Shown here in pieces: positions 1 through 64,000 of a stretch of DNA of 64,000 bases. Made by a program: the position numbers and the translations under genes. The first letter of the stretch is position 1, and each line of letters begins with the position of its first letter. The notes below the pieces were generated by a model. The model was given only the letters and a program-made list of their open reading frames with translations. It was not told the origin of the DNA and ran no database searches. The stretch covers positions 813 through 64,812 of IMG/VR virus record IMGVR_UViG_3300002835_000172, one strand, 5' to 3'. This DNA is from a virus. Lineage: Duplodnaviria > Caudoviricetes.

Positions 1-540
1 ACTGAATTGACTGCGAAGGACTGTACCAACGGTAAGAGATCTCACGATCTTTGACTTTGCGTATTGCTTGTGCGAAGTTCGCACTTTGCGTGATAACTGA
101 CATGTCTAACTCCATTCCTAGTAGATAAGCGATATTGCTTATACACACACAATACGCAATAGGTGTTACAGAGTGTGACATCGCCACTGTGCGGTATCGC
201 GTATCCGCTATATCCGTGATCCAATATCTACGATCAGATATACGATCATTCATCGGCATCCCCGACCTTCGATCGAGTACCCGACCAACTAATTACCCGA
301 CCAAACAACCGACGCACGGCGACGGAGCCCCGCAAGTATTTGTTTACCCGCATCAGCCCCGCGTGCATCGTCGCACGGCGGGACTACAGATATCAAAAGT
401 CAAGTTTTTTGGCATGATCGGCTGTTCCCGACGTCATCGGCAATCGGCAAATTGACGTTCACTCGACGTGATCGACAAGAAAGTCAACTTTTTGCAAATT
501 GTCGAAAAAAATGCGTTTTTACCGATTCTTCTGGTTTTCT

Positions 541-565
541 GGAAGCCTTATGTTATAAGGGTTTC
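541..565 (+). repeat. imperfect palindrome (10-bp arms, 5-bp spacer), recombinase/protein-binding-site-like; copy 1
   Basis: GGAAGCCTTA-TGTTA-TAAGGGTTTC; 22/25 identical to the reverse complement of 14662-14686. Confidence 0.55.
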
Positions 566-726
566 ATGGAGGTGGGTTTTGTGGAACTTCCCGAGCCGAG
601 AGAAAACCGTCGAAAAGAACAACTTTTTGCACATCCGGCTGCCAGGTCCCATGATTCCGGGTAGGTCCTGCTTCAGGGTGCTTGGAAGCCCCGTTAGGTT
701 ACTTGCGCTGAAGTACAGCGCGGGAC

Positions 727-927
727 TCAGAAGAGAGTGGGCGCATCATCAAATTGGTTGCGCACTTCGGTGCAGATTTTGTGGGCGTATCCGAGTGGGG
801 CTGAGGGTTTCTTTGGTGTCCCCAAGTATTTGCCATCTCGGTATTCGATCCATGAAACGATCTTCACGCAGTAGGCGTGGTTCGTTGTGTCTATTTCTTG
901 TTCACAGATGGAGCAGTTGACTTTCAT
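727..927 (-). CDS. small hypothetical protein, possible Zn-binding
   Basis: 66-aa ORF with CxxC near the N-terminus and HxxC near the C-terminus; lies in a run of minus-strand ORFs. Confidence 0.5.
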   Translation of the reverse strand: MKVNCSICEQEIDTTNHAYCVKIVSWIEYRDGKYLGTPKKPSAPLGYAHKICTEVRNQFDDAPTLF

Positions 928-1295
928 TTATGCGGTGGCTTCTGCTTTCAGAGGGGCGACGATCACGGAGAGTAGATCTTCTACAGGGAATTGTAGGTCG
1001 CTATGTGACCTGATGTCAAGGAGAAGGTCGATCATTTCTGATGATGACACGAGTTCACGACCTGAGATATGTTTGATCGCATTGTCTATGAGGTTAGTAA
1101 TAGTGCTAATTTGTTGTGCTGTTTCCAAGAGACTTCTTCTTTCTAGGTGCAATAGTTGGTAGATAGTTTATCGCATAATCGTAGGTATGACGCAGACAAA
1201 CGATGTTGTCGTTGTACAAGGAGAGTGCTGTCGAACAGCCTTCCCATGCACAACGCCGAACACCGTTGCTGTCTTTTTTAGGTATAAGAACAGGT

Positions 1296-1745
1296 TTACT
1301 CTGCAAGTTTCGCCCACTCCTCGTCGCCAATGAGTTCTGATGCTTGCAGTATCGCTTCCTCTACATCAAAGTGCACGCAGTTCAACCAACCCGCTTCGCC
1401 AACTGTGTCGTCGTCTGCGTACAGATCAAACCATGCATTGTTGTCAAACTCAATGCGTTCTTCGTCTATTGCTTTCTGCAACTGTTCATCTGTTTCAATG
1501 CCTGCTTGCGCGAGACGGTCAGAGTATCTGATCACCTGATGGTTCGCATTGTCGATGCGTGCTTCTTTGCTATCCCAAACATGGAGACGCATCTCGCCAT
1601 CGCAGTAAACGCTGATGGTGCGGTCTTTGTAGGTAACCCGTGCCACAAGTTGGTGTGCATTTGCGTCCCAAACATAGAACGCAGGGTCTTTGCAGAACTC
1701 TCGCTCGTGGGGTGTTTGCTCACGGGTAATGATTAGGTCTTGCAT
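1296..1745 (-). CDS. hypothetical phage protein
   Basis: 149-aa ORF with AAGGAG RBS upstream. Confidence 0.65.
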   Translation of the reverse strand: MQDLIITREQTPHEREFCKDPAFYVWDANAHQLVARVTYKDRTISVYCDGEMRLHVWDSKEARIDNANHQVIRYSDRLAQAGIETDEQLQKAIDEERIEFDNNAWFDLYADDDTVGEAGWLNCVHFDVEEAILQASELIGDEEWAKLAE

Positions 1746-2006
1746 TATTTCTCCTTAGTAGTTTTAGTAGTTGTAGAGATAGTAACGCAGGGGTGTTGTG
1801 CGGTTATGCGTTTCCTAACAACGCCAATGCTTCGTCTATTTCGATGGTTGTTTTGATGGAGTGATCCCCGTCGTATGCAACGGTGACATAGTTTGCACCA
1901 ACGGACGGGTTCTGTGCTATTTCACAGATAGACCCGTACGCCTGCGCTACTGCATCTAGATGGTTGTCTGCCTCGTAGACCATTTGCCAAGTGACGATGT
2001 ACTGCA

Positions 2007-2219
2007 TTAGACGGACAGACTTTCCTGCCACGAGAACATTGGGGTAACACCAAACTCGTCTTTTACGGAACGGGTGCTGACCTCAACATCAACCTTGTAT
2101 TGCTCTAACAATGCGAGGATCTCTGCGAGTTCCGCCTTGTCGGTTGCGATGCTGTAACGCAACTCGTGCATACGGGTGTTTAGGGTCTCGAATGTTTGCT
2201 TTTTGTTACGGAGTTTCAT
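2007..2219 (-). CDS. hypothetical coiled-coil protein
   Basis: 70-aa ORF whose start overlaps the stop of the upstream ORF at 2219. Confidence 0.55.
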   Translation of the reverse strand: MKLRNKKQTFETLNTRMHELRYSIATDKAELAEILALLEQYKVDVEVSTRSVKDEFGVTPMFSWQESLSV

Positions 2220-2605
2220 TATTTATCTGCCTTTCGGTCTGCTTGTGGGTCTCTTATTTCATACTGACGACCTTCGCGTTTTACGAAGATGTCAGGACGA
2301 TCTTGAACGATCTTGCGGACGGTTGCTTCTGATATGTCGCCAATTTCTGCAAGTTCTTTTACGGTTATCAACTCAAACACATGGTTCTTGCACCAAGACA
2401 TGATGTCTTGTTTGCCGTCTTGTGCCGTGCGCCAACCTTCACTTGGTTGTGCTTGCGCCAAGAGTTCTGCCTTGATGTTGTTTGGTACGAGATCACGGAC
2501 ACGCTTAGGTACTTGCGCAACCCAAACAGGTTTACCGTATGTGTTGATCGCTTCGGTAACTTCGCGTATCGCGTCGTCTAGTTGTGTGTCTACTTCGTTG
2601 CTCAT
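2219..2605 (-). CDS. putative HTH DNA-binding protein
   Basis: C-terminal ITVKELAEIGDISEATVRKIV is HTH-like; start moved to ATG 2605, 7 nt downstream of a TATAGT -10 box. Confidence 0.55.
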   Translation of the reverse strand: MSNEVDTQLDDAIREVTEAINTYGKPVWVAQVPKRVRDLVPNNIKAELLAQAQPSEGWRTAQDGKQDIMSWCKNHVFELITVKELAEIGDISEATVRKIVQDRPDIFVKREGRQYEIRDPQADRKADK

Positions 2606-3208
2606 AGTACCCACTATACGCAACGGGTGTGACAAAGTGTGTGATGCCATTAGAACAGTTCGCTTTCATCTAGGAGGAACTCAGGAACTCGTAGTCCCAT
2701 CTGCGCCTCGTCGATTACTATTGCTGTGTCGTCAAGGAGTTCACGGACTTTTCGTACCGCTTCCTTGAATACTGCTGTCTGCTGTGCCATGTCTACTCGC
2801 AAGAGTTCCCCAAGTATGACCTCGTGGTTTTGGTCTAGTGCCCGTCGGATACGACTAAGACTCAGGTAGTCCTGATCCATGATCTCTCGCACACTCATTT
2901 GTGTTTCTGCCATTATTTTTATTACCTCTTCCAAAGTTCTAGGTTTATCTAACATCATCATTATATACACAGCCCCAACAAATAGCAACCCCGACAACAA
3001 ACAAATGTTCGCCTCAGAAACCTATATACGCCACCGTTCAAGTTGGTGTATTCGATGTGTATGCCCGACTGTCGGGTAATGACGTCCCACTTCTTGCTCG
3101 GGAGCCCCGCTTCGCTTCTTCGCCTTTCCAGTCGGCGGGACTATAAAAGACTTGCAAATCCCCGACGGCTCAGATAAACTAAAAGAAAGTACTAGAAAAA
3201 GAGGTTGC

Positions 3209-3808
3209 ATGGTCGAGGAAGAACTAAAAGTTTTAGAAGAAGTCAGTAAACAATGGGTCTTGTGGCGCAAAACCAACAATATCCAAAAGAACTCGTGCAT
3301 CTTGGCGTGCAACTTTGCGCATCAAATGCTGATCCGCCTCGGAGTTGAACACGAAGTCCTTCCTGTCGGAACCACAGTATTCAACCGCAAAGGTTGGGAA
3401 ATGTTTGGAACCGCAGTCAACCAACTCCCTGATGATGCGTGGACAGTCCATTGTTCAAGCCAAACAGAAGGTTTGGGTTTTGGCGGACACACCGTAATAC
3501 ACACGGAGAACTACTTTCTCGACTTGACGGCGTTGCAGTTTTCTCGACCCGAGCACGAAATCTTTGTCGGCGAAACTTTATTAGTCCCGTTAGAGAATAT
3601 GGAAGTTTTTGAGCGGGGCTCACAACCCCATGCGGTGCATCTCGCATTCCGAACCAACAAGTTTTGGACTTTCCCGATCGGGTCGGGGCTGTATTCGTAC
3701 TACCTAGAGAAGTGGAACACGATCTACCGTAAGTCACCTGATTGGAACATCTCAGCGAGGGAGTTAGGTATCCCAAGCATCATTGAGGAACTGCGAAAAG
3801 GTAGTTGA
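3209..3808 (+). CDS. hypothetical protein with possible Cys-His-Asp (transglutaminase/papain-like) triad
   Basis: SCILAC...GGHTVI...FLDLTALQF spacing; GAGG RBS before ATG 3209. Confidence 0.45.
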   Translation: MVEEELKVLEEVSKQWVLWRKTNNIQKNSCILACNFAHQMLIRLGVEHEVLPVGTTVFNRKGWEMFGTAVNQLPDDAWTVHCSSQTEGLGFGGHTVIHTENYFLDLTALQFSRPEHEIFVGETLLVPLENMEVFERGSQPHAVHLAFRTNKFWTFPIGSGLYSYYLEKWNTIYRKSPDWNISARELGIPSIIEELRKGS

Positions 3809-3833
3809 CATTGTTATATATATTGGATACACT
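3805..3833 (+). promoter_or_regulatory. sigma70/SigA-type promoter
   Basis: TTGACA (3805-3810), 17-nt spacer, TACACT (3828-3833), upstream of the ORF at 3867. Confidence 0.75.
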
Positions 3834-3866
3834 TTTATTACCTACTAGAAATACAAGGAGCAAGAA

Positions 3867-4199
3867 ATGAACGAGAACAGTTATCGAACAGCAAAGACCG
3901 TGCTCATCACGGCGACAGTAACTATTGCGTCAGTATTCGCATTTAGTTTTCTGAAAGAACAGAACCAACAAGACAACGAGTTCTTTTGCAACGGAGCACC
4001 TATCACCATCAAAGACGGTGACACTCTCTATTGGATTGCACGCACAAACTGTGAAGGCAACACCATGAATGTTGTAGATGAACTTGTACGAGTTTATGGA
4101 ACTGACTTGACGATTGGTGACACGATCTTCCTACCTACGCACCCGAACTGTGAACTACGCATGACGGACGGCGGACAAGTAATGGAAGATTGCAAGTAA
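3867..4199 (+). CDS. membrane-anchored LysM-domain protein
   Basis: N-terminal hydrophobic helix, then ITIKDGDTLYWIART...LTIGDTIFLP (LysM pattern); AAGGAG RBS. Confidence 0.7.
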   Translation: MNENSYRTAKTVLITATVTIASVFAFSFLKEQNQQDNEFFCNGAPITIKDGDTLYWIARTNCEGNTMNVVDELVRVYGTDLTIGDTIFLPTHPNCELRMTDGGQVMEDCK

Positions 4200-4238
4200 T
4201 AAACAAAAATATATAACTACTAGACAAGGAGAAAAGTA

Positions 4239-4421
4239 ATGAAAAAATTGTTTCACGACATCAGGCACGCAGAGGCACTTAGTTGGATAATGGCTATTGT
4301 TTTTATTTTGTGGATTAGTCTTGCATTATCTGTCGGTTCACCTAGTGTCGGCTGTTCTGATGTTTACGCAGGATACGACACGGGTTGGTCTGATGTTTGC
4401 ATGGACGATTACAGGGGGTAA
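4239..4421 (+). CDS. small membrane protein
   Basis: 60 aa with one hydrophobic segment; AAGGAG RBS. Confidence 0.6.
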   Translation: MKKLFHDIRHAEALSWIMAIVFILWISLALSVGSPSVGCSDVYAGYDTGWSDVCMDDYRG

Positions 4422-4879
4422 CTAATGTCCAACGAGAAACTAGATAACCCATACACAACGGAGTGTCTTGACTGTGGGATAAACCTATGGTCACAGTACC
4501 TTCACTACTTAGGTATGGACAACGACACCGCACAATGTGCGAACTGTCTAACAGCAAACCCTACCAAATACGAAAGATGGAGCGACATAGTATGAGCGAA
4601 CAAAACGGACAACTACCAACCTTTGGCGAATGGTGCGACCTGCATTCATTCAACCCCGACAATGACGACAACTTTAGTCTCTACCTGAATTGGTTACAGA
4701 GAGAAACGAGCAAGTAATGAACACCACAGAACAAGAAACCATTGAAGTAACCCTCGACGCATTAGACGAAACCGTAAACGAACTAGAGCGTCTAATGGCG
4801 TTACTAGCAGAGCGTCTAGGCGCAAAACCTGTCACCCACTACCAAGACAAGTAACCCCAAGAGGGGCTAAACTTATCTA

Positions 4880-6814
4880 GTGTCAGATAAACACCTGTTC
4901 CTAGCGGACGACCATTTGGTCTCAACCTCGCCATACGACCGAGAAGAAGTTGAACAAATCAAAGCCATCGACGGCGCAAAGTGGGACAAAGTTGCAAAAG
5001 CGTGGCGTATCCCAATGTCTTCAGTTGTTGAAGCGCGGGACTTCGGCGAACGAAACGGATTCATCATCGATCCACAAGTTCTCACCTTCGACCTTCCTCG
5101 GAAACTCAACCCGACCTTCGGTGTCACCCTAGAAAAAGACTTCATTTATATGTCCTTCGCTTACGACCCCGTGAAAGTCAAAGCAGTCAAGGCAATCCCA
5201 AGCGTAACTTGGCACGCAAAAACTATGGCTTGGAGAGCACCCGTAGGTTCAATCACCGAATGCATCGAGTGGGCGGAGAAGTTCAACCAACCGATGCCGA
5301 CCAACCTGATACTTATGGCTTCAAAACTGAAAGAAACACACGACGAGTCCGTACAACAGTCCCGTTCCGTTGATGCCGACATTGAAGTCGCGGGACTCCC
5401 ACTTCTTCCCTACCAGAAAGCAGGGGTGAAATACGCGTCGACAGCCAAAAGATGCTTTATCGCCGACGACATGGGACTCGGCAAAACCTTGCAGGCGATT
5501 GCAACTTTAGAAAACTCCAAAGATGCCTACCCTGCTGTGGTTGTTTGCCCACCCAACTTGGTTCTCAATTGGCAAAAAGAGTACGGGAAGTGGCTACCTG
5601 ACAGGAAAGTGGTCACCGTTACAGACCGCAAAACATTTCCTGAACATAAAGACTTTGATGTCCTTGTTGTTGGATACTCTAACATTTCTCATTGGCAAAA
5701 GCAAATAACCGAGTTCCGATCATTTGTGTTCGACGAATCACATTACGTCAAGTCGCCGACGTCTCAGCGGACCAAAGCAGCCATCAAGATCGCCAGAACA
5801 GCCCCGCAGGATGGCATCATTCTCTGCTTGACAGGTACACCAGTAACCAATCGACCAGCCGAATACGCCAGCCAACTCGACATTCTCGGGAAACTCAACA
5901 CCTTTGGCGGACTTTGGGGTTTTTATCGAAGATACTGCGGTGCTTTCCGAGACAGATTTGGTCAATGGAACATCAGCGGTAACTCAAACCTAGATGAACT
6001 CAACGAAAAGTTACGCGGAAACTGTTATATCCGAAGAACAAAAGATCAGGTCCTAAAAGATTTACCCCCAGTCCGACACTCGAACATCATTGTTGCTGGT
6101 AGCCCCGCGCAGATGGCTGAGTATCGAAAAGCAGAGCGGGACATCGTCGAGTATTTAGTCGAAAGAGCCAGACAAATCGCGTTGGAACTCGGCACTTCAC
6201 CCGGCTCGGCGTCGGTCGTCGCTCGAATAAAAGCAGAATCTAACGAACATTTGGTTCGTATTTCTGTGCTGCGGAAACTTGCTGCGAAAGCAAAAATGGA
6301 TGCGGTTATTGGTTTTATTGAAAGCCATATGGAAGCAGGGTTGAAAGTTGTTGTCGCAGCGCACCACCGAGAGATTGTCGACGAACTCGCCAACAAGTTT
6401 GGGGGGCTGAAGATCCAAGGAGGGATGCTGGTCTCAGACGTCGAGGATGCGAAGTCCCGCTTCCAAGAAGAATCAGCCGAAGATGCACCCGTGATCGTTT
6501 TGTCGATCCAAGCCGCCAAAACTGGGCACACTTTGACGGCTGCACAAGATGTGTTGTTTGTTGAACTTCCTTGGACACCAGCAGATGTTGACCAAACTTA
6601 CAGTCGTTGCCATCGTTTGGGTCAGCAGGGTTCGGTAACCGCAACCTATTTGCTGTGTGAAGGAACTGTCGACGAAGAAATTTATAACCTGATTTCTCGG
6701 AAGAGATCCGTCGTCGACGCGGCAACTGATGGCGGGACTGCTGTGCGAAGAAGCGAATCGGTTGGTCAGATGATCGTCGGCATGTTTGCTCAGAGGGGAC
6801 TCGATGGCATATAG
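4880..6814 (+). CDS. SNF2-family (HARP/SMARCAL1-like) helicase/annealing ATPase
   Basis: ADDMGLGKT (motif I), DESH (II), LTGTP (III), QTYSRCHRLGQ (VI); two N-terminal HARP-like W..K.W repeats. Confidence 0.92.
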   Translation: MSDKHLFLADDHLVSTSPYDREEVEQIKAIDGAKWDKVAKAWRIPMSSVVEARDFGERNGFIIDPQVLTFDLPRKLNPTFGVTLEKDFIYMSFAYDPVKVKAVKAIPSVTWHAKTMAWRAPVGSITECIEWAEKFNQPMPTNLILMASKLKETHDESVQQSRSVDADIEVAGLPLLPYQKAGVKYASTAKRCFIADDMGLGKTLQAIATLENSKDAYPAVVVCPPNLVLNWQKEYGKWLPDRKVVTVTDRKTFPEHKDFDVLVVGYSNISHWQKQITEFRSFVFDESHYVKSPTSQRTKAAIKIARTAPQDGIILCLTGTPVTNRPAEYASQLDILGKLNTFGGLWGFYRRYCGAFRDRFGQWNISGNSNLDELNEKLRGNCYIRRTKDQVLKDLPPVRHSNIIVAGSPAQMAEYRKAERDIVEYLVERARQIALELGTSPGSASVVARIKAESNEHLVRISVLRKLAAKAKMDAVIGFIESHMEAGLKVVVAAHHREIVDELANKFGGLKIQGGMLVSDVEDAKSRFQEESAEDAPVIVLSIQAAKTGHTLTAAQDVLFVELPWTPADVDQTYSRCHRLGQQGSVTATYLLCEGTVDEEIYNLISRKRSVVDAATDGGTAVRRSESVGQMIVGMFAQRGLDGI

Positions 6815-6824
6815 TTCCGACCTC

Positions 6825-6899
6825 GCCCTCGTATCGGCTCACTCTTATAAGGTGTAGAAACCGTAGTGGTGCACGGTGGTTCAACTCCACCCGAGGGCA
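6825..6899 (+). tRNA. atypical tRNA-like RNA, putative anticodon UAU (Ile), no canonical D-arm
   Basis: 7-bp acceptor stem GCCCTCG/CGAGGGC plus A discriminator; T-arm GGTGG-TTCAACT-CCACC; anticodon arm CACT-CTTATAA-GGTG; only 8 nt between acceptor and anticodon stems. Confidence 0.65.
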
Positions 6900-7036
6900 C
6901 GAAACCCTTACCCAGTAACGAGTTAACCTAATGTTTGCGGTTTGGTTACGCAATTTGCTATACTAGAGATACAAGATTACTTGACATAGACGGGCACAAG
7001 AACCCGAAACCTATCCACCAACCGAAGGACAACTTC

Positions 7037-7591
7037 TTGATAACCAAAACAGCAATGATATTGGCGTTTATATATGGGATGATCTTTCTCACCCCGATAG
7101 CCGAAGCAAAAGCCCCAATAGAAACAGGGGTAATTGCACTAGCCCCGCTATCCGTTCTGCCTGAAACACGGGAGGCAAGAGAAGGAACAAGCAACGTTTC
7201 TGTGTTCAAACACGGCAACATTGACTGGTTACCAGAACTCGCCCTTGCTGCTGGATGGAAACCTGCTCAGTTCAAGAAACTAGGGCATATTATTCTCCGA
7301 GAATCAGGTGGATGCCCAAACCGTATTGGCAGTTCAATCGTTGATAAGAACTGCAACATCACGGGGTACACCAAGGCGACCAACAAGTCAGACTCGGGTC
7401 TGCTTCAAATCAACGGTGTCAATTGGGACTTAAGCCGTAATAAGAACGCAATCGCTTGCACCAAACTAGGCTTTTGCACCCAAGAGGATCTGCTTGATCC
7501 ACTGAATAACCTCAAAGTCGGCAGGCTTTTGTTTGAAGCCGCTGGTTGGGAACCGTGGAATGCATGTAATTGGGATCCAACGCGCTGTTAA
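7037..7591 (+). CDS. secreted lytic transglycosylase (SLT/lysozyme-like)
   Basis: signal-peptide-like N-terminus, catalytic RESGG, DSGLLQIN, NLKVG..L...GW.PW motifs; start placed at TTG after AAGGA. Confidence 0.8.
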   Translation: MITKTAMILAFIYGMIFLTPIAEAKAPIETGVIALAPLSVLPETREAREGTSNVSVFKHGNIDWLPELALAAGWKPAQFKKLGHIILRESGGCPNRIGSSIVDKNCNITGYTKATNKSDSGLLQINGVNWDLSRNKNAIACTKLGFCTQEDLLDPLNNLKVGRLLFEAAGWEPWNACNWDPTRC

Positions 7592-7695
7592 GGCGTATTA
7601 GCCCCGCTCACAACAACATCCGCCACTTCTGCTGGCACTAAATTTCGCACTAAATTCGGTGCTTTGCTGCTGTCGGGTATTTCTTTTGAAATAAG

Positions 7696-7724
7696 TTGAC
7701 ATTTAGGGTTGTCTCATATAAACT
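7696..7724 (+). promoter_or_regulatory. sigma70/SigA-type promoter
   Basis: TTGACA, 17-nt spacer, TAAACT upstream of the DUF932 gene. Confidence 0.7.
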
Positions 7725-7763
7725 AATATGCATAAACTAAACAGGAACCAAGGAGGTTGCCGA

Positions 7764-8789
7764 ATGGTAGCAAACATAGAAGTAAACAAAGACGGGAAAG
7801 CAAGGTTTGCGTACGCAGGTACACAAACCCCATGGCACCGTCTAGGACAGTCAATGCAAGGACTTCAAACCATTGACGCAATGTTGGAAGCATCCCAAGC
7901 GGACTACCAAGTCCTACTGACCAAGATCGCAGTAGTAGACGACGAGGGCAACCTTGTGCGCAACCCTGATGGTTCACCCGTGATCGTTGAGGACAACAAA
8001 GCAACCGTCCGCATGAACGACGACGGTTCGTTCTCACCATTAGCAACAGTGGGCAACCGTTACGATGTCTTTCAAAACCGTGAGGTTCTTGAACGAGCAA
8101 TGGCAGTAGTTGGTGCATCCAAGGGAGACGCAGTGATTGACACTTGCGGTGTTCTCAAGGGCGGAGCACGATTCTTCGCAGGCATTGACCTAGGAACATT
8201 GGTTATTGATCCAACGGGCGTTAACGACAAGATCGCACGATACTTGGTTGTATCCCACGGACATGACGGTTACTGGCCGATCCGGTACGCAAATACTGAT
8301 GTTCGAGCAGTATGTCAAAACACTGTGATCATGGGAATCAAGAATGCACAGCGACTATTCACCGCACGACACACCCGTAATGCGGACGAATATCTAAACA
8401 CCGCACAAGAAGCATTGCAGATCTCTACGGAGTGGGCAAAGAACTTCAAGATCATGGCAGAATCAATGTTGGCAATCCCTGTTCCGCAGTCATCACAGCG
8501 GGTAGATAAGGTCATCAACACTGTGTTCCCAATCAAAGCAACGGAATCAGACACTCAACGACGCAACCGTGAAGAAATCACGGGAACGGTCAGAGCACTG
8601 TACGCATCACAAAAGAATGCAGGCGGTTACGGTTTCAACGGTTGGAGTATTTACAACTCCGTAGTAGAGTACCTTGACCATCACCGCAAAGGCGATGCAA
8701 GTGACAGAGCGTTGGCAACCATTGAGGAAAACTCGTGGGTGAACAAAGCAAAGATCACTGCACAGCACGCAGTACTTCAATTGGTTTAA
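7764..8789 (+). CDS. DUF932 / phage-plasmid TIGR03299-like protein
   Basis: TPWHRLG, Y..FQN, HDG...IR..T.VRAVCQNT, RHT and W..YN.V.EYLDH motifs; AGGAGG RBS before ATG 7764. Confidence 0.85.
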   Translation: MVANIEVNKDGKARFAYAGTQTPWHRLGQSMQGLQTIDAMLEASQADYQVLLTKIAVVDDEGNLVRNPDGSPVIVEDNKATVRMNDDGSFSPLATVGNRYDVFQNREVLERAMAVVGASKGDAVIDTCGVLKGGARFFAGIDLGTLVIDPTGVNDKIARYLVVSHGHDGYWPIRYANTDVRAVCQNTVIMGIKNAQRLFTARHTRNADEYLNTAQEALQISTEWAKNFKIMAESMLAIPVPQSSQRVDKVINTVFPIKATESDTQRRNREEITGTVRALYASQKNAGGYGFNGWSIYNSVVEYLDHHRKGDASDRALATIEENSWVNKAKITAQHAVLQLV

Positions 8790-8809
8790 ACAGTTCCTTA
8801 GTAGGGAAG

Positions 8810-8848
8810 ATACCACCACCTGAGCAATCGGGTGGTGGTATTATTTTA
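8810..8848 (+). terminator. intrinsic terminator
   Basis: ATACCACCACCTGA-GCAA-TCGGGTGGTGGTAT hairpin followed by a T-rich tract. Confidence 0.75.
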
Positions 8849-8851
8849 TGT

Positions 8852-9301
8852 ATGGATACGCCCGAGTGGGACGACTACAAACCTAAAGAAATAGAACTGC
8901 CTAAGCCAATCATCCCTGAGAACATCCTCAAAGATTTGACAGAGTTCGTACAGAACGCATTGGAGAAGGAAAACAAACTAATGTCAATAACATCAGATGT
9001 GTTAGACCAACTGTATAGAGAAATAGGCGGTGACGAAGAAACAGCGTCCCTAGTTATCTCATATATTCAACGACGCCACAAGTGGGATGTTGAACTATTG
9101 GCTGAACGCAGAGATGTAGATGAAGTTCTTTACCGTGAACACGATCTCTTTGACGAACACATGTGGGATAAAGTCATGAACACCAAAGCCATTTCCGACC
9201 TCCATCACGAGGTGTGGAAACTGTCCCAAAAGTACATTTCCCGAGCAATCAACGAAGTGCTTCGGTCGGATAACGGGACTCCCGAAGAGCCAGCGTTCTA
9301 A
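8852..9301 (+). CDS. hypothetical protein
   Basis: acidic helical ORF starting MDTPEW after the terminator. Confidence 0.55.
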   Translation: MDTPEWDDYKPKEIELPKPIIPENILKDLTEFVQNALEKENKLMSITSDVLDQLYREIGGDEETASLVISYIQRRHKWDVELLAERRDVDEVLYREHDLFDEHMWDKVMNTKAISDLHHEVWKLSQKYISRAINEVLRSDNGTPEEPAF

Positions 9302-9573
9302 AGCAGGTCGTCGTCGGCTAGAGGATCGCCGTCGATCATCTCAAATGTTGCAGTAAAGCGCGTTCCGTCTTCATTATCAACTGAAATAACCTTGAACCCA
9401 AGCGAATCAAGCATCAAATCAGCCACACCACCCATATCTTCCTCAAAGGTTTCAATTTCTGCGTCGGTTGTTTCATCATCAACTGCCAAAGAAACAAGAA
9501 TTTCCATCAGCAGATCTCGAACGTTTAAGTGGACTTCTTCAGGTGTAAGCATGTTGCCATAATAGCCCCGCAT
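9298..9573 (-). CDS. hypothetical acidic protein
   Basis: 91-aa ORF, convergent with the previous gene. Confidence 0.5.
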   Translation of the reverse strand: MRGYYGNMLTPEEVHLNVRDLLMEILVSLAVDDETTDAEIETFEEDMGGVADLMLDSLGFKVISVDNEDGTRFTATFEMIDGDPLADDDLL

Positions 9574-9633
9574 CCGCTAGATTGGTGACACCTCAGTCAA
9601 AAGGGCTGAGGTAAGACACTAGGAGGATCCGAA

Positions 9634-10104
9634 GTGAGTGCATCACCCGTAACATTGGTTGGAAATCTAACCGCTGACCCAGAACTGAAGTTCTTGCCAA
9701 CAGGAGTTGGTAAGTTGACTTTCGGTATCGCAGTAAACCATTATTGGACTGACCAAGATGGTGAAAAACAAGAGAAGACTTCGTTCTTCAATATCATTGC
9801 GTGGCGCAACCTCGCAGAAGACTGTGCGAATGTCCTCACCAAGGGCGTTCGTGTTGTTGTAACAGGACGCTTGGAACAGCGTTCGTGGGACGACAAGGAA
9901 ACAGGCGCAAAGCGTTCAACTGTTGAAGTTCTTGCTGACAACATTGGTTTGTCTGTTGGGAACATTGAGACATTTGTTCGTAAGCAGAAGGCTGAAGGAC
10001 AAAACGGTTCGTATGCCCCGAAGGCTAAAACCGCATCCGCACCAGCACGCACTGCACCGAAGCCGATTGCTCAGGTACAACTCGAAGAGCAAGAGGCTTG
10101 GTAG
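9634..10104 (+). CDS. ssb: single-stranded DNA-binding protein
   Basis: VTLVGNLTADPELKF...WRNLAE...GRLEQRSW OB-fold pattern of the actinobacterial type; acidic/aromatic C-terminus; AGGAGG RBS. Confidence 0.95.
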   Translation: MSASPVTLVGNLTADPELKFLPTGVGKLTFGIAVNHYWTDQDGEKQEKTSFFNIIAWRNLAEDCANVLTKGVRVVVTGRLEQRSWDDKETGAKRSTVEVLADNIGLSVGNIETFVRKQKAEGQNGSYAPKAKTASAPARTAPKPIAQVQLEEQEAW

Positions 10105-10175
10105 AAGCAGTTAGCCCCGCTATCTGAAAACCGTTCCTCACCAATAAGTGTCACCCGTGAGTGCACTTGGTGAGG

Positions 10176-10568
10176 TTATTCGGTTGTGATTTTCCAGCCC
10201 GTATCAACTTTTGTTGCGAATTCGTTGAGTTCTTTTTTCTTTTGTTCGTCTGTGTTGCACTTTTTGTATAGTTCTATTGTCTCTTCATCTACTGCGAAAT
10301 CTGTTTCGTCTCCGCTTGCTGTTGAACGACTGAGAACGATATCTCCAACTAGTAGTTGACCAAACAGGTATGTCATTGCGACATTCGCTTCCTGTTTGAG
10401 TAGTAAACCTTCGTCATGCACATATGCGTGCAAATCTTTACGTAAAGGGTGACGCACGATATCAAACCATCCACCAACCATGTGGTGAACCATGATGTGT
10501 GCGTCTGTCACGGGAAGGTCTATGTGTCGTACTTCGCCGTTCGCTCTTACGAGTACTGCCGATGTCAT
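10176..10568 (-). CDS. DUF3846-like protein
   Basis: VGGWFDIV...YVHDEGLL...N...LVGDIVL pattern. Confidence 0.6.
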   Translation of the reverse strand: MTSAVLVRANGEVRHIDLPVTDAHIMVHHMVGGWFDIVRHPLRKDLHAYVHDEGLLLKQEANVAMTYLFGQLLVGDIVLSRSTASGDETDFAVDEETIELYKKCNTDEQKKKELNEFATKVDTGWKITTE

Positions 10569-10855
10569 TATGACTCCCTAATTGTGTGGTCGTATTCACG
10601 GTCTTGGTTTTCAAGACGGATAGGTAGATAGAAGTCGTTCATTGTGCGCTTGATGTACGGGTTGCGTAGACCAGACCAAGAGACTTTTACTCCGTTGGGT
10701 ACATATGTTGTGAACCATTCAAATGCTTCTGCGCTGTTCTCAAACGGTCCGTAAAACTTTTGTGTTCTGTCGAATGAAAGTGTTGCGATAAGTGGTGAGT
10801 TGAGATAGTAGGTGTCTAGGTACTCTTGCATCTCGTCAAGTGTTTCAAGAATCAT
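10568..10855 (-). CDS. hypothetical protein
   Basis: 95-aa ORF translationally coupled with its neighbours. Confidence 0.55.
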   Translation of the reverse strand: MILETLDEMQEYLDTYYLNSPLIATLSFDRTQKFYGPFENSAEAFEWFTTYVPNGVKVSWSGLRNPYIKRTMNDFYLPIRLENQDREYDHTIRES

Positions 10856-11097
10856 GTAGCCTCTTTCGTTGGTACTGCTATTTGGATAGTTCCTGTTTTT
10901 GTGTTGTGTGCTACCACTTTGTCTTCCTGCACGAGCAGTGTGATATCACCTGAATATTCGTAGAAGAAGTCGCCTAGGTCTACTGCACCGCATTTTGTAT
11001 CTGCTACAAATTGTGCGTATGCGAGTAGACGATCGGCTTCTGTTTCGTACTCGTCACGAGGGCGTTCGGGGGGCATTTGTTCTTTAGGTTTACGCAT
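10852..11097 (-). CDS. hypothetical protein
   Basis: 81-aa ORF in the overlapping operon. Confidence 0.55.
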   Translation of the reverse strand: MRKPKEQMPPERPRDEYETEADRLLAYAQFVADTKCGAVDLGDFFYEYSGDITLLVQEDKVVAHNTKTGTIQIAVPTKEAT

Positions 11098-11927
11098 TAG
11101 TATGTGTAATTTCCTTCTAACAAACGATTGAACTCCTCGCCGTAATACTTGAATGAATGTGATGACACACTCTCTGCTAGTTCGTTTTCATCAACGCCTA
11201 GTTCAAGGATAAGTACGCTCTCTGCACCCATGGTGTCACGACCAAGGACACTTACTTCTGTGTCTGCGTCCATCCAATCCACCCGTGTGTGGTGGTGTCC
11301 ACAGATATGGAACTGTGGTGTCACCTTGTCAAGTATTTCCTTGACGAGATGTCGTTGTGCGATAGACACTTGAATGTCGTCCTTGTATGTGATCTTTTCA
11401 CCATTGTTGTACGGTGCTTCGTGGGTCATGAGGATGTCAACGGGTTCGTTGCTGAGTAGATCAACATCGAATGGGTTGATAAGTTCGCCTCTCCACCATG
11501 AGTCACCTTCTACACGGTCTAACCAATCCACTGAGTACGCACCGCCATAACCCATGAAGGTTGTTTCTCCGATTTGGAAACGACATCCACGAGGAATGTA
11601 TTGCAACCATTCATTAGGTGTTGGGATTGGATTGTTCTTTCCGTACTTGTCAGTTAGGTCACGAAGTAGATCATGATTTTCGTGGTTGCCGTCAATCCAA
11701 AGGAACTTGATTTGTGCGTCTTCTGCGAGTTTCGCTACACGGTTCACAAATTGCTTTCCAAATGGACGGTGCACCCAATACCCAAAGTCGCCAACTGAGA
11801 TGATGTGCGTTACTTCGTTCTTTTTTGCATGCGAGATTACCCACTCTGCGTGTCCCATGTTGCCGTGGATGTCACCTGCGAACATGACGATCTGTTTGGT
11901 TTGTTTAGTGTTTTCTAGTTGTTTCAT
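11097..11927 (-). CDS. calcineurin-like metallophosphoesterase
   Basis: GDIHG, VGDFG, DGNHE, THEAP and GHHH motifs. Confidence 0.9.
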   Translation of the reverse strand: MKQLENTKQTKQIVMFAGDIHGNMGHAEWVISHAKKNEVTHIISVGDFGYWVHRPFGKQFVNRVAKLAEDAQIKFLWIDGNHENHDLLRDLTDKYGKNNPIPTPNEWLQYIPRGCRFQIGETTFMGYGGAYSVDWLDRVEGDSWWRGELINPFDVDLLSNEPVDILMTHEAPYNNGEKITYKDDIQVSIAQRHLVKEILDKVTPQFHICGHHHTRVDWMDADTEVSVLGRDTMGAESVLILELGVDENELAESVSSHSFKYYGEEFNRLLEGNYTY

Positions 11928-11934
11928 ATATATA

Positions 11935-11963
11935 AGTATATACCCGTACTGTCATATTGTCAA
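11935..11963 (-). promoter_or_regulatory. sigma70-type promoter for a leaderless transcript
   Basis: minus-strand TTGACA, 17 nt, TATACT; ATG 11927 lies 7 nt after the -10 box. Confidence 0.75.
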
Positions 11964-12028
11964 CCCCATAAATGCCCTAATTCACGGGCTTTCATGATAT
12001 ATCTAGGGGCGTAAGGTAGTGTATTGGT

Positions 12029-12457
12029 ATGACAGAACCGCTGACATCCGCCACAATCGTCTCCCGCCTACCTGAAGAAATAGTTGATTTAGTCGGGAGA
12101 TTTATCGGCGATAGCGACATCGACACCGACTTAGATGAGGTCAAAGTACTGATGCCTGCTAGTCCCGTCGTGTCGGCAATCGCCTCCTATTTGGGCATCT
12201 CACAAGAAAGCCCGAGTGGACATGCGCTCGATCAAGCAAAAGCGTGGATCGATGAACAATCATTGTGGCAAGACAGGTCATCAACCATTCAACAGAAACT
12301 TTCAGAAAAGTTCCCATTCACAGAAGTAGAAGCATCAAAAGGCGAAATCCCTTCATGGATGCACGCCCCCTGGGCTCCAACCCTGCTGTTCCAATGGTCA
12401 GAAGCATTGCGAGACGCAGTTTTACAAGCAGAAGAATATGTGGAGGAAGTTCTATGA
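12029..12457 (+). CDS. hypothetical protein
   Basis: 142-aa ORF; TAGTGT box 6 nt before the ATG. Confidence 0.55.
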   Translation: MTEPLTSATIVSRLPEEIVDLVGRFIGDSDIDTDLDEVKVLMPASPVVSAIASYLGISQESPSGHALDQAKAWIDEQSLWQDRSSTIQQKLSEKFPFTEVEASKGEIPSWMHAPWAPTLLFQWSEALRDAVLQAEEYVEEVL

Positions 12458-12831
12458 GTGACGAAACCAACGACAATCTAGAGTTCGCTATGGGTGAAGT
12501 AGCGCGTGACTTGGAGCCGACGCGTTCGAGGAGTGTCGCTAAGAAGAAAAAAGATAAAGACGGGACTGATTTATCTTCCACAGCACAAGAACAGGTCCTT
12601 TTCCGTGCAACCGCCGAAGACAAGCAGAAGTGGGAGGAATGCGCCAAACATTTGGGTATTTCTATGGCTGAGTTCCTTCGTGTTTCGGCTAACGAAAAGG
12701 TTGAATCTGCGATGGCAGGATGCGACCACCCGTTGGCTTTCCGCCGTTCATTTCCGTGGATGGAAGAATGCCTGAAGTGCGGTGTGCGTTTACGAAACGA
12801 ACAAACCGCAACTTACACTAATCGCCGATAA
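12454..12831 (+). CDS. putative RHH-type DNA-binding protein with C-terminal Zn-binding motif
   Basis: QVLFRATAEDKQKWEECAKHLGISMAEFLR (RHH-like) plus CDH...CLKCG. Confidence 0.5.
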   Translation: MSDETNDNLEFAMGEVARDLEPTRSRSVAKKKKDKDGTDLSSTAQEQVLFRATAEDKQKWEECAKHLGISMAEFLRVSANEKVESAMAGCDHPLAFRRSFPWMEECLKCGVRLRNEQTATYTNRR

Positions 12832-12834
12832 GCA

Positions 12835-13188
12835 GTGAAGCCCCGCAAACCGATAAAACGGTCGCCACTCAAACGATCGACAAAGCCGATCAAGCAAAAG
12901 TCGGCAAAGCGGTTGGTTGCTGATGTGGATAGGCGCATCTTTGTTGCGATGATGCTCAACAAACACCCGTATTGTGTTGCGTGTCCTGTGTTTGCTGAAC
13001 ATGATGGGCTTGTCACTTATGTGCGTCGCCCGTCGCAGGATATTCATGAACTTATCCGTCGCTCTCAGGGCGGTTCTGTGGTTGATGAGGGGAACTGTAT
13101 TGCTGTGTGCCGTCCGTGTCATACACGAATCGGGGAGAACCCGCAGTTAGCCTTTGACTTGGGGCTTGCGAAACATTCGTGGGAATGA
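12835..13188 (+). CDS. HNH-type nuclease
   Basis: CVAC...DIHE..RRSQGG.....N..AVCRPCH. Confidence 0.7.
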   Translation: MKPRKPIKRSPLKRSTKPIKQKSAKRLVADVDRRIFVAMMLNKHPYCVACPVFAEHDGLVTYVRRPSQDIHELIRRSQGGSVVDEGNCIAVCRPCHTRIGENPQLAFDLGLAKHSWE

Positions 13189-13450
13189 AAGGGGATTTAT
13201 GTTTCTACTGTCATGGTTCATGAAACTGATATGGGTTGTATCTATGGTTTCAGTAATCGGTTTACTGTCCGTGCTTGCGATGATACTGATATCAGACTTG
13301 AAAGGGTCGTGGTATTGGAAGAAGCGTGGTGGTTGGTAACCACCCGTAAGCACTATTTGCGCTTACCGCCATGCCTACGATCGTATTGAACGCCTCTAAG
13401 GTATAGCCATCTACCAACGAGAAAGATTGTTGCGCCGATAAGAAACTGTT

Positions 13451-13984
13451 TCATTGTGCTTTGCCTTTCTTGCAGAACTCTATGTACTTAGTCATTACGA
13501 AGTCTACGAACTCTGATCGTATTGTCGCTTCACCATCGTCAATCATAGTGAACTCGGGTAGACCGTTATCGTTGTAAACATATTTAGAACACTTACCTGC
13601 ACTGCCTCCGTTGTACCCGTAGGTCGCTACAGTCAATGCCTCTGATACAGGTGTATTAGGGTTGTTCTTATACTCTTTCTCTAGGTCACCTCTCTGATAA
13701 CCCGTGAGACTGTCTAACTTTTTGATACGAACATAACTATCTACAACGATACTTACAGTGTCAAACTCATCTAAACCGTCATTGTATGCGTCACTCAACA
13801 CTGTAGGTAACGACTCAAATGGGTGACCATTGAGACCACTCTGACGACACTCAAATAGGTCGCCCTTCTGAAACACAACGAATGACTGCATGTCTGTAAT
13901 ACCGTTATCTTCTTTGCATACCTCTGTCTTGCGAAGTTGTGCGATCTTTACGATCTTGTCTGCCTCTATGTCTATGTCCATCAT
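13451..13984 (-). CDS. hypothetical protein (possible remote paralogue of 30189-30821)
   Basis: open 177-aa ORF; similar motif order seen by eye. Confidence 0.55.
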   Translation of the reverse strand: MMDIDIEADKIVKIAQLRKTEVCKEDNGITDMQSFVVFQKGDLFECRQSGLNGHPFESLPTVLSDAYNDGLDEFDTVSIVVDSYVRIKKLDSLTGYQRGDLEKEYKNNPNTPVSEALTVATYGYNGGSAGKCSKYVYNDNGLPEFTMIDDGEATIRSEFVDFVMTKYIEFCKKGKAQ

Positions 13985-14226
13985 TGTTATACCCGTGTGC
14001 TTCTTTTGCGTGTGATCGAACGACACTGTGCTAATGCTTGCTCTCTTGTGTCATGTGTAGACAACGGCATATTGTTGTTCGCTGTGTCTATTACCAACCA
14101 TTTAGTGGAAGGGTATCTATCAGGTGATATGTCGTATCTGTAGTTCATTGTGCTCCTATGAGTAGGACGATCATGGCTATTGCCATTGTTGCTATGCCTA
14201 GTAATGCATCTGTAGTCATGTGTCTA

Positions 14227-14255
14227 ACTATATAACAGTAGTGAGTATATGTCAA
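14227..14255 (-). promoter_or_regulatory. sigma70-type promoter, leaderless
   Basis: minus-strand TTGACA, 17 nt, TATAGT; an ATG at 14219 opens a short hydrophobic ORF. Confidence 0.65.
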
Positions 14256-14271
14256 GTATCACCCGTAGCCA

Positions 14272-14490
14272 CTATTTCTCAACACGCCACCTCATACCAT
14301 AAGACCTACGCAAAGCATTAGCCTCCAACTTACGAGACCTCTCAGGCTCAGGTAACGACTCATACAGAGCAACACGCTGACGATTCTTACGCTCACGCTC
14401 ATACTCCCTACGCCTCTCACGCTTAGCCCTCGTATCCTCACGATGACAGCGATCCCACTCTCTCTTGTCCTCAATGTTCTTATAAGGCAT
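14272..14490 (-). CDS. small basic hypothetical protein
   Basis: MPYKNIEDKREW... Arg/Glu-rich 72-aa ORF. Confidence 0.5.
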   Translation of the reverse strand: MPYKNIEDKREWDRCHREDTRAKRERRREYERERKNRQRVALYESLPEPERSRKLEANALRRSYGMRWRVEK

Positions 14491-14661
14491 TGACTAACGA
14501 CCTTTAGCAAACAACTTGAACACAAAAAGCACAACAAAAGAAATCACAACAGACGCAACAACCTCCTCGAAATGCACAACAAACACAAACCACAAAAACT
14601 GCAACAACAAAGACAAACCGATCAACACAAACAACACAGGAACAAGCACACGCATTACGAT

Positions 14662-14686
14662 GAAACCCTTACAACATAAGGGTTAC
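14662..14686 (-). repeat. imperfect palindrome, copy 2 (inverted relative to 541-565)
   Basis: GAAACCCTTA-CAACA-TAAGGGTTAC. Confidence 0.55.
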
Positions 14687-14924
14687 AGGACATTAGATGC
14701 GATGTGGTTGAGTGATTCATAAACGGGACTGCCAACCTTTTAGAGCGGTTCGGGCAGGGTGGGGAGTGATGCGATAATTTTTTGTGTCGCCTTCTTTTTT
14801 TTAGGTTTATCTGACACGGGTCTGTTGGGTTTTGGTTTGTAGATGGTTTCTAGTTGTTTGATTTCTTTTTGGAGTTGTTTGATTTCTTTGTCTAGTTGGG
14901 CGAGTTGTTGGTCTAATGTTTTTT

Positions 14925-15245
14925 TCATTTTGTTTCTGTTTCTGTGTGGTGGTGGATCATGTTGAGGCAGGTGAGGTAGCCGATTGTGTCTAGGAGTGTG
15001 TCGTGGTGGAGGTTTCCTGCTTCTAGGTTTGTTCGTAGTCTTGCGAGTTTGACGGAGACCATGAAGAGGATTGCGTCGTTTATGGTGAGTTCTTTTCCTG
15101 TGAGTGTTTGGTAGATGTTGATGACTTTTGTGTAGTCGTCTTTTGGGTGTCCGTATGTGTTTTGGCGGTCTTGGTTTACGATTTTGTAGGCTTCTTGGAG
15201 GATTTCGGTTCCGGGTGTGGGCGTATTTTTTGGTGTGGTGTTCAT
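14925..15245 (-). CDS. DUF6378-like phage protein
   Basis: ILQEAYKIVNQDRQNTYGHP...MVSVKLAR...DTLLDTIGY pattern. Confidence 0.75.
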   Translation of the reverse strand: MNTTPKNTPTPGTEILQEAYKIVNQDRQNTYGHPKDDYTKVINIYQTLTGKELTINDAILFMVSVKLARLRTNLEAGNLHHDTLLDTIGYLTCLNMIHHHTETETK

Positions 15246-15338
15246 ATCGTTTTAGTTTATCTGTCCTGGGACTGTTTGGGGTGGTTTTTAAAAATTTCGC
15301 GCGGCGGTCAGAGGTTTTTTAGAGATGCGCGTTTGGGG

Positions 15339-16319
15339 TCATACCGCTTCTAGTGAGCATATTTGGAGGTATTCACTGAATGTCATTTCGTTGAATAGGA
15401 AATTGTTTTTTGTGCTGATTCCTAGTATTTCGTTTTTAACGGATTCATTGTCGTTGTTGTTCAGATCCATATGCCCAAAATCTATTCTTGCAATTCTTCT
15501 AGGGTATTGTTTCAACATTTGCTTGTATTCGTCACACATTTGGTTACTTGCACCTTCTTCTGAGTGCATAAATGGGTGGCTGTTCATGTGTTTTACGGTT
15601 TGAACTGATGGTCCGACGACGTTGTACCCTTTTGATACTAGTTTCATGGACAATATGGTTTCTTCAAGTAGGACATTGGGTTCTTTTGTATATATTTCGT
15701 GCATTGATCCAGTGGAGAACAAAAATGCTCCAGAAACATGATTGTGCCTATTGTCTAATATGTTTCTGGTTTCGCATTTATCTTCTAGTGGTCTGATTTG
15801 TTTGTCGATTAGTCGTTCAATCCATTTGATGTCGCTTTCGTTGACAATGTTGCTGTTTCTTGGTGGGTGCCACCATCCACCTTCTTTTTTTTCGTTATAG
15901 GTGTATGAATATGGGTATTCGCTGACCGCTATTTTTGTTCGGTAGATATTGGAAAGTTTCTTAAAATCCTCTATGAGTTGTAAGTCCCAATTGTTCCTGA
16001 ATTTCATGTGTGAATCTATTTGTAGGTAGAAGTCCTCTCCGTCATAGAAGGAGTTGGCAATTTGTCTTGAAATTGAAGGACCTAGAGCGGTTGGCGCTTT
16101 GTTGAATTCTTTTGATATTTTTGTGTGACTAAATTTTCTGTTTAACACGTTTTCTATGTCTTCTGGTAGTTCGTTGTAATAGTTGAAATGAACACCAACA
16201 TTTACGATGCTTTCTTTTGATGAAAAAAGATTCAAACTGTCTATCGTGTTTATTATTTCATAGTCGTGGTAAGCAGGGATTTGGACAAAGATTGATGGGG
16301 TGGAAGAATTCAGGTTCAT
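15339..16319 (-). CDS. GT60-like (Skp1 hydroxyproline GlcNAc-transferase-like) glycosyltransferase
   Basis: SIFVQIPAYHD, EDFYLQIDSHMKF..NWD, SGAFLFS and EE..LS motifs; start moved to ATG 16319. Confidence 0.75.
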   Translation of the reverse strand: MNLNSSTPSIFVQIPAYHDYEIINTIDSLNLFSSKESIVNVGVHFNYYNELPEDIENVLNRKFSHTKISKEFNKAPTALGPSISRQIANSFYDGEDFYLQIDSHMKFRNNWDLQLIEDFKKLSNIYRTKIAVSEYPYSYTYNEKKEGGWWHPPRNSNIVNESDIKWIERLIDKQIRPLEDKCETRNILDNRHNHVSGAFLFSTGSMHEIYTKEPNVLLEETILSMKLVSKGYNVVGPSVQTVKHMNSHPFMHSEEGASNQMCDEYKQMLKQYPRRIARIDFGHMDLNNNDNESVKNEILGISTKNNFLFNEMTFSEYLQICSLEAV

Positions 16320-16849
16320 AGATAGGTCAGTTCTTTTTCGTTTAGTTTTAGTCTTGGACCATAACCGTAGTCGGTTTTTTGGGCTTTTGCAAAGAAATTT
16401 TGGCGGGTTGTTCCACCGATTATTTGGAACTGTGTGTTTGTGCCTATGTTTTCCCATTGGTGTTTAGGCTGGTTGCACCATACGACTATGCATTGTTCTG
16501 TGTCGGGTTTCCATAAACCGTATTTGCAGTGTTCAGGGTCGTTGATTATAAGGTCTTTTTGTGATGATGTTTTGATCTCAGTTTTTTTGTTGTTTATGGT
16601 GGTGTCGAAGCCGTTGTCTGCGCCGACATAGATTTCCCAATCTATTTCTGTGTTGTAGTAGCGGGAGATGATGACTTCCCCTGCCTTCCCGAGCATGATG
16701 ATGCCTTTTTCGGTGGCTCCTGCCGTGTATTTGCGGTCGGTTACTTGGTGTTCGTTTTTGTTTGCTTTACAGAGATCGGTGAATCGGCGTAGTTGTAGTA
16801 CTTCACGGGCGGTTAGTCGCATCAACGGATATTTAGTAGCGGTTTCCAT
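16316..16849 (-). CDS. putative PD-(D/E)xK nuclease-like protein
   Basis: GKAGE...ADNGFD......EIKTS motif arrangement. Confidence 0.45.
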   Translation of the reverse strand: METATKYPLMRLTAREVLQLRRFTDLCKANKNEHQVTDRKYTAGATEKGIIMLGKAGEVIISRYYNTEIDWEIYVGADNGFDTTINNKKTEIKTSSQKDLIINDPEHCKYGLWKPDTEQCIVVWCNQPKHQWENIGTNTQFQIIGGTTRQNFFAKAQKTDYGYGPRLKLNEKELTYL

Positions 16850-16860
16850 TTTGTTTTAGT

Positions 16861-17406
16861 TTATCTAGCGGGGGACTGTTTTATTCTAGAGCGTTGCCAA
16901 TCCCTTTTTCTTTTTCTATGCGCCTCTAGTTTTTCAGGGTCACTAAGACGTTTTTTGTATGCATTGTTGGAGCATTCTTTACATTTTCTATAAACTCTTA
17001 CAGTCATAGTCCCATCAGAATTTTTAATTTCTCCGTATTGGTGCACCCATGTCCCCACTACGGCATATTCGTGCCCTTTTCTACAATGCGTCTGAAGCCT
17101 ATTTTGTGGGGGTTGCCTATTTTTTTTGTGCATATCAATTGAATTATCGGAAATAGTGCCAAGCCATAGATGTTCTGGATTCACGCAGGCAGGAATGTCG
17201 CAACTGTGACATACAGATAATCCATCAGGGATCTGACCTTTAAATAAGGTGTACGCACCTCTATGGGCGGAACCAATCCTCTTATTAAACCAAAATTTTC
17301 CGTAACCTTTTCTATCTTTACATCCAGTCCATAACCAGCAGGTGTCTGTTTTTTCTACTTTTTGCCAAAACCGCTCTTCGTCTGTCATTGTTTTTTGGAA
17401 TGCCAT
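16861..17406 (-). CDS. HNH homing endonuclease
   Basis: RFWQKV..TDTCWLWTG, GYG.F, AHR, VCHSCD.P.CVNPEHL..GT..DN; C-terminal THCRKGHEY...CKEC. Confidence 0.9.
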   Translation of the reverse strand: MAFQKTMTDEERFWQKVEKTDTCWLWTGCKDRKGYGKFWFNKRIGSAHRGAYTLFKGQIPDGLSVCHSCDIPACVNPEHLWLGTISDNSIDMHKKNRQPPQNRLQTHCRKGHEYAVVGTWVHQYGEIKNSDGTMTVRVYRKCKECSNNAYKKRLSDPEKLEAHRKRKRDWQRSRIKQSPAR

Positions 17407-17415
17407 TTTTATACT

Positions 17416-18135
17416 TTATCTAGTTGCGGACTCTTTTGCTATAGCAATATATTTTTCGTCTATATCGTATCCGATATATCGTCTGCCTAGTTTGTGGGCT
17501 GTTGCTGTGGTTGTTCCTATCCCGTTGAAGGGGTCTAGGACGATGTCGTCGGGCTGTGTGGTGAGTAGGACACAGTTTTCTACTAGTTGCGCAGGGAATG
17601 GTGCGGGATGGATTGTTTGCCGTTGTGGGGAGATGTCCCATATTTCGCCAAGGTATTTGGGGTCTATGTTCCCACGGAATGTTTTCGGCTTGTTTTTGGA
17701 TAGCCAATAGACGTGTTCTGTGTTGGGGAGCAGATGGTCTTTACGAATGTTCGGGCTGTTTTTGCGGTTCCAAATGATCAGTTGATATATGTGTGCGTTT
17801 GTTTTGTGTATGAATTCTGTTGGTAGCCGTGCTTGGTTGTTGTGTCGGCGCGGTTTATGGTTGAAAAAGATTGAACCGTCTGGTGTGATCACTCGGTGTA
17901 GTTCGTTGATTACTTCTATTATCCAGTTTTGGTATTCGTTTTCTGGCATGTTGTCGTGGTATTCGTTGTAGTCAATATTGTGTTTTTGCCAGATTTGGTT
18001 GCTGTTTTGTGTTTTGCCGTTTTGGATACCTTTTTTGTTGTATGGCGGTGAGGTGACAACTGTGTTGATTGTGGAATCAGGTAATTTTTTAAGTTCCTCT
18101 AATGCATCACCGCATTTTATAATGTTGGTCTCCAC
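17416..18135 (-). CDS. DNA methyltransferase (N4-C/N6-A, beta class)
   Basis: TSPPYN catalytic motif, HPAPFP, VLDPFNGIGTT SAM-binding motif. Confidence 0.92.
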   Translation of the reverse strand: METNIIKCGDALEELKKLPDSTINTVVTSPPYNKKGIQNGKTQNSNQIWQKHNIDYNEYHDNMPENEYQNWIIEVINELHRVITPDGSIFFNHKPRRHNNQARLPTEFIHKTNAHIYQLIIWNRKNSPNIRKDHLLPNTEHVYWLSKNKPKTFRGNIDPKYLGEIWDISPQRQTIHPAPFPAQLVENCVLLTTQPDDIVLDPFNGIGTTTATAHKLGRRYIGYDIDEKYIAIAKESATR

Positions 18136-18162
18136 GCGTTTTAGTTTATCCAGCGTGGGACT

Positions 18163-18687
18163 TTAGAATGGTTCTCTGTTGACTGATTTAGCGTTTCTGG
18201 TTGTTTTCTGTATGCGCCAAATTGTGTTGCTGAAAAGCGTTTCGGCTTGGTCGGCGTTTTCCCCTGACAGGAGCATGATGTGATTTTCGGATGCTTCTGG
18301 AAGTGTTTCAAACGGGTAGCCCTGTAACGCACCTTCCACATATTGGCAGTTGGATGCATCCATCAGGAACCGCCAGTCTTTTTCTTCTTGTGGGGTATGA
18401 AGCGAGTTGAAATCTATGTAGAGACCTTTAAATGATTGGAGCGCTATTTGTGATGCTGTATTGAATGCGATTCCACCTGTCCCAATACAAATGATTATGT
18501 CGCATTGTTTTTGAAGTGCTGTAATGTCGGGGAGTTCTATGATTCCTGCTTGTTTTGCAAGTTGTACAGTTTCTGATTTTCGGCTTTGGCTAGAGAAGTA
18601 GGTTTTGTGTCCTTTGGCGTTTAGCGACAAGGCAAGCGATCTTCCCATTCTGCCGGGTGAGACGATACCTATGCGGCTCATCGCCAC
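18163..18687 (-). CDS. NAD(P)-binding oxidoreductase domain (6PGD/HIBADH N-terminal-like)
   Basis: RIGIVSPGRMG Rossmann motif, YIDFNS; appears to lack the C-terminal domain. Confidence 0.65.
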   Translation of the reverse strand: MAMSRIGIVSPGRMGRSLALSLNAKGHKTYFSSQSRKSETVQLAKQAGIIELPDITALQKQCDIIICIGTGGIAFNTASQIALQSFKGLYIDFNSLHTPQEEKDWRFLMDASNCQYVEGALQGYPFETLPEASENHIMLLSGENADQAETLFSNTIWRIQKTTRNAKSVNREPF

Positions 18688-18983
18688 GGCGTTGAATTGT
18701 CTCGCGTTTTTTGTAGCACTCCGCTGATAGCAAGATTTTTGGCAAATGTGGAGATGGCATGCACTACGCCGAGCGGTTCAGGGAACCCCAACTTTTCCGC
18801 CACGGCATCTAAGGTTTCGTTTTCTATTTCTGTCCAAACGGCAAGTACTGCTTGCGCCCCTGTTGTTTTGTCTGTGTAATAGTTGTTGGCGATTATGTCT
18901 ATGCCTTGGATTTCCCATAGTTCAGGGTCATGTTTTTCCAGCAGTGGAACACGATTGAGGTTCGGTTCTGTATTTTCGCTCAT
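18678..18983 (-). CDS. hypothetical protein
   Basis: 101-aa ORF with AAAGGAG RBS. Confidence 0.55.
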   Translation of the reverse strand: MSENTEPNLNRVPLLEKHDPELWEIQGIDIIANNYYTDKTTGAQAVLAVWTEIENETLDAVAEKLGFPEPLGVVHAISTFAKNLAISGVLQKTRDNSTPWR

Positions 18984-19025
18984 TGTATGTTGTTCTCCTT
19001 TCTGTCTAGTTTATGCAGGCGGGGA

Positions 19026-19859
19026 CTACCAAGTTGTCAAACTACCCAATTCCCTACTTAACACTTTCTCATAAAGGGCTACGGACGGTGCTAAAAATGA
19101 GTTAATTATTGGGTTTTCTTTGAAGAAAAATAAAACATCTTTGTTCACTGATGACTTATTCGGAAATCCCTGGGTTTGATTTGTGGAAATTTCTAGTTTA
19201 TATTTTTCGGAGATTGCTTTCACAATTCTATTTTGATGAATATTGCATTTTTCGTAATCTCTATAAAGTTCAATTATTTGATCAAAATTTATCACCCGAG
19301 CGGTTGGGTGGTCTAAGATAAATTTCGTCCAATTGTTATAAAAGTTGATGATTCTAGTTAGGTGATAAAAGTTTATTTCTTTAAAAATAGAAAATTTTTT
19401 CTTTTCGTTTTTGTTTTCTTCTCGCTCTAAATGTTCACTAAAAAGTGAAGCAATAGTTTCAAGAGGGCTTCGTAAGGTAAGTATCACAACATCATTATTC
19501 AACACCGATTGTTCTGTTGCATCTATATTGTGCAATAAATTCTGCGGAATGTTGATTCTCGGGAATGTGTCTAAAAGTATTTTTCTGAAAGTCATATTGC
19601 CTTGATGCGGGAGACCATCAATATGAAATCCGTATTGGGCATCGTGAATTTCCCGGGTTCCTACAGAATCTTTAATATGACCCATTTGTTGTTCAGTTTT
19701 CAAAACCATTTGCAAATATTCATGCCCTCCATTTTCGCCATGAAGTTCGGTATGCCAAAGTCCACTACTGTCCGAAGGTGCTCTGAAGCACCATTCGTTT
19801 TTGTTTGGTACGAACACCCATAAATTTTCGTGCGCTTTAGAAAAAAATGAGTCTGGCAT
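19026..19859 (-). CDS. sulfotransferase-like hypothetical protein
   Basis: GLPHQGNMTF (5'-PSB-like) and LTLRSPLETIAS (3'-PB-like); AT-rich gene. Confidence 0.4.
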   Translation of the reverse strand: MPDSFFSKAHENLWVFVPNKNEWCFRAPSDSSGLWHTELHGENGGHEYLQMVLKTEQQMGHIKDSVGTREIHDAQYGFHIDGLPHQGNMTFRKILLDTFPRINIPQNLLHNIDATEQSVLNNDVVILTLRSPLETIASLFSEHLEREENKNEKKKFSIFKEINFYHLTRIINFYNNWTKFILDHPTARVINFDQIIELYRDYEKCNIHQNRIVKAISEKYKLEISTNQTQGFPNKSSVNKDVLFFFKENPIINSFLAPSVALYEKVLSRELGSLTTW

Positions 19860-19918
19860 TATTCCCCTAGGTTGGTTTCCGAATTTTTTAGCCTACATGA
19901 CGATGGGTTTTATAAATA

Positions 19919-20410
19919 TTAAATACCTTCATTGCTGAGACGTGTTTTCCATCCAAGCCTTCCGTTTTCTCTTAATGTTTTGCGCATTTTTGCCTCTTCT
20001 CGTTCACGGTTTCTCCGCCCTACGAAAAGTAATGCGTGTGATCCGCTCATTGTGATTGCATAAATGTTTTTCGTTTGACGGTTGGGCGGGTTTGGGTGTT
20101 CTGATTTGATGAGGTATCCAAGTCGTGTCAGGTAGCCAAGTGATTCGTTGATGCGTCCTGAGTCTTGTTTTTTGAACAAAAATTCTTGATAGTCGGTTGC
20201 CGAAAAGTCACGACTTTTTCTGAACTGTGCGTAAGACAGCACCTTGTGTGACAGCGTTCCGTATTTAAGATATTTTGATGGGTTCGTTAGCGGGGTATCT
20301 TCTATACCTAATTGTCTAAGTGATTTCCTGCCTTGCGAAACAGGCTTTTTACGGTTTTTCCGTGTGTCTATTCTTTTCGGTTTTTGCGGTGTGTTGTTCA
20401 TCGCCGTCAA
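19919..20410 (-). CDS. putative winged-helix DNA-binding protein
   Basis: basic protein with SL.YL...GYL....Y.IT.SG wHTH-like pattern. Confidence 0.5.
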   Translation of the reverse strand: MTAMNNTPQKPKRIDTRKNRKKPVSQGRKSLRQLGIEDTPLTNPSKYLKYGTLSHKVLSYAQFRKSRDFSATDYQEFLFKKQDSGRINESLGYLTRLGYLIKSEHPNPPNRQTKNIYAITMSGSHALLFVGRRNREREEAKMRKTLRENGRLGWKTRLSNEGI

Positions 20411-20438
20411 GTTATCGCGGTGGTAGGGTTTTCGCTAT

Positions 20439-20705
20439 ATGAAACGACAAAAACCTACGCCTAAAAAAAGAAATCCAAATAGTGCGAATGTGAATCAAGT
20501 TAGGTTGTCTGGTGAAATAAAATTTCCCAAAGGTTTTGTCCCTTGGCGTGTGGCTAGGGGCACAACGGAGTTTGAGTTGAGAGAAATGCTTTGTGATGCG
20601 CGAGATGAATGCTTAGATCGTGACGCAATCATTCTTTTAGAATTATTGGATAACTATTCTGTTACTGACCTGTATGTTAACGGTCTGATTGTTTTAAAAG
20701 ACTAA
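20439..20705 (+). CDS. hypothetical protein
   Basis: 88-aa ORF divergent from the previous gene. Confidence 0.45.
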   Translation: MKRQKPTPKKRNPNSANVNQVRLSGEIKFPKGFVPWRVARGTTEFELREMLCDARDECLDRDAIILLELLDNYSVTDLYVNGLIVLKD

Positions 20706-20711
20706 CCGATT

Positions 20712-21488
20712 TCAACTGTTTAGCCATACACTCCCACCGTCTACGACGATCGTTGAGCCAACCACATAGTCACCTGCGTTTGATGCTAGATATACCGTTG
20801 CTCCAATTATGTCATTTTCGTGACCAACACGATTCGCAGGTATTTGTGGGATGACTATTTCTTGTGCATCTCGTGCGGCTGGATGCATGTCTGAAGGGAA
20901 TGCGCCGGGTGCGATTGCGGTTACTGCTATGCCTTCTTTTATTAGTTTTGTTCCGAGGCTTTTTGTGAGGTGAATTAATCCAGCCTTACTTGCTGTGTAG
21001 GCGAATGCTTCATTGCCGTCTATTGACATGCCACATATTGATGCAATGTTGATTACTTTGGCTAGATGACCTTTTGTTTTGTGCGCGTTGATCAGTAGTG
21101 GGGCTAGTTTTTGTGTGAGAAAGAATGGTGTTCTCATGTTGATATTCACGGTGTAATCCCAACATTCTTCCCCATATTCGCTGAATGGTGCAGAGCAGTA
21201 TGCGCCAGCGTTATTTACAAGAATATCTAATGACTTTTCGTTTTTGGATATGTCCAAGAAGAATCTGTCTATTCCTTCTCTTGTGGATACATCCGCAACG
21301 CATGGGATGCATTCTCCGTATTCTTTTAGGTTTTCCGAAGTTTCGTATGACTGTTCTGCTGTGCGTGAAACTATGTATACGCGGGAGCACCCATTTTGGA
21401 GTAGCCCTTTTGTGATCATTTCTCCTATGCCGCGTGATCCACCCGTCACTGCTGCTACACGGTCTTTTAGGGAGAAAAGGTTGTTCAT
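20712..21488 (-). CDS. short-chain dehydrogenase/reductase (classical, RhlG/FabG-like)
   Basis: TGGSRGIG, NNAG, catalytic YTASK, IAPG, VDGG. Confidence 0.92.
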   Translation of the reverse strand: MNNLFSLKDRVAAVTGGSRGIGEMITKGLLQNGCSRVYIVSRTAEQSYETSENLKEYGECIPCVADVSTREGIDRFFLDISKNEKSLDILVNNAGAYCSAPFSEYGEECWDYTVNINMRTPFFLTQKLAPLLINAHKTKGHLAKVINIASICGMSIDGNEAFAYTASKAGLIHLTKSLGTKLIKEGIAVTAIAPGAFPSDMHPAARDAQEIVIPQIPANRVGHENDIIGATVYLASNAGDYVVGSTIVVDGGSVWLNS

Positions 21489-22240
21489 CCCTTCAGTACC
21501 GCCACACCGCCGTCCACGACGATGTGTGTGCCTACGCAGTAGTCGCCTGCGCGTGATGCAAGGTATGTAATTGCGGCAACGATGTCATCTTTGTGCCCAA
21601 GTCGTTTCGCTGGGATCCCCTGTGTGACTGATAGACGGTTTGATTCTGTAACTTGGTCTGGTGTCGTATTGAACAAACCGATAGTTATTGATGAGACAAC
21701 GATTTTGTGTCGGATGTATTGAACGGCGAATGATTTTGATGCGTGAATCATCCCCGCATTTGTTGAACTGAAAGCAAAGTTCGGAACTTGTGGTGGGTTC
21801 ACACCATCAACGGTTGTGAGGTTGATTACTTTTCCGAGAACTTGCTCTGTTGAAATGCTTGTTCCTTCTTCTGGGTTGGTGGATGCTTTGAGAAGGGGAA
21901 AGAATTTTTGTGTGAGTTTCACAGGTGCCTCCATGTTGTATTTGACCGTTTCTTCCCAGTCATCCGTGTTTGCCAATGAACTATTGATCAGAATGTTCAC
22001 ATATGGCTCTAGAGCGCTAATTTCACAAAAAAGTTTCTCTCGCCCTTCTTCGGTGGTTATGTCTGATTGTATGTAAATTATTTTTTCATTTTCAGGCGCA
22101 TTTTCTGGCAACTCTTTGTCACAAACGTAAACACGGGATGCGCCTTGTTCTGTCAATCCTTCTGCGATCATTGAGCCAATTCCCTCAGATCCGCCTGTGA
22201 TTAGGGCAATTCGGTTATCTAGCGAAAATAGCGAGTTCAT
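21485..22240 (-). CDS. SDR paralogue with degenerate catalytic motif
   Basis: TGGSEGIG and VDGG present; YxxxK replaced by FSSTN. Confidence 0.8.
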   Translation of the reverse strand: MNSLFSLDNRIALITGGSEGIGSMIAEGLTEQGASRVYVCDKELPENAPENEKIIYIQSDITTEEGREKLFCEISALEPYVNILINSSLANTDDWEETVKYNMEAPVKLTQKFFPLLKASTNPEEGTSISTEQVLGKVINLTTVDGVNPPQVPNFAFSSTNAGMIHASKSFAVQYIRHKIVVSSITIGLFNTTPDQVTESNRLSVTQGIPAKRLGHKDDIVAAITYLASRAGDYCVGTHIVVDGGVAVLKG

Positions 22241-22315
22241 GTTTTCTCCTGTTTATGTGTTCTTGAATGCTACTTTATTGTTAGTTGGCGACTTGGTTGG
22301 TGATACTGTAACACT

Positions 22316-23278
22316 ATGGAGAATCTCGTTAAATCTCACGAAATTGCACCCAATATTCGTGTTTATACAAACATTTTTCCTGACATTAAAGAGGTTCTTG
22401 AGGTCATCTACGAGCATGAAAAAACTACCACCAAGAACCCTGACGCCACTTCCTATTTTAAACCTTACAGAGATTGGTACACATTCGGTCGTCTAACCGA
22501 TTGCGATGGGCAGGAAAACGCAACCCCAAAAGAAATGATTGAACTTGAAAAAAATAAAGATTTTAATTATGTGAATCAAAAAAATCTTGCCGACAGAATA
22601 AAAAATGCAAGAAAATTAGTTATACAAAATTATTGCGAAATTTACGGTATTAACGAAACCAACAGTGCGGATTTCTACATTCAGCCATCGGTGAACTTTG
22701 CCGAATATGAACCGGGTTTTGAAATGGATCAAAGGCGGATTGAGGATGATGCACAGTGGCTCGGAAATCATAAACCGCTAGCGATGAATTATCACACAGA
22801 TTTTGAAATAAAAAAGATGTGCCGTATGGAAGACAATTTTTTGCTCACATGCAATATCTACTGGAACGATGACTACGAGGGCGGGGAAATTGTTTTTTAT
22901 AGTTCGGCGGGTTTGCTTTCTTATAAGCCAAACGCTGGAGAGGTTATCGTATTCCCTTCAGGATCACCATACTTCCCAGTTGATGGAGACTGTTTCTTTC
23001 ATTGTGCGAATGCAGTAACAAAAAAAAGAAAATATTTTTCGCGCAACTACTTGATGTACAAACATGTGCCAACGGAAGAGATGCTCTCATTGGAGGGTGC
23101 TTATCCGCGTGGTCACAGTCCACGCGGACCAGATAGTTTTTATGACAGTTTGTTTAATCAACTCATGATTGATTATTCCAAAAAAGAAGTGCTAGTACAC
23201 CCTATTGTCAAGAAACTCTACGAGAAGTTTGCCTCCGACGAAAAAGTGGTTGCTCGGGAAATTGATATATTTGACTAA
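22316..23278 (+). CDS. 2OG-Fe(II) oxygenase (prolyl 4-hydroxylase-like)
   Basis: YHTD...IYWNDDYEGGEI...FPS...FHC..V...K pattern. Confidence 0.8.
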   Translation: MENLVKSHEIAPNIRVYTNIFPDIKEVLEVIYEHEKTTTKNPDATSYFKPYRDWYTFGRLTDCDGQENATPKEMIELEKNKDFNYVNQKNLADRIKNARKLVIQNYCEIYGINETNSADFYIQPSVNFAEYEPGFEMDQRRIEDDAQWLGNHKPLAMNYHTDFEIKKMCRMEDNFLLTCNIYWNDDYEGGEIVFYSSAGLLSYKPNAGEVIVFPSGSPYFPVDGDCFFHCANAVTKKRKYFSRNYLMYKHVPTEEMLSLEGAYPRGHSPRGPDSFYDSLFNQLMIDYSKKEVLVHPIVKKLYEKFASDEKVVAREIDIFD

Positions 23279-24048
23279 TAGTTGGCGTGTGCGTCAACAA
23301 AATTTAATACTCGTTCGGCTGTTGTCTCGCCGTCTGTGCCGGGGTCGGACTTCAGCCAGCGAATAAAGTCATACCATTTGCGTTGCTGATCCGCTGAGTC
23401 AAATACGAGCGTATATTGAACGATTGTCTTGCTTCCGTTGGAAACTACTGATGGTGCGCCTTGCGTGACCGCTTGATGTGTGTCTGTTCCTTGTGGTGCG
23501 GTGAGTTTCGTTTCACCGTTATCCATAATTGTTGATACGGCTGTCGGATTATCTGGTTCATCTGATAAGAGCGGGAATATTGGCTGAATAACGGGCGCAA
23601 CATACGGTGCATTGTCTTCATGGAGGTAGTCGCCTTCCATTCCTGCGAGTTCTATTTCATCCCAACCCAAAGCATCAATGAGGTCGTCGTATTCTTCGCC
23701 TACTTCTTCCAAGAGTTCAAATAGCATGTCGCTATCTGTTGTTCCTAGTTCGTTGGTTCGGTTATCCGCAAGAGCGTATGCGATCGCACTAGAGGTGTCG
23801 CCTTCAAATTTCACGCATGCGATTTTTTCCCAACCAAGTTTTTTAGCCGCTTCGTATTGGTGGTTTCCTGCAATGATCGTTGATGTTCCGTCAGCATTGT
23901 CTTTGATTACGATCGGTTTTACTTGACCAAATTCTCGGTATGACGCAACGATTGCATCAATGTTTCCTTTGCGTGGGTTATTTTCAAGGTGCACAAGTTT
24001 TTCTAACGGTGTCGCTAGATGTTCTATGCTTTTGTGAATACCTGACAT
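23275..24048 (-). CDS. ParB/Srx N-terminal domain protein
   Basis: NNPRKG....I..S..EFGQ.KPIV...IIAGNH...AAK.LG...LADNRT. Confidence 0.85.
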   Translation of the reverse strand: MSGIHKSIEHLATPLEKLVHLENNPRKGNIDAIVASYREFGQVKPIVIKDNADGTSTIIAGNHQYEAAKKLGWEKIACVKFEGDTSSAIAYALADNRTNELGTTDSDMLFELLEEVGEEYDDLIDALGWDEIELAGMEGDYLHEDNAPYVAPVIQPIFPLLSDEPDNPTAVSTIMDNGETKLTAPQGTDTHQAVTQGAPSVVSNGSKTIVQYTLVFDSADQQRKWYDFIRWLKSDPGTDGETTAERVLNFVDAHANY

Positions 24049-24393
24049 TTAGGCTCCTGTTTGTATACGAACATTGGCGTTCAATGTTCTGAGTGCGTCC
24101 AAAGATGTTCGCACGGTGAGCAGTTTTTCTCGTTTGGATTTAACTAACGCTTCGCTGATCTTATACGAATATGCTTCGTCAGAAAGTTTGTAGTCTGCCC
24201 ACGCTTCACGCTCTTTTATGCTTCCTTTGGCGGCTAGATATTCTTTAGCCCAGTTGCCCTTCATGAGTGCATCTTTTTTTGCGGCGTCAACAGCAAGGGT
24301 TTCAAAGGCTTCTGTTTCTTCTTCAAGAATGCCAAGTAAGCGCATGATTTCAGATTCAATTTCTACTTGAGATATTGGCTGTGACCTACCCAT
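24049..24393 (-). CDS. conserved coiled-coil phage protein
   Basis: 114-aa helical ORF ending LDALRTLNANVR, coupled to ruvC. Confidence 0.6.
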   Translation of the reverse strand: MGRSQPISQVEIESEIMRLLGILEEETEAFETLAVDAAKKDALMKGNWAKEYLAAKGSIKEREAWADYKLSDEAYSYKISEALVKSKREKLLTVRTSLDALRTLNANVRIQTGA

Positions 24394-24913
24394 GTTGTTC
24401 TCCTGTTATCGCCGTGAAATCGCATTTCTTTAACGCTAAAACTTGATCTGCATTCCACTCGTATTGGGATAGTCCCAAGTATGTCAGTGTCATTTGTTCA
24501 AGGATCCAAGCGTCACATCTGTCGTTGCCGTCTCCACCCGACCAGATTATCCCCGTTTTCGCGGAGATTGCTGACATTACTTCTGATTTACCTGAGTTTC
24601 CTTTTCCTGTAGCAAATTTGGCTCTACAGGTTGGGGGTATGACCACTACTGGCACGCCTAGTTCGCGTAACGCGACTCGTACAACGCCTCCTAGTTCTCC
24701 GATTGAGTGGGCTTGTGAATGTCGTGAGGCATATGAGTAGCCCTCTACCGCCACTATTTGGACACCAGCATCTTGGGCTAGTGCCAAGATTTCGTTCCTT
24801 ATCTCTAGGAGTCGTTCTGACCCTTTGTTTTTGGATCGGATGCTCGTTGTCAGTCCGCCAATGCTCACACCTGTGCTTGTCAGGGAAAGGTCTAAGCCCA
24901 TTATTTTTGTCAC
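24386..24913 (-). CDS. ruvC: RuvC-like Holliday junction resolvase
   Basis: MGLDLSLTSTG, VAVEG, ELGGVVR, KFATGKGN..K, D..DA; start moved to GTG 24913. Confidence 0.88.
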   Translation of the reverse strand: MTKIMGLDLSLTSTGVSIGGLTTSIRSKNKGSERLLEIRNEILALAQDAGVQIVAVEGYSYASRHSQAHSIGELGGVVRVALRELGVPVVVIPPTCRAKFATGKGNSGKSEVMSAISAKTGIIWSGGDGNDRCDAWILEQMTLTYLGLSQYEWNADQVLALKKCDFTAITGEQHG

Positions 24914-24936
24914 ATTTTTTAGATTACTATAGTCCG

Positions 24937-25929
24937 ATGCGTAGAATTTTTGTGGTAATTCCATCTTTTCAGGAAGAAGATTTGCGTAACACGGTGAACA
25001 GCATTTTTGAAAATGCGAAACATCCTGAACGCATTTATGTCGGCATTTGCAATCAGCGCACGGATAACAAGGATTTTGAGACCTTTGAGGAGTACGGTGA
25101 CCGTGTTCGGTGTGTGGATGTACGTTCTCCTCGCCCACTCGGTCTTGGTTTTGCTTATTTTTCTGCGTCAAAGTTACTGATGGATGAAGAGTTCTTTATG
25201 CGGATAGACGCGCATACAAGAATGAAAAAAAACTGGGATTCAACTTTGGTCAGTTATTTTAGCAAAATAGAGACGGACACAGGTAGTTCAAAAATTGTAA
25301 TAACTCAGTTAACTGGTGGATTTTATAAACAAGACATGAATCTTGCAGGTTTTATAAAACATGAAGATAAAGATGAATGGTTTCATGAAGGACAGCCACC
25401 AAATACAAGTGAATTTATGAATGGTAACTTAAGGCAGTTAAAAGAATACGCCCTAAATATTGAGCATCATCCGAATAATAATTATGAATGGGATGATATC
25501 TCGTTGGCGAATGGCTACAAGGAAATTCATGGTGTTTCTGGAGCATTCCATTTTGGCGCAAGTCAATTTTTGACTGATTGCAGTCCTGATCCAAGAGTAT
25601 TTTTTTGGGGAGAAGAACATACCTTCGCTATGCGTGCATGGACTCGTGGTTATAGGCTTTATGCAATAGATGTGAACACACAGTTCACTGCGGGTAAAAC
25701 AGAGGAATATCTAGAAACGGTTGGTATTGATGACTGGCGAAATTTTTGGAAATCATATAGGGGGTTTACGGTTAGATATGAATCGGGATCTGTGTCAGCG
25801 AGTTTTCCAACACATAGCGATCCCGACAACCCAGTTATTGAAATACTTTCAGGTAGGGAACTTGGTTTTTATGGAGCAAAAGATGAACAGTCATATGCCG
25901 ATTGGATGAAAAAACTCGGTATAGCCTAA
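24937..25929 (+). CDS. second GT60-like GlcNAc-transferase
   Basis: RIFVVIPSFQE, A.HPERIYVGI, EEFFMRIDAHTR..KNWD, DP..FFWGEE...AMRAWTRGY. Confidence 0.8.
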   Translation: MRRIFVVIPSFQEEDLRNTVNSIFENAKHPERIYVGICNQRTDNKDFETFEEYGDRVRCVDVRSPRPLGLGFAYFSASKLLMDEEFFMRIDAHTRMKKNWDSTLVSYFSKIETDTGSSKIVITQLTGGFYKQDMNLAGFIKHEDKDEWFHEGQPPNTSEFMNGNLRQLKEYALNIEHHPNNNYEWDDISLANGYKEIHGVSGAFHFGASQFLTDCSPDPRVFFWGEEHTFAMRAWTRGYRLYAIDVNTQFTAGKTEEYLETVGIDDWRNFWKSYRGFTVRYESGSVSASFPTHSDPDNPVIEILSGRELGFYGAKDEQSYADWMKKLGIA

Positions 25930-26381
25930 ATGTTTCAAGTTATTTTGTGATTAACAAAAAATCTGCCCCACAGAAACTGATTGTTTCTATTGATAAACAA
26001 GGCGCATGGGGTGAAGTTTCCTATTATCACAAACTTGAATGTGGTCATGTTGAAGTCCGAAAAAGGGCATCATCAGCGCCAAGGATTGCTTGTACTTGGT
26101 GCGTGATCGGTGAAGAAAAAGGCAGAGAACTTAAAGCGCTGACTATAGTTCAGCCACCGACCCTTGAAGAGGTCTGGGACTTTTATGATGAGACTACATC
26201 GGAGGAAGTTGATGTTGCAAAACTTCGGGCAGGGGTGGCGAACGCCGTAGGTTGTGCACAGGAAAGTGTTGAGGTGGTTTCCATCGTTGACGAAGAGAAC
26301 ATTCTGCGTGTCAGTTATGTTACAGTTTTTCTTGATTTTGAGACAGCAAAAAGAATTGCGGATAAGAGTAGGAATACCTAA
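25902..26381 (+). CDS. hypothetical protein with Zn-ribbon
   Basis: LECGH...CTWC; true start uncertain. Confidence 0.5.
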   Translation: MDEKTRYSLNVSSYFVINKKSAPQKLIVSIDKQGAWGEVSYYHKLECGHVEVRKRASSAPRIACTWCVIGEEKGRELKALTIVQPPTLEEVWDFYDETTSEEVDVAKLRAGVANAVGCAQESVEVVSIVDEENILRVSYVTVFLDFETAKRIADKSRNT

Positions 26382-26440
26382 CCGACTGCTGATTTTGCTT
26401 GTATCCTGATGCAAGTTATACATAGTTTGCGAGGGGCAAC

Positions 26441-26812
26441 ATGATTGATGCAAGCAATATAGAAAATTTTTTTGATACGGAAAAAGCAAATTGCAGGGGT
26501 AAGAACATTGTTATGTTTTATCCCAACCACTCGCCGACTGATCGTCTTGGTAGAGAAAATGCCGCTAATGCCATACAGATTTGTTCGGAATGCGAAGTCC
26601 TAGAAGGATGTTTGGATTATGCTTTGCATTATGAGCCGCTCGGGTTTTGGGGTGGGAAGACTGAAGTTGAAAGAGAAGTTTTGAGAAGAGTTAGAGGTAT
26701 AAAACTGCCACCAGAGCGTCAACCGTCTGACTCTATTCGTCGTTCTTCTAGGCGTGGTTTCATAAATAGCCAAGTTAGAAAGAGTTTGAGTTCCATAAAA
26801 AATGAGCAATAG
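26441..26812 (+). CDS. whiB: WhiB-family transcription factor
   Basis: C...FYP...A..IC..C.V...C..YAL....GFWGG.TE.ER. Confidence 0.9.
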   Translation: MIDASNIENFFDTEKANCRGKNIVMFYPNHSPTDRLGRENAANAIQICSECEVLEGCLDYALHYEPLGFWGGKTEVEREVLRRVRGIKLPPERQPSDSIRRSSRRGFINSQVRKSLSSIKNEQ

Positions 26813-28550
26813 TCACCTTCCGCATGTAGATAATTTTTTGTCTCGCTTGAAAGGTGTTCGTCCAACAAACAATGGGTGGGATGCAAGGTGCCCATGTCGC
26901 AATGACGATGAGAATCCTTCTCTTTCGGTAGGTATCGGCGCAGAAGACAAGGTTTTGGTTTCTTGTCATCGTGGCGAGGGTTGCTCGGTTGTGGAGATTT
27001 GTCAGTCTGTTGGTTTGAAAGTTGTGGACTTGTATCCACCACAAAAAGAGGAACGAAAACTCACCCTTATTGCAACATACGACTACCGTGACGAAAACGG
27101 AATTTTGCTTTTTCAGAAACAGCGTTTCACTGATCAAAGCGGTAAGAAAACTTTTAGACAGAGGCGACCTGATCCAAGCGGGAACGGCAAATGGATTTTT
27201 TCTTTAGATAACACACCGAAAATTCTTTATCGTCTCCCACAAGTTCTTGAAGCAAAACGCAACGGTGAAGTAATTTGGTTGGTTGAGGGTGAGAAAGACG
27301 CTGACGCAGTTTTTGCTCAAGGCATGGTTGCTACAACCCCACCAAACGGTGCGGGTAAATGGCTTGACATTCATTCCCGTGCGCTTGAGGGTGCAACGGT
27401 TTTTATTGTTGCCGACAATGATGAAGTAGGTAGGGAGCACGCGATCAGTGTTGGTGATGTTCTCGCTAAGCATGGATGTGTTATCAGTTCATTCGTCCCA
27501 CCTAATGGTTTCAAAGATGTTTCAGACATGATTAACGCTGGCAAGTCTCTTAATGATTTGCTTGAGTTGGATAGAACAGAACCGTCGGGAGAAGTAACTG
27601 TCCACGATGATGAAGAACAAGAAATTGAGGCAGTAGTTCAGGCAACTTCGCCGATTGAATCTTTAACCGAGCAACTTGTAAAAGTTTTAGCAAATGAAGA
27701 TTTGAGTGAGTCAACAAGAATTAATAGAGCATCAATGCTTGTTAACTCTTTTGGCGTGGAAGATAGAAGCGACAAGGGGCGACTTGTCAATTGGGCGCAA
27801 CTCGTCCTTGAAGACGTTGATGATTCTTATGATTGGGTTATCCCAAATGTTTTGGAACGCGGAGAGCGTGTAATTGTTGTTGCCGCTGAAGGTGTTGGTA
27901 AAACAATGCTTGCGAGACAGATCGCTATCTGTAGTGCGTATGGGATACATCCTTTTACCATGTCTCGGATGAAGCCGATCAGAACTTTAACGATTGACTT
28001 GGAAAACCCTGAAAAGATTATTAAGCGAACATCAGCCAGCATCCATGGAGCGGCAAGACATCTTGGATATTTGGATGGTGAGCCTGATTGCCACATCTTG
28101 ATGAAACCATCGGGTGTTGACCTGATGCGACCAGCCGACAAAGCGTTTATAGAGCAAACTGTGGAAAGAATACGACCTGATTTACTTCTGCTCGGTCCGA
28201 TCTACAAGTCATTTATTGATCCCGGTGGCAGGACATCCGAAGCGATCACGGTTGAGATTGCTAAATACTTTGACATGTTGAGGGACTATTACAACTGTGC
28301 TCTTTGGCTAGAACATCACGCTCCGTTGGGCACATCTACGACAAGCCGTGATCTACGCCCATTTGGTTCTGCTGTTTGGTCACGCTGGCCGGAGTTTGGC
28401 TTGTCTTTGACGCCAGACCCTACTGCTGTTGGTGACTATGTTTATGATGTCCGCCATTTTAGAGGTGCGCGAGATCTGAGAGAGTTTCCAACTAAGATGA
28501 GAAGAGGGAAAGTCTTCCCGTTTGAAGTTATGGAATTCATGAAGGTTTGA
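26802..28550 (+). CDS. DNA primase-helicase (Zn-binding + TOPRIM + RecA-like AAA_25)
   Basis: CPC..D..PSLS...CH..C, VEGEKDAD, DNDEVG, KDVSD; Walker A AAEGVGKT; GSAVW. Confidence 0.9.
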   Translation: MSNSHLPHVDNFLSRLKGVRPTNNGWDARCPCRNDDENPSLSVGIGAEDKVLVSCHRGEGCSVVEICQSVGLKVVDLYPPQKEERKLTLIATYDYRDENGILLFQKQRFTDQSGKKTFRQRRPDPSGNGKWIFSLDNTPKILYRLPQVLEAKRNGEVIWLVEGEKDADAVFAQGMVATTPPNGAGKWLDIHSRALEGATVFIVADNDEVGREHAISVGDVLAKHGCVISSFVPPNGFKDVSDMINAGKSLNDLLELDRTEPSGEVTVHDDEEQEIEAVVQATSPIESLTEQLVKVLANEDLSESTRINRASMLVNSFGVEDRSDKGRLVNWAQLVLEDVDDSYDWVIPNVLERGERVIVVAAEGVGKTMLARQIAICSAYGIHPFTMSRMKPIRTLTIDLENPEKIIKRTSASIHGAARHLGYLDGEPDCHILMKPSGVDLMRPADKAFIEQTVERIRPDLLLLGPIYKSFIDPGGRTSEAITVEIAKYFDMLRDYYNCALWLEHHAPLGTSTTSRDLRPFGSAVWSRWPEFGLSLTPDPTAVGDYVYDVRHFRGARDLREFPTKMRRGKVFPFEVMEFMKV

Positions 28551-28551
28551 A

Positions 28552-29199
28552 ATGGCTGAAAAGGGTTTAACTAGAGAGTTTCTCGCTGAACGCGATTTGC
28601 GTATTTTCAAGATGAGGCAGGCTGGTATCCCTATCGCCGAAATTGCTAGACGGTTTGGAATTGGGTCTACCAATGTTTCCCATTCAATTCGTAGGCAGTT
28701 GGGCAAGTTGAACCAAGAGGCTTTGCTTGCTTACCCTGAAGTTTTGCAAATGGAACTTGAGCGTTTGGATGCTTTGCAGTCCGCAATCTGGCCGATGACG
28801 CAACACAGAAAACAAAAAATGGATGACGGCACAGAGGTTGCTATTGAACCCGACATTAAGGCTGTTTCAACGGTTCTTTCAATCATTGATCGTCGTGCGA
28901 AGTTGCTTGGTATGGAGCAAACTAATGTCAATGTGCAGATGGATGTGAGGGATGCTTCCCCTCTTCGCGCTGTACTTGCTGGTGCTCCCGGAGTTCTTAG
29001 CGCTGAGAAGTTTGATTCTGAAGCAGAGGGCAAGAAACTTCTTGCACTTATGGCTGATGCAGGGATCCTTCCAAAAGAGCAGATCAGGGAACTATTGAAT
29101 GATTTCCCTGCTCTTGAAGATGGCGACGATATTCAGGATGCTGAGATAGTTGATGCTGAGGACGATGCCGTATCACAAAAAGAGATTGACACCATCTAA
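28552..29199 (+). CDS. HTH protein, terminase small subunit-like
   Basis: N-terminal HTH (IAEIARRFGI), then ELERLD.LQ...W...IIDRRAKLLG. Confidence 0.55.
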   Translation: MAEKGLTREFLAERDLRIFKMRQAGIPIAEIARRFGIGSTNVSHSIRRQLGKLNQEALLAYPEVLQMELERLDALQSAIWPMTQHRKQKMDDGTEVAIEPDIKAVSTVLSIIDRRAKLLGMEQTNVNVQMDVRDASPLRAVLAGAPGVLSAEKFDSEAEGKKLLALMADAGILPKEQIRELLNDFPALEDGDDIQDAEIVDAEDDAVSQKEIDTI

Positions 29200-29415
29200 T
29201 TTCGTAAAACGATAGTTTCTTGCAGTTGATCGCTTGCAGAGATGGCATCATGTATCCCTATGATTATTGCAATTCTTATCACAACGGCGATCGTTGTATC
29301 AACCCACTCATTCCTAATGCATTCTGTTGACAGATTTGACCGCTACGGCGACAGCGGCGGTTCATTCCGTGAATGGACAGAATTTGAAAAACAGAAAAAT
29401 CCTTCAAATTTCTAA

Positions 29416-30180
29416 TTACCTTTTTCTGTCGTAGTAATACCCCAAGTTTTTCCATTGTTTAACGCTTGGGTCATCAAGCAATGAGGTCATGTTCTTTTCG
29501 TATCCTTCGTCAACTGCACCTTCATATTGCTTTGAGTTGCTGTAGTGACCAATAACGGCTTTCCTTGTCGCATTTTTGTCAGCAGACACTAGGGCGCGAT
29601 GAAAGAGATTGCCATGCCAAATCAACAGGTCGCCTTTTTGAGCAAGGAAAGTAAAATGCTCTACTTCTTTATGCTCTTCAACTTGTTTTTCAAGTTCATA
29701 GTTTAACCACCGTCCATCAATCACTTCCCCGCTATTTTCTCCAAAATAAGCCGCATGCTTATCAAAAACCCATTTATGTGATTTGGGTATCAGTTGAAAT
29801 GGTCCTGTTTCGTACAAAACATTTTCTACCGCAACCCAAGCACCTATGTAGTTGTTGAAGGCGACGGGGTTTGAATGTATTGAATCCTGATGCCAATTTT
29901 TTTGGCTACTCATAGACCATGTATCTACACGGTGAAGAGCAACAGCAAGTTTCAGTTCAGTAAAAAAATTTACTATTATTGAACTGCACATTATGTCCAT
30001 TACTTCGGGATGTTCTAGATACTCTTCCTCTTTATCCCACCCAAAATTATTTCCATACTGATCAGTTTTGTTGGAGTTTTCTTTTTCCCATACAGAATTG
30101 TATTCATCTAAAAGACTTTCGCTTATAGCCTTTTTGAATACAACATAACCATTTTCGTGGAAAAAATCTATTGGCTCCAT
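29416..30180 (-). CDS. phytanoyl-CoA dioxygenase (PhyH)-family 2OG oxygenase
   Basis: FHENGYVV, WHQD, W.A.E....GP...IP.SH, GDLLIWHG.L.H. Confidence 0.85.
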   Translation of the reverse strand: MEPIDFFHENGYVVFKKAISESLLDEYNSVWEKENSNKTDQYGNNFGWDKEEEYLEHPEVMDIMCSSIIVNFFTELKLAVALHRVDTWSMSSQKNWHQDSIHSNPVAFNNYIGAWVAVENVLYETGPFQLIPKSHKWVFDKHAAYFGENSGEVIDGRWLNYELEKQVEEHKEVEHFTFLAQKGDLLIWHGNLFHRALVSADKNATRKAVIGHYSNSKQYEGAVDEGYEKNMTSLLDDPSVKQWKNLGYYYDRKR

Positions 30181-30188
30181 TTTCTTAT

Positions 30189-30821
30189 TTATACATCGTC
30201 CCTATAAAATATTTCAAATCCACAATGCATTATCGCAGATGCGAGCGTTCCATAATAAACGTCTCTTTCAACGCTGTCATCTATTGGTTGTGAATCAATC
30301 CTGAGTGATGCTTTCAGTGCAGCGGGGAACGCAATGTCTCGCATGACTCTTCCACCGTTGTACCAATGCGTTTTCCCAAATTCAACTTTCCTGCCAAGTT
30401 TCACTTTGTATGGGAGCGTTACGAAAACATGGTCAGTGGCGGTTAGGTGAGTGAAGGAAATGCACTCCTCAACCGACGACTCGTTATCTGCATATAACGT
30501 TGCCAAGTCTTTTCCTTCAGTATCCGAAGGGGACATTGAGCAGTAGCCCTCGGCTGCGAGTGTGTATTCGTCAATACCCCATCCCTGTCTCATAATCACT
30601 GATGCTTCTATGATCTGCTGAAGTCGTTCGTCTTTGGGTATGCCAAATGTGTTTTTGAGTTGAACTATTGTGACTAATTCATTATCTTTCCAACCAAAAA
30701 TATTAATATTTAAATCGGATCCTATTCCGTCTTCATCTATCAAGGCAAGTTTTGCCGTTTTGACAGATTCGGCGCATAGTGCTATTTTGTCTAAATCGGT
30801 TTCGTAGAATCCTGTATACAT
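30189..30821 (-). CDS. hypothetical protein
   Basis: 210-aa open ORF. Confidence 0.6.
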   Translation of the reverse strand: MYTGFYETDLDKIALCAESVKTAKLALIDEDGIGSDLNINIFGWKDNELVTIVQLKNTFGIPKDERLQQIIEASVIMRQGWGIDEYTLAAEGYCSMSPSDTEGKDLATLYADNESSVEECISFTHLTATDHVFVTLPYKVKLGRKVEFGKTHWYNGGRVMRDIAFPAALKASLRIDSQPIDDSVERDVYYGTLASAIMHCGFEIFYRDDV

Positions 30822-30903
30822 GTTGACCCAACCTTACTGTATGGTGCCCCTCACAAAATGAGGGTTGCATTTTGGGGATTTTCTTTGTACTAAGGTTTTC
30901 TGC

Positions 30904-31203
30904 ATGTCATCAAAATCAAACAAAAAAGCACCAGTCAAGAAAACAGCATCAAAGAAGTCTCCTGCAAAAAAGAAGGCTCCTGCTAAGAAGCCTGTCTCCA
31001 AGAAGGTTTCTGCGACCGCTGAAAAAAGCAACAAAAATGTTTTGGCTGAAATTAAAATTGATACAGCAAAACCACAGTTCGTTAACGCTGAAAAATTCAT
31101 GAAGTCATTCGTGGATGAATCTGCTGTTTTGATTAAGGCAAATAACGTAAAATCTTTGCCTCTTCGCAAGAAAATGCTTGCGTGGTTCAAGATTAGCAAG
31201 TAG
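30904..31203 (+). CDS. histone H1-like Lys/Ala/Pro-rich protein
   Basis: KKAPVKKTASKKSPAKKKAPAKKPVSKK repeats. Confidence 0.65.
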   Translation: MSSKSNKKAPVKKTASKKSPAKKKAPAKKPVSKKVSATAEKSNKNVLAEIKIDTAKPQFVNAEKFMKSFVDESAVLIKANNVKSLPLRKKMLAWFKISK

Positions 31204-31236
31204 TCTGAACCCCATGAGGGGTTTACGAGGGGAAAA

Positions 31237-32613
31237 ATGACAACCGAAGAAACAGTGCTGCCGTTTGTTATTGATTCAAACATTCTCTTAGGTGATGTCC
31301 GTGAGACGCTTGCTTCGTTGTCAGATAACAGCATTCATTGTGTTGTTACATCACCTCCGTATTGGGGGCTAAGGGATTACGGAACCGCAACCTGGATTGG
31401 TGGCGACCCTGAGTGCTCGCACAAAAGAGATAGTAAGTTCAGTGAAAGTTGCACAACTGGACAGAAACTTCTTGAAGGTGCAATAGGTGACGGCATCTAT
31501 AAAGTCCAATGCCCTCGTTGTGGCGCGATGCGTAAAGATAGTCAACTTGGTTTAGAGCCAACCGTTGATGAATATGTTGAACATATGGTTGAGGTTTTTC
31601 GTGAAGTTCGCAGAGTTTTGCGAGAAGACGGAACTCTATGGTTGAACCTTGGTGACTCTTATGCGGGTAGTAACGGCAACGGATGGAAGCAGTCAATTGC
31701 GTCCACCAATGCATCCAACGCTGGCGGGGAGAATGAAGATTTCAGGGCAAAGATCGGTCGCGATGACGGCGATCTGAAACCAAAAGATTTGGTAGGTATT
31801 CCGTGGCGCGTTGCTTTTGCCTTGCAGGCAGATGGTTGGTATTTGCGTCAAGACATCATTTGGGCTAAACCTAACCCGATGCCTGAATCTGTTCGTGACA
31901 GGTGCACCAAAGCACACGAATACATGTTTTTGCTAACCAAAAAGTCACATTATTTTTTTGATAGCGAAGCGATAAAAGAACCAGCAAAATATGCTTACGA
32001 CGATAGGGGATCTCGTGCAGACAGCCGTAAAGACGCAGGTATTTCTAACGCTATGCACGGTTCAACAGGAGCCTTTAGAAACAAGAGGTCGGTATGGACG
32101 GTAACAACGAAACCATTCAAGGGGGCGCACTTCGCGACCTTTCCACAGGATCTGATAGAGCCTTGTATCTCCGCTGGTACGAGCGAAATGGGATGTTGTG
32201 CTCAATGTGGGTCACCTCTAGTGCGTCAAGTGAACCGCAAGAGGATTGCTCGGAACGAGTTGTCAGTGGACGATCCTCGTTACCGACCAAACACCTACGA
32301 AGGCGCATATGGGGAAATAAACGGCAAGGGCGACGCAGGTTATTCTCAAACCGACACGATCGGGTGGGAAAAGGGCTGTAAGTGTGAAACTGTTGAGACG
32401 GTTCCGTGTACGGTGCTGGATGTGTTCTTTGGTGCTGGTACTACAGGTGTGGTCGCACAGAAGTTGGGTAGATCATATTTGGGGTGTGAATTGAACCCTG
32501 AGTATGCACAAATAGCGACATTGCGTCTTTCGGATGAAAAGGAAAAATTGAGGGTCGCTGAGGAGATTAATGCAAGCCAGCCTTCACTTTTTGAGGTTAC
32601 TTCTGAGGGGTAA
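31237..32613 (+). CDS. DNA methyltransferase (N4/N6) with Cys-rich insertions
   Basis: TSPPYWGLRDY, WLNLGDSY, IIWAKPNPMPES, HFATFP, VLDVFFGAGTT. Confidence 0.92.
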   Translation: MTTEETVLPFVIDSNILLGDVRETLASLSDNSIHCVVTSPPYWGLRDYGTATWIGGDPECSHKRDSKFSESCTTGQKLLEGAIGDGIYKVQCPRCGAMRKDSQLGLEPTVDEYVEHMVEVFREVRRVLREDGTLWLNLGDSYAGSNGNGWKQSIASTNASNAGGENEDFRAKIGRDDGDLKPKDLVGIPWRVAFALQADGWYLRQDIIWAKPNPMPESVRDRCTKAHEYMFLLTKKSHYFFDSEAIKEPAKYAYDDRGSRADSRKDAGISNAMHGSTGAFRNKRSVWTVTTKPFKGAHFATFPQDLIEPCISAGTSEMGCCAQCGSPLVRQVNRKRIARNELSVDDPRYRPNTYEGAYGEINGKGDAGYSQTDTIGWEKGCKCETVETVPCTVLDVFFGAGTTGVVAQKLGRSYLGCELNPEYAQIATLRLSDEKEKLRVAEEINASQPSLFEVTSEG

Positions 32614-32676
32614 TAAATGTTGTATTATTTACCTACATAGGTATTCCAGTATTTCTCTTTGACTTGGAGGTCAAAA

Positions 32677-33075
32677 ATGTCAGCATCAGCACCACTTCTT
32701 CTCCCAATGACGGTTACAGGCGCATGCGCAACAACTTCAACTGTTGTTGTTCGCACTCCTGTCGCAGGTCGTGTCCGTGCAATCACAGTTGCAGTTGGTA
32801 CTGCTCCTGCTGGTTCAGCACTTAGCGGAACTGTTCGCAAGGCAACATCCTCGGGAACGGTTGTCGGAACTTGGTCACTTGCAGCCGCCGCCACTTCGGC
32901 AGAAGCAACAATGTCAACAGTTGATGGTGCGGACGAAATCGCAGAAGATGACTTGTTGCACCTCGTAGTCGCTGCTGTAGGTTCAGGAACTGCTGGTTCA
33001 AACTTGACCGCTCTTCTTCAAATTGATCAGTCGGCAGACCAAGATGGTGTGAACGCCCTCTACCCTTATTCCTGA
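32677..33075 (+). CDS. Ala/Thr/Gly-rich beta protein, possibly virion-associated
   Basis: GGAGG RBS, own terminator, small-residue-rich composition. Confidence 0.5.
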   Translation: MSASAPLLLPMTVTGACATTSTVVVRTPVAGRVRAITVAVGTAPAGSALSGTVRKATSSGTVVGTWSLAAAATSAEATMSTVDGADEIAEDDLLHLVVAAVGSGTAGSNLTALLQIDQSADQDGVNALYPYS

Positions 33076-33102
33076 TCTAAAAATTTAAACCCGACAAAAT
33101 AT

Positions 33103-33142
33103 TTAATCCCCCCACATCCGTGCAGGTCTGTGGGGGGATTAA
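33103..33142. terminator. bidirectional intrinsic terminator
   Basis: TTAATCCCCCCACA...TGTGGGGGGATTAA hairpin between convergent genes. Confidence 0.75.
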
Positions 33143-33159
33143 TTATTTATAGACATAAA

Positions 33160-33522
33160 TTATTTACTAAAAGTTATTGCCACCCTGTCGCCAGCAAGGC
33201 GCAGAAGATTGATCGCTTCTTTTTGGCTGTGTGACGAACACCAGTCCGATATTTCTTTATTCACTATCAGTTCTAGGTATTCGCAGAAGAATCGCGCCCT
33301 ACCAGTCATGAATGGCGCAACTCCACACTCCTCTGCTCCTGTTTCTCCTTGTGCAAGGAGTTTTTCTTTACCCCCACAGGCAAGAAGTATTGATCCCCAA
33401 ATATCTACTTCTTTTGTATATGGGTCATATGTCGTGTAGTTGGAGAACCCTTGTTCCTCTATTATTTGCGCAGCCTTGTCGTAGACATCATGAGCGCCAA
33501 GTTCTTTTAATGTTGGGAACAT
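33160..33522 (-). CDS. hypothetical protein
   Basis: 120-aa ORF coupled to the upstream ORF. Confidence 0.55.
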   Translation of the reverse strand: MFPTLKELGAHDVYDKAAQIIEEQGFSNYTTYDPYTKEVDIWGSILLACGGKEKLLAQGETGAEECGVAPFMTGRARFFCEYLELIVNKEISDWCSSHSQKEAINLLRLAGDRVAITFSK

Positions 33523-33818
33523 TATTCTGTTTCAATTCCGTTCTTATTGCAAAGATCGGCATACGCATGGTTTGGGCTTTCCCCTATTCCAACCGTCTGC
33601 TTGTACTCATCGGTGAAAAGGTCAACGGCGTCACAGTCATCACCCTCAAAATAGTTGAGCATCGCTTCCGTGAACTCATCGCACTCTGCGAAGGCAATCC
33701 ACTTCCCGCCCTCATATATCCCGCCGTACCTTGCCTCTCTTATGACGACGGGATAAATGCGAATCGTTTTTTGAGTCATATTATTTGATTGGGCAAGCCC
33801 CTGTTGCGCAGTCATCAA
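33522..33818 (-). CDS. hypothetical protein
   Basis: YPVVIREARYGGIYEGGKWIAF; true start probably near 33779. Confidence 0.55.
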   Translation of the reverse strand: MMTAQQGLAQSNNMTQKTIRIYPVVIREARYGGIYEGGKWIAFAECDEFTEAMLNYFEGDDCDAVDLFTDEYKQTVGIGESPNHAYADLCNKNGIETE

Positions 33819-35709
33819 GCGTTAGATCTAAACCTGTTGCCTGACTAAGGGGAATGCTCATGTCAATTTTCTTTAAGAGCGAACCGTACTGTTCTGAAGT
33901 AATTTCTTCGTATGGTGGCAACGGGAAGTTGTGGTCAGCATGTAAGAGGAATGACACGGACTTGACACCTGTGTCGTAGTTCTTGGAGAGCCATTCTTTG
34001 ATGGATTCAAGTTCTTCCTTTCGGTAGTACACGGTTACCGAAACAGCGTTGTCTGCCCATTCGGTTTGCATTTTGCGCACCCATTCAAGTTGCTCAACGG
34101 CTGTCATGTTTTCTGCGAGAACCGCGTTGTCTGGTGACTTGCATGGGAACTCTACGACATAGCGTGTGTGGTCTTCTCTCCCGTCAATACCAATATCCCA
34201 AACAACCTTGTGTCCTCGTTTACGGAGACCGTCAACGAGGGCGTCAGACGCTCCAAAACGCACCCTACGGATGTAGAAAGGTGCAAATGCTGGATGTATG
34301 CCCGGGGTGATGCCGGGAAGCAATGAGAGCGTGCCAGATGGTTGAACTGTTGTCAACCGCACCGAACGAGGGTATCCGTTTTCTTTGGAATACTTGACAT
34401 CAAATTCGTCAAGATTACGGTAAGCCTCATCTAGCCAAGAAACCTGTTCTTCTGAAGCCTGCAACACACCCGAGATGCTTTGACCTAGGCGTGCATTCTT
34501 AGACACGATCGCATTGGTTTTGGCGTACGGGTAACTAAGTCTTGTGATTTGCTTCTGAACGATGTAAAGCAACTCGGATATTTCCTTGAATTGCTCAATT
34601 GAGCAGATGTTGGGGAGAAATATGGTTGAAAGGTTGCATGATTCGCCGTCACCCAAACCAATCTCCGCACAAGGGTTGAACCCCTCAATCGTCTTGTCTG
34701 CACGCTCTTCTTTGAGTCGCCCGAACTTCCGTGCAAGCCTTCGGTTAACCAAGCCGTACGGTTCACCACCACCCGTATAGCCCTTCCATAGTTCTGGCAT
34801 GATGTGGTCGTAGTAGTCAGCGTAAATGCTGTTATTGCTGTTGGCACGGTAACCCGGAATTTCTCCTGATGCCCAATTCTTCGCACGGAGGAACAGAACA
34901 TCGTCAGGGTCACCAATCGCGATTTGTGCTGAACGGCGGGATGAACCCGAAACGACAACACGACCAATGATGTTGCAAATATCTAGGACATCAATTGAAC
35001 GAAGTTTTTTCCCTTCTCGGTTTTGAAGCACCTTAGAAATATCTTCAATCCCATCAATCAGCGCTTGCGGTCCGCTGGCTGTTCCGCCGAATGTCTTGAG
35101 GGGTGCGCCAAATTGGCGAATAAGAATCGTTGAATACGAGAAAGACTTCCCTGTTTCAAAGTACGACTTCAATGTGCTATGTAGCAGTCGTCTCCAACCC
35201 TGTCGTGAGTCAGGGACAATAATGTCCGCATCGTTTGATCGCTCGTGAGTGATTTTTACATTGGTCAAAACTTTTGGAAGGTCATGGATTTTTGCTCGCT
35301 CCACAGAGAAACCAACTCCGCCACCAAGCATGAGGTGGTCAAAAAGAAATTCAAAATCTTCTACTTTTTCTATGTTTACGAAATAGCAGTTATTGAGTGA
35401 TGCCGCGTTGAACTGTTTGATGAGCGGGGTTCCGAGTTGCCATAGTGCGCGACCCGAGAATGATCCTCGTAGGTTGAACACATGGTCGTAGAGTTTTTCT
35501 GCTTGATCTTGTGTTAGTGGTGTCCCAATGTCTATTGCTCCGTTTACACAGCGTTGTACTGTTTCTGCCCAAATTTCGTTTCGGTCTAGTTCTTCAATTC
35601 GTCGTGAGTATGTGCGTAAGTAAACAACTTCACCTAAACCGCTGAATCCCCAAGGCGGAGTCTGTGTCTTGTAGCGGTCAACAAATTCTTCAGTGATTCT
35701 TGCGGTCAT
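33781..35709 (-). CDS. nrdJ: class II (B12-dependent) ribonucleoside-triphosphate reductase
   Basis: YLRTYSR, NNCYF, LMLGGGVGFS, RRSAQI, NPCAEI, TVQPSGT, C-terminal CATGACP. Confidence 0.93.
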   Translation of the reverse strand: MTARITEEFVDRYKTQTPPWGFSGLGEVVYLRTYSRRIEELDRNEIWAETVQRCVNGAIDIGTPLTQDQAEKLYDHVFNLRGSFSGRALWQLGTPLIKQFNAASLNNCYFVNIEKVEDFEFLFDHLMLGGGVGFSVERAKIHDLPKVLTNVKITHERSNDADIIVPDSRQGWRRLLHSTLKSYFETGKSFSYSTILIRQFGAPLKTFGGTASGPQALIDGIEDISKVLQNREGKKLRSIDVLDICNIIGRVVVSGSSRRSAQIAIGDPDDVLFLRAKNWASGEIPGYRANSNNSIYADYYDHIMPELWKGYTGGGEPYGLVNRRLARKFGRLKEERADKTIEGFNPCAEIGLGDGESCNLSTIFLPNICSIEQFKEISELLYIVQKQITRLSYPYAKTNAIVSKNARLGQSISGVLQASEEQVSWLDEAYRNLDEFDVKYSKENGYPRSVRLTTVQPSGTLSLLPGITPGIHPAFAPFYIRRVRFGASDALVDGLRKRGHKVVWDIGIDGREDHTRYVVEFPCKSPDNAVLAENMTAVEQLEWVRKMQTEWADNAVSVTVYYRKEELESIKEWLSKNYDTGVKSVSFLLHADHNFPLPPYEEITSEQYGSLLKKIDMSIPLSQATGLDLTLDDCATGACPIK

Positions 35710-35782
35710 TTTGTTCTCTTTCGGTGTAGTTGCAATTTAGGCAGAGAACTATATTACAGCACCAAGGGTTTTAAGTAAAATC

Positions 35783-36082
35783 CTAATTACTAGTAAGGTT
35801 ATATTTTCGTGCTTCTTCTAAGGGTATTACTTGACCAACAGCAAATTTTCTCACCTTTGTGAAAACTCCCGGTGATACTTCTTCGGGCATAAAAAAATCT
35901 TCTTCAACTCTGAATGTTTGTTTACCGTCTAGGGAGTTGAACAGTCCAAGACCAAATATCCTTGTTGGTGGTTTGTGATTATCGGGCACACAGTTACCGC
36001 TTGGGTCACCGCAAACTATGCATGGTTCAGTGGAAGCCCTCAAGAACTCTATGTCACCATATATATATTCAGGCATAAACAA
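35783..36082 (-). CDS. hypothetical protein
   Basis: 99-aa ORF with PCIVCG..C. Confidence 0.5.
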   Translation of the reverse strand: MFMPEYIYGDIEFLRASTEPCIVCGDPSGNCVPDNHKPPTRIFGLGLFNSLDGKQTFRVEEDFFMPEEVSPGVFTKVRKFAVGQVIPLEEARKYNLTSN

Positions 36083-36113
36083 GTGTACCCCGCACCATGC
36101 TGACCGTTTACAT

Positions 36114-36146
36114 GAAGAAGGAGCGCCTTTCGGCGCTCCTTCTCTC
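36114..36146. terminator. intrinsic terminator hairpin
   Basis: AGAAGGAGCGCC-TTTC-GGCGCTCCTTCT. Confidence 0.7.
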
Positions 36147-36180
36147 TATGCGAGGGGGCATAGACCTGTGACCCATGTAT

Positions 36181-36423
36181 TTAATTTTTGGGTGCGAACT
36201 TGTTCTCCTGTTGTAGAACTTTCATTTCTTCTGCAAAAACTGCATCAAACTCATCCTTGTAGCGAATCTGTAGAACGAACGATGCACGACGCTTTGCCTC
36301 TAGTTTGCGCTTTGCCTCAACCCTGCGGGCTTCTGCGCGTCGGTTGCGTTCCTCAACGGGTAGTGGCTTCCTTCCTCGGGTTACACCTAGTTTGTTCTTC
36401 ATTTGCTCATATGTTGTTGCCAT
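36181..36423 (-). CDS. small basic protein
   Basis: TRGRKPL AT-hook-like motif, Arg-rich helix; AGGAG RBS. Confidence 0.6.
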   Translation of the reverse strand: MATTYEQMKNKLGVTRGRKPLPVEERNRRAEARRVEAKRKLEAKRRASFVLQIRYKDEFDAVFAEEMKVLQQENKFAPKN

Positions 36424-36588
36424 TGTGGCTCCTATTTGTGTCTAGTGGTTACTTAATTAATAATTAGATAATAACTAAGGCTTCAAGATAAAGCAACCCT
36501 AATTTCGTAAAAATATACCGTGACATTGTGTATAAATGGGCTCTACGGGTGGGTTGTAATAATGAATGAGGCGCACTACACTTACGGT

Positions 36589-37101
36589 ATGGATAATATA
36601 AACATACCTAAAACATCACTAATCACCGAATTACCTACCGTAATGAACCTCAAGGAAGCACAGTTGAACTGCCGTGACTTTGACGCAGTAATTACAGCAG
36701 GACCATCTAAACGGGAAGTCAGCGAATTCAGACACCCAATACATAAAGTCGTTGAATTCCACGACACCATGTTTGAAAACAACGGTGGACCATCATATGA
36801 AAATGTTGCAGAACTCATTGAGTTTGGTGCAGGGGTTCCAAAACTCTTGGTTCACTGCCATGCAGGTATTTCCCGCTCTACGGCAACAGCATGGGGGGTG
36901 GCAATCGCAAACGGTGAAGAACCTTTGGAAGCATTCCTGCAACTACAACAAAATCACCCAAACGAAAGCAGTGTCTTTGGTCATGGATTTAAGCGAACAT
37001 TCGCACCCAACATCCTTATCGTAAAACACCTTGACAAGTATTTCAATCTAGGGACAACCCTTCTTGAAATCCGACAGAAGCACACAGAGGGTGGCTGGTA
37101 A
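36589..37101 (+). CDS. protein tyrosine/dual-specificity phosphatase-like protein
   Basis: LLVHCHAGISRS CX5R P-loop, upstream FHD acid loop, downstream PN; leaderless start after TTGTAA-17 nt-TACACT. Confidence 0.85.
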   Translation: MDNINIPKTSLITELPTVMNLKEAQLNCRDFDAVITAGPSKREVSEFRHPIHKVVEFHDTMFENNGGPSYENVAELIEFGAGVPKLLVHCHAGISRSTATAWGVAIANGEEPLEAFLQLQQNHPNESSVFGHGFKRTFAPNILIVKHLDKYFNLGTTLLEIRQKHTEGGW

Positions 37102-37105
37102 GAAT

Positions 37106-38047
37106 ATGAAAGTATTTTGGAACAGCGACTACACAAACATTTCCCACGACTTTGACACATCGCGCAAATCCGACAATATTGTCGCGTTGATCAAAGAAAA
37201 CCAAGAAATGCCATCACAGTTAAGACTGCATAAAGATATCCCAAATGTGGAAATCTGCGATCCTTACGCAAAGACCGATGTGGACGTCACCGAAGGTTTA
37301 ATCAATTCTTGGCTAACTAAAAATTACGCTGAAGCACTTAGGACGAACAACAATAGGCTTCTATCTGAAAGTCAAGGTTTCAGATGGTGCCCCAACACTT
37401 ACGCTTTCGCTCGTGCCCATGCGCACGGGTTGATCGCTTCGGTTGATGAGGTTAAATCGGGTGGCGGCAGGTGTGGAAGTTTGTCGTCAGGTCTCCACCA
37501 TGCTTCTATGGGTTCGGGTGCAGGGTTCTGCACTATCAACGGGATTGCTTTGTCGGCGATCTACGCCCATGAGCAAGGTTTTGAGCCAATCATTCTTGAC
37601 TTTGACGCCCACTGTGGCGGTGGGACAATGAACTTTCTAAACAAGTTCAACAATTCATTGAATGACGAACAAACACCTATTCAGCATATTGATATGTCCA
37701 CAAATCATTTTGATTCCTATGAAAGTGACGCAAAGTGGTCTTATCTCAATGTTCGTGGTATCAACGATGATTATCTTGACTGTATTAAAGAAGCGCTTGA
37801 AATCGCTCGTCCATTAGTGACCGACAAAACCGTGTTCATATACAATGCGGGGATTGACCCAATGGATGCATACGAAATTGATCAAGAAGTGATCAAACAA
37901 AGAGAGAAGTTGGTATCCAATTTCATTGGTGAAAGCAAGGCGATCTTTGCCCTCGCTGGTGGGTACTCTGGTCAAAATACAACACGAGACGATGTGGCAA
38001 AAACACATCTTTACAATATTTACGGATGGGCATGGAGCCAGAAATAG
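37106..38047 (+). CDS. histone deacetylase (HDAC/AcuC) family protein
   Basis: GLHHA, GFCTIN, ILDFDAHCGGGT, YNAGID, GGY. Confidence 0.88.
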   Translation: MKVFWNSDYTNISHDFDTSRKSDNIVALIKENQEMPSQLRLHKDIPNVEICDPYAKTDVDVTEGLINSWLTKNYAEALRTNNNRLLSESQGFRWCPNTYAFARAHAHGLIASVDEVKSGGGRCGSLSSGLHHASMGSGAGFCTINGIALSAIYAHEQGFEPIILDFDAHCGGGTMNFLNKFNNSLNDEQTPIQHIDMSTNHFDSYESDAKWSYLNVRGINDDYLDCIKEALEIARPLVTDKTVFIYNAGIDPMDAYEIDQEVIKQREKLVSNFIGESKAIFALAGGYSGQNTTRDDVAKTHLYNIYGWAWSQK

Positions 38048-38301
38048 TTCACGGGTTGTACGCAACCTACACAAACATTAAATGCAGGTGCACGGAGTGC
38101 AAGCAAGCAGCCGCTGAATATATGCGTGCCTACAGGAAAACTAGTGCTGGTAAATCTCAGGCTAGGTTTCATCAAGTTGTCGCTAATAAGCGATCACAGA
38201 TAGCCATTCAATGGGTGAAAAATAACCATCCGCAAGAGTGGGCTAAAATATGTGAGCAAGCATTACACGGCTTGGATAAAAGAAAGAACGGAGACAAATA
38301 A
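38026..38301 (+). CDS. actinophage-type HG..Y..CRC..C protein
   Basis: HGLYATYTNIKCRCTECK. Confidence 0.6.
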   Translation: MGMEPEIVHGLYATYTNIKCRCTECKQAAAEYMRAYRKTSAGKSQARFHQVVANKRSQIAIQWVKNNHPQEWAKICEQALHGLDKRKNGDK

Positions 38302-38533
38302 TATGGACTCACAATATGATGAAATATTAGAGAAGTTGGAAGGTTTCATTGAGCAAACCGAAAAAAGGATTAAACAACTTGTCTCTGAAATACAATCTCT
38401 GAAACTTGAGGTTCAAGGTCTTGATCACGGAGTTAAACAGAATCAGATTTCAAATGATCAGATAAAGGGAACTTTGGGCTCTACGCTGAAGACCGTTGGG
38501 GATCATTCTCAGAGGTTTGGCAAGTTGGGGTAA
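38252..38533 (+). CDS. coiled-coil hypothetical protein
   Basis: heptad-rich ORF; true start probably at MDSQY. Confidence 0.5.
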   Translation: MSKHYTAWIKERTETNNMDSQYDEILEKLEGFIEQTEKRIKQLVSEIQSLKLEVQGLDHGVKQNQISNDQIKGTLGSTLKTVGDHSQRFGKLG

Positions 38534-38549
38534 ATGCTAGTATTCGTTC

Positions 38550-39134
38550 ATGGAATACAGCGGGAATAGTTCGCAAGAGGCTTTTGTCCTTGAAATGCTC
38601 GGTCACAAAAAGAATGGTTTTTATGTTGAACTTGGAGCGTTCCATTCTTCAGAGGGGAGCAACACATATGAACTTGAGAAAACATATGACTGGCAGGGTG
38701 TCTCGTTTGAGTTGCTAGAGCAACGAAGGAACGAATTTATTGCCAACAGAACTAACCCTTGCATGGGGGACGCTCTCAACTTTGACTACATTGCGTATTT
38801 TGAAAACAATCATTTTCCAAAACAAATTGACTATCTACAGGTTGATATTGATACAGGCTACGACAGGGCTACACGCCCAAACGGGAACCATTACACAACC
38901 CTTCTTGGTTTGATTACCATACCGTTGACTCAATACAGATTCTCGGTTATCACCTTTGAGCATGATGCGAATATGTATTTCAGAAATACTGGACAGAGAG
39001 ACGCACAGCGCGAAATACTTGATTGTCTTGATTACACACTTGTTGCCAGAACAATACATGAAGATTGGTGGGTGGATTCTTCGGTTATAAGCCCTGATGT
39101 ATACAAGAAACAGATGCGATGGGAAACGCTGTAA
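38550..39134 (+). CDS. FkbM-like SAM methyltransferase
   Basis: SQE.FV...KKNGFYVELGA.....SNTY.LE...W.G; IDYLQVDID; ITFEHD; EDWW. Confidence 0.75.
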   Translation: MEYSGNSSQEAFVLEMLGHKKNGFYVELGAFHSSEGSNTYELEKTYDWQGVSFELLEQRRNEFIANRTNPCMGDALNFDYIAYFENNHFPKQIDYLQVDIDTGYDRATRPNGNHYTTLLGLITIPLTQYRFSVITFEHDANMYFRNTGQRDAQREILDCLDYTLVARTIHEDWWVDSSVISPDVYKKQMRWETL

Positions 39135-39694
39135 TGGCAGATGGGGCATCTCTCCCTTTTGTTTATTTAACAAACTTTCTTTCAGAGTCAAATTTTCATG
39201 CCGTTCTTGGTCAGGCTCTCAGTTCGCATGGTGCAACGAGCGAGCAAACACCTCATTTGGTTAATCTTCAAAACATTGAAACTTGGTCTATAGGCAAAAA
39301 TATTGAGAGCCTCTACCCACTTCACTGTCAAAGAAAACTGCTCAAGATAAAAGGTGGGAATATCCTTGATTTTTCTGATAACAGAGGGATGGACTATCAT
39401 CAGGATTCTGTCCCCAATAAAGACTACCCCGATGATCCAGAGATCGGTTTTACGCCAAACGCTTCTGCTGTCTACTACTTGAACGATGATTACGAGGGCG
39501 GTGAAGTGTGTTTCACTACTGAAAGACCACCGATTCAGCAAGCAACAGTTGACACCAAAGGATTAAAAAATCTATTTACGCTAAAACCTCAACCAAATTC
39601 GTGTGTGTTCTTTGATGCAAACTTGTGGCATTGGGTGAGACCAGTAACCAAGGGAAGAAGGTTCTCTTCAACATACTTTTTGCTAGTTGAATAA
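39134..39694 (+). CDS. 2OG-Fe(II) oxygenase (prolyl hydroxylase-like)
   Basis: YHQD...YYLNDDYEGGE...WH.V.PV..G.R. Confidence 0.82.
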   Translation: MADGASLPFVYLTNFLSESNFHAVLGQALSSHGATSEQTPHLVNLQNIETWSIGKNIESLYPLHCQRKLLKIKGGNILDFSDNRGMDYHQDSVPNKDYPDDPEIGFTPNASAVYYLNDDYEGGEVCFTTERPPIQQATVDTKGLKNLFTLKPQPNSCVFFDANLWHWVRPVTKGRRFSSTYFLLVE

Positions 39695-39866
39695 AGAACT
39701 AATGTGTAGAGATGCTTGAGAAAACCCACTTAGCGGAACAAGGATTTAACCATTTGGTTGATAGCGAATTAGAAAAACTACGTATAGAGGTAGCGGATCT
39801 AAAGAAACAGATTGATTACCTTAAAAGCGACTTGAGGTATTACGAGTTTCAGGCAACAACAAAACT

Positions 39867-40268
39867 TTAGTTGTTTTTAAATTCAGCCCATGTTTTGTCG
39901 CCAACACCAAAGTACTCACGAGCGTAACCAGCCTGAATGATGTCTATGTTTAGGCAGGCGGTTTTGGGATCGTTGATCTGATCAGAACTGAAGATACGCG
40001 CAAGAATGCGACCGTACTTGTCGTTCTTGTCGGGGATTGTATTAACAAAAACCCACTCATGACTTGTCAGCCAATCTTCAGTGAATTTCTTTGCTTTTAG
40101 ACCTAATTCTTTTTCCTTCAAATCCTTCGTCCGAGACTCTGGTGTATTTATTCCATACAAACGAACACGCATTTTGTGATGGATATTGAAACCTAGATCA
40201 ACCATAAGTTCAACAGTGTCACCGTCAACAACTTTCAATAACTTAGCCCCATACCAAAATCGTTCCAC
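39867..40268 (-). CDS. thermonuclease (SNase-like)
   Basis: KVVDGDT, RVRLYGINTPES, DKYGRILA. Confidence 0.9.
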   Translation of the reverse strand: MERFWYGAKLLKVVDGDTVELMVDLGFNIHHKMRVRLYGINTPESRTKDLKEKELGLKAKKFTEDWLTSHEWVFVNTIPDKNDKYGRILARIFSSDQINDPKTACLNIDIIQAGYAREYFGVGDKTWAEFKNN

Positions 40269-40270
40269 AA

Positions 40271-41032
40271 TTAATCCTTTTCTTTAGAGTTTTTGTATCG
40301 TTCAAGCATTCGTTTGCCTTTAGCGGCAAGCATCCTCGCATCGTCTGCGTTTTGTGGAACTGGCTCGCCCCAAGCGGCTGCCGATAAAGCAAGCCGTGTT
40401 GGTTTACCTTTTTCATCTTTCATTGGTCCTGAAGGATTAGTGAAAAACCTAGTTAGGAATGAACCTTTTCTCCGCATCTTTTCTGGTGTGTCGGCTCTGC
40501 CTTTAACACCGGGCTTCAGGTTAGATCCTTCTGTTCTATTGAAGTGCGCACGACCAGCGGCAGTTAAACCACCCTTTGGATCACGCAACGGTTTAGCAGA
40601 CTTCTCTTCAACGATCGGACCACCAGTAACCCATGCGCGACAAGTCCTCTTTGATGCACACTTGAAATCAAACGCTTCGCAATATCCAAGTTCGCCAGCG
40701 CTATCAATTGCTTCCCATTCATCTTTGCGCTCACCGCCAGTAACACCCTTTTCCATGCAATCTTTCATAGACGGGGTTTGTATAAACAAAGCGCAATTTC
40801 CGCACAGTTGTTTTTTTGCTGACGCAGTATCAACATCCCATTCTTTTGCTATCTTGCCCCAATAATCGTTATTAGGTTCAGAAGGATTTAGCGGACCATA
40901 CATTGCTGTCTTAATTGCCTTGCCACGGTTGCTCAGGTTCGTCGCAATATCCTGAGTCGCTTTAGGGCATTTCTTTTCTGCTTTTACCCGAACATGTATT
41001 TGTTGTTCAGCAATGATGTCAGTGAATTTCAT
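40271..41032 (-). CDS. two-domain phage head-region protein (Cys-rich domain + DUF6321-like domain)
   Basis: CPKATQD..YGP.NP..CGNC..GYC..FDFKC..RTC.AW, then DPKGGLTAAGR..NLKPGV..RRKGSF. Confidence 0.6.
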   Translation of the reverse strand: MKFTDIIAEQQIHVRVKAEKKCPKATQDIATNLSNRGKAIKTAMYGPLNPSEPNNDYWGKIAKEWDVDTASAKKQLCGNCALFIQTPSMKDCMEKGVTGGERKDEWEAIDSAGELGYCEAFDFKCASKRTCRAWVTGGPIVEEKSAKPLRDPKGGLTAAGRAHFNRTEGSNLKPGVKGRADTPEKMRRKGSFLTRFFTNPSGPMKDEKGKPTRLALSAAAWGEPVPQNADDARMLAAKGKRMLERYKNSKEKD

Positions 41033-41057
41033 ATGTTCTCATTATCCCACAAAAAGC

Positions 41058-41099
41058 AAAAAACCCCGCCCCAACCTTGCGGTCAGAGCGGGGTTTTTT
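41058..41099 (-). terminator. intrinsic terminator after the major capsid gene
   Basis: AAAAAACCCCGC...GCGGGGTTTTTT. Confidence 0.8.
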
Positions 41100-41110
41100 A
41101 ATTGCTTAGA

Positions 41111-42433
41111 TTATGCTGATGGAGCCGCGTTGAACGAAACCTTCACGAAGGATTCTGGGCGCTTAACTGCAAGAGCCAAACGCTGTTCAGCAAGGATCAC
41201 AATTGCGTTACGCACGAAGAAGTCTGCATGCTGTTCGCTGATGCGAATGCTTGCTGACTCACGGTCGTAAATCTGTGCTCCCGTACCGAATGCTCCGATA
41301 AGTGCAGTGCCTTCAGTCATTGCAGGAGTGTCCACAACAGGGATCCTCCACAACTTCTGCTCGCCACCCATTGCAACCGAGACTGCTACGACATAAGCGC
41401 CGTTGCCGTCCTTGGTCAATTCAATGTCTTCCCAATCGTTCGGGTGCAATACAACGCCCGATGGCTCGTAGTAAGCCAAGAATGAGAGGGTAGCGGCACG
41501 ACGGAGTGCGTCTGCCTTGGTGTCGGTCATACCTGCGGTTGCCGAGTAGAAACCCGACGACCAGTTGTAGGTCTGAATGCCACTGGTGTTCAAGATACCT
41601 GTAAGGTTCTCGCCCGTTCCTGAACCGTTAAGGATCTGTGCATCTTCCTGCAAGCGGAGACCGTACATCAACTCGTTGTCAATGATTGAGCGCAGTTGTG
41701 GCTCATCAGCAAGAACATTGCGGTGTGCGGCTTCCCAGTGAGCCAAAGTGCGAACAGGAGCCTGCTCACCAACGAAGGTGAAAGACGACTGTGGCTTGGC
41801 TGCAAATGCGGAACCATTACGCTCAGCAACAGGTGCCGCGTTGTTGGTGAATCCGGTCATGCGGAAGTATTCAATGATTGCAGCAGTTGTGGTGCGACTT
41901 GGGAACAAGTCACGAACACGCTTGGTGCGCATTGGAGGAACAACAAGGGCATCGCGTTGGATTGTTCCAAACGAACCTGGGGTACCAGTTGGAAGTGCCG
42001 AGTACAAGTCTTTCTGACTGTAAACTTCACTGCTTGACTTGTATGGTGCTGGCATGTTTGCCGAACCACTTGCCAAAAGGGACTTGAACTCTGCTGAAGC
42101 AAGGAATGCCTCACCAATGCTCTTGCGACCAAATGACTGTACTACTTGTTGCATTTCCTGCGAAGCGAAAGCCGAAGCCTGTGCTACTGAGTCCTGTGGT
42201 TGTGAAGCCCATTGGTCAGCATCGCGCATTGCCTCAAGACCCTCAACTAGGCTCTTGATTTCGCGGATGTCTGCCATGTTCTTATCAAACGCGGTCTTTT
42301 GTTCTGCGGATACTACTACGGTGCCGTCTTCAATTTTGAAGTTGTCGGCGATGGTCTTGTTTTCTGCCATCTTGGTGCGCATTGCACCTTGAAGTTCAGT
42401 TAAACGGCTGTTGTCAAATGACATGTTGTTCAC
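41111..42433 (-). CDS. major capsid protein, HK97 fold
   Basis: N-terminal coiled-coil delta domain; EDAQILNGSGTGENLTGILN, LWRIPVV, FVRNAIVILAEQRL...RPESF. Confidence 0.95.
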   Translation of the reverse strand: MNNMSFDNSRLTELQGAMRTKMAENKTIADNFKIEDGTVVVSAEQKTAFDKNMADIREIKSLVEGLEAMRDADQWASQPQDSVAQASAFASQEMQQVVQSFGRKSIGEAFLASAEFKSLLASGSANMPAPYKSSSEVYSQKDLYSALPTGTPGSFGTIQRDALVVPPMRTKRVRDLFPSRTTTAAIIEYFRMTGFTNNAAPVAERNGSAFAAKPQSSFTFVGEQAPVRTLAHWEAAHRNVLADEPQLRSIIDNELMYGLRLQEDAQILNGSGTGENLTGILNTSGIQTYNWSSGFYSATAGMTDTKADALRRAATLSFLAYYEPSGVVLHPNDWEDIELTKDGNGAYVVAVSVAMGGEQKLWRIPVVDTPAMTEGTALIGAFGTGAQIYDRESASIRISEQHADFFVRNAIVILAEQRLALAVKRPESFVKVSFNAAPSA

Positions 42434-42558
42434 TCCTAGTGAATTGGATTTGGTTGGTGATTACTTATGTTTTTATTGCAGACTTCGGTAAGCACCTAGT
42501 CCAGTTACTATTACTGTAATACGAGAATAACATCAAAGTAGTATTAAAAATGCAACCC

Positions 42559-43698
42559 CTAAAAAGTTAGGGAATTTGAGTAGTGTCGTTTCACTACTCG
42601 TGGGCAACAGCCTTTGGAATATTTGACGCCGTATTCGCCTTCTTGGAATCCAGCCCACTTTTTGCTTGTTTTGCGGTTTCTCCATGGGTGATCCAACGGG
42701 AGTAGGTCGTTGTCATCAAAGTATTTTACATCGGCAGGTTTGTCTGAGTTCAGCAACGCCAAAAACTTGTAGACGCGCTTCTTGGCAATCTCTTTTGAAC
42801 CATCTTCCAAGCCTCGCATGAAAACTATTTTGAGGTCACGAAGGTTGGTTTTTGCTGTTGTTTTTGCTTTAGCGTTGTTGTTTCTTACTCGTACAGCCAA
42901 ATCATTGATATCGCCACTTGTCACGGTTGGTGGTTTCTTTTTAGGTTTCGGTACACCCTTGAAAGACACCAGACCAGTCTGAGCCATTGAACCCTGATCA
43001 TCCTTTTTACCAAAACCCGCCCCCTTTCGGCGAGGTTTATTCCTAGGGCTGTTATCCCCTCGGATACCTGTGACGCGGTTGTAGTCAGACACATTAGAAC
43101 ATGGAAGCCAAACAAGTTTCCCATCCCGTGCCGTATAACGGCGAATACCGATACAGCCAAGATTCCTTGAACGGATACGAGCAGAATCAGGATCGCTGAA
43201 CGTATCAGGGTCTGTTGAACGGCTAACAAAGTTAACGAAACCCTTTTCTTCTAAAGACTTACCAGAAAACGAGCCTGTTACAAGTCCGCCACCCGGCAAG
43301 GTTGCGATACCGGAAATAGGTTTCTCATCAAGGTTCTCCCAACCCCGTTTAGGTGCCTTGTGGTTACAAACCGCATAATACTTTTTCCCTGCAAGAAGGA
43401 TGGTTCGCACACCACCACAACCACGAGCCTTAGAAATAGCGACAGCATCAGCACGATTCTCGTAATATGCATCAGACTTTGTTTCTAAACGCTTTGTCCG
43501 TTGAACCATTTTCGGCAACGGCTTCTTCTTCTTAGAAGCACGAACTTTCAAGTATTCGTCTTTGCCTTTTTTGATGGCTTCATATTCTTCACGCGAGGCG
43601 CAAGGCATCCAACCTTTGCCGTCTTCGTATACGCCTTGGCATCCAAGCATGCGTGCAACACGAAGAGCCTGATCTCGCGTTGTTTTAGGATCGGTCAT
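42559..43698 (-). CDS. multidomain head-region protein with three DUF3721-like 'A..LGC.G...W.PC' repeats
   Basis: ARMLGCQG..WMPC, SKARGCGG..YAVC, SRNLGCIG..WLPC; C-terminal RV.KFL...DNDLLP.DHP domain. Confidence 0.6.
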   Translation of the reverse strand: MTDPKTTRDQALRVARMLGCQGVYEDGKGWMPCASREEYEAIKKGKDEYLKVRASKKKKPLPKMVQRTKRLETKSDAYYENRADAVAISKARGCGGVRTILLAGKKYYAVCNHKAPKRGWENLDEKPISGIATLPGGGLVTGSFSGKSLEEKGFVNFVSRSTDPDTFSDPDSARIRSRNLGCIGIRRYTARDGKLVWLPCSNVSDYNRVTGIRGDNSPRNKPRRKGAGFGKKDDQGSMAQTGLVSFKGVPKPKKKPPTVTSGDINDLAVRVRNNNAKAKTTAKTNLRDLKIVFMRGLEDGSKEIAKKRVYKFLALLNSDKPADVKYFDDNDLLPLDHPWRNRKTSKKWAGFQEGEYGVKYSKGCCPRVVKRHYSNSLTF

Positions 43699-43705
43699 TT
43701 ATTTA

Positions 43706-43939
43706 TTATTCCGCCGTGTAAGGCATAGACATACCGTATTGTTCAAATAGTTCATCAATCTTTGAAGAATTCTCGCTATCCATCAAAAACAATACCATTG
43801 ATTCAAGATCTCCATCTTCACCAGTTTCGTCAGCGTATCCAGTAGCAATTGAAATAATCTTTGAACGCGTCTCCGAATTTTTGATAGTTGACAACAATTG
43901 GTCTTTTATTGAATTTTTTTGTTCTTCTGAAAGTTTCAC
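43706..43939 (-). CDS. small acidic partner ORF downstream of the GNAT-like protein (candidate immunity)
   Basis: 77 aa; overlaps the stop codon of 43936-46908 by 4 nt. Confidence 0.55.
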   Translation of the reverse strand: MKLSEEQKNSIKDQLLSTIKNSETRSKIISIATGYADETGEDGDLESMVLFLMDSENSSKIDELFEQYGMSMPYTAE

Positions 43940-46908
43940 GCGTTGCCCCTTGGTATTGCTCGTGCTCTTTGTCTCCGTGGAGCAGTTCCACCTATCTTGT
44001 TTTTAGCAAAAGAGAAAGTTCCACTACTAAACGGAAGATTGCTCTTGAACCAATGCTTAACAAACTCCCTGCGGACTTTGTCATTAGCGGGATCATCAAT
44101 AGCAAAAATCCAATCTTGGTGAATAAACTTTTTACCGCCACGAGTTTGAGCAATCATTGATTTGATTCTAAAATACTCCGCTTCAGAGTTAATCAAACCA
44201 CCCGCACCAAAGTTTTCATAAAAAGATAGCGCTTTTTTGAATCCCCCTAGTCTGTTTTCGGGTATATTGCCACCATTAAAACCAACTCTCGCCCAAACAT
44301 ATTGACCGTCATCAACTGCACCAACTTTTGCTTTACTGATACCAATCTGCTTTAAGAAAAGAAACGCATGCTGATTATAGATTGTCTGTATGTCAGCGCC
44401 TCTGTCCATTTTGCTTCTCACGAACATGGTTGATTGTTTTACATATCCACTATTTACGCTCACGAGGCGACCGGAATCACCAATTGCTGCACGAACAATA
44501 TTCCCGTTTGCATCAATTTCATTGAATACGACACTCACGCTGTGCTGATCGTTGTTCCCTATTCGCACCGTTGCTACCGCATTGTAAAGTTTTCCATTTG
44601 CACCCTCAATACGAGAATGACCATACGCTTCTTCTAAATACTTCTTTTTCCCCGCAAAGTCAAGCGAGCGCCATTTTTCTGGCGTCATATCCTCAAATGG
44701 TTTCTTTCCAGTACCGTAACGCTTTTCCATATACTTAGCAAGTTTTCCGCTACGACGCTTTATGGCATCGTCAATTTGTGATTTGATCTTCTTCACAACA
44801 TCTTCGTCTAGTGGTTTCACAACACCAGTTGCGTCAGGGTTGAAATTCAATCCTCTTTGAATTCTTTTTACTGCTTTGTCAACTTCAGGTTCAAAACGAT
44901 CATAATTCTTCAGCATCTGCTCGTATCGTCCAATACTTTCTTTCATTTTGGCAATATCTTTTGCCTTGCTGACGCGTAGTTCTTCCATTTGCGTTGGACT
45001 GAGATTTCCTGTTGGGTTCTTTATTAAAGCCCAAGCACTATCAACAGCGGCTTTGTCCCTGTTCAAAGCCTCACTGAGTTTGAGTCTGTTTAAAGCAATT
45101 CTTCGCACATAGGATGCTTGTGCTTCTTCAATTGTTTTTTTCAAATCAATTTGAGGATTGGCTTTATATTTCTCAATTATTGATTGAAGCAAATCTTGAA
45201 AATCTCTTTCAGCAGCCATTCGACCCTGATTGTCATTAAATATCATTTCGTCAATATGCCGCCCAAAGTTTTGTAGATTTTTAGGGTCTTTGATTTGGAG
45301 CAATACATCTTCTACGATTTTTTCGTTTGCCGTAGAAAGGTTCGCTACGTCTATTTTTGCTGGTTTGAATACAAGTTCAGATGGTGATTCATCACCAATG
45401 TTTGGAGGATTTGGTTTAACTCGTTTTGGTGTTTTGAATGGTGCGTCAATCGGGTCAATCGCAGGTACGGGAGCGGCGACTTCATCTTTGTTGGCATCAA
45501 GAATTTCCTGCCACGAATCGCGGTAATCCTTAATGTATGTCTTGACTCGTGCGATATTGATTTTTTCACCATTTCGTTCAATGAAGTCATTGTCTGAAAG
45601 TTCGCCTCTGTCAATTGCTTGTTGTAGACGCTCCAACCTTGCGTTTGATGCAGTAATTTTTGCGCTTGCTTCATCCCTTTTATCTCTTTTTCTGGCAGGA
45701 GTTTGCGGAAAATTGGCTGGATCATTAACAATCATTATTCGGTCATTTGGAATGACGTCACGAACAACATATTCTTGAAAATTGTCGTCGTTCAACGCTT
45801 GATTCAAGTCAACTTTTCGTGCAGCCTTCCTTGCTCGTTTTCTTTTTTGTGCGTCAGCGATGGCAGCCAGAGCCATCGCCTCACGGTTTCGCCTCATCTC
45901 CTCTGAACGAGCCGCGTTGTCGCTATCTCCGCGAGGTGCTGGTTTTGGAACCCTTCGCTGTTCTGATTCAGCGTTGAGCATCGCGCCTATGTCACCTTCA
46001 GGGTTTTTCCTAGGGCGACGAGGTTTAACAATCTTTGGCTCAACTATAGGTTTTTCAACAGCATTTTCTTTTTCTTGTTTTGGTGCTTTTGGCTTCTTTG
46101 TTGCTTCAACAACTGCACGGCGACGACGGCGAGCAGGTGCTTCGCCAGTACGCGGTGCACCGGGTTGTTCAATTTCACGATCCATGCGTCGTTGTTCTGA
46201 TTCGCGTAGATTACCTTCACCCCTTGGCTGTACTGCACGCCGTCTGCGGGCAGGACGAGCAACAGCATTGCGTCGTTTCAATTCCGCAATTACACGCTTG
46301 TAATCGTCGCTGTCTCTTCCGCCAGTAGCGTTTTCTAATTCGTCACGCATTTCTTGCAGAACATTTAGTGGTTCAGCCGCGAGGAGATTCCTATTGTTAC
46401 GAGGCGGACGAGCAGGGGCTAATTCTCGTGGTGTGTCAGGTGCATCAACCGATGGTGGTCGAGCAACAACAGTTCGCCTACGATCACCACGAGGGCTAGG
46501 TGCGTCTCCGCCGTCCAATCGTTCGGCAACGCCACGCAAACCTTGCTCAAGACGACCAGCGCCACCACCATTGGGATTAAGTCTTGCAAGTATCCGTCGT
46601 TCACGGCGAGCAATACGACGACCCCTACGAGCATCATCAACATTTTCCAAGCGTTGACCAATGTCAGATATTTGGTTTGCAATCCGACGGGCTACACCCC
46701 ATCCACAGGATCTACCAAAACGATCAGTTATTTGTCCACCGTAACGAGTACCAACTGGACAACGCCATCCACCGCGACGGTTGGTTCCCGGTATGGAAAG
46801 ACTCGGATCCCACATAGCACGGACAGCCTTAACTTCGTAAGCCATCGTTGACGTGTTTCTTTCACTAAGGAAAGATTTTGCTTTAAAGTCAACAATGTTC
46901 TGAAGCAT
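43936..46908 (-). CDS. large effector-like protein: shared N-terminal RCPVG module + Arg/Pro linker + GNAT-like C-terminal domain
   Basis: WDPSLSIPGTNRRGGWRCPVGTRYGGQITDR at the N-terminus; C-terminal RGADIQT...GI..A.V.A..DGQYVWARVGF. Confidence 0.65.
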   Translation of the reverse strand: MLQNIVDFKAKSFLSERNTSTMAYEVKAVRAMWDPSLSIPGTNRRGGWRCPVGTRYGGQITDRFGRSCGWGVARRIANQISDIGQRLENVDDARRGRRIARRERRILARLNPNGGGAGRLEQGLRGVAERLDGGDAPSPRGDRRRTVVARPPSVDAPDTPRELAPARPPRNNRNLLAAEPLNVLQEMRDELENATGGRDSDDYKRVIAELKRRNAVARPARRRRAVQPRGEGNLRESEQRRMDREIEQPGAPRTGEAPARRRRRAVVEATKKPKAPKQEKENAVEKPIVEPKIVKPRRPRKNPEGDIGAMLNAESEQRRVPKPAPRGDSDNAARSEEMRRNREAMALAAIADAQKRKRARKAARKVDLNQALNDDNFQEYVVRDVIPNDRIMIVNDPANFPQTPARKRDKRDEASAKITASNARLERLQQAIDRGELSDNDFIERNGEKINIARVKTYIKDYRDSWQEILDANKDEVAAPVPAIDPIDAPFKTPKRVKPNPPNIGDESPSELVFKPAKIDVANLSTANEKIVEDVLLQIKDPKNLQNFGRHIDEMIFNDNQGRMAAERDFQDLLQSIIEKYKANPQIDLKKTIEEAQASYVRRIALNRLKLSEALNRDKAAVDSAWALIKNPTGNLSPTQMEELRVSKAKDIAKMKESIGRYEQMLKNYDRFEPEVDKAVKRIQRGLNFNPDATGVVKPLDEDVVKKIKSQIDDAIKRRSGKLAKYMEKRYGTGKKPFEDMTPEKWRSLDFAGKKKYLEEAYGHSRIEGANGKLYNAVATVRIGNNDQHSVSVVFNEIDANGNIVRAAIGDSGRLVSVNSGYVKQSTMFVRSKMDRGADIQTIYNQHAFLFLKQIGISKAKVGAVDDGQYVWARVGFNGGNIPENRLGGFKKALSFYENFGAGGLINSEAEYFRIKSMIAQTRGGKKFIHQDWIFAIDDPANDKVRREFVKHWFKSNLPFSSGTFSFAKNKIGGTAPRRQRARAIPRGNA

Positions 46909-47253
46909 TTATTTCCATTTTCCTATAAGGGTGTCGTACTTGCCGTCATACTGATTTGGTTCAATGAAATCTGAAGGATTTGGCGTATAGCCATTCCAAT
47001 CCCAAAAACTCTCAAGTGATAATGCTTCGTATTCATACTTCTTTTTGTCATTTTCAACTTTTGACAATCTCTCCTTAAGAGAAGATAACCAATTCTTGTC
47101 GTTTTCATTTTCTTTTGGATTTACATATATAGAAACTTTTCCGTTTTTGATTACAACGATGTTGCGTGGTTCCTGTTTCTTTGCTTCATCATCAGAAAAG
47201 AAACTTACAAAATATCCATCTTCAATCATTTGTTTCTCCCTATGGTCTTGCAA
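46909..47253 (-). CDS. small partner ORF downstream of a kinase-like protein
   Basis: 114 aa, AT-rich, sits between two large effector-like genes. Confidence 0.55.
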   Translation of the reverse strand: MQDHREKQMIEDGYFVSFFSDDEAKKQEPRNIVVIKNGKVSIYVNPKENENDKNWLSSLKERLSKVENDKKKYEYEALSLESFWDWNGYTPNPSDFIEPNQYDGKYDTLIGKWK

Positions 47254-50101
47254 GACGAATCTCGTCCGCAGCCTCTTTCAGATTTTTGAGATTGACTCGT
47301 ATTGCTTGAATTGAGGCATCTATCTTGATTTTATCTGCTGGCGTAGCGGCATCCAATGAACCCCAAGCCTCTTTCATGTTTTCAACAATCAGATCAATTT
47401 GCTGTACTGTGAGTTTTGAAATTGAGTCTTGTATTTGCGCTAGTGCTGGTGCATCCTGTCGGTTGAACTGATCAACTGCGAGCATTCTTTTTGCATCCGC
47501 CTTGGATAGTTCTCTGATTTTTCCTACGCCGTTGTTGTAGATGCCATGGTCAATTGGGATTTGCTCATTTCCAACCCAGAGGTAGTTGCCTGCATGCCTA
47601 TCGGGATTGCCCATAACGCGATCCAAAACTCGCACCATTCCTTGCGCTACTGGATCTATCTGATTTGGACGATTCCGTCCAGCCTTTATGTCACCGTCAA
47701 CTACATCACCATAATGCTCTACAAGAATTGCCGCATTCCTAGTTATATTTCGGTGACCACGAATACTAACCATGTCTCCAGCAATTCTCACTCTAGACAT
47801 CGGTCTGCCAAATGCTTGACCAAGCACCGCTGCGTATTGTTCACCAATAAATTCATTTTCAACAAAAGACGGGCTCTTTAGGATATATTTTTTACCAGAA
47901 ACAGCATCTTCCACTACATATGTTTTGTTCTTTTTGCTTCGTGACGCCCTGTTGTTGATTCCGTTACCCGGATCAGCCAACAACTTAAATCGTTTTGAGA
48001 TCTGACCAGCAGGCTCGTTCGGATAGTTTCCATTGGCAAGAATCGCATCTTTCAGGAAAGCATCTGGGACATCATCAAGATCTCCGCCATTTTTCACAAA
48101 CTGATTTGCTTTTGCTTGTGTTGAAATGTTTGCGTTGCCCTTTTTCACTGCCTTGGGGACAAGTATTCCATCTATTTCAACGTGACCATGGTTTTTATTG
48201 AACCGTGACGCTTTGCTTTTCTTTATCCCTGCAACGTTTCGGTCATTGACTCTCTTCGCGGCTTCTTCGTCAAGTGAAACAACATTATTTTTTGGTGCGT
48301 TTCTTACTCTCGGCGCTCTTGGGGGAGTTGGTGGTGTTGGAGGTTCTGGTGGTGTTGGCGAACCATCCCCCTGTGATGGTGGGGTAGGGGCGTTTAATTG
48401 TGCATTTATCCTGTTGCGAAGAGCGGTCAATCCTCCAGCAGGAACACCAAATTCTTCTCTGACCATTCTACGGTCTTGGAGTTGTTGGTTTCCTCTAACT
48501 GCCATCATCTGATCATCGTCTAATACATAATACGCATCACGACCAGAGGATTTTCCATTTTGCGTATATGCAACAACATGGAATTGACGGTTCTCAAGTC
48601 TTGCGAGGCGGTTAGCCTTTTCTTTGGCATCTTCAAATCGGCTATAAGCAACACCAGTGTGGTCAAAATCTTGTGTTGGTTCAAGACGAGGATTCCTTGC
48701 CGCAGGGCGCACAGGTTTTACTGGTGCTGGTTCAGGTACATCATCAGGTGCGGGTTTCCGAGTTGCGCTACGGGCGGCGCCTGCTGTCGTTGCCTTCTTG
48801 CGACGACCACGGTTATTCCTTGGACGACGAGCCTGCGGTGTCGGTGGTTCAAAATCTTGTGGTGCGCTACGACCGTGAGCATCTTTCCAAGCGTCACGAA
48901 GATTAGGTTTGTTGATTGCATACCATTCGCGGCGTGTCAACATTCCAGCATTTCCACCACCTGCACGGATTTCACGAACACGCTTAGCGTATTCGTTGTA
49001 TTTTCTTAATACATATGGGCTGAAATCTTCTGATGCTCCTGCGTCTGATGCTTCGCGTGCTGTCAGTACATCAACATTGGCTGGTTGTGGTGCAACGCGT
49101 GGGCGTGGCTGTGGTCGTCGTTGTCCTGCTGGTGCAGGTCGGCGTGTAGGACGAGGTTTTGGCGCAGGTGTTGGCGCTGTTTCTGGAATAACATCGCGTC
49201 TCCTGTTTTGTGGTCGGCGAGCAGACGGTGCATCCACTTCTGCCTGTTCATTACCTTGCTGTCTTTCACCTCTAACAGCGTTCACAACTCTGCCAACATT
49301 GCTTGCATTCCAAACTTCGGCAGCGAATTCTCTACCTCCACCACGAGCCCTTCGTGGTTTCGGTTTGTCACCACCTTCAAGACGATCAGCAATTCCTCTT
49401 AAACCACCTTCAACGCGACCAGTCTCGGGAACCCCACCAAGCCGTCTCATCATTCGTGCGTTACGACGGTCAAGGCGACGCTTTCGTTTGTCGTCATCTC
49501 GTTGTTCTAAGCGTTCACCAATGTCAGCGATTTGGTTGGCGATACGGCGTGCTACGCCCCAACCACACGAACGACCAAAGCGATCGGTGATCTGTCCGCC
49601 ATATCGTGTCCCTACAGGGCATCGGAAACCACCACGACGGTTAGTGCCGGGAATAGAAAGACTCGGATCCCAAATTGCTCGCACACCTTTGATTTCAAAG
49701 TTGAAAGATGATTGGGTTTGATCAGAGATAAATGATGAAGCCTTAAAACTCAGAACATTTCGGAATTCTTCGTTTGAAAACTCAGAAAGTAAAACCTCAG
49801 ATATTGACAGAACAGGAAGGTTTTTGGTTTCTACAATTTCCTGTTTAAGGAATGCAAGGTTTGCAACCTTTTTCTCTATCGCTGATCCTGATGGGCTTGG
49901 ACCTTCAATAATTTTTGATGAGTCCATTGTTTGAACTAGTTCAGGTTTTGTTATAGGTGTTTTGCCATATTCTTGACGGAGAAATTTGGCAACTTCTTTA
50001 GCGGCTTCGGTCATTGGCTTGAAGGTGGATCCTTCAGGGGTCGTTGAGACGACCATAAATGGTGTGTTGTCGCGATTTTTGATAATGAAAACTAGGTTCA
50101 T
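47240..50101 (-). CDS. large effector-like protein: RCPVG module + linker + HipA/PI3-4-kinase-like domain
   Basis: shared module at about aa 118-205; KKYILK, NEFIGE, LDRVMGNPDRHAGN, PIDHG. Confidence 0.75.
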   Translation of the reverse strand: MNLVFIIKNRDNTPFMVVSTTPEGSTFKPMTEAAKEVAKFLRQEYGKTPITKPELVQTMDSSKIIEGPSPSGSAIEKKVANLAFLKQEIVETKNLPVLSISEVLLSEFSNEEFRNVLSFKASSFISDQTQSSFNFEIKGVRAIWDPSLSIPGTNRRGGFRCPVGTRYGGQITDRFGRSCGWGVARRIANQIADIGERLEQRDDDKRKRRLDRRNARMMRRLGGVPETGRVEGGLRGIADRLEGGDKPKPRRARGGGREFAAEVWNASNVGRVVNAVRGERQQGNEQAEVDAPSARRPQNRRRDVIPETAPTPAPKPRPTRRPAPAGQRRPQPRPRVAPQPANVDVLTAREASDAGASEDFSPYVLRKYNEYAKRVREIRAGGGNAGMLTRREWYAINKPNLRDAWKDAHGRSAPQDFEPPTPQARRPRNNRGRRKKATTAGAARSATRKPAPDDVPEPAPVKPVRPAARNPRLEPTQDFDHTGVAYSRFEDAKEKANRLARLENRQFHVVAYTQNGKSSGRDAYYVLDDDQMMAVRGNQQLQDRRMVREEFGVPAGGLTALRNRINAQLNAPTPPSQGDGSPTPPEPPTPPTPPRAPRVRNAPKNNVVSLDEEAAKRVNDRNVAGIKKSKASRFNKNHGHVEIDGILVPKAVKKGNANISTQAKANQFVKNGGDLDDVPDAFLKDAILANGNYPNEPAGQISKRFKLLADPGNGINNRASRSKKNKTYVVEDAVSGKKYILKSPSFVENEFIGEQYAAVLGQAFGRPMSRVRIAGDMVSIRGHRNITRNAAILVEHYGDVVDGDIKAGRNRPNQIDPVAQGMVRVLDRVMGNPDRHAGNYLWVGNEQIPIDHGIYNNGVGKIRELSKADAKRMLAVDQFNRQDAPALAQIQDSISKLTVQQIDLIVENMKEAWGSLDAATPADKIKIDASIQAIRVNLKNLKEAADEIRLARP

Positions 50102-50223
50102 TGTTTACTTTCCACATTCGTGAAGATATTCAGCAAGCCATGCAAATCTTGAGGTTGCATTATCGCTACCGTAAAATGGTATCACTAAGTGGGTGATATT
50201 AATTTTAGGTTGATGTCAATATA

Positions 50224-50520
50224 TTATTTGTTATCTAATTTTTTGTGACCCAAGGCAACTAGGAAATTATTAATTTTATCCTTATTTGAACCCTTGTACT
50301 CAAGTATTTCTGCATGACGGTATGAGTACCCATGCAACATACTCTCAAGGTCAGCCTTATCCGACGAGCCTTTCTTGACCGCCAAAAAGTGTTCATTATC
50401 CTTTTTGTCGGAATCTTTATCCTTTGAGTAATACTTAATAATCCCTTTATCGTCCTCAACTATGACGAGTGGATCCACCTGAACTAGTGGGTCTTTGGAG
50501 GTGATGATCGCTGCTCTCAT
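50224..50520 (-). CDS. small partner ORF (paralogue of 54910-55227)
   Basis: MRAAII...DPLVIVEDDKGI...GYSYRH. Confidence 0.6.
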   Translation of the reverse strand: MRAAIITSKDPLVQVDPLVIVEDDKGIIKYYSKDKDSDKKDNEHFLAVKKGSSDKADLESMLHGYSYRHAEILEYKGSNKDKINNFLVALGHKKLDNK

Positions 50521-50525
50521 GGTTC

Positions 50526-53198
50526 CTATGATCCTATAATCAAATCAGCAAGTCTGCCGGGGTCAACATCTGTTATATATTTCATTTTTCTTTGCGGTTT
50601 TACGCCAACCCTCAAAAGAGCCTGATCCCCACCCCTAGGGTTAGCGGTTCCATCCCCACCGGCTTTCAGTACATCTTCAACAACATTCATATACGGGTTT
50701 TTACGCTCTGCCTCACGGATGGACTTCTGAACCTCTTCAACGGCTAAGAGTATCTCGCGCCGACTTATTTGCCTATCTTTGAATTGCTGTCTCAATGTTG
50801 CAAGCATCTCGTTTCTTCTACCACCAACATCGTTGCCTAAAAAGCCTCGTAATCCTTCGTCGTTACCATCATAATTTTCGTGAGCCCGCCCACCCCAGTT
50901 GACATCAAACCCAAGAGAAGGATCAATTGGGACGAACCGCTTCTTACCACTGGAGTCAGTCGCTACAAAGAAGTTCCCTCCATGGCGGTCTCTGTTGACC
51001 ATGATGTAGTCCAAAAGTGTCGCTCTAACACGATCGGCGGGTTTTATTTGCGACACGGCTACTTGATTTCTTCCGTCTGTCAGCGCCCCATCAACGTAGT
51101 TCCCTGCGTGTTCATAAACAATAGCCCTACCAGCGCTGTTAGGGGCACCCGGTCCACCTTTTTGTTTTCCATCCATTCGCACACCACCGATAGGCATGCC
51201 AAGTCTACCAGCAAGATTATTGCCAATCACTTCATGAATGTCTTCGTTTTCTGCATGGGCACCACTTTGGTATTTTAAGAAAAACTTGTTTCCAGTGATG
51301 GCGTCGGTAAACATATGCATATTGTTGGGAATGTTGCCGTTAACACCACCACCAGCATCTGATTTAGAGAATCTTGTTGTTGCACCGTGTAGCGCTTCAC
51401 CCAATAACTCATCAGGGACATCAGCCAAATCTCCACCTTTTTCTAGGTGGTCAATTGCTTGCTCCTTGGTATCCATACCTTTGTTCCCCAATGGAACGCT
51501 TTTCACATCAGGCAAACCGTCTTCACCTAATTTGTTCAGTTTTTCTGGTGCATGACCATCTTTTGCTTTTGGTGGTGAGACATCCCATCCACCTTCTGGT
51601 TCTGGTATGTCTGCTGGTCGTTGTGGTGGTTGCGCTGGTTGCTGTACGCGTGGAGCGTTCTGGTCGTTGACATTATTATTTGGTACAACAACTTGATTTC
51701 GTTGCCTAAATTCAATAGCAGCATCAATTTCGGCAAGTCTTAATTCGGCAGCGGAAACTCCGTCTTTTATTTTTTCTTTTTGTCCCCACATTCGCAATAA
51801 ATTATCTCTGGCTTCGTCTCTTTCCCGTTCGCTACCATTCTTTTTACTCTGCCAGTCTTCAAAGGCTCTATCAAATCCTGCTTGAGCCTCTTTGAGAAGT
51901 TCTTGATCTCTAATTTTCTTTCCCAAAACTTCTTCTTTGGACATGTTGCGCAAATTATTGTAAGCGTTCGGCTTGTATCTTTCAATTTCCCCTTCTACTG
52001 CTTTGACTAAAGCCTCGTCTCTTTGCTGGTCAAACTCCCTGCGGGGGTTTATGTCTCTTGCTGGCAGTGGCGGTGGACCTGCTCGTCGTGCAGGTGCTTC
52101 AGGTTCAGGCTGTGGCGCTCCTGCTTGTTGCCCAAATATTTGTTGGTTAACAAAATTGCCACGAGCATTACGCTTATTGTTGTCATCGTAATACCGACCA
52201 AACCTTCTCTCTAGTTCGGCTTTTTCTTCGCCTTCAGGGAAGTCTGGTTTACGCCAATACGCATCTTCGGGTAGTCCGCGAAGATCGCCAAATCGGTTAA
52301 CAACATTACGGATAGAACGATCGTCCGGTATGCTCCCTCCCAACTCGTCTGCTGTTGGGTTCCATGCGGGTGGTGGTGGAATTGGTGATGATTGTTCCGC
52401 TGGTCGTTCTGGTGGTTTTGGTGCGGGTTTTCTGCGTGGCACCTTTGTCGGTACAGGTTTTGAACCGTCAACAAAATCTGCTTCAGGTTTTCTTCTAACA
52501 GTTCTTTTTGCGCCTTGTTGTGTAGCGTTTCGTCGGCGTCGTCGTGGAGCATTTGGTGCGGGTGGTTCACCTGTGCGTGGTGCGCCGGGTTGAACTATTT
52601 CTCTGTCCATTCTTCGTGCTTCTGATTCACGGAGATTTCCTCTTCTCCGAGGTGCCCGTGCTGGTTCTCTTGCTGGTTGTTCAGCATCTCCGCCAACAGG
52701 GATTCTTGGACGAGCAGGAGGTTCTATGCGTGCAGGATTTTGAACAGCGATTCGTGGACGAGCAGGAGCGCGTGGAGTAGTTACTGGTTTTCCAGTTGCT
52801 CCACCATCTAACGCGTCTGCCAAACCGCGAGCGCCACGCTCAAGTAAGCCGGGTTTATCTTGACGAGCCAAAAACCGTTGCACACGCGCATTCCGTTTTG
52901 CCAAACGAGCATTTCGTTTACGGTCGTCAACATTTTCTAGCCGTTCACCAATATCTGCTATCTGGTTTGCGATTCTCCGAGCAACACCCCACCCGCAAGA
53001 CCTTCCGTAACGGTCAGTGATTTGACCGCCATATCTTGTACCAACAGGGCAACGCCAACCACCACGGCGATTGGTGCCCGGAATAGACAAACTTGGATCC
53101 CAGAGAGCGCGAGCGCCTTTAACATCATAATTAAAAGTACTTGCAGTTTGCTCAGCGAGAAACGCGAGCGCCTTGTAATTCACTTCATTCTTGAGCAT
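50526..53198 (-). CDS. large effector-like protein: RCPVG module + linker + HipA/PI3-4-kinase-like domain
   Basis: shared N-terminal module; KFFLKY, IHEVIG, LLDYIMVNRDRHGGN, PIDP. Confidence 0.75.
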   Translation of the reverse strand: MLKNEVNYKALAFLAEQTASTFNYDVKGARALWDPSLSIPGTNRRGGWRCPVGTRYGGQITDRYGRSCGWGVARRIANQIADIGERLENVDDRKRNARLAKRNARVQRFLARQDKPGLLERGARGLADALDGGATGKPVTTPRAPARPRIAVQNPARIEPPARPRIPVGGDAEQPAREPARAPRRRGNLRESEARRMDREIVQPGAPRTGEPPAPNAPRRRRRNATQQGAKRTVRRKPEADFVDGSKPVPTKVPRRKPAPKPPERPAEQSSPIPPPPAWNPTADELGGSIPDDRSIRNVVNRFGDLRGLPEDAYWRKPDFPEGEEKAELERRFGRYYDDNNKRNARGNFVNQQIFGQQAGAPQPEPEAPARRAGPPPLPARDINPRREFDQQRDEALVKAVEGEIERYKPNAYNNLRNMSKEEVLGKKIRDQELLKEAQAGFDRAFEDWQSKKNGSERERDEARDNLLRMWGQKEKIKDGVSAAELRLAEIDAAIEFRQRNQVVVPNNNVNDQNAPRVQQPAQPPQRPADIPEPEGGWDVSPPKAKDGHAPEKLNKLGEDGLPDVKSVPLGNKGMDTKEQAIDHLEKGGDLADVPDELLGEALHGATTRFSKSDAGGGVNGNIPNNMHMFTDAITGNKFFLKYQSGAHAENEDIHEVIGNNLAGRLGMPIGGVRMDGKQKGGPGAPNSAGRAIVYEHAGNYVDGALTDGRNQVAVSQIKPADRVRATLLDYIMVNRDRHGGNFFVATDSSGKKRFVPIDPSLGFDVNWGGRAHENYDGNDEGLRGFLGNDVGGRRNEMLATLRQQFKDRQISRREILLAVEEVQKSIREAERKNPYMNVVEDVLKAGGDGTANPRGGDQALLRVGVKPQRKMKYITDVDPGRLADLIIGS

Positions 53199-54917
53199 TT
53201 ATTTTTTCTTCTTTGCGCTAACCAAGTCTGGTTTGATGAAGGTTTCGTACTGCCAACGAGGTGCTGTTCTTTCAATACCGTCAAGACCTGTGTAAGTAAC
53301 GAGTTCTAGAGGCTTTGGAAGCCTACCAGTATCAGCGATGAACTTGAATGCGCCTTCGGATTTTTTGGCGAAATCCTCAATGTTAGAAATGATGTTGTCT
53401 TTAGTGCTTGATTCTGCAAGAGAGTTAATCATTCGTGGGAACTTGCGCTTCTCGCCGATGGTAAATGGTCGTGAACGCTCAATGCTTACGACTACTCCGT
53501 TCGGCGCAACGAACGAGATTCTGCTCATAGATGGTCCACCAAGAAGGGCAAGATCATCAGCACCTATGTCGGATGGGAGTTGCACTGCACGAACCATAGC
53601 ACCGTCAACCATGTCAGGGTTCTCACTAAATGAACGAAGAACAGAAGATGGAACAACTGGTCGTAGAACAACACCATCTCGTCGGATCATTCGTCCTTCG
53701 CCTGCTGGTGCACCTTTGAGTGTTGATATTGATTGCTGTACGGAAGCGTTGAACTTATCTTTTTGGAAAGCGCCAGTTCGCGGGATTTGTGCCATACGAC
53801 TAATTTGGATTGTGCGCGTGTTGCTTGGGTTACCTTCTAGAACTTCTGAAAGATTTTCTGCTCGTGCTGTTGGCAATTTTGGTGGTGCAAGTCTTCGGGC
53901 TGCTCGTGCGAGCAACGCTAGTGGTCCTGGTATTTCAAACAACTGCGCTCCACATGTTGAGAAACGGTTGTCTGTGAAACGACCACCATATTCAAAACCG
54001 CTCGGGCATCGTGCTTGACGCCTGCGATTAGGCTTGAGCCTGCTGAGCGCCCCACCGCCACCGCCGGGAATAAGTGCGCCATAAAGTCTTGAGCGAATAG
54101 GTGCGCTGAATGGGGATATGTTGCCCGGTGTTACTACTGAACCAACCGCCTGAGCGGCTCTACCAAGTCCACTTGAAGAACCAACAAGACCTGCTTTGAT
54201 TTCCATGTCTTCAGCGTCATCTTTTTCAACACGGTATCCACCGCCACGCTTCTTGTATTCGCGAACAAGCCAAGCGTTTGCGTATGCGGACGGGTATACA
54301 TTGAATTTCTTTTTTGCTTCGGCTTTTACTCGCGCATAAAGTTCTTTGTCCGTTGGGATATTCGCACCTTTTAATGTGGTCTCATCAGATTTGAATGTGG
54401 ACACATTGATCGGCTTGTTTTCTTCTCGGTTACCCGCTGTTTCTGCACGACGCTTTCTGCGAACAGCGGAATCAATTTCTTCTGCGGACATTCTCATCGC
54501 TGTAGATTTCTTTACACACTTAGGGTATTTACCTGAATCTGCGTCTCCGCGACCACATGACTCAAATCCGCCACCTTTTTTCGGGCGTGAAATATCAACC
54601 CATTCTTCTTCAAACCATTTCCCTAATCCACCGCGCTTGGATTCATCACCGATAAAGGTTTCCGCACCTAGTTTTGATGTACGAGACTTTAGGTAAAGTT
54701 TTGCTTTAAAGTTTAGAAGAGCCCTACTTCCGTCAAGCGGAGTTTTACGAACATCTGATCCTTTAGTGAAAAGGAATTTTGTTTTTGCATTATCTGGGTT
54801 AAAATAAATTTCCTCACCAGAGACAATATTCGTCCGTTTCATAGCAGTTTTCATACGCATAGACATACGGAGTTTCCGTGCGAAATACTCAAAGTCTTGG
54901 TTGAGATAACTACTCAT
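53199..54917 (-). CDS. multidomain head-region protein (DUF5872-like domains + RCPSG module + unknown C-terminal domain)
   Basis: GGLGKWFEEEWVDI..CGR..YPKC; LYARVKAEAKKKF.VYPSAYA..W...YKKRGG; RCPSGFEYGGRFTD...CG. Confidence 0.6.
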   Translation of the reverse strand: MSSYLNQDFEYFARKLRMSMRMKTAMKRTNIVSGEEIYFNPDNAKTKFLFTKGSDVRKTPLDGSRALLNFKAKLYLKSRTSKLGAETFIGDESKRGGLGKWFEEEWVDISRPKKGGGFESCGRGDADSGKYPKCVKKSTAMRMSAEEIDSAVRRKRRAETAGNREENKPINVSTFKSDETTLKGANIPTDKELYARVKAEAKKKFNVYPSAYANAWLVREYKKRGGGYRVEKDDAEDMEIKAGLVGSSSGLGRAAQAVGSVVTPGNISPFSAPIRSRLYGALIPGGGGGALSRLKPNRRRQARCPSGFEYGGRFTDNRFSTCGAQLFEIPGPLALLARAARRLAPPKLPTARAENLSEVLEGNPSNTRTIQISRMAQIPRTGAFQKDKFNASVQQSISTLKGAPAGEGRMIRRDGVVLRPVVPSSVLRSFSENPDMVDGAMVRAVQLPSDIGADDLALLGGPSMSRISFVAPNGVVVSIERSRPFTIGEKRKFPRMINSLAESSTKDNIISNIEDFAKKSEGAFKFIADTGRLPKPLELVTYTGLDGIERTAPRWQYETFIKPDLVSAKKKK

Positions 54918-55227
54918 TTTTTGCCGATTCTTTCGGTTCTTCAGGTTCCGCTATTTCTGCGGGCAAGGTTGTCTTCCACTTTTTAGCCAACTGCCTTAAA
55001 AGTGTAATATTTTTTTCATCCAGCACATTAGTACTAACACTATGATACGACATTCCCGAGGTTGCTTTTTCAATAGTGTCCCTTTGGGACAGAAACAATT
55101 CGTTTGTCAAACTTGATGCGAACTTCGGGTCAGGGGCTACCACACCAAAAATGCCGTAATCTCCTTCCAGTAGGACATATGGGTTTCCCGAAACATCGGT
55201 GCTTGGGGTTACAAGGGCGTATCTCAT
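54910..55227 (-). CDS. small partner ORF (paralogue of 50224-50520)
   Basis: MRYALV...NPYVLLEGDYGI...GMSYHS; overlaps the stop codon of 55224-57077. Confidence 0.6.
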   Translation of the reverse strand: MRYALVTPSTDVSGNPYVLLEGDYGIFGVVAPDPKFASSLTNELFLSQRDTIEKATSGMSYHSVSTNVLDEKNITLLRQLAKKWKTTLPAEIAEPEEPKESAKNE

Positions 55228-57077
55228 ACAACACTCGCTACAAGATCTTCTAATGCCGAATCCGCTTTAGGGGCAGGTGGTACAACAATGATGTCTGCCA
55301 ACTGTTTTGGGGTCATCCCTTGCATTTCTCTTAGGCGTGACGCTGACTTTCTGATATCTGACTGCAACGTTTCTAGTTGCTCCAACTGCTCAGGGTTCAT
55401 CGCAAATTCGCCTATCAAATTGCGATCCTTGACCATCTCGTCAAGTTGGCTCAAAAGGCGATCTTCCAATGAATCTGCGTCAATTTTCTGTATATCTTGT
55501 AGAACCTTTTCGGCTTCCCCAACTAGTTCGCCATGGCTTTCGGCTGATCTACCATGACGCAAAGTAAGTTCGTTGCCGACTGGATGATTACGAATACCTG
55601 AAGAAAATTTTTCTGCTGTATCACTAAATTCGTAAACGCTCATCACAAAACTATGGTCAATAGGGATGGCGTCAACACCATCGGAGTTTTCCGCGAACAG
55701 AATGTTCCCACTATGCCTATCTCCATTAGCCAAAACAATATCCATCACATGCATATGAACCAATTTTCGGCTATCAACTTTTTTCATCACTTCCGGATCA
55801 GAAGAAAGAATCTTCCCTTCGTATGAGTTATGAACCAGATCCGTAACAACACCCATAGCCGCCCTAGTTGGTGCTGCTTGAACCACGCGAAGCGAAGACG
55901 ATGGATAGCCAAACTCCTCAGTTATTGACACAGCAAGAACCTCATTCACAGGTTCAAACCATCGGGATGCTCCACCCTTGGTCAGGGGTGCTTTGCTATG
56001 CGGAACATTCTCATCCCACATGGACTGCCGTGAAGCGTATTTGACACCAAACATTTGACCTGTTGACCTATCTCGGAAGCGATTCATCCCTACGACACCG
56101 CCACCAGTGCCAAGTAACTCAAATCGCTTTATTTCTGAAACATTGCCTTCAGAGTCGTAAACATCAATATTTTCTAGAATCGCGTCAAGTACCAAAGCAT
56201 CACTTATTTCATTTAGTTTTCCGCCATTGGCAATATGCTGTGAAGCCTTCTCAACTGTGTCAATGTCTTTTTTGACAGTAGGGAGATCTCTTGAAATATT
56301 TCTTCCGTTTGCATCAGCAATACCTATAACAGGATCAAAATCTTTTGCCTTCGCAATAGTGCTATTGCCTTTCTTGAAACCGCTAGGCGATTTGACCACG
56401 GGTGGATCAGCCTTCGGATCCTCTTTTTTATCTTTGCGACGCTTTAATGTCGCTAGGAGGAAATTCTTTGCATCAACGGTGGCGTCTCGTTTAATCTTCC
56501 CCGCTACTGCTTCCAACTGTTCTTTTTTCTTGTCAGATATTTTCCCGCGCCTATGAAGCGAGTCAGTAGCAAAGTCCAATAGTTGCGCACCGCCAGACTT
56601 CAATAAAACCATACCGAAAAGCGTAGATTGTGTCATTGAATCTGAACCATCTGCGTACATGTAATCCATTGTTTGCAGGGCAATCATCGCCGCTGCTTTT
56701 GAACCATTTTTTACTTTTTCAGATTTGAAAATTACCCGAGCGCCATCAATCAATTTCCCAGCCATGGAAGCCGCCCCGCGTGCTGCTGATTCAGCAGAAG
56801 GGGTGAGGCAGTTGGACATCTGCATGTCGGTGAACTGATTTGCGTTAGGTGTACCGGGTGGGCATCGCAACTTACCCAAAGAATCAACTATCACCCCCGC
56901 AGCGCGCGCCGCTCTATGACCGACGGAGGTTAACTCTGGTCGGTCTTTTACAGTAGGTCCAAGGAAACCTTTGAACAGCAAAACATTCTCTTGAACAGCA
57001 GCAACAGATTTGCGGTATTCTGCAACTCTCTCGTTTGCGTCAAAAGCGCGAGACGATTTGATCATCGCCTCAACCAA
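55224..57077 (-). CDS. effector-like protein: RCPPG module + HipA/PI3-4-kinase-like domain
   Basis: LRCPPGTPNANQFTD...C; MFGVKY, VNEVLA, MDIVLANGDRHSGN, PIDHS. Confidence 0.72.
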   Translation of the reverse strand: MVEAMIKSSRAFDANERVAEYRKSVAAVQENVLLFKGFLGPTVKDRPELTSVGHRAARAAGVIVDSLGKLRCPPGTPNANQFTDMQMSNCLTPSAESAARGAASMAGKLIDGARVIFKSEKVKNGSKAAAMIALQTMDYMYADGSDSMTQSTLFGMVLLKSGGAQLLDFATDSLHRRGKISDKKKEQLEAVAGKIKRDATVDAKNFLLATLKRRKDKKEDPKADPPVVKSPSGFKKGNSTIAKAKDFDPVIGIADANGRNISRDLPTVKKDIDTVEKASQHIANGGKLNEISDALVLDAILENIDVYDSEGNVSEIKRFELLGTGGGVVGMNRFRDRSTGQMFGVKYASRQSMWDENVPHSKAPLTKGGASRWFEPVNEVLAVSITEEFGYPSSSLRVVQAAPTRAAMGVVTDLVHNSYEGKILSSDPEVMKKVDSRKLVHMHVMDIVLANGDRHSGNILFAENSDGVDAIPIDHSFVMSVYEFSDTAEKFSSGIRNHPVGNELTLRHGRSAESHGELVGEAEKVLQDIQKIDADSLEDRLLSQLDEMVKDRNLIGEFAMNPEQLEQLETLQSDIRKSASRLREMQGMTPKQLADIIVVPPAPKADSALEDLVASVV

Positions 57078-57407
57078 CTATTTGTCGCTAGATTCTGACG
57101 CTTTGTTAAAGAAAGAAAGTGGAACAACATCATCATCCTCTGCATCTTTTTTCTTAGAAGGCTTTTTCGTTTCCACTTTGGTTTCTTGTGCATCCTCAAC
57201 AGGTTCATCAACGCTGATCTCTACTGATGCAGGTGTTTCAACTTCCAACACTGCTTCTTCAACGACAACTACTTCCTCTTTGACTTCAACCTCAACAACA
57301 GAAATCTGAACTTCAGGCGTCTCAACTACGGGCACTTGTTCTTGTTTTGTGTCAAAAGCAAGACCAGAAGTGTTCACTGAGTCAAAAGGTTGGTTTTCTT
57401 TTTTCAT
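57078..57407 (-). CDS. Glu/Val-rich low-complexity protein
   Basis: 109 aa, coupled to both neighbours. Confidence 0.55.
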   Translation of the reverse strand: MKKENQPFDSVNTSGLAFDTKQEQVPVVETPEVQISVVEVEVKEEVVVVEEAVLEVETPASVEISVDEPVEDAQETKVETKKPSKKKDAEDDDVVPLSFFNKASESSDK

Positions 57408-58885
57408 TAAATGTCGCCAAGACCTGTTTCAATTTCAAGCATTTCAAGTTCCATCAAACTGCTTAGGAACTCTTTCGCTTCGTCATCCAAAAGAGTCTTT
57501 TCTTCCGACCATTCGGCAGGAATCATGTCTTCTTTGTCAAGTTCCATTGCACGCTTCTTGATATGTGCTTTTGCTTTTTCTTTATCTTTTGCGCGACCGT
57601 AAGACATGATTGCGTTCTTCAAGTCTTCTTCATCCTTGATTGGGTATGAGCCGTCTGGCAAAGCCATTCCGCCCTTAGCCATTTCGTCACGCTCATCTTC
57701 GCTGTACATTGCCTTAAGGGCAACGTCGGCTACTTCTGCATCAATGTCTGCGGCTTCTTCGGGATCGTATTCATCAAATCCGAGGATCTCACCGTCAACA
57801 CCAACATAAACATCGTATGACTTTCCGTCTACGCCTTCAATTTCTACAGCGTAAGCGTCGTAACCGTCAAACATGTCGGCATCAACAGAAACAACTTCGC
57901 CTTCAATTGACTTGGTTGCAATATCTGAAGCCTCGCTGAACGAGATTACTTTTTGTCCGGGTACGGTTGCTACTTCACCAATCAAATCTTCATTCAAAAG
58001 GTGCCAGCCCATGCACTCGCCTGACGAACCATCAAAGTAAGCCTCAACTGGCTTTCCATCTTTGCGTTGAACATCAACAACAAAAACATCAACTTCGTCT
58101 GCGTAGCCAGAGTCAAGAACTTTTCCTGCGAACATGCTTTCTGCCATGCCTTCAATTTCAAGCAGGCTTGGCATTGTGTCTTGTTGTTCACATCCACCTG
58201 GGCATGATGCACAGATTTCTGAACCGCCCGCATAGACGCGACGCTCAATGGCGCAAACAAAAGCAAGATCGTCATAGTCGGCAGACTTGACGCCCATTGT
58301 TTCCATGCGCTTAGCGCGAGCCTTCTTGCGTTGCTCCATCATCTTTTCAATCTCGCTGTACATCTTCTCTTCTTCATCATCAAGATCTTCGGGCATGTCT
58401 TCTTCGTCGTCTTCTTCTTCCATATCTACGACTTCAGTAGGCTTCTTTTTCTTTTTTGCAGGAGCAGGGGTCATTCCCTCTTCCATCATTGCGAGATCTT
58501 CTTCCATCTTTGCTCCCTTTTCGTCTGAAGCGGAAACCCACTCAGATTTTTCGGTTGCTACTTCTGGTGCTGCGTCAGCAGGTACGGCTTCTTCCGTTTG
58601 CGTGACAGCCTTTGCTCCACACTTGCCACAAACTTTTGCTCCCGGCTTGTAGCCACATTCTGCTAACTCCAAACCTTTGGCGCATTCAATTCCGCCGTCT
58701 GCAAGAAGTTTTACTGTTGGTGTTTCGCTAGCCATGTTCGTGGACTCCTTGTAGTGCATTGTTTTTGCAATACACTTTGTTGGATTAGAGCAAACAGAGC
58801 ATGGCGTCAAGCGTTTATCGCCTGACATCAGACACTGATATTTTGCTGTTTTTTGTGGTAAACCTGTTATTGAAGTATAACCCAT
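57407..58885 (-). CDS. acidic multidomain protein with PepSY-like repeats and a DUF6582-like domain
   Basis: ISFSEASDIATKSIEGEVVSVD..YAVEI....YDVYV...GEIL (PepSY-like); GMALPDGSYPI...DLKNAI..GRAK..HIKKRA; alternative start at 58735 has an AAGGAG RBS. Confidence 0.6.
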   Translation of the reverse strand: MGYTSITGLPQKTAKYQCLMSGDKRLTPCSVCSNPTKCIAKTMHYKESTNMASETPTVKLLADGGIECAKGLELAECGYKPGAKVCGKCGAKAVTQTEEAVPADAAPEVATEKSEWVSASDEKGAKMEEDLAMMEEGMTPAPAKKKKKPTEVVDMEEEDDEEDMPEDLDDEEEKMYSEIEKMMEQRKKARAKRMETMGVKSADYDDLAFVCAIERRVYAGGSEICASCPGGCEQQDTMPSLLEIEGMAESMFAGKVLDSGYADEVDVFVVDVQRKDGKPVEAYFDGSSGECMGWHLLNEDLIGEVATVPGQKVISFSEASDIATKSIEGEVVSVDADMFDGYDAYAVEIEGVDGKSYDVYVGVDGEILGFDEYDPEEAADIDAEVADVALKAMYSEDERDEMAKGGMALPDGSYPIKDEEDLKNAIMSYGRAKDKEKAKAHIKKRAMELDKEDMIPAEWSEEKTLLDDEAKEFLSSLMELEMLEIETGLGDI

Positions 58886-58939
58886 ATTAGTGTTTTGTTT
58901 TTGTTACAAATGGAACAGTCTTAAAAACCGTTTTTTTAT

Positions 58940-61042
58940 TTACATTGAGTCCATGATGTTGAGCAACGCATCAAATGCTTCGTCCTCTACACCATCAATC
59001 TCAACGATCACTCCGTCCTCGGTGACTTCTGATTTGATTTGATAATAATCCAGAATTGGATCCAAAAGTTCTTTGACTTCGTACAGTGACCGTTCAGCAG
59101 AAGAAACCATGAGAGTTTCTTTCTCATCCAACGACAATGACTTAGCCTCAATCTCTGAAGCCACACCACCCGAACTCAACACTTCCTTGAGAAGGTTGAA
59201 AGCGTTCTGTAGTTTTGTCATATTCCGTGAACTGATAACCCGTCCTGCTTTGACTTCAATGTCTTCATCGGCGTCTTTGCCCATGAGTTCAGCAATAGCC
59301 GCCATCAGCATGCCCATCATCTGCTTAGGGTCTTTGCCTCCGCCACCGCAACCACAGTCATCATCGTCGTCAGAGTCTTTGTAGTAAGGCATTTCCATAA
59401 CTCCGCCGTTATCATCATCGCCTTCCATGACCCAGTTTTTCTTATCTGCCATGTAGTTGATGAAATCGGGCTCATCATTCATGAATTGTTTCAGAGCCTC
59501 ATAAGCCTTTTCGTTGCCTTCGTCTTCGTTCTCAAACTCAACATCTTCCATTTTCATGGTTTCTTCTGTTTCATCTGATTCTGCCAAACGGTCAGCCATA
59601 GCCTCCATCATTTCGTAACCCTTTTCCTCAGAGTCAAGGAAGTCAAATATTGACTTAATTTCTTCTTCGGTCATGGTTTCAAGCGATTTGCCGGGCTTGA
59701 GTACTCCCCTAAGACGGTTATTGAATTCGTTGTCGTCCCAGTTCAACTTGCGTAGTTTGCCACGACAGTTCTTCATGCCCGGATGATGACATCCTTCGTT
59801 CGGCCAGAGACCAGTTGTTTCATGGTGAAGCCAAGCGCAAATATTGCTCAACGGGTAAAGTTCAGGGTGGTTGGCGAGAATTACGCGACAACGACGGAAT
59901 CCACCCGGCTTTTTCATAATTGGGCGCCAGTAGCGGAGCAGTTTTTCAAGGTTTCCACGACGCGGACCGTATCCACGGGTACGGGCGGTAACAATTTCTT
60001 GTGGAATGATGCCACCAAGTGGGTCAGCCTTTTCAGGTGACTTTGGTTTCACGCCTGCTGGTACTTGAGGATCCGCGTCAAGGTTGTATCGGTCTTCGTA
60101 CCTGCGTTCAGCGTCAGAACCGCTTGGCTTATCTCCATCAACATTGATGTAAACAACCTGTGGCTTTACCCTTGTGGCTTCGCCAATCATGAATTGTCCA
60201 TCTTCGTAATGGTATGAAACGCGCATCGTCATGATGCCTTGACCTTCTACACGGTGGTCAAAAATTGCGCTATTTGCATCTGATTCACGAATCCTTACCG
60301 CGCCACCAAACTTCTTTGCCAAGGCAAGGGGAAGGTTTTCTTCACGACTGCGGTTTGGCATAGGTGCATCAATTGCGTCATCGTCTTGTTCTGGCTTCGC
60401 TTCTGCCTGTGGCTTATTGCGTTGCATGTTGCTCGCCATGAAGCGTGCAAGAAGCGAACGACCCGCTTCAGTAATGTTGCCATTTTCTTCACGCATGTAA
60501 CCTTTTTGGTCATTGCCTTCAAATGACTTGATTGAGATTGTTCCCGTAAGTTGGTTTGCGCCGTGAAGAACAGGGCTTGCTTCGTACAGTTCAACCTTCT
60601 TCAATACGTTTGCTTGGCGCTGTGGGTCAAAATCAGCATCAAGGGTTTTGTAGCCGATTGACCACTCTTGCTCTTCGCCGAAGAAAGCAACATCAGCAAA
60701 AGCCTGACGACCGCGTTCTGATTTCAGATTGAACTGAACTTTGGCATATAGACCGCCAATACCAGCGGCACGCATCTTCATTGGAAGTCGTGGATCCGAT
60801 GGTGGAACTTCGTACATTTCAAGAACTTTGCCGATTGGCTCATTCCAGTTGTGACCCCAAACAACACGGGGTTTGCGCCTCTTGAGGCTGTCTGTGAAAG
60901 CGCCCGGAACGATGATGTCGCCGACACTGTCCTTGTTGCCAATTCCCGCAACGAAACATTCAACTACGCCTTGCGCTTCGTCAATGTTGAACTGACCTTG
61001 TAGCGCCTTGTATTGCTGTGTTTCGGTCATCGTCGTAGACAT
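58940..61042 (-). CDS. HK97-type prohead (capsid maturation) protease with long multidomain C-terminal extension
   Basis: GNKDSVGDII.PGAF, VVWGHNW..PIG, WSIGY, LYEASPVLHGAN; later YW..PGGFRRC..CAWLHHETTGLWP and EVKAGRVISSRN. Confidence 0.9.
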   Translation of the reverse strand: MSTTMTETQQYKALQGQFNIDEAQGVVECFVAGIGNKDSVGDIIVPGAFTDSLKRRKPRVVWGHNWNEPIGKVLEMYEVPPSDPRLPMKMRAAGIGGLYAKVQFNLKSERGRQAFADVAFFGEEQEWSIGYKTLDADFDPQRQANVLKKVELYEASPVLHGANQLTGTISIKSFEGNDQKGYMREENGNITEAGRSLLARFMASNMQRNKPQAEAKPEQDDDAIDAPMPNRSREENLPLALAKKFGGAVRIRESDANSAIFDHRVEGQGIMTMRVSYHYEDGQFMIGEATRVKPQVVYINVDGDKPSGSDAERRYEDRYNLDADPQVPAGVKPKSPEKADPLGGIIPQEIVTARTRGYGPRRGNLEKLLRYWRPIMKKPGGFRRCRVILANHPELYPLSNICAWLHHETTGLWPNEGCHHPGMKNCRGKLRKLNWDDNEFNNRLRGVLKPGKSLETMTEEEIKSIFDFLDSEEKGYEMMEAMADRLAESDETEETMKMEDVEFENEDEGNEKAYEALKQFMNDEPDFINYMADKKNWVMEGDDDNGGVMEMPYYKDSDDDDDCGCGGGGKDPKQMMGMLMAAIAELMGKDADEDIEVKAGRVISSRNMTKLQNAFNLLKEVLSSGGVASEIEAKSLSLDEKETLMVSSAERSLYEVKELLDPILDYYQIKSEVTEDGVIVEIDGVEDEAFDALLNIMDSM

Positions 61043-61138
61043 GGTTCTCCAATTAAAAGTTGTTTATTAAACAATAAACTATTTGGAGTCCCAAAACGGG
61101 AACACTTTAAGTATAACCCCTGTATTTTACTGAAAATA

Positions 61139-63343
61139 CTATTCAGTGAAACCAAAACGCAAACGGCAACGACAATTGAAAGTCAATGCAGGCGGAGCAA
61201 CTGGATCACCGGGAAAGCGCAATGCAAGACCATCAACGATGAACCCGTCACCGAACTCAACCGTTTTGCCTTCAAGGAATTTGTGAGCATTACGCACACG
61301 CGAATCTTTGCGAGTAATCCAAGTTTTTGTCATACCAACATTGTTTTCCTTGCCAGCCAAGAAGACACCGCCGTTGTATGAAGCCTGAGCCTCATGTTCG
61401 GCAATATCCCTGCGACGCTTGGAAATTAGTTTCAAGAAAATGGCGATCAAAGCCAAGCGCAAAAGCACCGAACGCTCTTCTTCGTCTTCTTCCATCAGCG
61501 CAATGGCTATAGCCGCTGCAATTTCTTCTGCCGTTGTGGTGTTCGCCTGTTGTATACGCTCTATTTGTTGCTGAGCAAGTTTCTCAACCTCTTGTGGCTC
61601 CATCACTACATTGCTACTAGTGCGGGAGGCGACATACTCTTTGGCATCAGTGTAGATAGCCAAAATGATTGGCTCTAGATCTTCTGCTAGTTGCTTGTCC
61701 CAAATCTCGCGATCAAAAATCATGTCAACTGTTAGCACACCGCTAGATATTGACTTCACTCCTCGTTTGCCAAAAGCCTTCTCCAAAACAACTCGTTGCT
61801 GTCTTTCAAAGATGCGCTCAAGAGCACGGTCAAGTATTTCCGTCCATCTGTCTGTATCTGTGTCGGCTTTTGTTTCTAGTTCTTGTACAAACTTCAGTTG
61901 CATTTCATGCTGAATTTTTTCAAACTCAGAAAGTTGCTGATCTGGTGTTAGTGCCGCCGTATCCGTAGGTTGAGCAGGCATATCAGGCGCTGGAACTGGT
62001 GTTGGTGGTGCAGGAACAGGCATCTCCATCGCGCCTTCCTGTGGAGGCAGACCCGGAGGCGCGGCGTTTGGATCAACACCCGCCATGTCAACTGGCTGTT
62101 GTTCTTCAGGCTTAAACGGCTTCTCTGTGTTCGCAATTGGCGTAAGGTTCGGGTTGGAAAGCAAACTGTCAGCAAGTTCAGAATCAACTTTTTTACGACC
62201 AGTAGCAGTACGGTATTCATTCAAACTGATGAGACCCTGTTGGAACTCGTCCATCACATATCGTTCGCGTTCTTGTTTTGCGAGAATCAGAATTGGAATG
62301 TCTTCGGTGTCAAAGTCAACATAGTATTTATCGTCAAGTTCATCAAGTGCTCGCGCCAACGTGTGAAGGTGTGGAGCCATTGTCTCCATCCAAAATACAC
62401 GGAGTTCTTCAGAAGCATTAGAGAAAGTTCTCCCCGAGGCGTTACCGATTACAGATTCAGGAACACCAAAGGCGGCGAAGATTTCGTTCTTCTGTATTTC
62501 TCGCATCTGCGTGTAAGCCGCATCTCGTGGTGAAGCAGAAGTGTCCACATAATCAACACCAGACTCTGAAGCGATCACTGTTGTTGATCCTGTTCGTGAA
62601 ATGTTTCCACGGAACCTGTTCTTCAACTCTTGCTTGTCATCGTCTTCCATGTCGCCTCTAACAACGAGAAGACCGCCCGGGCGTCCGTCGTTGATGAGAT
62701 AGTTGCGGTTATAAAGTTTTGACAGGTTCTCTAACTCAATAGCGATACCAGCAGACTCCATTGGGGTCATTGAAAGATATGGATCAAGCGGGTGTGGTCT
62801 GCGAATCCAACACACATCTTCAGGCTTTAGAACAAACTTTGTTCCGTTACGCATATCAACTTCAAAACCTTGCACGAACTTCTTTGCATCAGGAATCGGT
62901 GCTGTGTACTGTGGCGGGAGAAGTTGAAGGGCGATAATTTTTCCGTCTCGCGAACGAACCTTCTCAATGAATACGCCTCTTGTGCTCATCAAGAGTTGAG
63001 CAGAAACGCGGTATCTGAAAGCAAAAGAGTTTTCGCCTTCGTTTGACTTGGAGTTAAAAATCTCTAGTAGGGGCTTGTTGTCTTTTGTTTGCTCGCCTCG
63101 CTGATCGTTGCCTTTACGAAGAATTACGGGGAGTCTTGCTTGGTTTCCTGCGATTGCATCTATGCAACGAAACACCCAAGTAACTTTTTGCATTCCCTCG
63201 CGGTATGCACGGTCAATATCCCAACCATCTTTATACGGTTTCCCAACTCGTCCCATGTCAAAAGCAATGGGCGCACCGGGATTGGACATTGCCTTTTCGG
63301 CGCTGTTTCTGAGATCTTTATTATTTTCGCTATTCCACGCCAT
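61139..63343 (-). CDS. portal protein fused to a MuF/head-morphogenesis domain
   Basis: WVFRCIDAIA..A.LP, N.G.PGGLL, I.AAFGVP...G...TFSNA, NEYR (HK97 portal); C-terminal KTWITRKDSRVR.AH...LRFPGDP...NCRC (MuF). Confidence 0.9.
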   Translation of the reverse strand: MAWNSENNKDLRNSAEKAMSNPGAPIAFDMGRVGKPYKDGWDIDRAYREGMQKVTWVFRCIDAIAGNQARLPVILRKGNDQRGEQTKDNKPLLEIFNSKSNEGENSFAFRYRVSAQLLMSTRGVFIEKVRSRDGKIIALQLLPPQYTAPIPDAKKFVQGFEVDMRNGTKFVLKPEDVCWIRRPHPLDPYLSMTPMESAGIAIELENLSKLYNRNYLINDGRPGGLLVVRGDMEDDDKQELKNRFRGNISRTGSTTVIASESGVDYVDTSASPRDAAYTQMREIQKNEIFAAFGVPESVIGNASGRTFSNASEELRVFWMETMAPHLHTLARALDELDDKYYVDFDTEDIPILILAKQERERYVMDEFQQGLISLNEYRTATGRKKVDSELADSLLSNPNLTPIANTEKPFKPEEQQPVDMAGVDPNAAPPGLPPQEGAMEMPVPAPPTPVPAPDMPAQPTDTAALTPDQQLSEFEKIQHEMQLKFVQELETKADTDTDRWTEILDRALERIFERQQRVVLEKAFGKRGVKSISSGVLTVDMIFDREIWDKQLAEDLEPIILAIYTDAKEYVASRTSSNVVMEPQEVEKLAQQQIERIQQANTTTAEEIAAAIAIALMEEDEEERSVLLRLALIAIFLKLISKRRRDIAEHEAQASYNGGVFLAGKENNVGMTKTWITRKDSRVRNAHKFLEGKTVEFGDGFIVDGLALRFPGDPVAPPALTFNCRCRLRFGFTE

Positions 63344-63519
63344 TATTCAGATCCCAACAAGTAACCATAGATTCCGCAGGTTACTCCAAGGGCGATCAAG
63401 CCCGCTGGTAGGAAAATGAGACCCGTACCTATTGAAATTCCTGCGACGAATAAAACCATCAAACAGTTTGCAAGGTTGCGGCGCGTGAAGAAAGATTGTA
63501 ATTTTCGTAAAATGTTCAT
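63343..63519 (-). CDS. small membrane protein upstream of the portal
   Basis: 58-aa ORF (below the track cutoff), MNILRKLQ...LFVAGISIGTGLIFLPAGLIALG; stop overlaps the portal ATG. Confidence 0.65.
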   Translation of the reverse strand: MNILRKLQSFFTRRNLANCLMVLFVAGISIGTGLIFLPAGLIALGVTCGIYGYLLGSE

Positions 63520-63593
63520 TTAGACCGTCACCTTAGCAAATGAAAGACCTATGCAATACTACAGTATGTATCTAACTATTTTTACGAGGACTA

Positions 63594-64000
63594 ATGGCTG
63601 ACTGGAATAAAATTTACGAGTATCTCCAACCGAAGGAATCTTTGTTCTGTCCTGAAGAGGCTTCTCTGACTCAAAAAGTTTTTTTGCGTAGTTATGCGTT
63701 GGAGGGTCTGTTCGGTGGGGCTGCTGGTGGGGGTAAAAGTAGCGCCTTGCTTATGGCGGCTTTGCAGTATGTAGATGTCCCAAATTACTCTGCGATCCTC
63801 TTTCGTCGCACCTACGCCGACTTGGCGTTGCCGGGTGCTTTGATGGATCGTTTCCGAAACTGGGTTATGTCCTACGAGGATGTCCACTGGAATGCGAACA
63901 GTTATGTGGCTACTTTCCCTTCTGGCGCCCGTGTTTCCTTTGGCTATCTCAATAACACCAACGACTACCTTCGTTACAAAGGTTCTGAGTTTCAGTTCAT
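63594..64000 (+). CDS. terminase large subunit, N-terminal ATPase part (truncated by the window end)
   Basis: read manually: ...LFGGAAGGGKSSALL..ALQY...AILFRRTY.DL...FPSGA...FGYL...Y.G.EFQF; GAGGA RBS. Confidence 0.9.
   Translation, partial: MADWNKIYEYLQPKESLFCPEEASLTQKVFLRSYALEGLFGGAAGGGKSSALLMAALQYVDVPNYSAILFRRTYADLALPGALMDRFRNWVMSYEDVHWNANSYVATFPSGARVSFGYLNNTNDYLRYKGSEFQF

Follow-up and report, generated by a model that had tools for sequence, protein, structure and literature searches.

What is the function of five large, partly related genes that a freshwater phage of actinobacteria carries in its head module, after the prohead protease and ahead of the major capsid gene? According to the available text of a freshwater phage paper (PMC6802176), these hosts rank first in abundance among the microbes of the water column in freshwaters. 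We analysed a window of 64,000 nucleotides (64 kb; the whole stretch of phage DNA studied, to which all positions refer), and found the five genes where the preliminary description had placed them, co-oriented on the minus strand between 43936 and 57077 and tightly coupled within the late structural operon: E617 (55224..57077), D572 (53199..54917), C890 (50526..53198), B953 (47240..50101) and A990 (43936..46908). All other head genes described here are also encoded on the minus strand. The upstream boundary of the head module is a portal protein of 734 aa (61139..63343), in which Pfam recognised Phage_portal (1.4e-49, residues 56-380) and Phage_Mu_F (9.2e-08, residues 641-728), confirming the reported fusion of MuF to the portal. 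Next lies a prohead serine protease of the S78 family with a long C-terminal extension (58940..61042, 700 aa; Peptidase_S78, 5.9e-11), and the downstream boundary is formed by the major capsid protein of the HK97 fold family (41111..42433; Phage_capsid, 3.9e-47), which is 47-56% identical to capsid proteins of Gordonia and Brevibacterium phages. The interval between protease and capsid gene also contains three other genes. After the protease come p492 (57407..58885, pI 4.3), the conserved upstream neighbour of the array, with a weak PepSY match and possibly a scaffold-like protein, and the small, very acidic p109 (57078..57407, pI 4.2); both are acidic, as is the protease tail (pI 4.2-4.8 for the three). 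Before the capsid gene lies p379 (42559..43698), a basic Cys-motif protein with DUF3721 and the conserved downstream neighbour of the array. A deacetylase-domain protein is encoded at 37064-38047 of the same window.

The five proteins have a module in common. Translated in all six frames, the window yielded five matches to the pattern RCP.G.{7}TD.{5}C, one per array ORF; 200 triplet-shuffled windows yielded none. The preliminary description had noticed a near-identical block in A990, B953 and C890 and divergent versions in the other two proteins, and both observations were reproduced. The block comprises residues 4-109 in A990 (motif at nt 46705-46764) and C890 (nt 52995-53054) and residues 115-220 in B953 (nt 49565-49624), which carries an N-terminal extension of 114 aa. 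The divergent versions, built around the same core R-C-P-x-G-x7-T-D-x5-C, were located in E617 (nt 56808-56867) and in D572 (nt 53952-54011), where the module is internal, at about residues 258-363, in a protein with a DUF5872-containing N-terminal part. Comparison with relatives distinguishes three paralogous classes of the module (ABC-type, D-type and E-type), and in none of the 36 modules aligned across them did the motif vary. Mean column identity of the ABC-type module reaches 78% (n = 26 non-redundant sequences); for the kinase domains that these proteins carry, identity is only 14-29%. The module matched no described family in scans of Pfam, PHROG and NCBIfam models (in NCBIfam, none above the cut-off), and its proposed distinctness from MuF agrees with the lack of a Pfam match and with an hhalign probability of 0.08% against the MuF domain of the phage itself. 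In the full-length model of D572 the D-type module region (residues 229-382) has a pLDDT below 50, so no fold backs a docking domain. The Arg/Pro-rich linkers reported for A990, B953 and C890 were found in D572 too; these four proteins have a pI of about 10, their net charge reaches +11 per 50 aa, and the linkers are the least conserved stretch of the array proteins. E617 is the exception: with a pI of 6.2 it is not basic, and it is devoid of the Arg/Pro linker, so that any linker function does not extend to all five proteins.

The C-terminal ends had been read as three kinase-like, one GNAT-like and one without assignment, a division upheld by the Pfam and phrog_3162 matches, the catalytic residues and the predicted fold of A990. 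The C-terminal domain of E617 passed the cut-off of Pfam PI3_PI4_kinase (PF00454; 31.5 bits, cut-off 27.1), C890 scored below it (17.7 bits), and B953 had no PF00454 match and a HipA_2 match below cut-off (12.4 bits). All three matched phrog_3162, which together with the shared kinase alignment ties B953 and C890 to E617. In this alignment K, E, D-R-H-x-x-N and D, i.e. the ATP-binding Lys, the helix-C Glu, the DRHxxN catalytic loop and the metal-binding Asp, were invariant in 36 of 36 non-redundant kinase homologues; judged by these residues, the array kinases look catalytically intact. Searched against the PDB, the kinase profile retrieved Fam20, PI4KB, PI3K and mTOR (E 1.5e-05 to 4e-03), with matches confined to the catalytic-loop region that is common to the whole superfamily.

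Behind its Arg-rich linker and a helical middle part, A990 ends in a domain (about residues 740-975) whose predicted model (mean pLDDT 79.4) suggests a GNAT-like fold. The top Foldseek rows were almost all GNAT-fold enzymes, together with p300/CBP acetyltransferases (E at least 5e-04, target TM about 0.4), and the VIA-align rows shown were GNAT-fold enzymes or GNAT-like domains with 100-143 residues aligned at Z 6.5-7.8, values below 8 that can reflect a common arrangement. At the sequence level A990 matched no Pfam acetyltransferase family, the domain profile had no match at E<=1 among PDB sequences, and inspection of the GNAT-like alignment by eye revealed no evident canonical Q/R-x-x-G-x-G/A acetyl-CoA motif. 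For the C-terminus of D572, the first ESM Atlas matches (0.86-0.88) stayed under the lead threshold of 0.9, Foldseek gave no row at E<=0.001 against the PDB, and the best wide VIA-align match reached Z 4.9 (JAMM-like). A kinase and a MuF domain were rejected as candidates for this end, with hhalign probabilities of 1.1% against the kinase profile and 0.17% against the phage's own MuF domain alignment. Several rows for 'minor capsid protein' of uncultured phages appeared in BFVD (E 1e-04 to 1e-02, low TM) and serve as a lead only.

Relatives of the array, numbering 535 representative proteins at 50% identity and encoded without exception on viral or metagenome contigs, revealed how freely the C-termini are exchanged. 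Among 120 matches listed for ABC-type homologues the C-terminus was a kinase in 94, GNAT-like in 25 and another domain in one, and among 120 listed for E-type homologues the ends fell into seven clusters of 41, 35 (kinase), 30, 6, 6 (DUF3626), 1 and 1, the E617 slot being the most variable among relatives. The types exchanged include kinase, GNAT-like, DUF3626 (SopF family), HExxH and others. DUF3626, a type absent from the window, was recognised in the E slot of a relative (L010, 6264-7952; PF12294, 40.7 bits, cut-off 27). Type CT4 carries an HExxH and a downstream motif seen by eye, and the sole PDB match of its profile, a lethal-factor fragment, was not significant (E 0.18); the CT5 profile had no meaningful match in the PDB. 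One relative (P0176) combines a kinase and an HExxH-type end in one protein.

SopF is an enzyme with ADP-ribosyltransferase activity. This Salmonella effector contains DUF3626, as stated in the available text of PMC6682159. Several C-terminal types (the PI3/PI4-kinase loop, DUF3626/SopF) find their nearest named relatives among effectors on eukaryotic cells. Such affinities would suit anti-grazer 'Trojan horse' cargo, with enzymes that target eukaryotic predators ingesting infected cells or virions, an idea already published for freshwater actinophages, where the text available proposes it for their ADP-ribosyltransferases (PMC6802176). We regard it as highly improbable here: the kinase matches span only the superfamily-wide catalytic loop, no translocation domain is evident, and the head-module position and the partner genes are left unexplained. 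Equally far-fetched appears its elaborated form, in which these very abundant phages would carry an exchangeable enzyme set in the capsid, aimed at grazing protists instead of the bacterial host, the Arg-rich linkers would be cell-penetrating after phagosome digestion and the partners would silence the enzymes in the bacterium.

These partners are small ORFs on the same strand, and the report that four of the five large genes are directly followed by one of 77-114 aa was accurate: s77 (43706..43939, 77 aa, acidic with pI 4.3, family S2) follows A990, s114 (46909..47253, 114 aa, family S8) follows B953, and s98 (50224..50520, 98 aa) and s105 (54910..55227, 105 aa), both of family S1 and both behind kinase C-termini, follow C890 and E617. 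They abut the large gene, overlap its stop by 4-14 nt or leave a gap of 5 nt. D572 is partnerless, with C890 directly next. The scanned small ORFs, s77 included, matched no DNA-binding family. In a comparison of 119 distinct gene-partner pairs, the partner family tracked the C-terminus and not the N-terminus or the position. GNAT-like ends were paired with S2 in 17/17 cases across two different N-terminal layouts, and within the E slot alone the kinase went with S1 (10/10), CT4 with S5 (8/8) and DUF3626 with S10 (2/2). The polymorphic architecture proposed earlier, i.e. a constant N-terminal module, exchanged C-termini and a partner that tracks the C-terminus, is therefore strongly supported by relatives. 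Furthermore, alignment of the window with one relative (L007) captured such an exchange: the two are 93.9% identical over 14.5 kb, the similarity ends in the middle of B953 with a recombination breakpoint near nt 48702, and beyond it L007 encodes a different kinase and a partner of family S3 in place of the window's S8 (s114), so that half of B953 and its partner were swapped as a cassette.

The location of the array proved strict as well. All 152 motif ORFs (152/152) in 43 related loci fell between protease/p492/p109 and p379/capsid gene, and the array was found in every relative examined (43 loci). The 16 loci with both flanks held four motif ORFs in ten cases and five in six. In a more distant sister clade (L050, L052, L055), the array position is occupied by a single ORF of 2,796-3,067 aa that joins a D-type module and D C-terminus, an ABC-type module, a GNAT-like domain and a kinase. 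Near the N-terminus of these giants (residues 15-98), residues 349-431 of the window's protease recur at 61-63% identity. Another giant (P0329, 4,528 aa) comprises one module, seven GNAT-like domains and one kinase. On this comparison, the window would encode in separate pieces what the sister clade has as one giant polyvalent-type protein.

The same observations bear on the possibility that the genes encode late cytoplasmic enzymes which stay unpackaged and act in the producing cell, for instance by phosphorylating or acylating scaffold, capsid or host proteins during assembly, with the N-terminal module as a docking or regulatory element that they have in common, and with regulators encoded by the small ORFs. 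Tight coupling in the late structural operon and intact catalytic residues are consistent with such a role, and the deacetylase-domain protein hints at acyl-modification biology in the infected cell. From a housekeeping role, however, one would not expect that unrelated enzyme types replace each other rapidly in a single slot, nor a cassette swap between phages that are 94% identical, nor fusion into giant multi-enzyme polyvalent-type proteins, and we consider it unlikely. Slightly less credit is due to the view that the products are mainly structural internal head proteins (an inner body, or DNA-condensing and histone-like), in which module and basic linkers organise DNA and the enzymatic ends are secondary. 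This view draws on the presence of the array in every relative, on the conservation of the partnerless D, and on the charge pattern, with A990, B953, C890, D572 and p379 basic (pI about 10) and p492, p109 and the protease tail acidic; yet the linkers are the least conserved part, and the conserved catalytic residues and the co-variation of partner and enzymatic domain point to selection on enzyme function.

In 50,697 cultured-phage records no DNA or protein match was obtained for the array, C890 or the E kinase domain; D572 matched marine phages only, via its DUF5872-like N-terminal part. Gordonia phage DalanDe, the closest cultured capsid relative examined, is devoid of such an array. Neither the ABC-type module nor D turned up in a pattern scan, which diverged copies can escape, of 185,579 prokaryote species with one genome per species. 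A Pfam scan of the 50 ORFs of at least 100 aa in positions 1-40000 of the window, part of a record only about 45% complete, detected no integrase family. The available text of the freshwater phage paper (PMC6802176) contains 0 occurrences of the word 'kinase', and literature searches on phage PI3/PI4 kinases and on actinophage polyvalent proteins turned up no account of the array.

Among known systems, MuF toxins come closest in logic. As far as the accessible text of Jamet et al. 2017 (PMC5576092) describes them, they combine a conserved N-terminal head-associated part, a variable enzymatic or toxic C-terminus and a small ORF downstream, which directly follows 89.4% of 191 MuF toxin genes, and their genes likewise reside within the head/packaging module. 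On the strength of the same three-part plan, the array could be taken for a set of interbacterial polymorphic toxins, similar to MuF toxins and encoded by a temperate phage, whose small ORFs would specify immunity proteins protecting the lysogen. We hold this to be very improbable. MuF toxins carry an N-terminal MuF domain (PF04233/PF06152 superfamily), whereas none of the five array proteins had a MuF match at E<=0.1; their gene lies immediately downstream of the portal, whereas here protease, p492 and p109 intervene before the first array gene; and they occur as one carrier per genome, in contrast to 4-5 paralogous carriers here. Moreover, the text available describes MuF toxins as exclusive to temperate phages (PMC5576092), and here the pattern scan found no prophage copies and the integrase search of the incomplete record was negative. 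In a phage for which the scan revealed no prophage copies, partners that serve as inhibitors or chaperones while virions are produced are more probable than classical immunity proteins.

Polyvalent proteins, in the accessible text of Iyer et al. 2017 (PMC5512222), originate from phages or conjugative elements and have a virion or DNA-transfer gene context, with which the array, in the head module of a tailed phage, agrees; those with kinase, GNAT, ART and metallopeptidase-type domains are there predicted to be packaged and injected. Giant relatives of the array (2,000-4,528 aa) fit this description. Polyvalent proteins combine at least two effector-type domains per polypeptide, a feature that relatives display (the giants with D part, GNAT-like domain and kinase; P0176 with its kinase and HExxH-type end), whereas only one enzymatic domain is recognisable in each array protein of the window. 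There, the domains are distributed among five genes that all contain a module copy, and cognate partner genes are present. The kinases differ too, being of the DRHxxN (PI3/4K-like) kind, whereas those in the available text of PMC5512222 belong to a truncated Ser/Thr/Tyr kinase clade.

GNAT toxin-antitoxin pairs (AtaT-AtaR, TacT-TacA, KacT-KacA) also unite a GNAT-fold enzyme and a small adjacent protein, and these toxins appeared as structural matches when the C-terminus of A990 was searched (Z 6.5-7.0). They have no sequence-level relation to it, however, and in the array the partner is encoded downstream and unfused while the enzyme forms the last part of a head-module protein of 990 aa. A further parallel is offered by the internal head proteins of phage T4. 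Their targeting sequence is short, a peptide that the prohead protease cuts off; the array module, in contrast, is about 100 aa long, contains two invariant cysteines and is sometimes internal (115-220 in B953, about 258-363 in D572). In the text available of PMC3012670, the T4 internal proteins are diverse cargo with only the capsid targeting sequence in common, which directs them into the scaffolding core, and they enter the host together with the DNA. The array resembles them and Alt in that diverse proteins, putative cargo in its case, have one conserved N-terminal element in common.

The reading that we favour, and to which we give somewhat more than an even chance, is that the array encodes capsid-loaded effectors co-injected with the DNA, carried by a new, non-MuF loading module and accompanied by cognate inhibitor or chaperone partners. 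We infer capsid loading and injection into the host from gene position, analogy and the fused forms in relatives; partner binding and action on host targets are likewise proposed. The five proteins would be loaded into the procapsid and would exit with the DNA at infection. The conserved N-terminal module would dock each protein to a conserved internal head component, and the basic, disordered Arg/Pro-rich linker may run along the packaged DNA and permit passage through the tail channel. At the very start of infection the C-terminal enzyme, a PI3/4K-like kinase or a GNAT-fold acyltransferase, would modify host targets, a role that a DUF3626/SopF-family, HExxH or other domain may fill in relatives. 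The product of the small, mostly acidic downstream gene would be a cognate binder of the C-terminal domain, acting as inhibitor or chaperone so that, in the producing cell, the enzyme stays silent or competent for loading. C-terminus and partner move together as one cassette, with the boundary of the module or the linker as the site of recombination.

If this holds true, tailed phages would possess a second, MuF-independent route to load exchangeable enzymes into the capsid, with cognate partner cassettes whose recombination would resemble that of toxin-immunity modules in bacterial polymorphic toxins. The module would then offer a potential tag to bring foreign proteins into actinophage capsids. 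The kinases and the GNAT-like enzyme with their partners represent new putative enzyme-binder pairs. Moreover, the split array and the fused giants provide a natural experiment on the origin and break-up of polyvalent proteins.

The five array genes lie in a head module that, read along the minus strand, begins with a portal fused to MuF (63343-61139, -) and a long-tailed prohead protease of the S78 family (61042-58940, -), continues with the acidic proteins p492 and p109, then the five large genes and the small ORFs behind them, then the basic DUF3721 protein p379 (42559-43698, -; DUF3721-type Cys motifs), and ends with the HK97-type capsid gene (42433-41111, -). The large genes are E617 (55224-57077, -), D572 (53199-54917, -), C890 (50526-53198, -), B953 (47240-50101, -) and A990 (43936-46908, -), hereafter E to A; open reading frames were called mechanically as the longest from the first ATG, GTG or TTG, and in gene-caller predictions E begins four codons further in (613 aa). 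The window covers nearly all of the 64.8 kb IMG/VR virus record, with a completeness estimate of about 45%. A WhiB-family regulator gene (26441-26812, +; 7.6e-13) and a capsid protein whose best relatives are in Gordonia and Brevibacterium phages (47-56% identity) together identify it as a phage of actinobacteria; no tRNA genes were found in the window. Pfam also identified two N6/N4 DNA methylases (17416-18135 and 31237-32613) and a set of auxiliary enzyme genes (15339-16457, -; 20712-22240, -; 22316-23278, +; 24703-25929, +; 29416-30180, -; 39119-39694, +), comprising two GlcNAc-type glycosyltransferases, two short-chain dehydrogenases, 2OG-Fe(II) oxygenases and a PhyH dioxygenase.

All sequence statements of the preliminary description were borne out. 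The block said to be common to A, B and C extends over about 105 aa (residues 4-109 of A and C, 115-220 of B), and D and E do carry divergent versions of it. The core motif R-C-P-x-G-x7-T-D-x5-C has exactly five matches when the window is translated in all six frames, one per array gene, and none in 200 triplet-shuffled windows. As described, MuF is fused to the portal and the array shares another module, for which profile comparison showed no relationship to MuF; its regions gave no match in Pfam, PHROGs or NCBIfam. The module forms three paralogous classes in the fixed order E, D, ABC, with one to three ABC copies. Mean column identity within the ABC class is 78% (26 non-redundant sequences), and in the most distant loci the ABC module remains 60-69% identical to that of the window, compared with 57-63% for the portal and 74-77% for the capsid protein. 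The linkers cannot be aligned, and the enzymatic ends have diverged far more than the module. So well conserved a module suggests that it makes a constrained contact with some structural partner, itself conserved. Disorder is predicted for the D-type module region (pLDDT below 50). Arg/Pro-rich stretches occur in A, B and C, as had been reported, and also in D; these four proteins are basic (pI about 10), and E (pI 6.2) has no basic linker. That the proteins are mainly structural and organise DNA inside the head seems to us improbable.

The C-termini had been called kinase-like in three cases, GNAT-like in one and unknown in one, and this division held: E, C and B are kinase-like, A is GNAT-like and D has no recognisable identity. 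E reaches the cut-off of Pfam PI3_PI4_kinase (31.5 bits, cut-off 27.1), the Pfam scores of the C and B ends stay below cut-off, and all three match phrog_3162. Among 36 aligned non-redundant kinase homologues, only 14-29% identical to E, a Lys, a Glu, the D-R-H-x-x-N loop and an Asp are invariant, and the alignment profile matched Fam20, PI4KB, PI3K, mTOR and ATM in PDB (E 1.5e-05 to about 4e-03), the matches being limited to the surroundings of the catalytic loop. We therefore regard the three ends as intact kinases belonging to the PI3/4K-like branch. For A, the last 350 aa were folded from a 16-sequence alignment (mean pLDDT 79.4); the top Foldseek rows were GNAT-fold enzymes and p300/CBP acetyltransferases (E from 5e-04 upward), the VIA-align rows shown were GNAT-fold enzymes (Z 6.5-7.8 over 100-143 residues), and the structural matches include GCN5/PCAF, NatD, Elp3 and the tRNA-acetylating toxins AtaT, TacT and KacT. 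The fold match is consistent but middling and a sequence-profile search of PDB gave no match, so that GNAT-like is a fair label and acetyltransferase a hypothesis. That the array proteins form an anti-grazer cargo is, in our judgement, very improbable. A histone-deacetylase-family domain gene (37064-38047, +; Pfam Hist_deacetyl 4.1e-17), a few kb from the head module with the GNAT-like protein gene, may encode its deacylase counterpart. The C-terminal domain of D (residues 385-572, pLDDT 70-87) had no convincing match in sequence, profile or structure searches.

Profile searches with the module, as had been proposed, recovered relatives in viral loci whose C-termini and gene context could be tabulated. 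The ABC-type module gave 413 proteins at E<=0.001 (526 candidates, 489-1,558 aa), the N-terminal part of E gave 174 among 3,409 candidates, and a three-class profile gave 535 representatives at 50% identity (87 to 4,528 aa), 270 of them at E<=1e-10. One close homologue bears the name 'uncultured Caudovirales phage UFOVP', a name series that comes from freshwater viromes. A pattern scan of 185,579 prokaryote species (one genome each) detected neither the ABC module nor D relatives, and the array was absent from 50,697 records of cultured phages. In 43 related viral loci, many of them near-duplicates (de-duplicated counts are quoted where relevant), all 152 motif ORFs lay between protease/p492/p109 and p379/capsid gene, and hence none outside the head module; the 16 loci with both flanks held four (10 loci) or five (6 loci) such ORFs.

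The homologues do not always carry the same C-terminus. Among 120 listed of the 413 ABC-type homologues, 94 have kinase ends, 25 GNAT-like ends and one neither. The E position is the most variable: 120 listed of the 174 E-type homologues fall into seven single-linkage BLAST clusters of 41, 35 (kinase), 30, 6, 6 (DUF3626), 1 and 1, the DUF3626 assignment resting on 40.7 Pfam bits in one locus (L010). The Salmonella effector SopF is an ADP-ribosyltransferase. According to an excerpt of PMC6682159, SopF carries DUF3626. The largest cluster is probably, judging from protein lengths, the C-terminal type CT4, in which an HExxH and a downstream Y-x-x-T-N-x-x-E-x-x-A-E-like motif can be seen by eye and whose sole PDB match is not significant (E 0.18); one representative protein (P0176) combines a kinase with an end of this cluster. 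In more distant phages a degenerate kinase-like end takes the place of the usual D domain on the D-type module.

Small ORFs follow four of the five large genes, as stated in the preliminary description (77, 114, 98 and 105 aa after A, B, C and E), abutting the stop, overlapping it by 4-14 nt or, for the 98-aa ORF, lying 5 nt away; D abuts C and has no partner. For each large gene, the partner was defined as the longest ORF (40-170 aa) whose start lies between -60 and +200 nt relative to the stop of that gene, and partners were grouped into families (S1, S2 and so on), likewise by single-linkage BLAST clustering; the short ORFs of S6, S7, S13, S15 and S20 are contained in the following large gene, in another reading frame, and were treated as spurious. 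Among 119 distinct gene-partner pairs, GNAT-like ends are followed by S2 in 17/17, on both layouts (module N-terminal in 14, behind a B-like extension in 3), and at the E position kinase ends are followed by S1 (10/10), CT4 ends by S5 (8/8) and DUF3626 ends by S10 (2/2). ABC modules with kinase ends precede S1, S3, S4, S8, S9 or S11, some of which are distantly related to each other, and the partners of E and C in the window are both S1. S2 is a real family, whose 16 non-redundant members differ to the point of 19-30% identity yet keep two invariant positions. It is thus the C-terminal domain, rather than module or position, that the partner family follows, as expected of a protein that binds this domain; such binding is predicted here from gene pairs. 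Interbacterial toxins of MuF-toxin type, encoded by a temperate phage and likewise with small downstream genes, are a very unlikely explanation.

Comparison with a 144.9 kb contig (L007) shows a recent cassette exchange with its breakpoint in the linker. From the portal to position 48702, in the middle of B, nucleotide identity between the two is 93.9% along 14,520 nt, and within this collinear stretch the E protein is 85% and its neighbours 98-100% identical; past 48702 alignment is confined to the next module and some scattered patches. The B homologue of L007 ends in another kinase followed by S3, where the window has S8.

Local profile searches of 150 listed of the 535 representatives revealed module plus kinase in 56, module only in 33 (several being fragments), module plus GNAT-like in 33 and more complex forms in 28. 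The latter include proteins of 1,850-2,870 aa with D-type module, D domain, ABC-type module, GNAT-like domain and kinase, and one giant has a NUDIX domain. The 4,528-aa P0329 has one module, seven GNAT-like domains and one kinase, although the GNAT-like profile includes a helical N-part and short matches may not be true GNAT cores. In three loci (L050, L052 and L055), with portal about 60% and capsid protein about 63% identical to those of the window, the place of the array is taken by a single ORF of 2,796-3,067 aa, the order being portal, separate MuF, protease, p492-like, giant, an acidic ORF of about 200 aa, p379-like and capsid gene. The five window genes are therefore the split counterpart of one polyvalent-type protein. 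Furthermore, residues 349-431 of the window protease tail (59750-59998, -; basic, Cys/His-rich, also phrog_6439) recur with 61-63% identity in the first 100 residues or so of these giants, so that protease and cargo have a second domain in common. Since the prohead protease works inside the procapsid, this weakly favours a location inside the head. Late enzymes acting in the cytoplasm at assembly time are an unlikely alternative.

The DUF6321 protein p253 has its own gene 3' of the capsid gene in the window (40271-41032, -), and its counterpart is fused to the protease C-terminus in seven loci (L022, L024, L030, L032, L040, L043 and L046; 80-88% identity to p253 residues about 140-253). Residues 1-80 of B (49862-50101, -) form an N-terminal extension with 31-39% identity to a separate small ORF or a p379-like start elsewhere (L030 19009-20328, L034 10116-10409, L047 15758-15997), which suggests that proteins of the head module exchange small domains. 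In the sister clade, DUF3721-type Cys motifs occur in both p492-like and p379-like proteins (L050 8011-9813 and 19236-20771), the latter additionally with DUF5824. The annotated capsid maturation protease of Gordonia phage DalanDe (L057 8943-13844; 1,633 aa), directly upstream of the capsid gene, has its S78 domain only at residues 1219-1296 and no Pfam match in its first 1,200 residues.

We propose that, as the procapsid assembles, the module would dock each protein onto some conserved component inside the head, that its basic disordered linker would interact with the acidic scaffold-like proteins at first and with DNA later, and that the cargo would exit through the tail together with the DNA, its enzymes acting on host targets ahead of phage gene expression, while each partner would bind its own enzyme in the producing cell, silencing or chaperoning it. 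We give this proposal as a whole slightly better than an even chance; comparison of loci shows what comes before docking, and from docking onward we infer. Its weak points are E without basic linker, D without partner and the predicted disorder of the D-type module. The closest precedents are T4 internal proteins, which have in common just a capsid targeting sequence (excerpt of PMC3012670), polyvalent proteins of phages, which bear kinase, GNAT, ART and metallopeptidase domains and for which packaging and injection have been predicted (excerpt of PMC5512222), and MuF polymorphic toxins with small downstream ORFs (excerpt of PMC5576092). A literature search of main texts aimed at the array found no description of it, and the main paper on these freshwater phages (PMC6802176) makes no mention of kinases. 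Phage head-associated carriers of exchangeable enzymatic domains are already known in kind; apparently new are a carrier module with no Pfam, PHROG or NCBIfam counterpart and distinct from MuF, its use by four to five paralogous genes per genome, cognate partner cassettes in a phage without detectable prophage copies, and a demonstrable split-versus-fused relationship.
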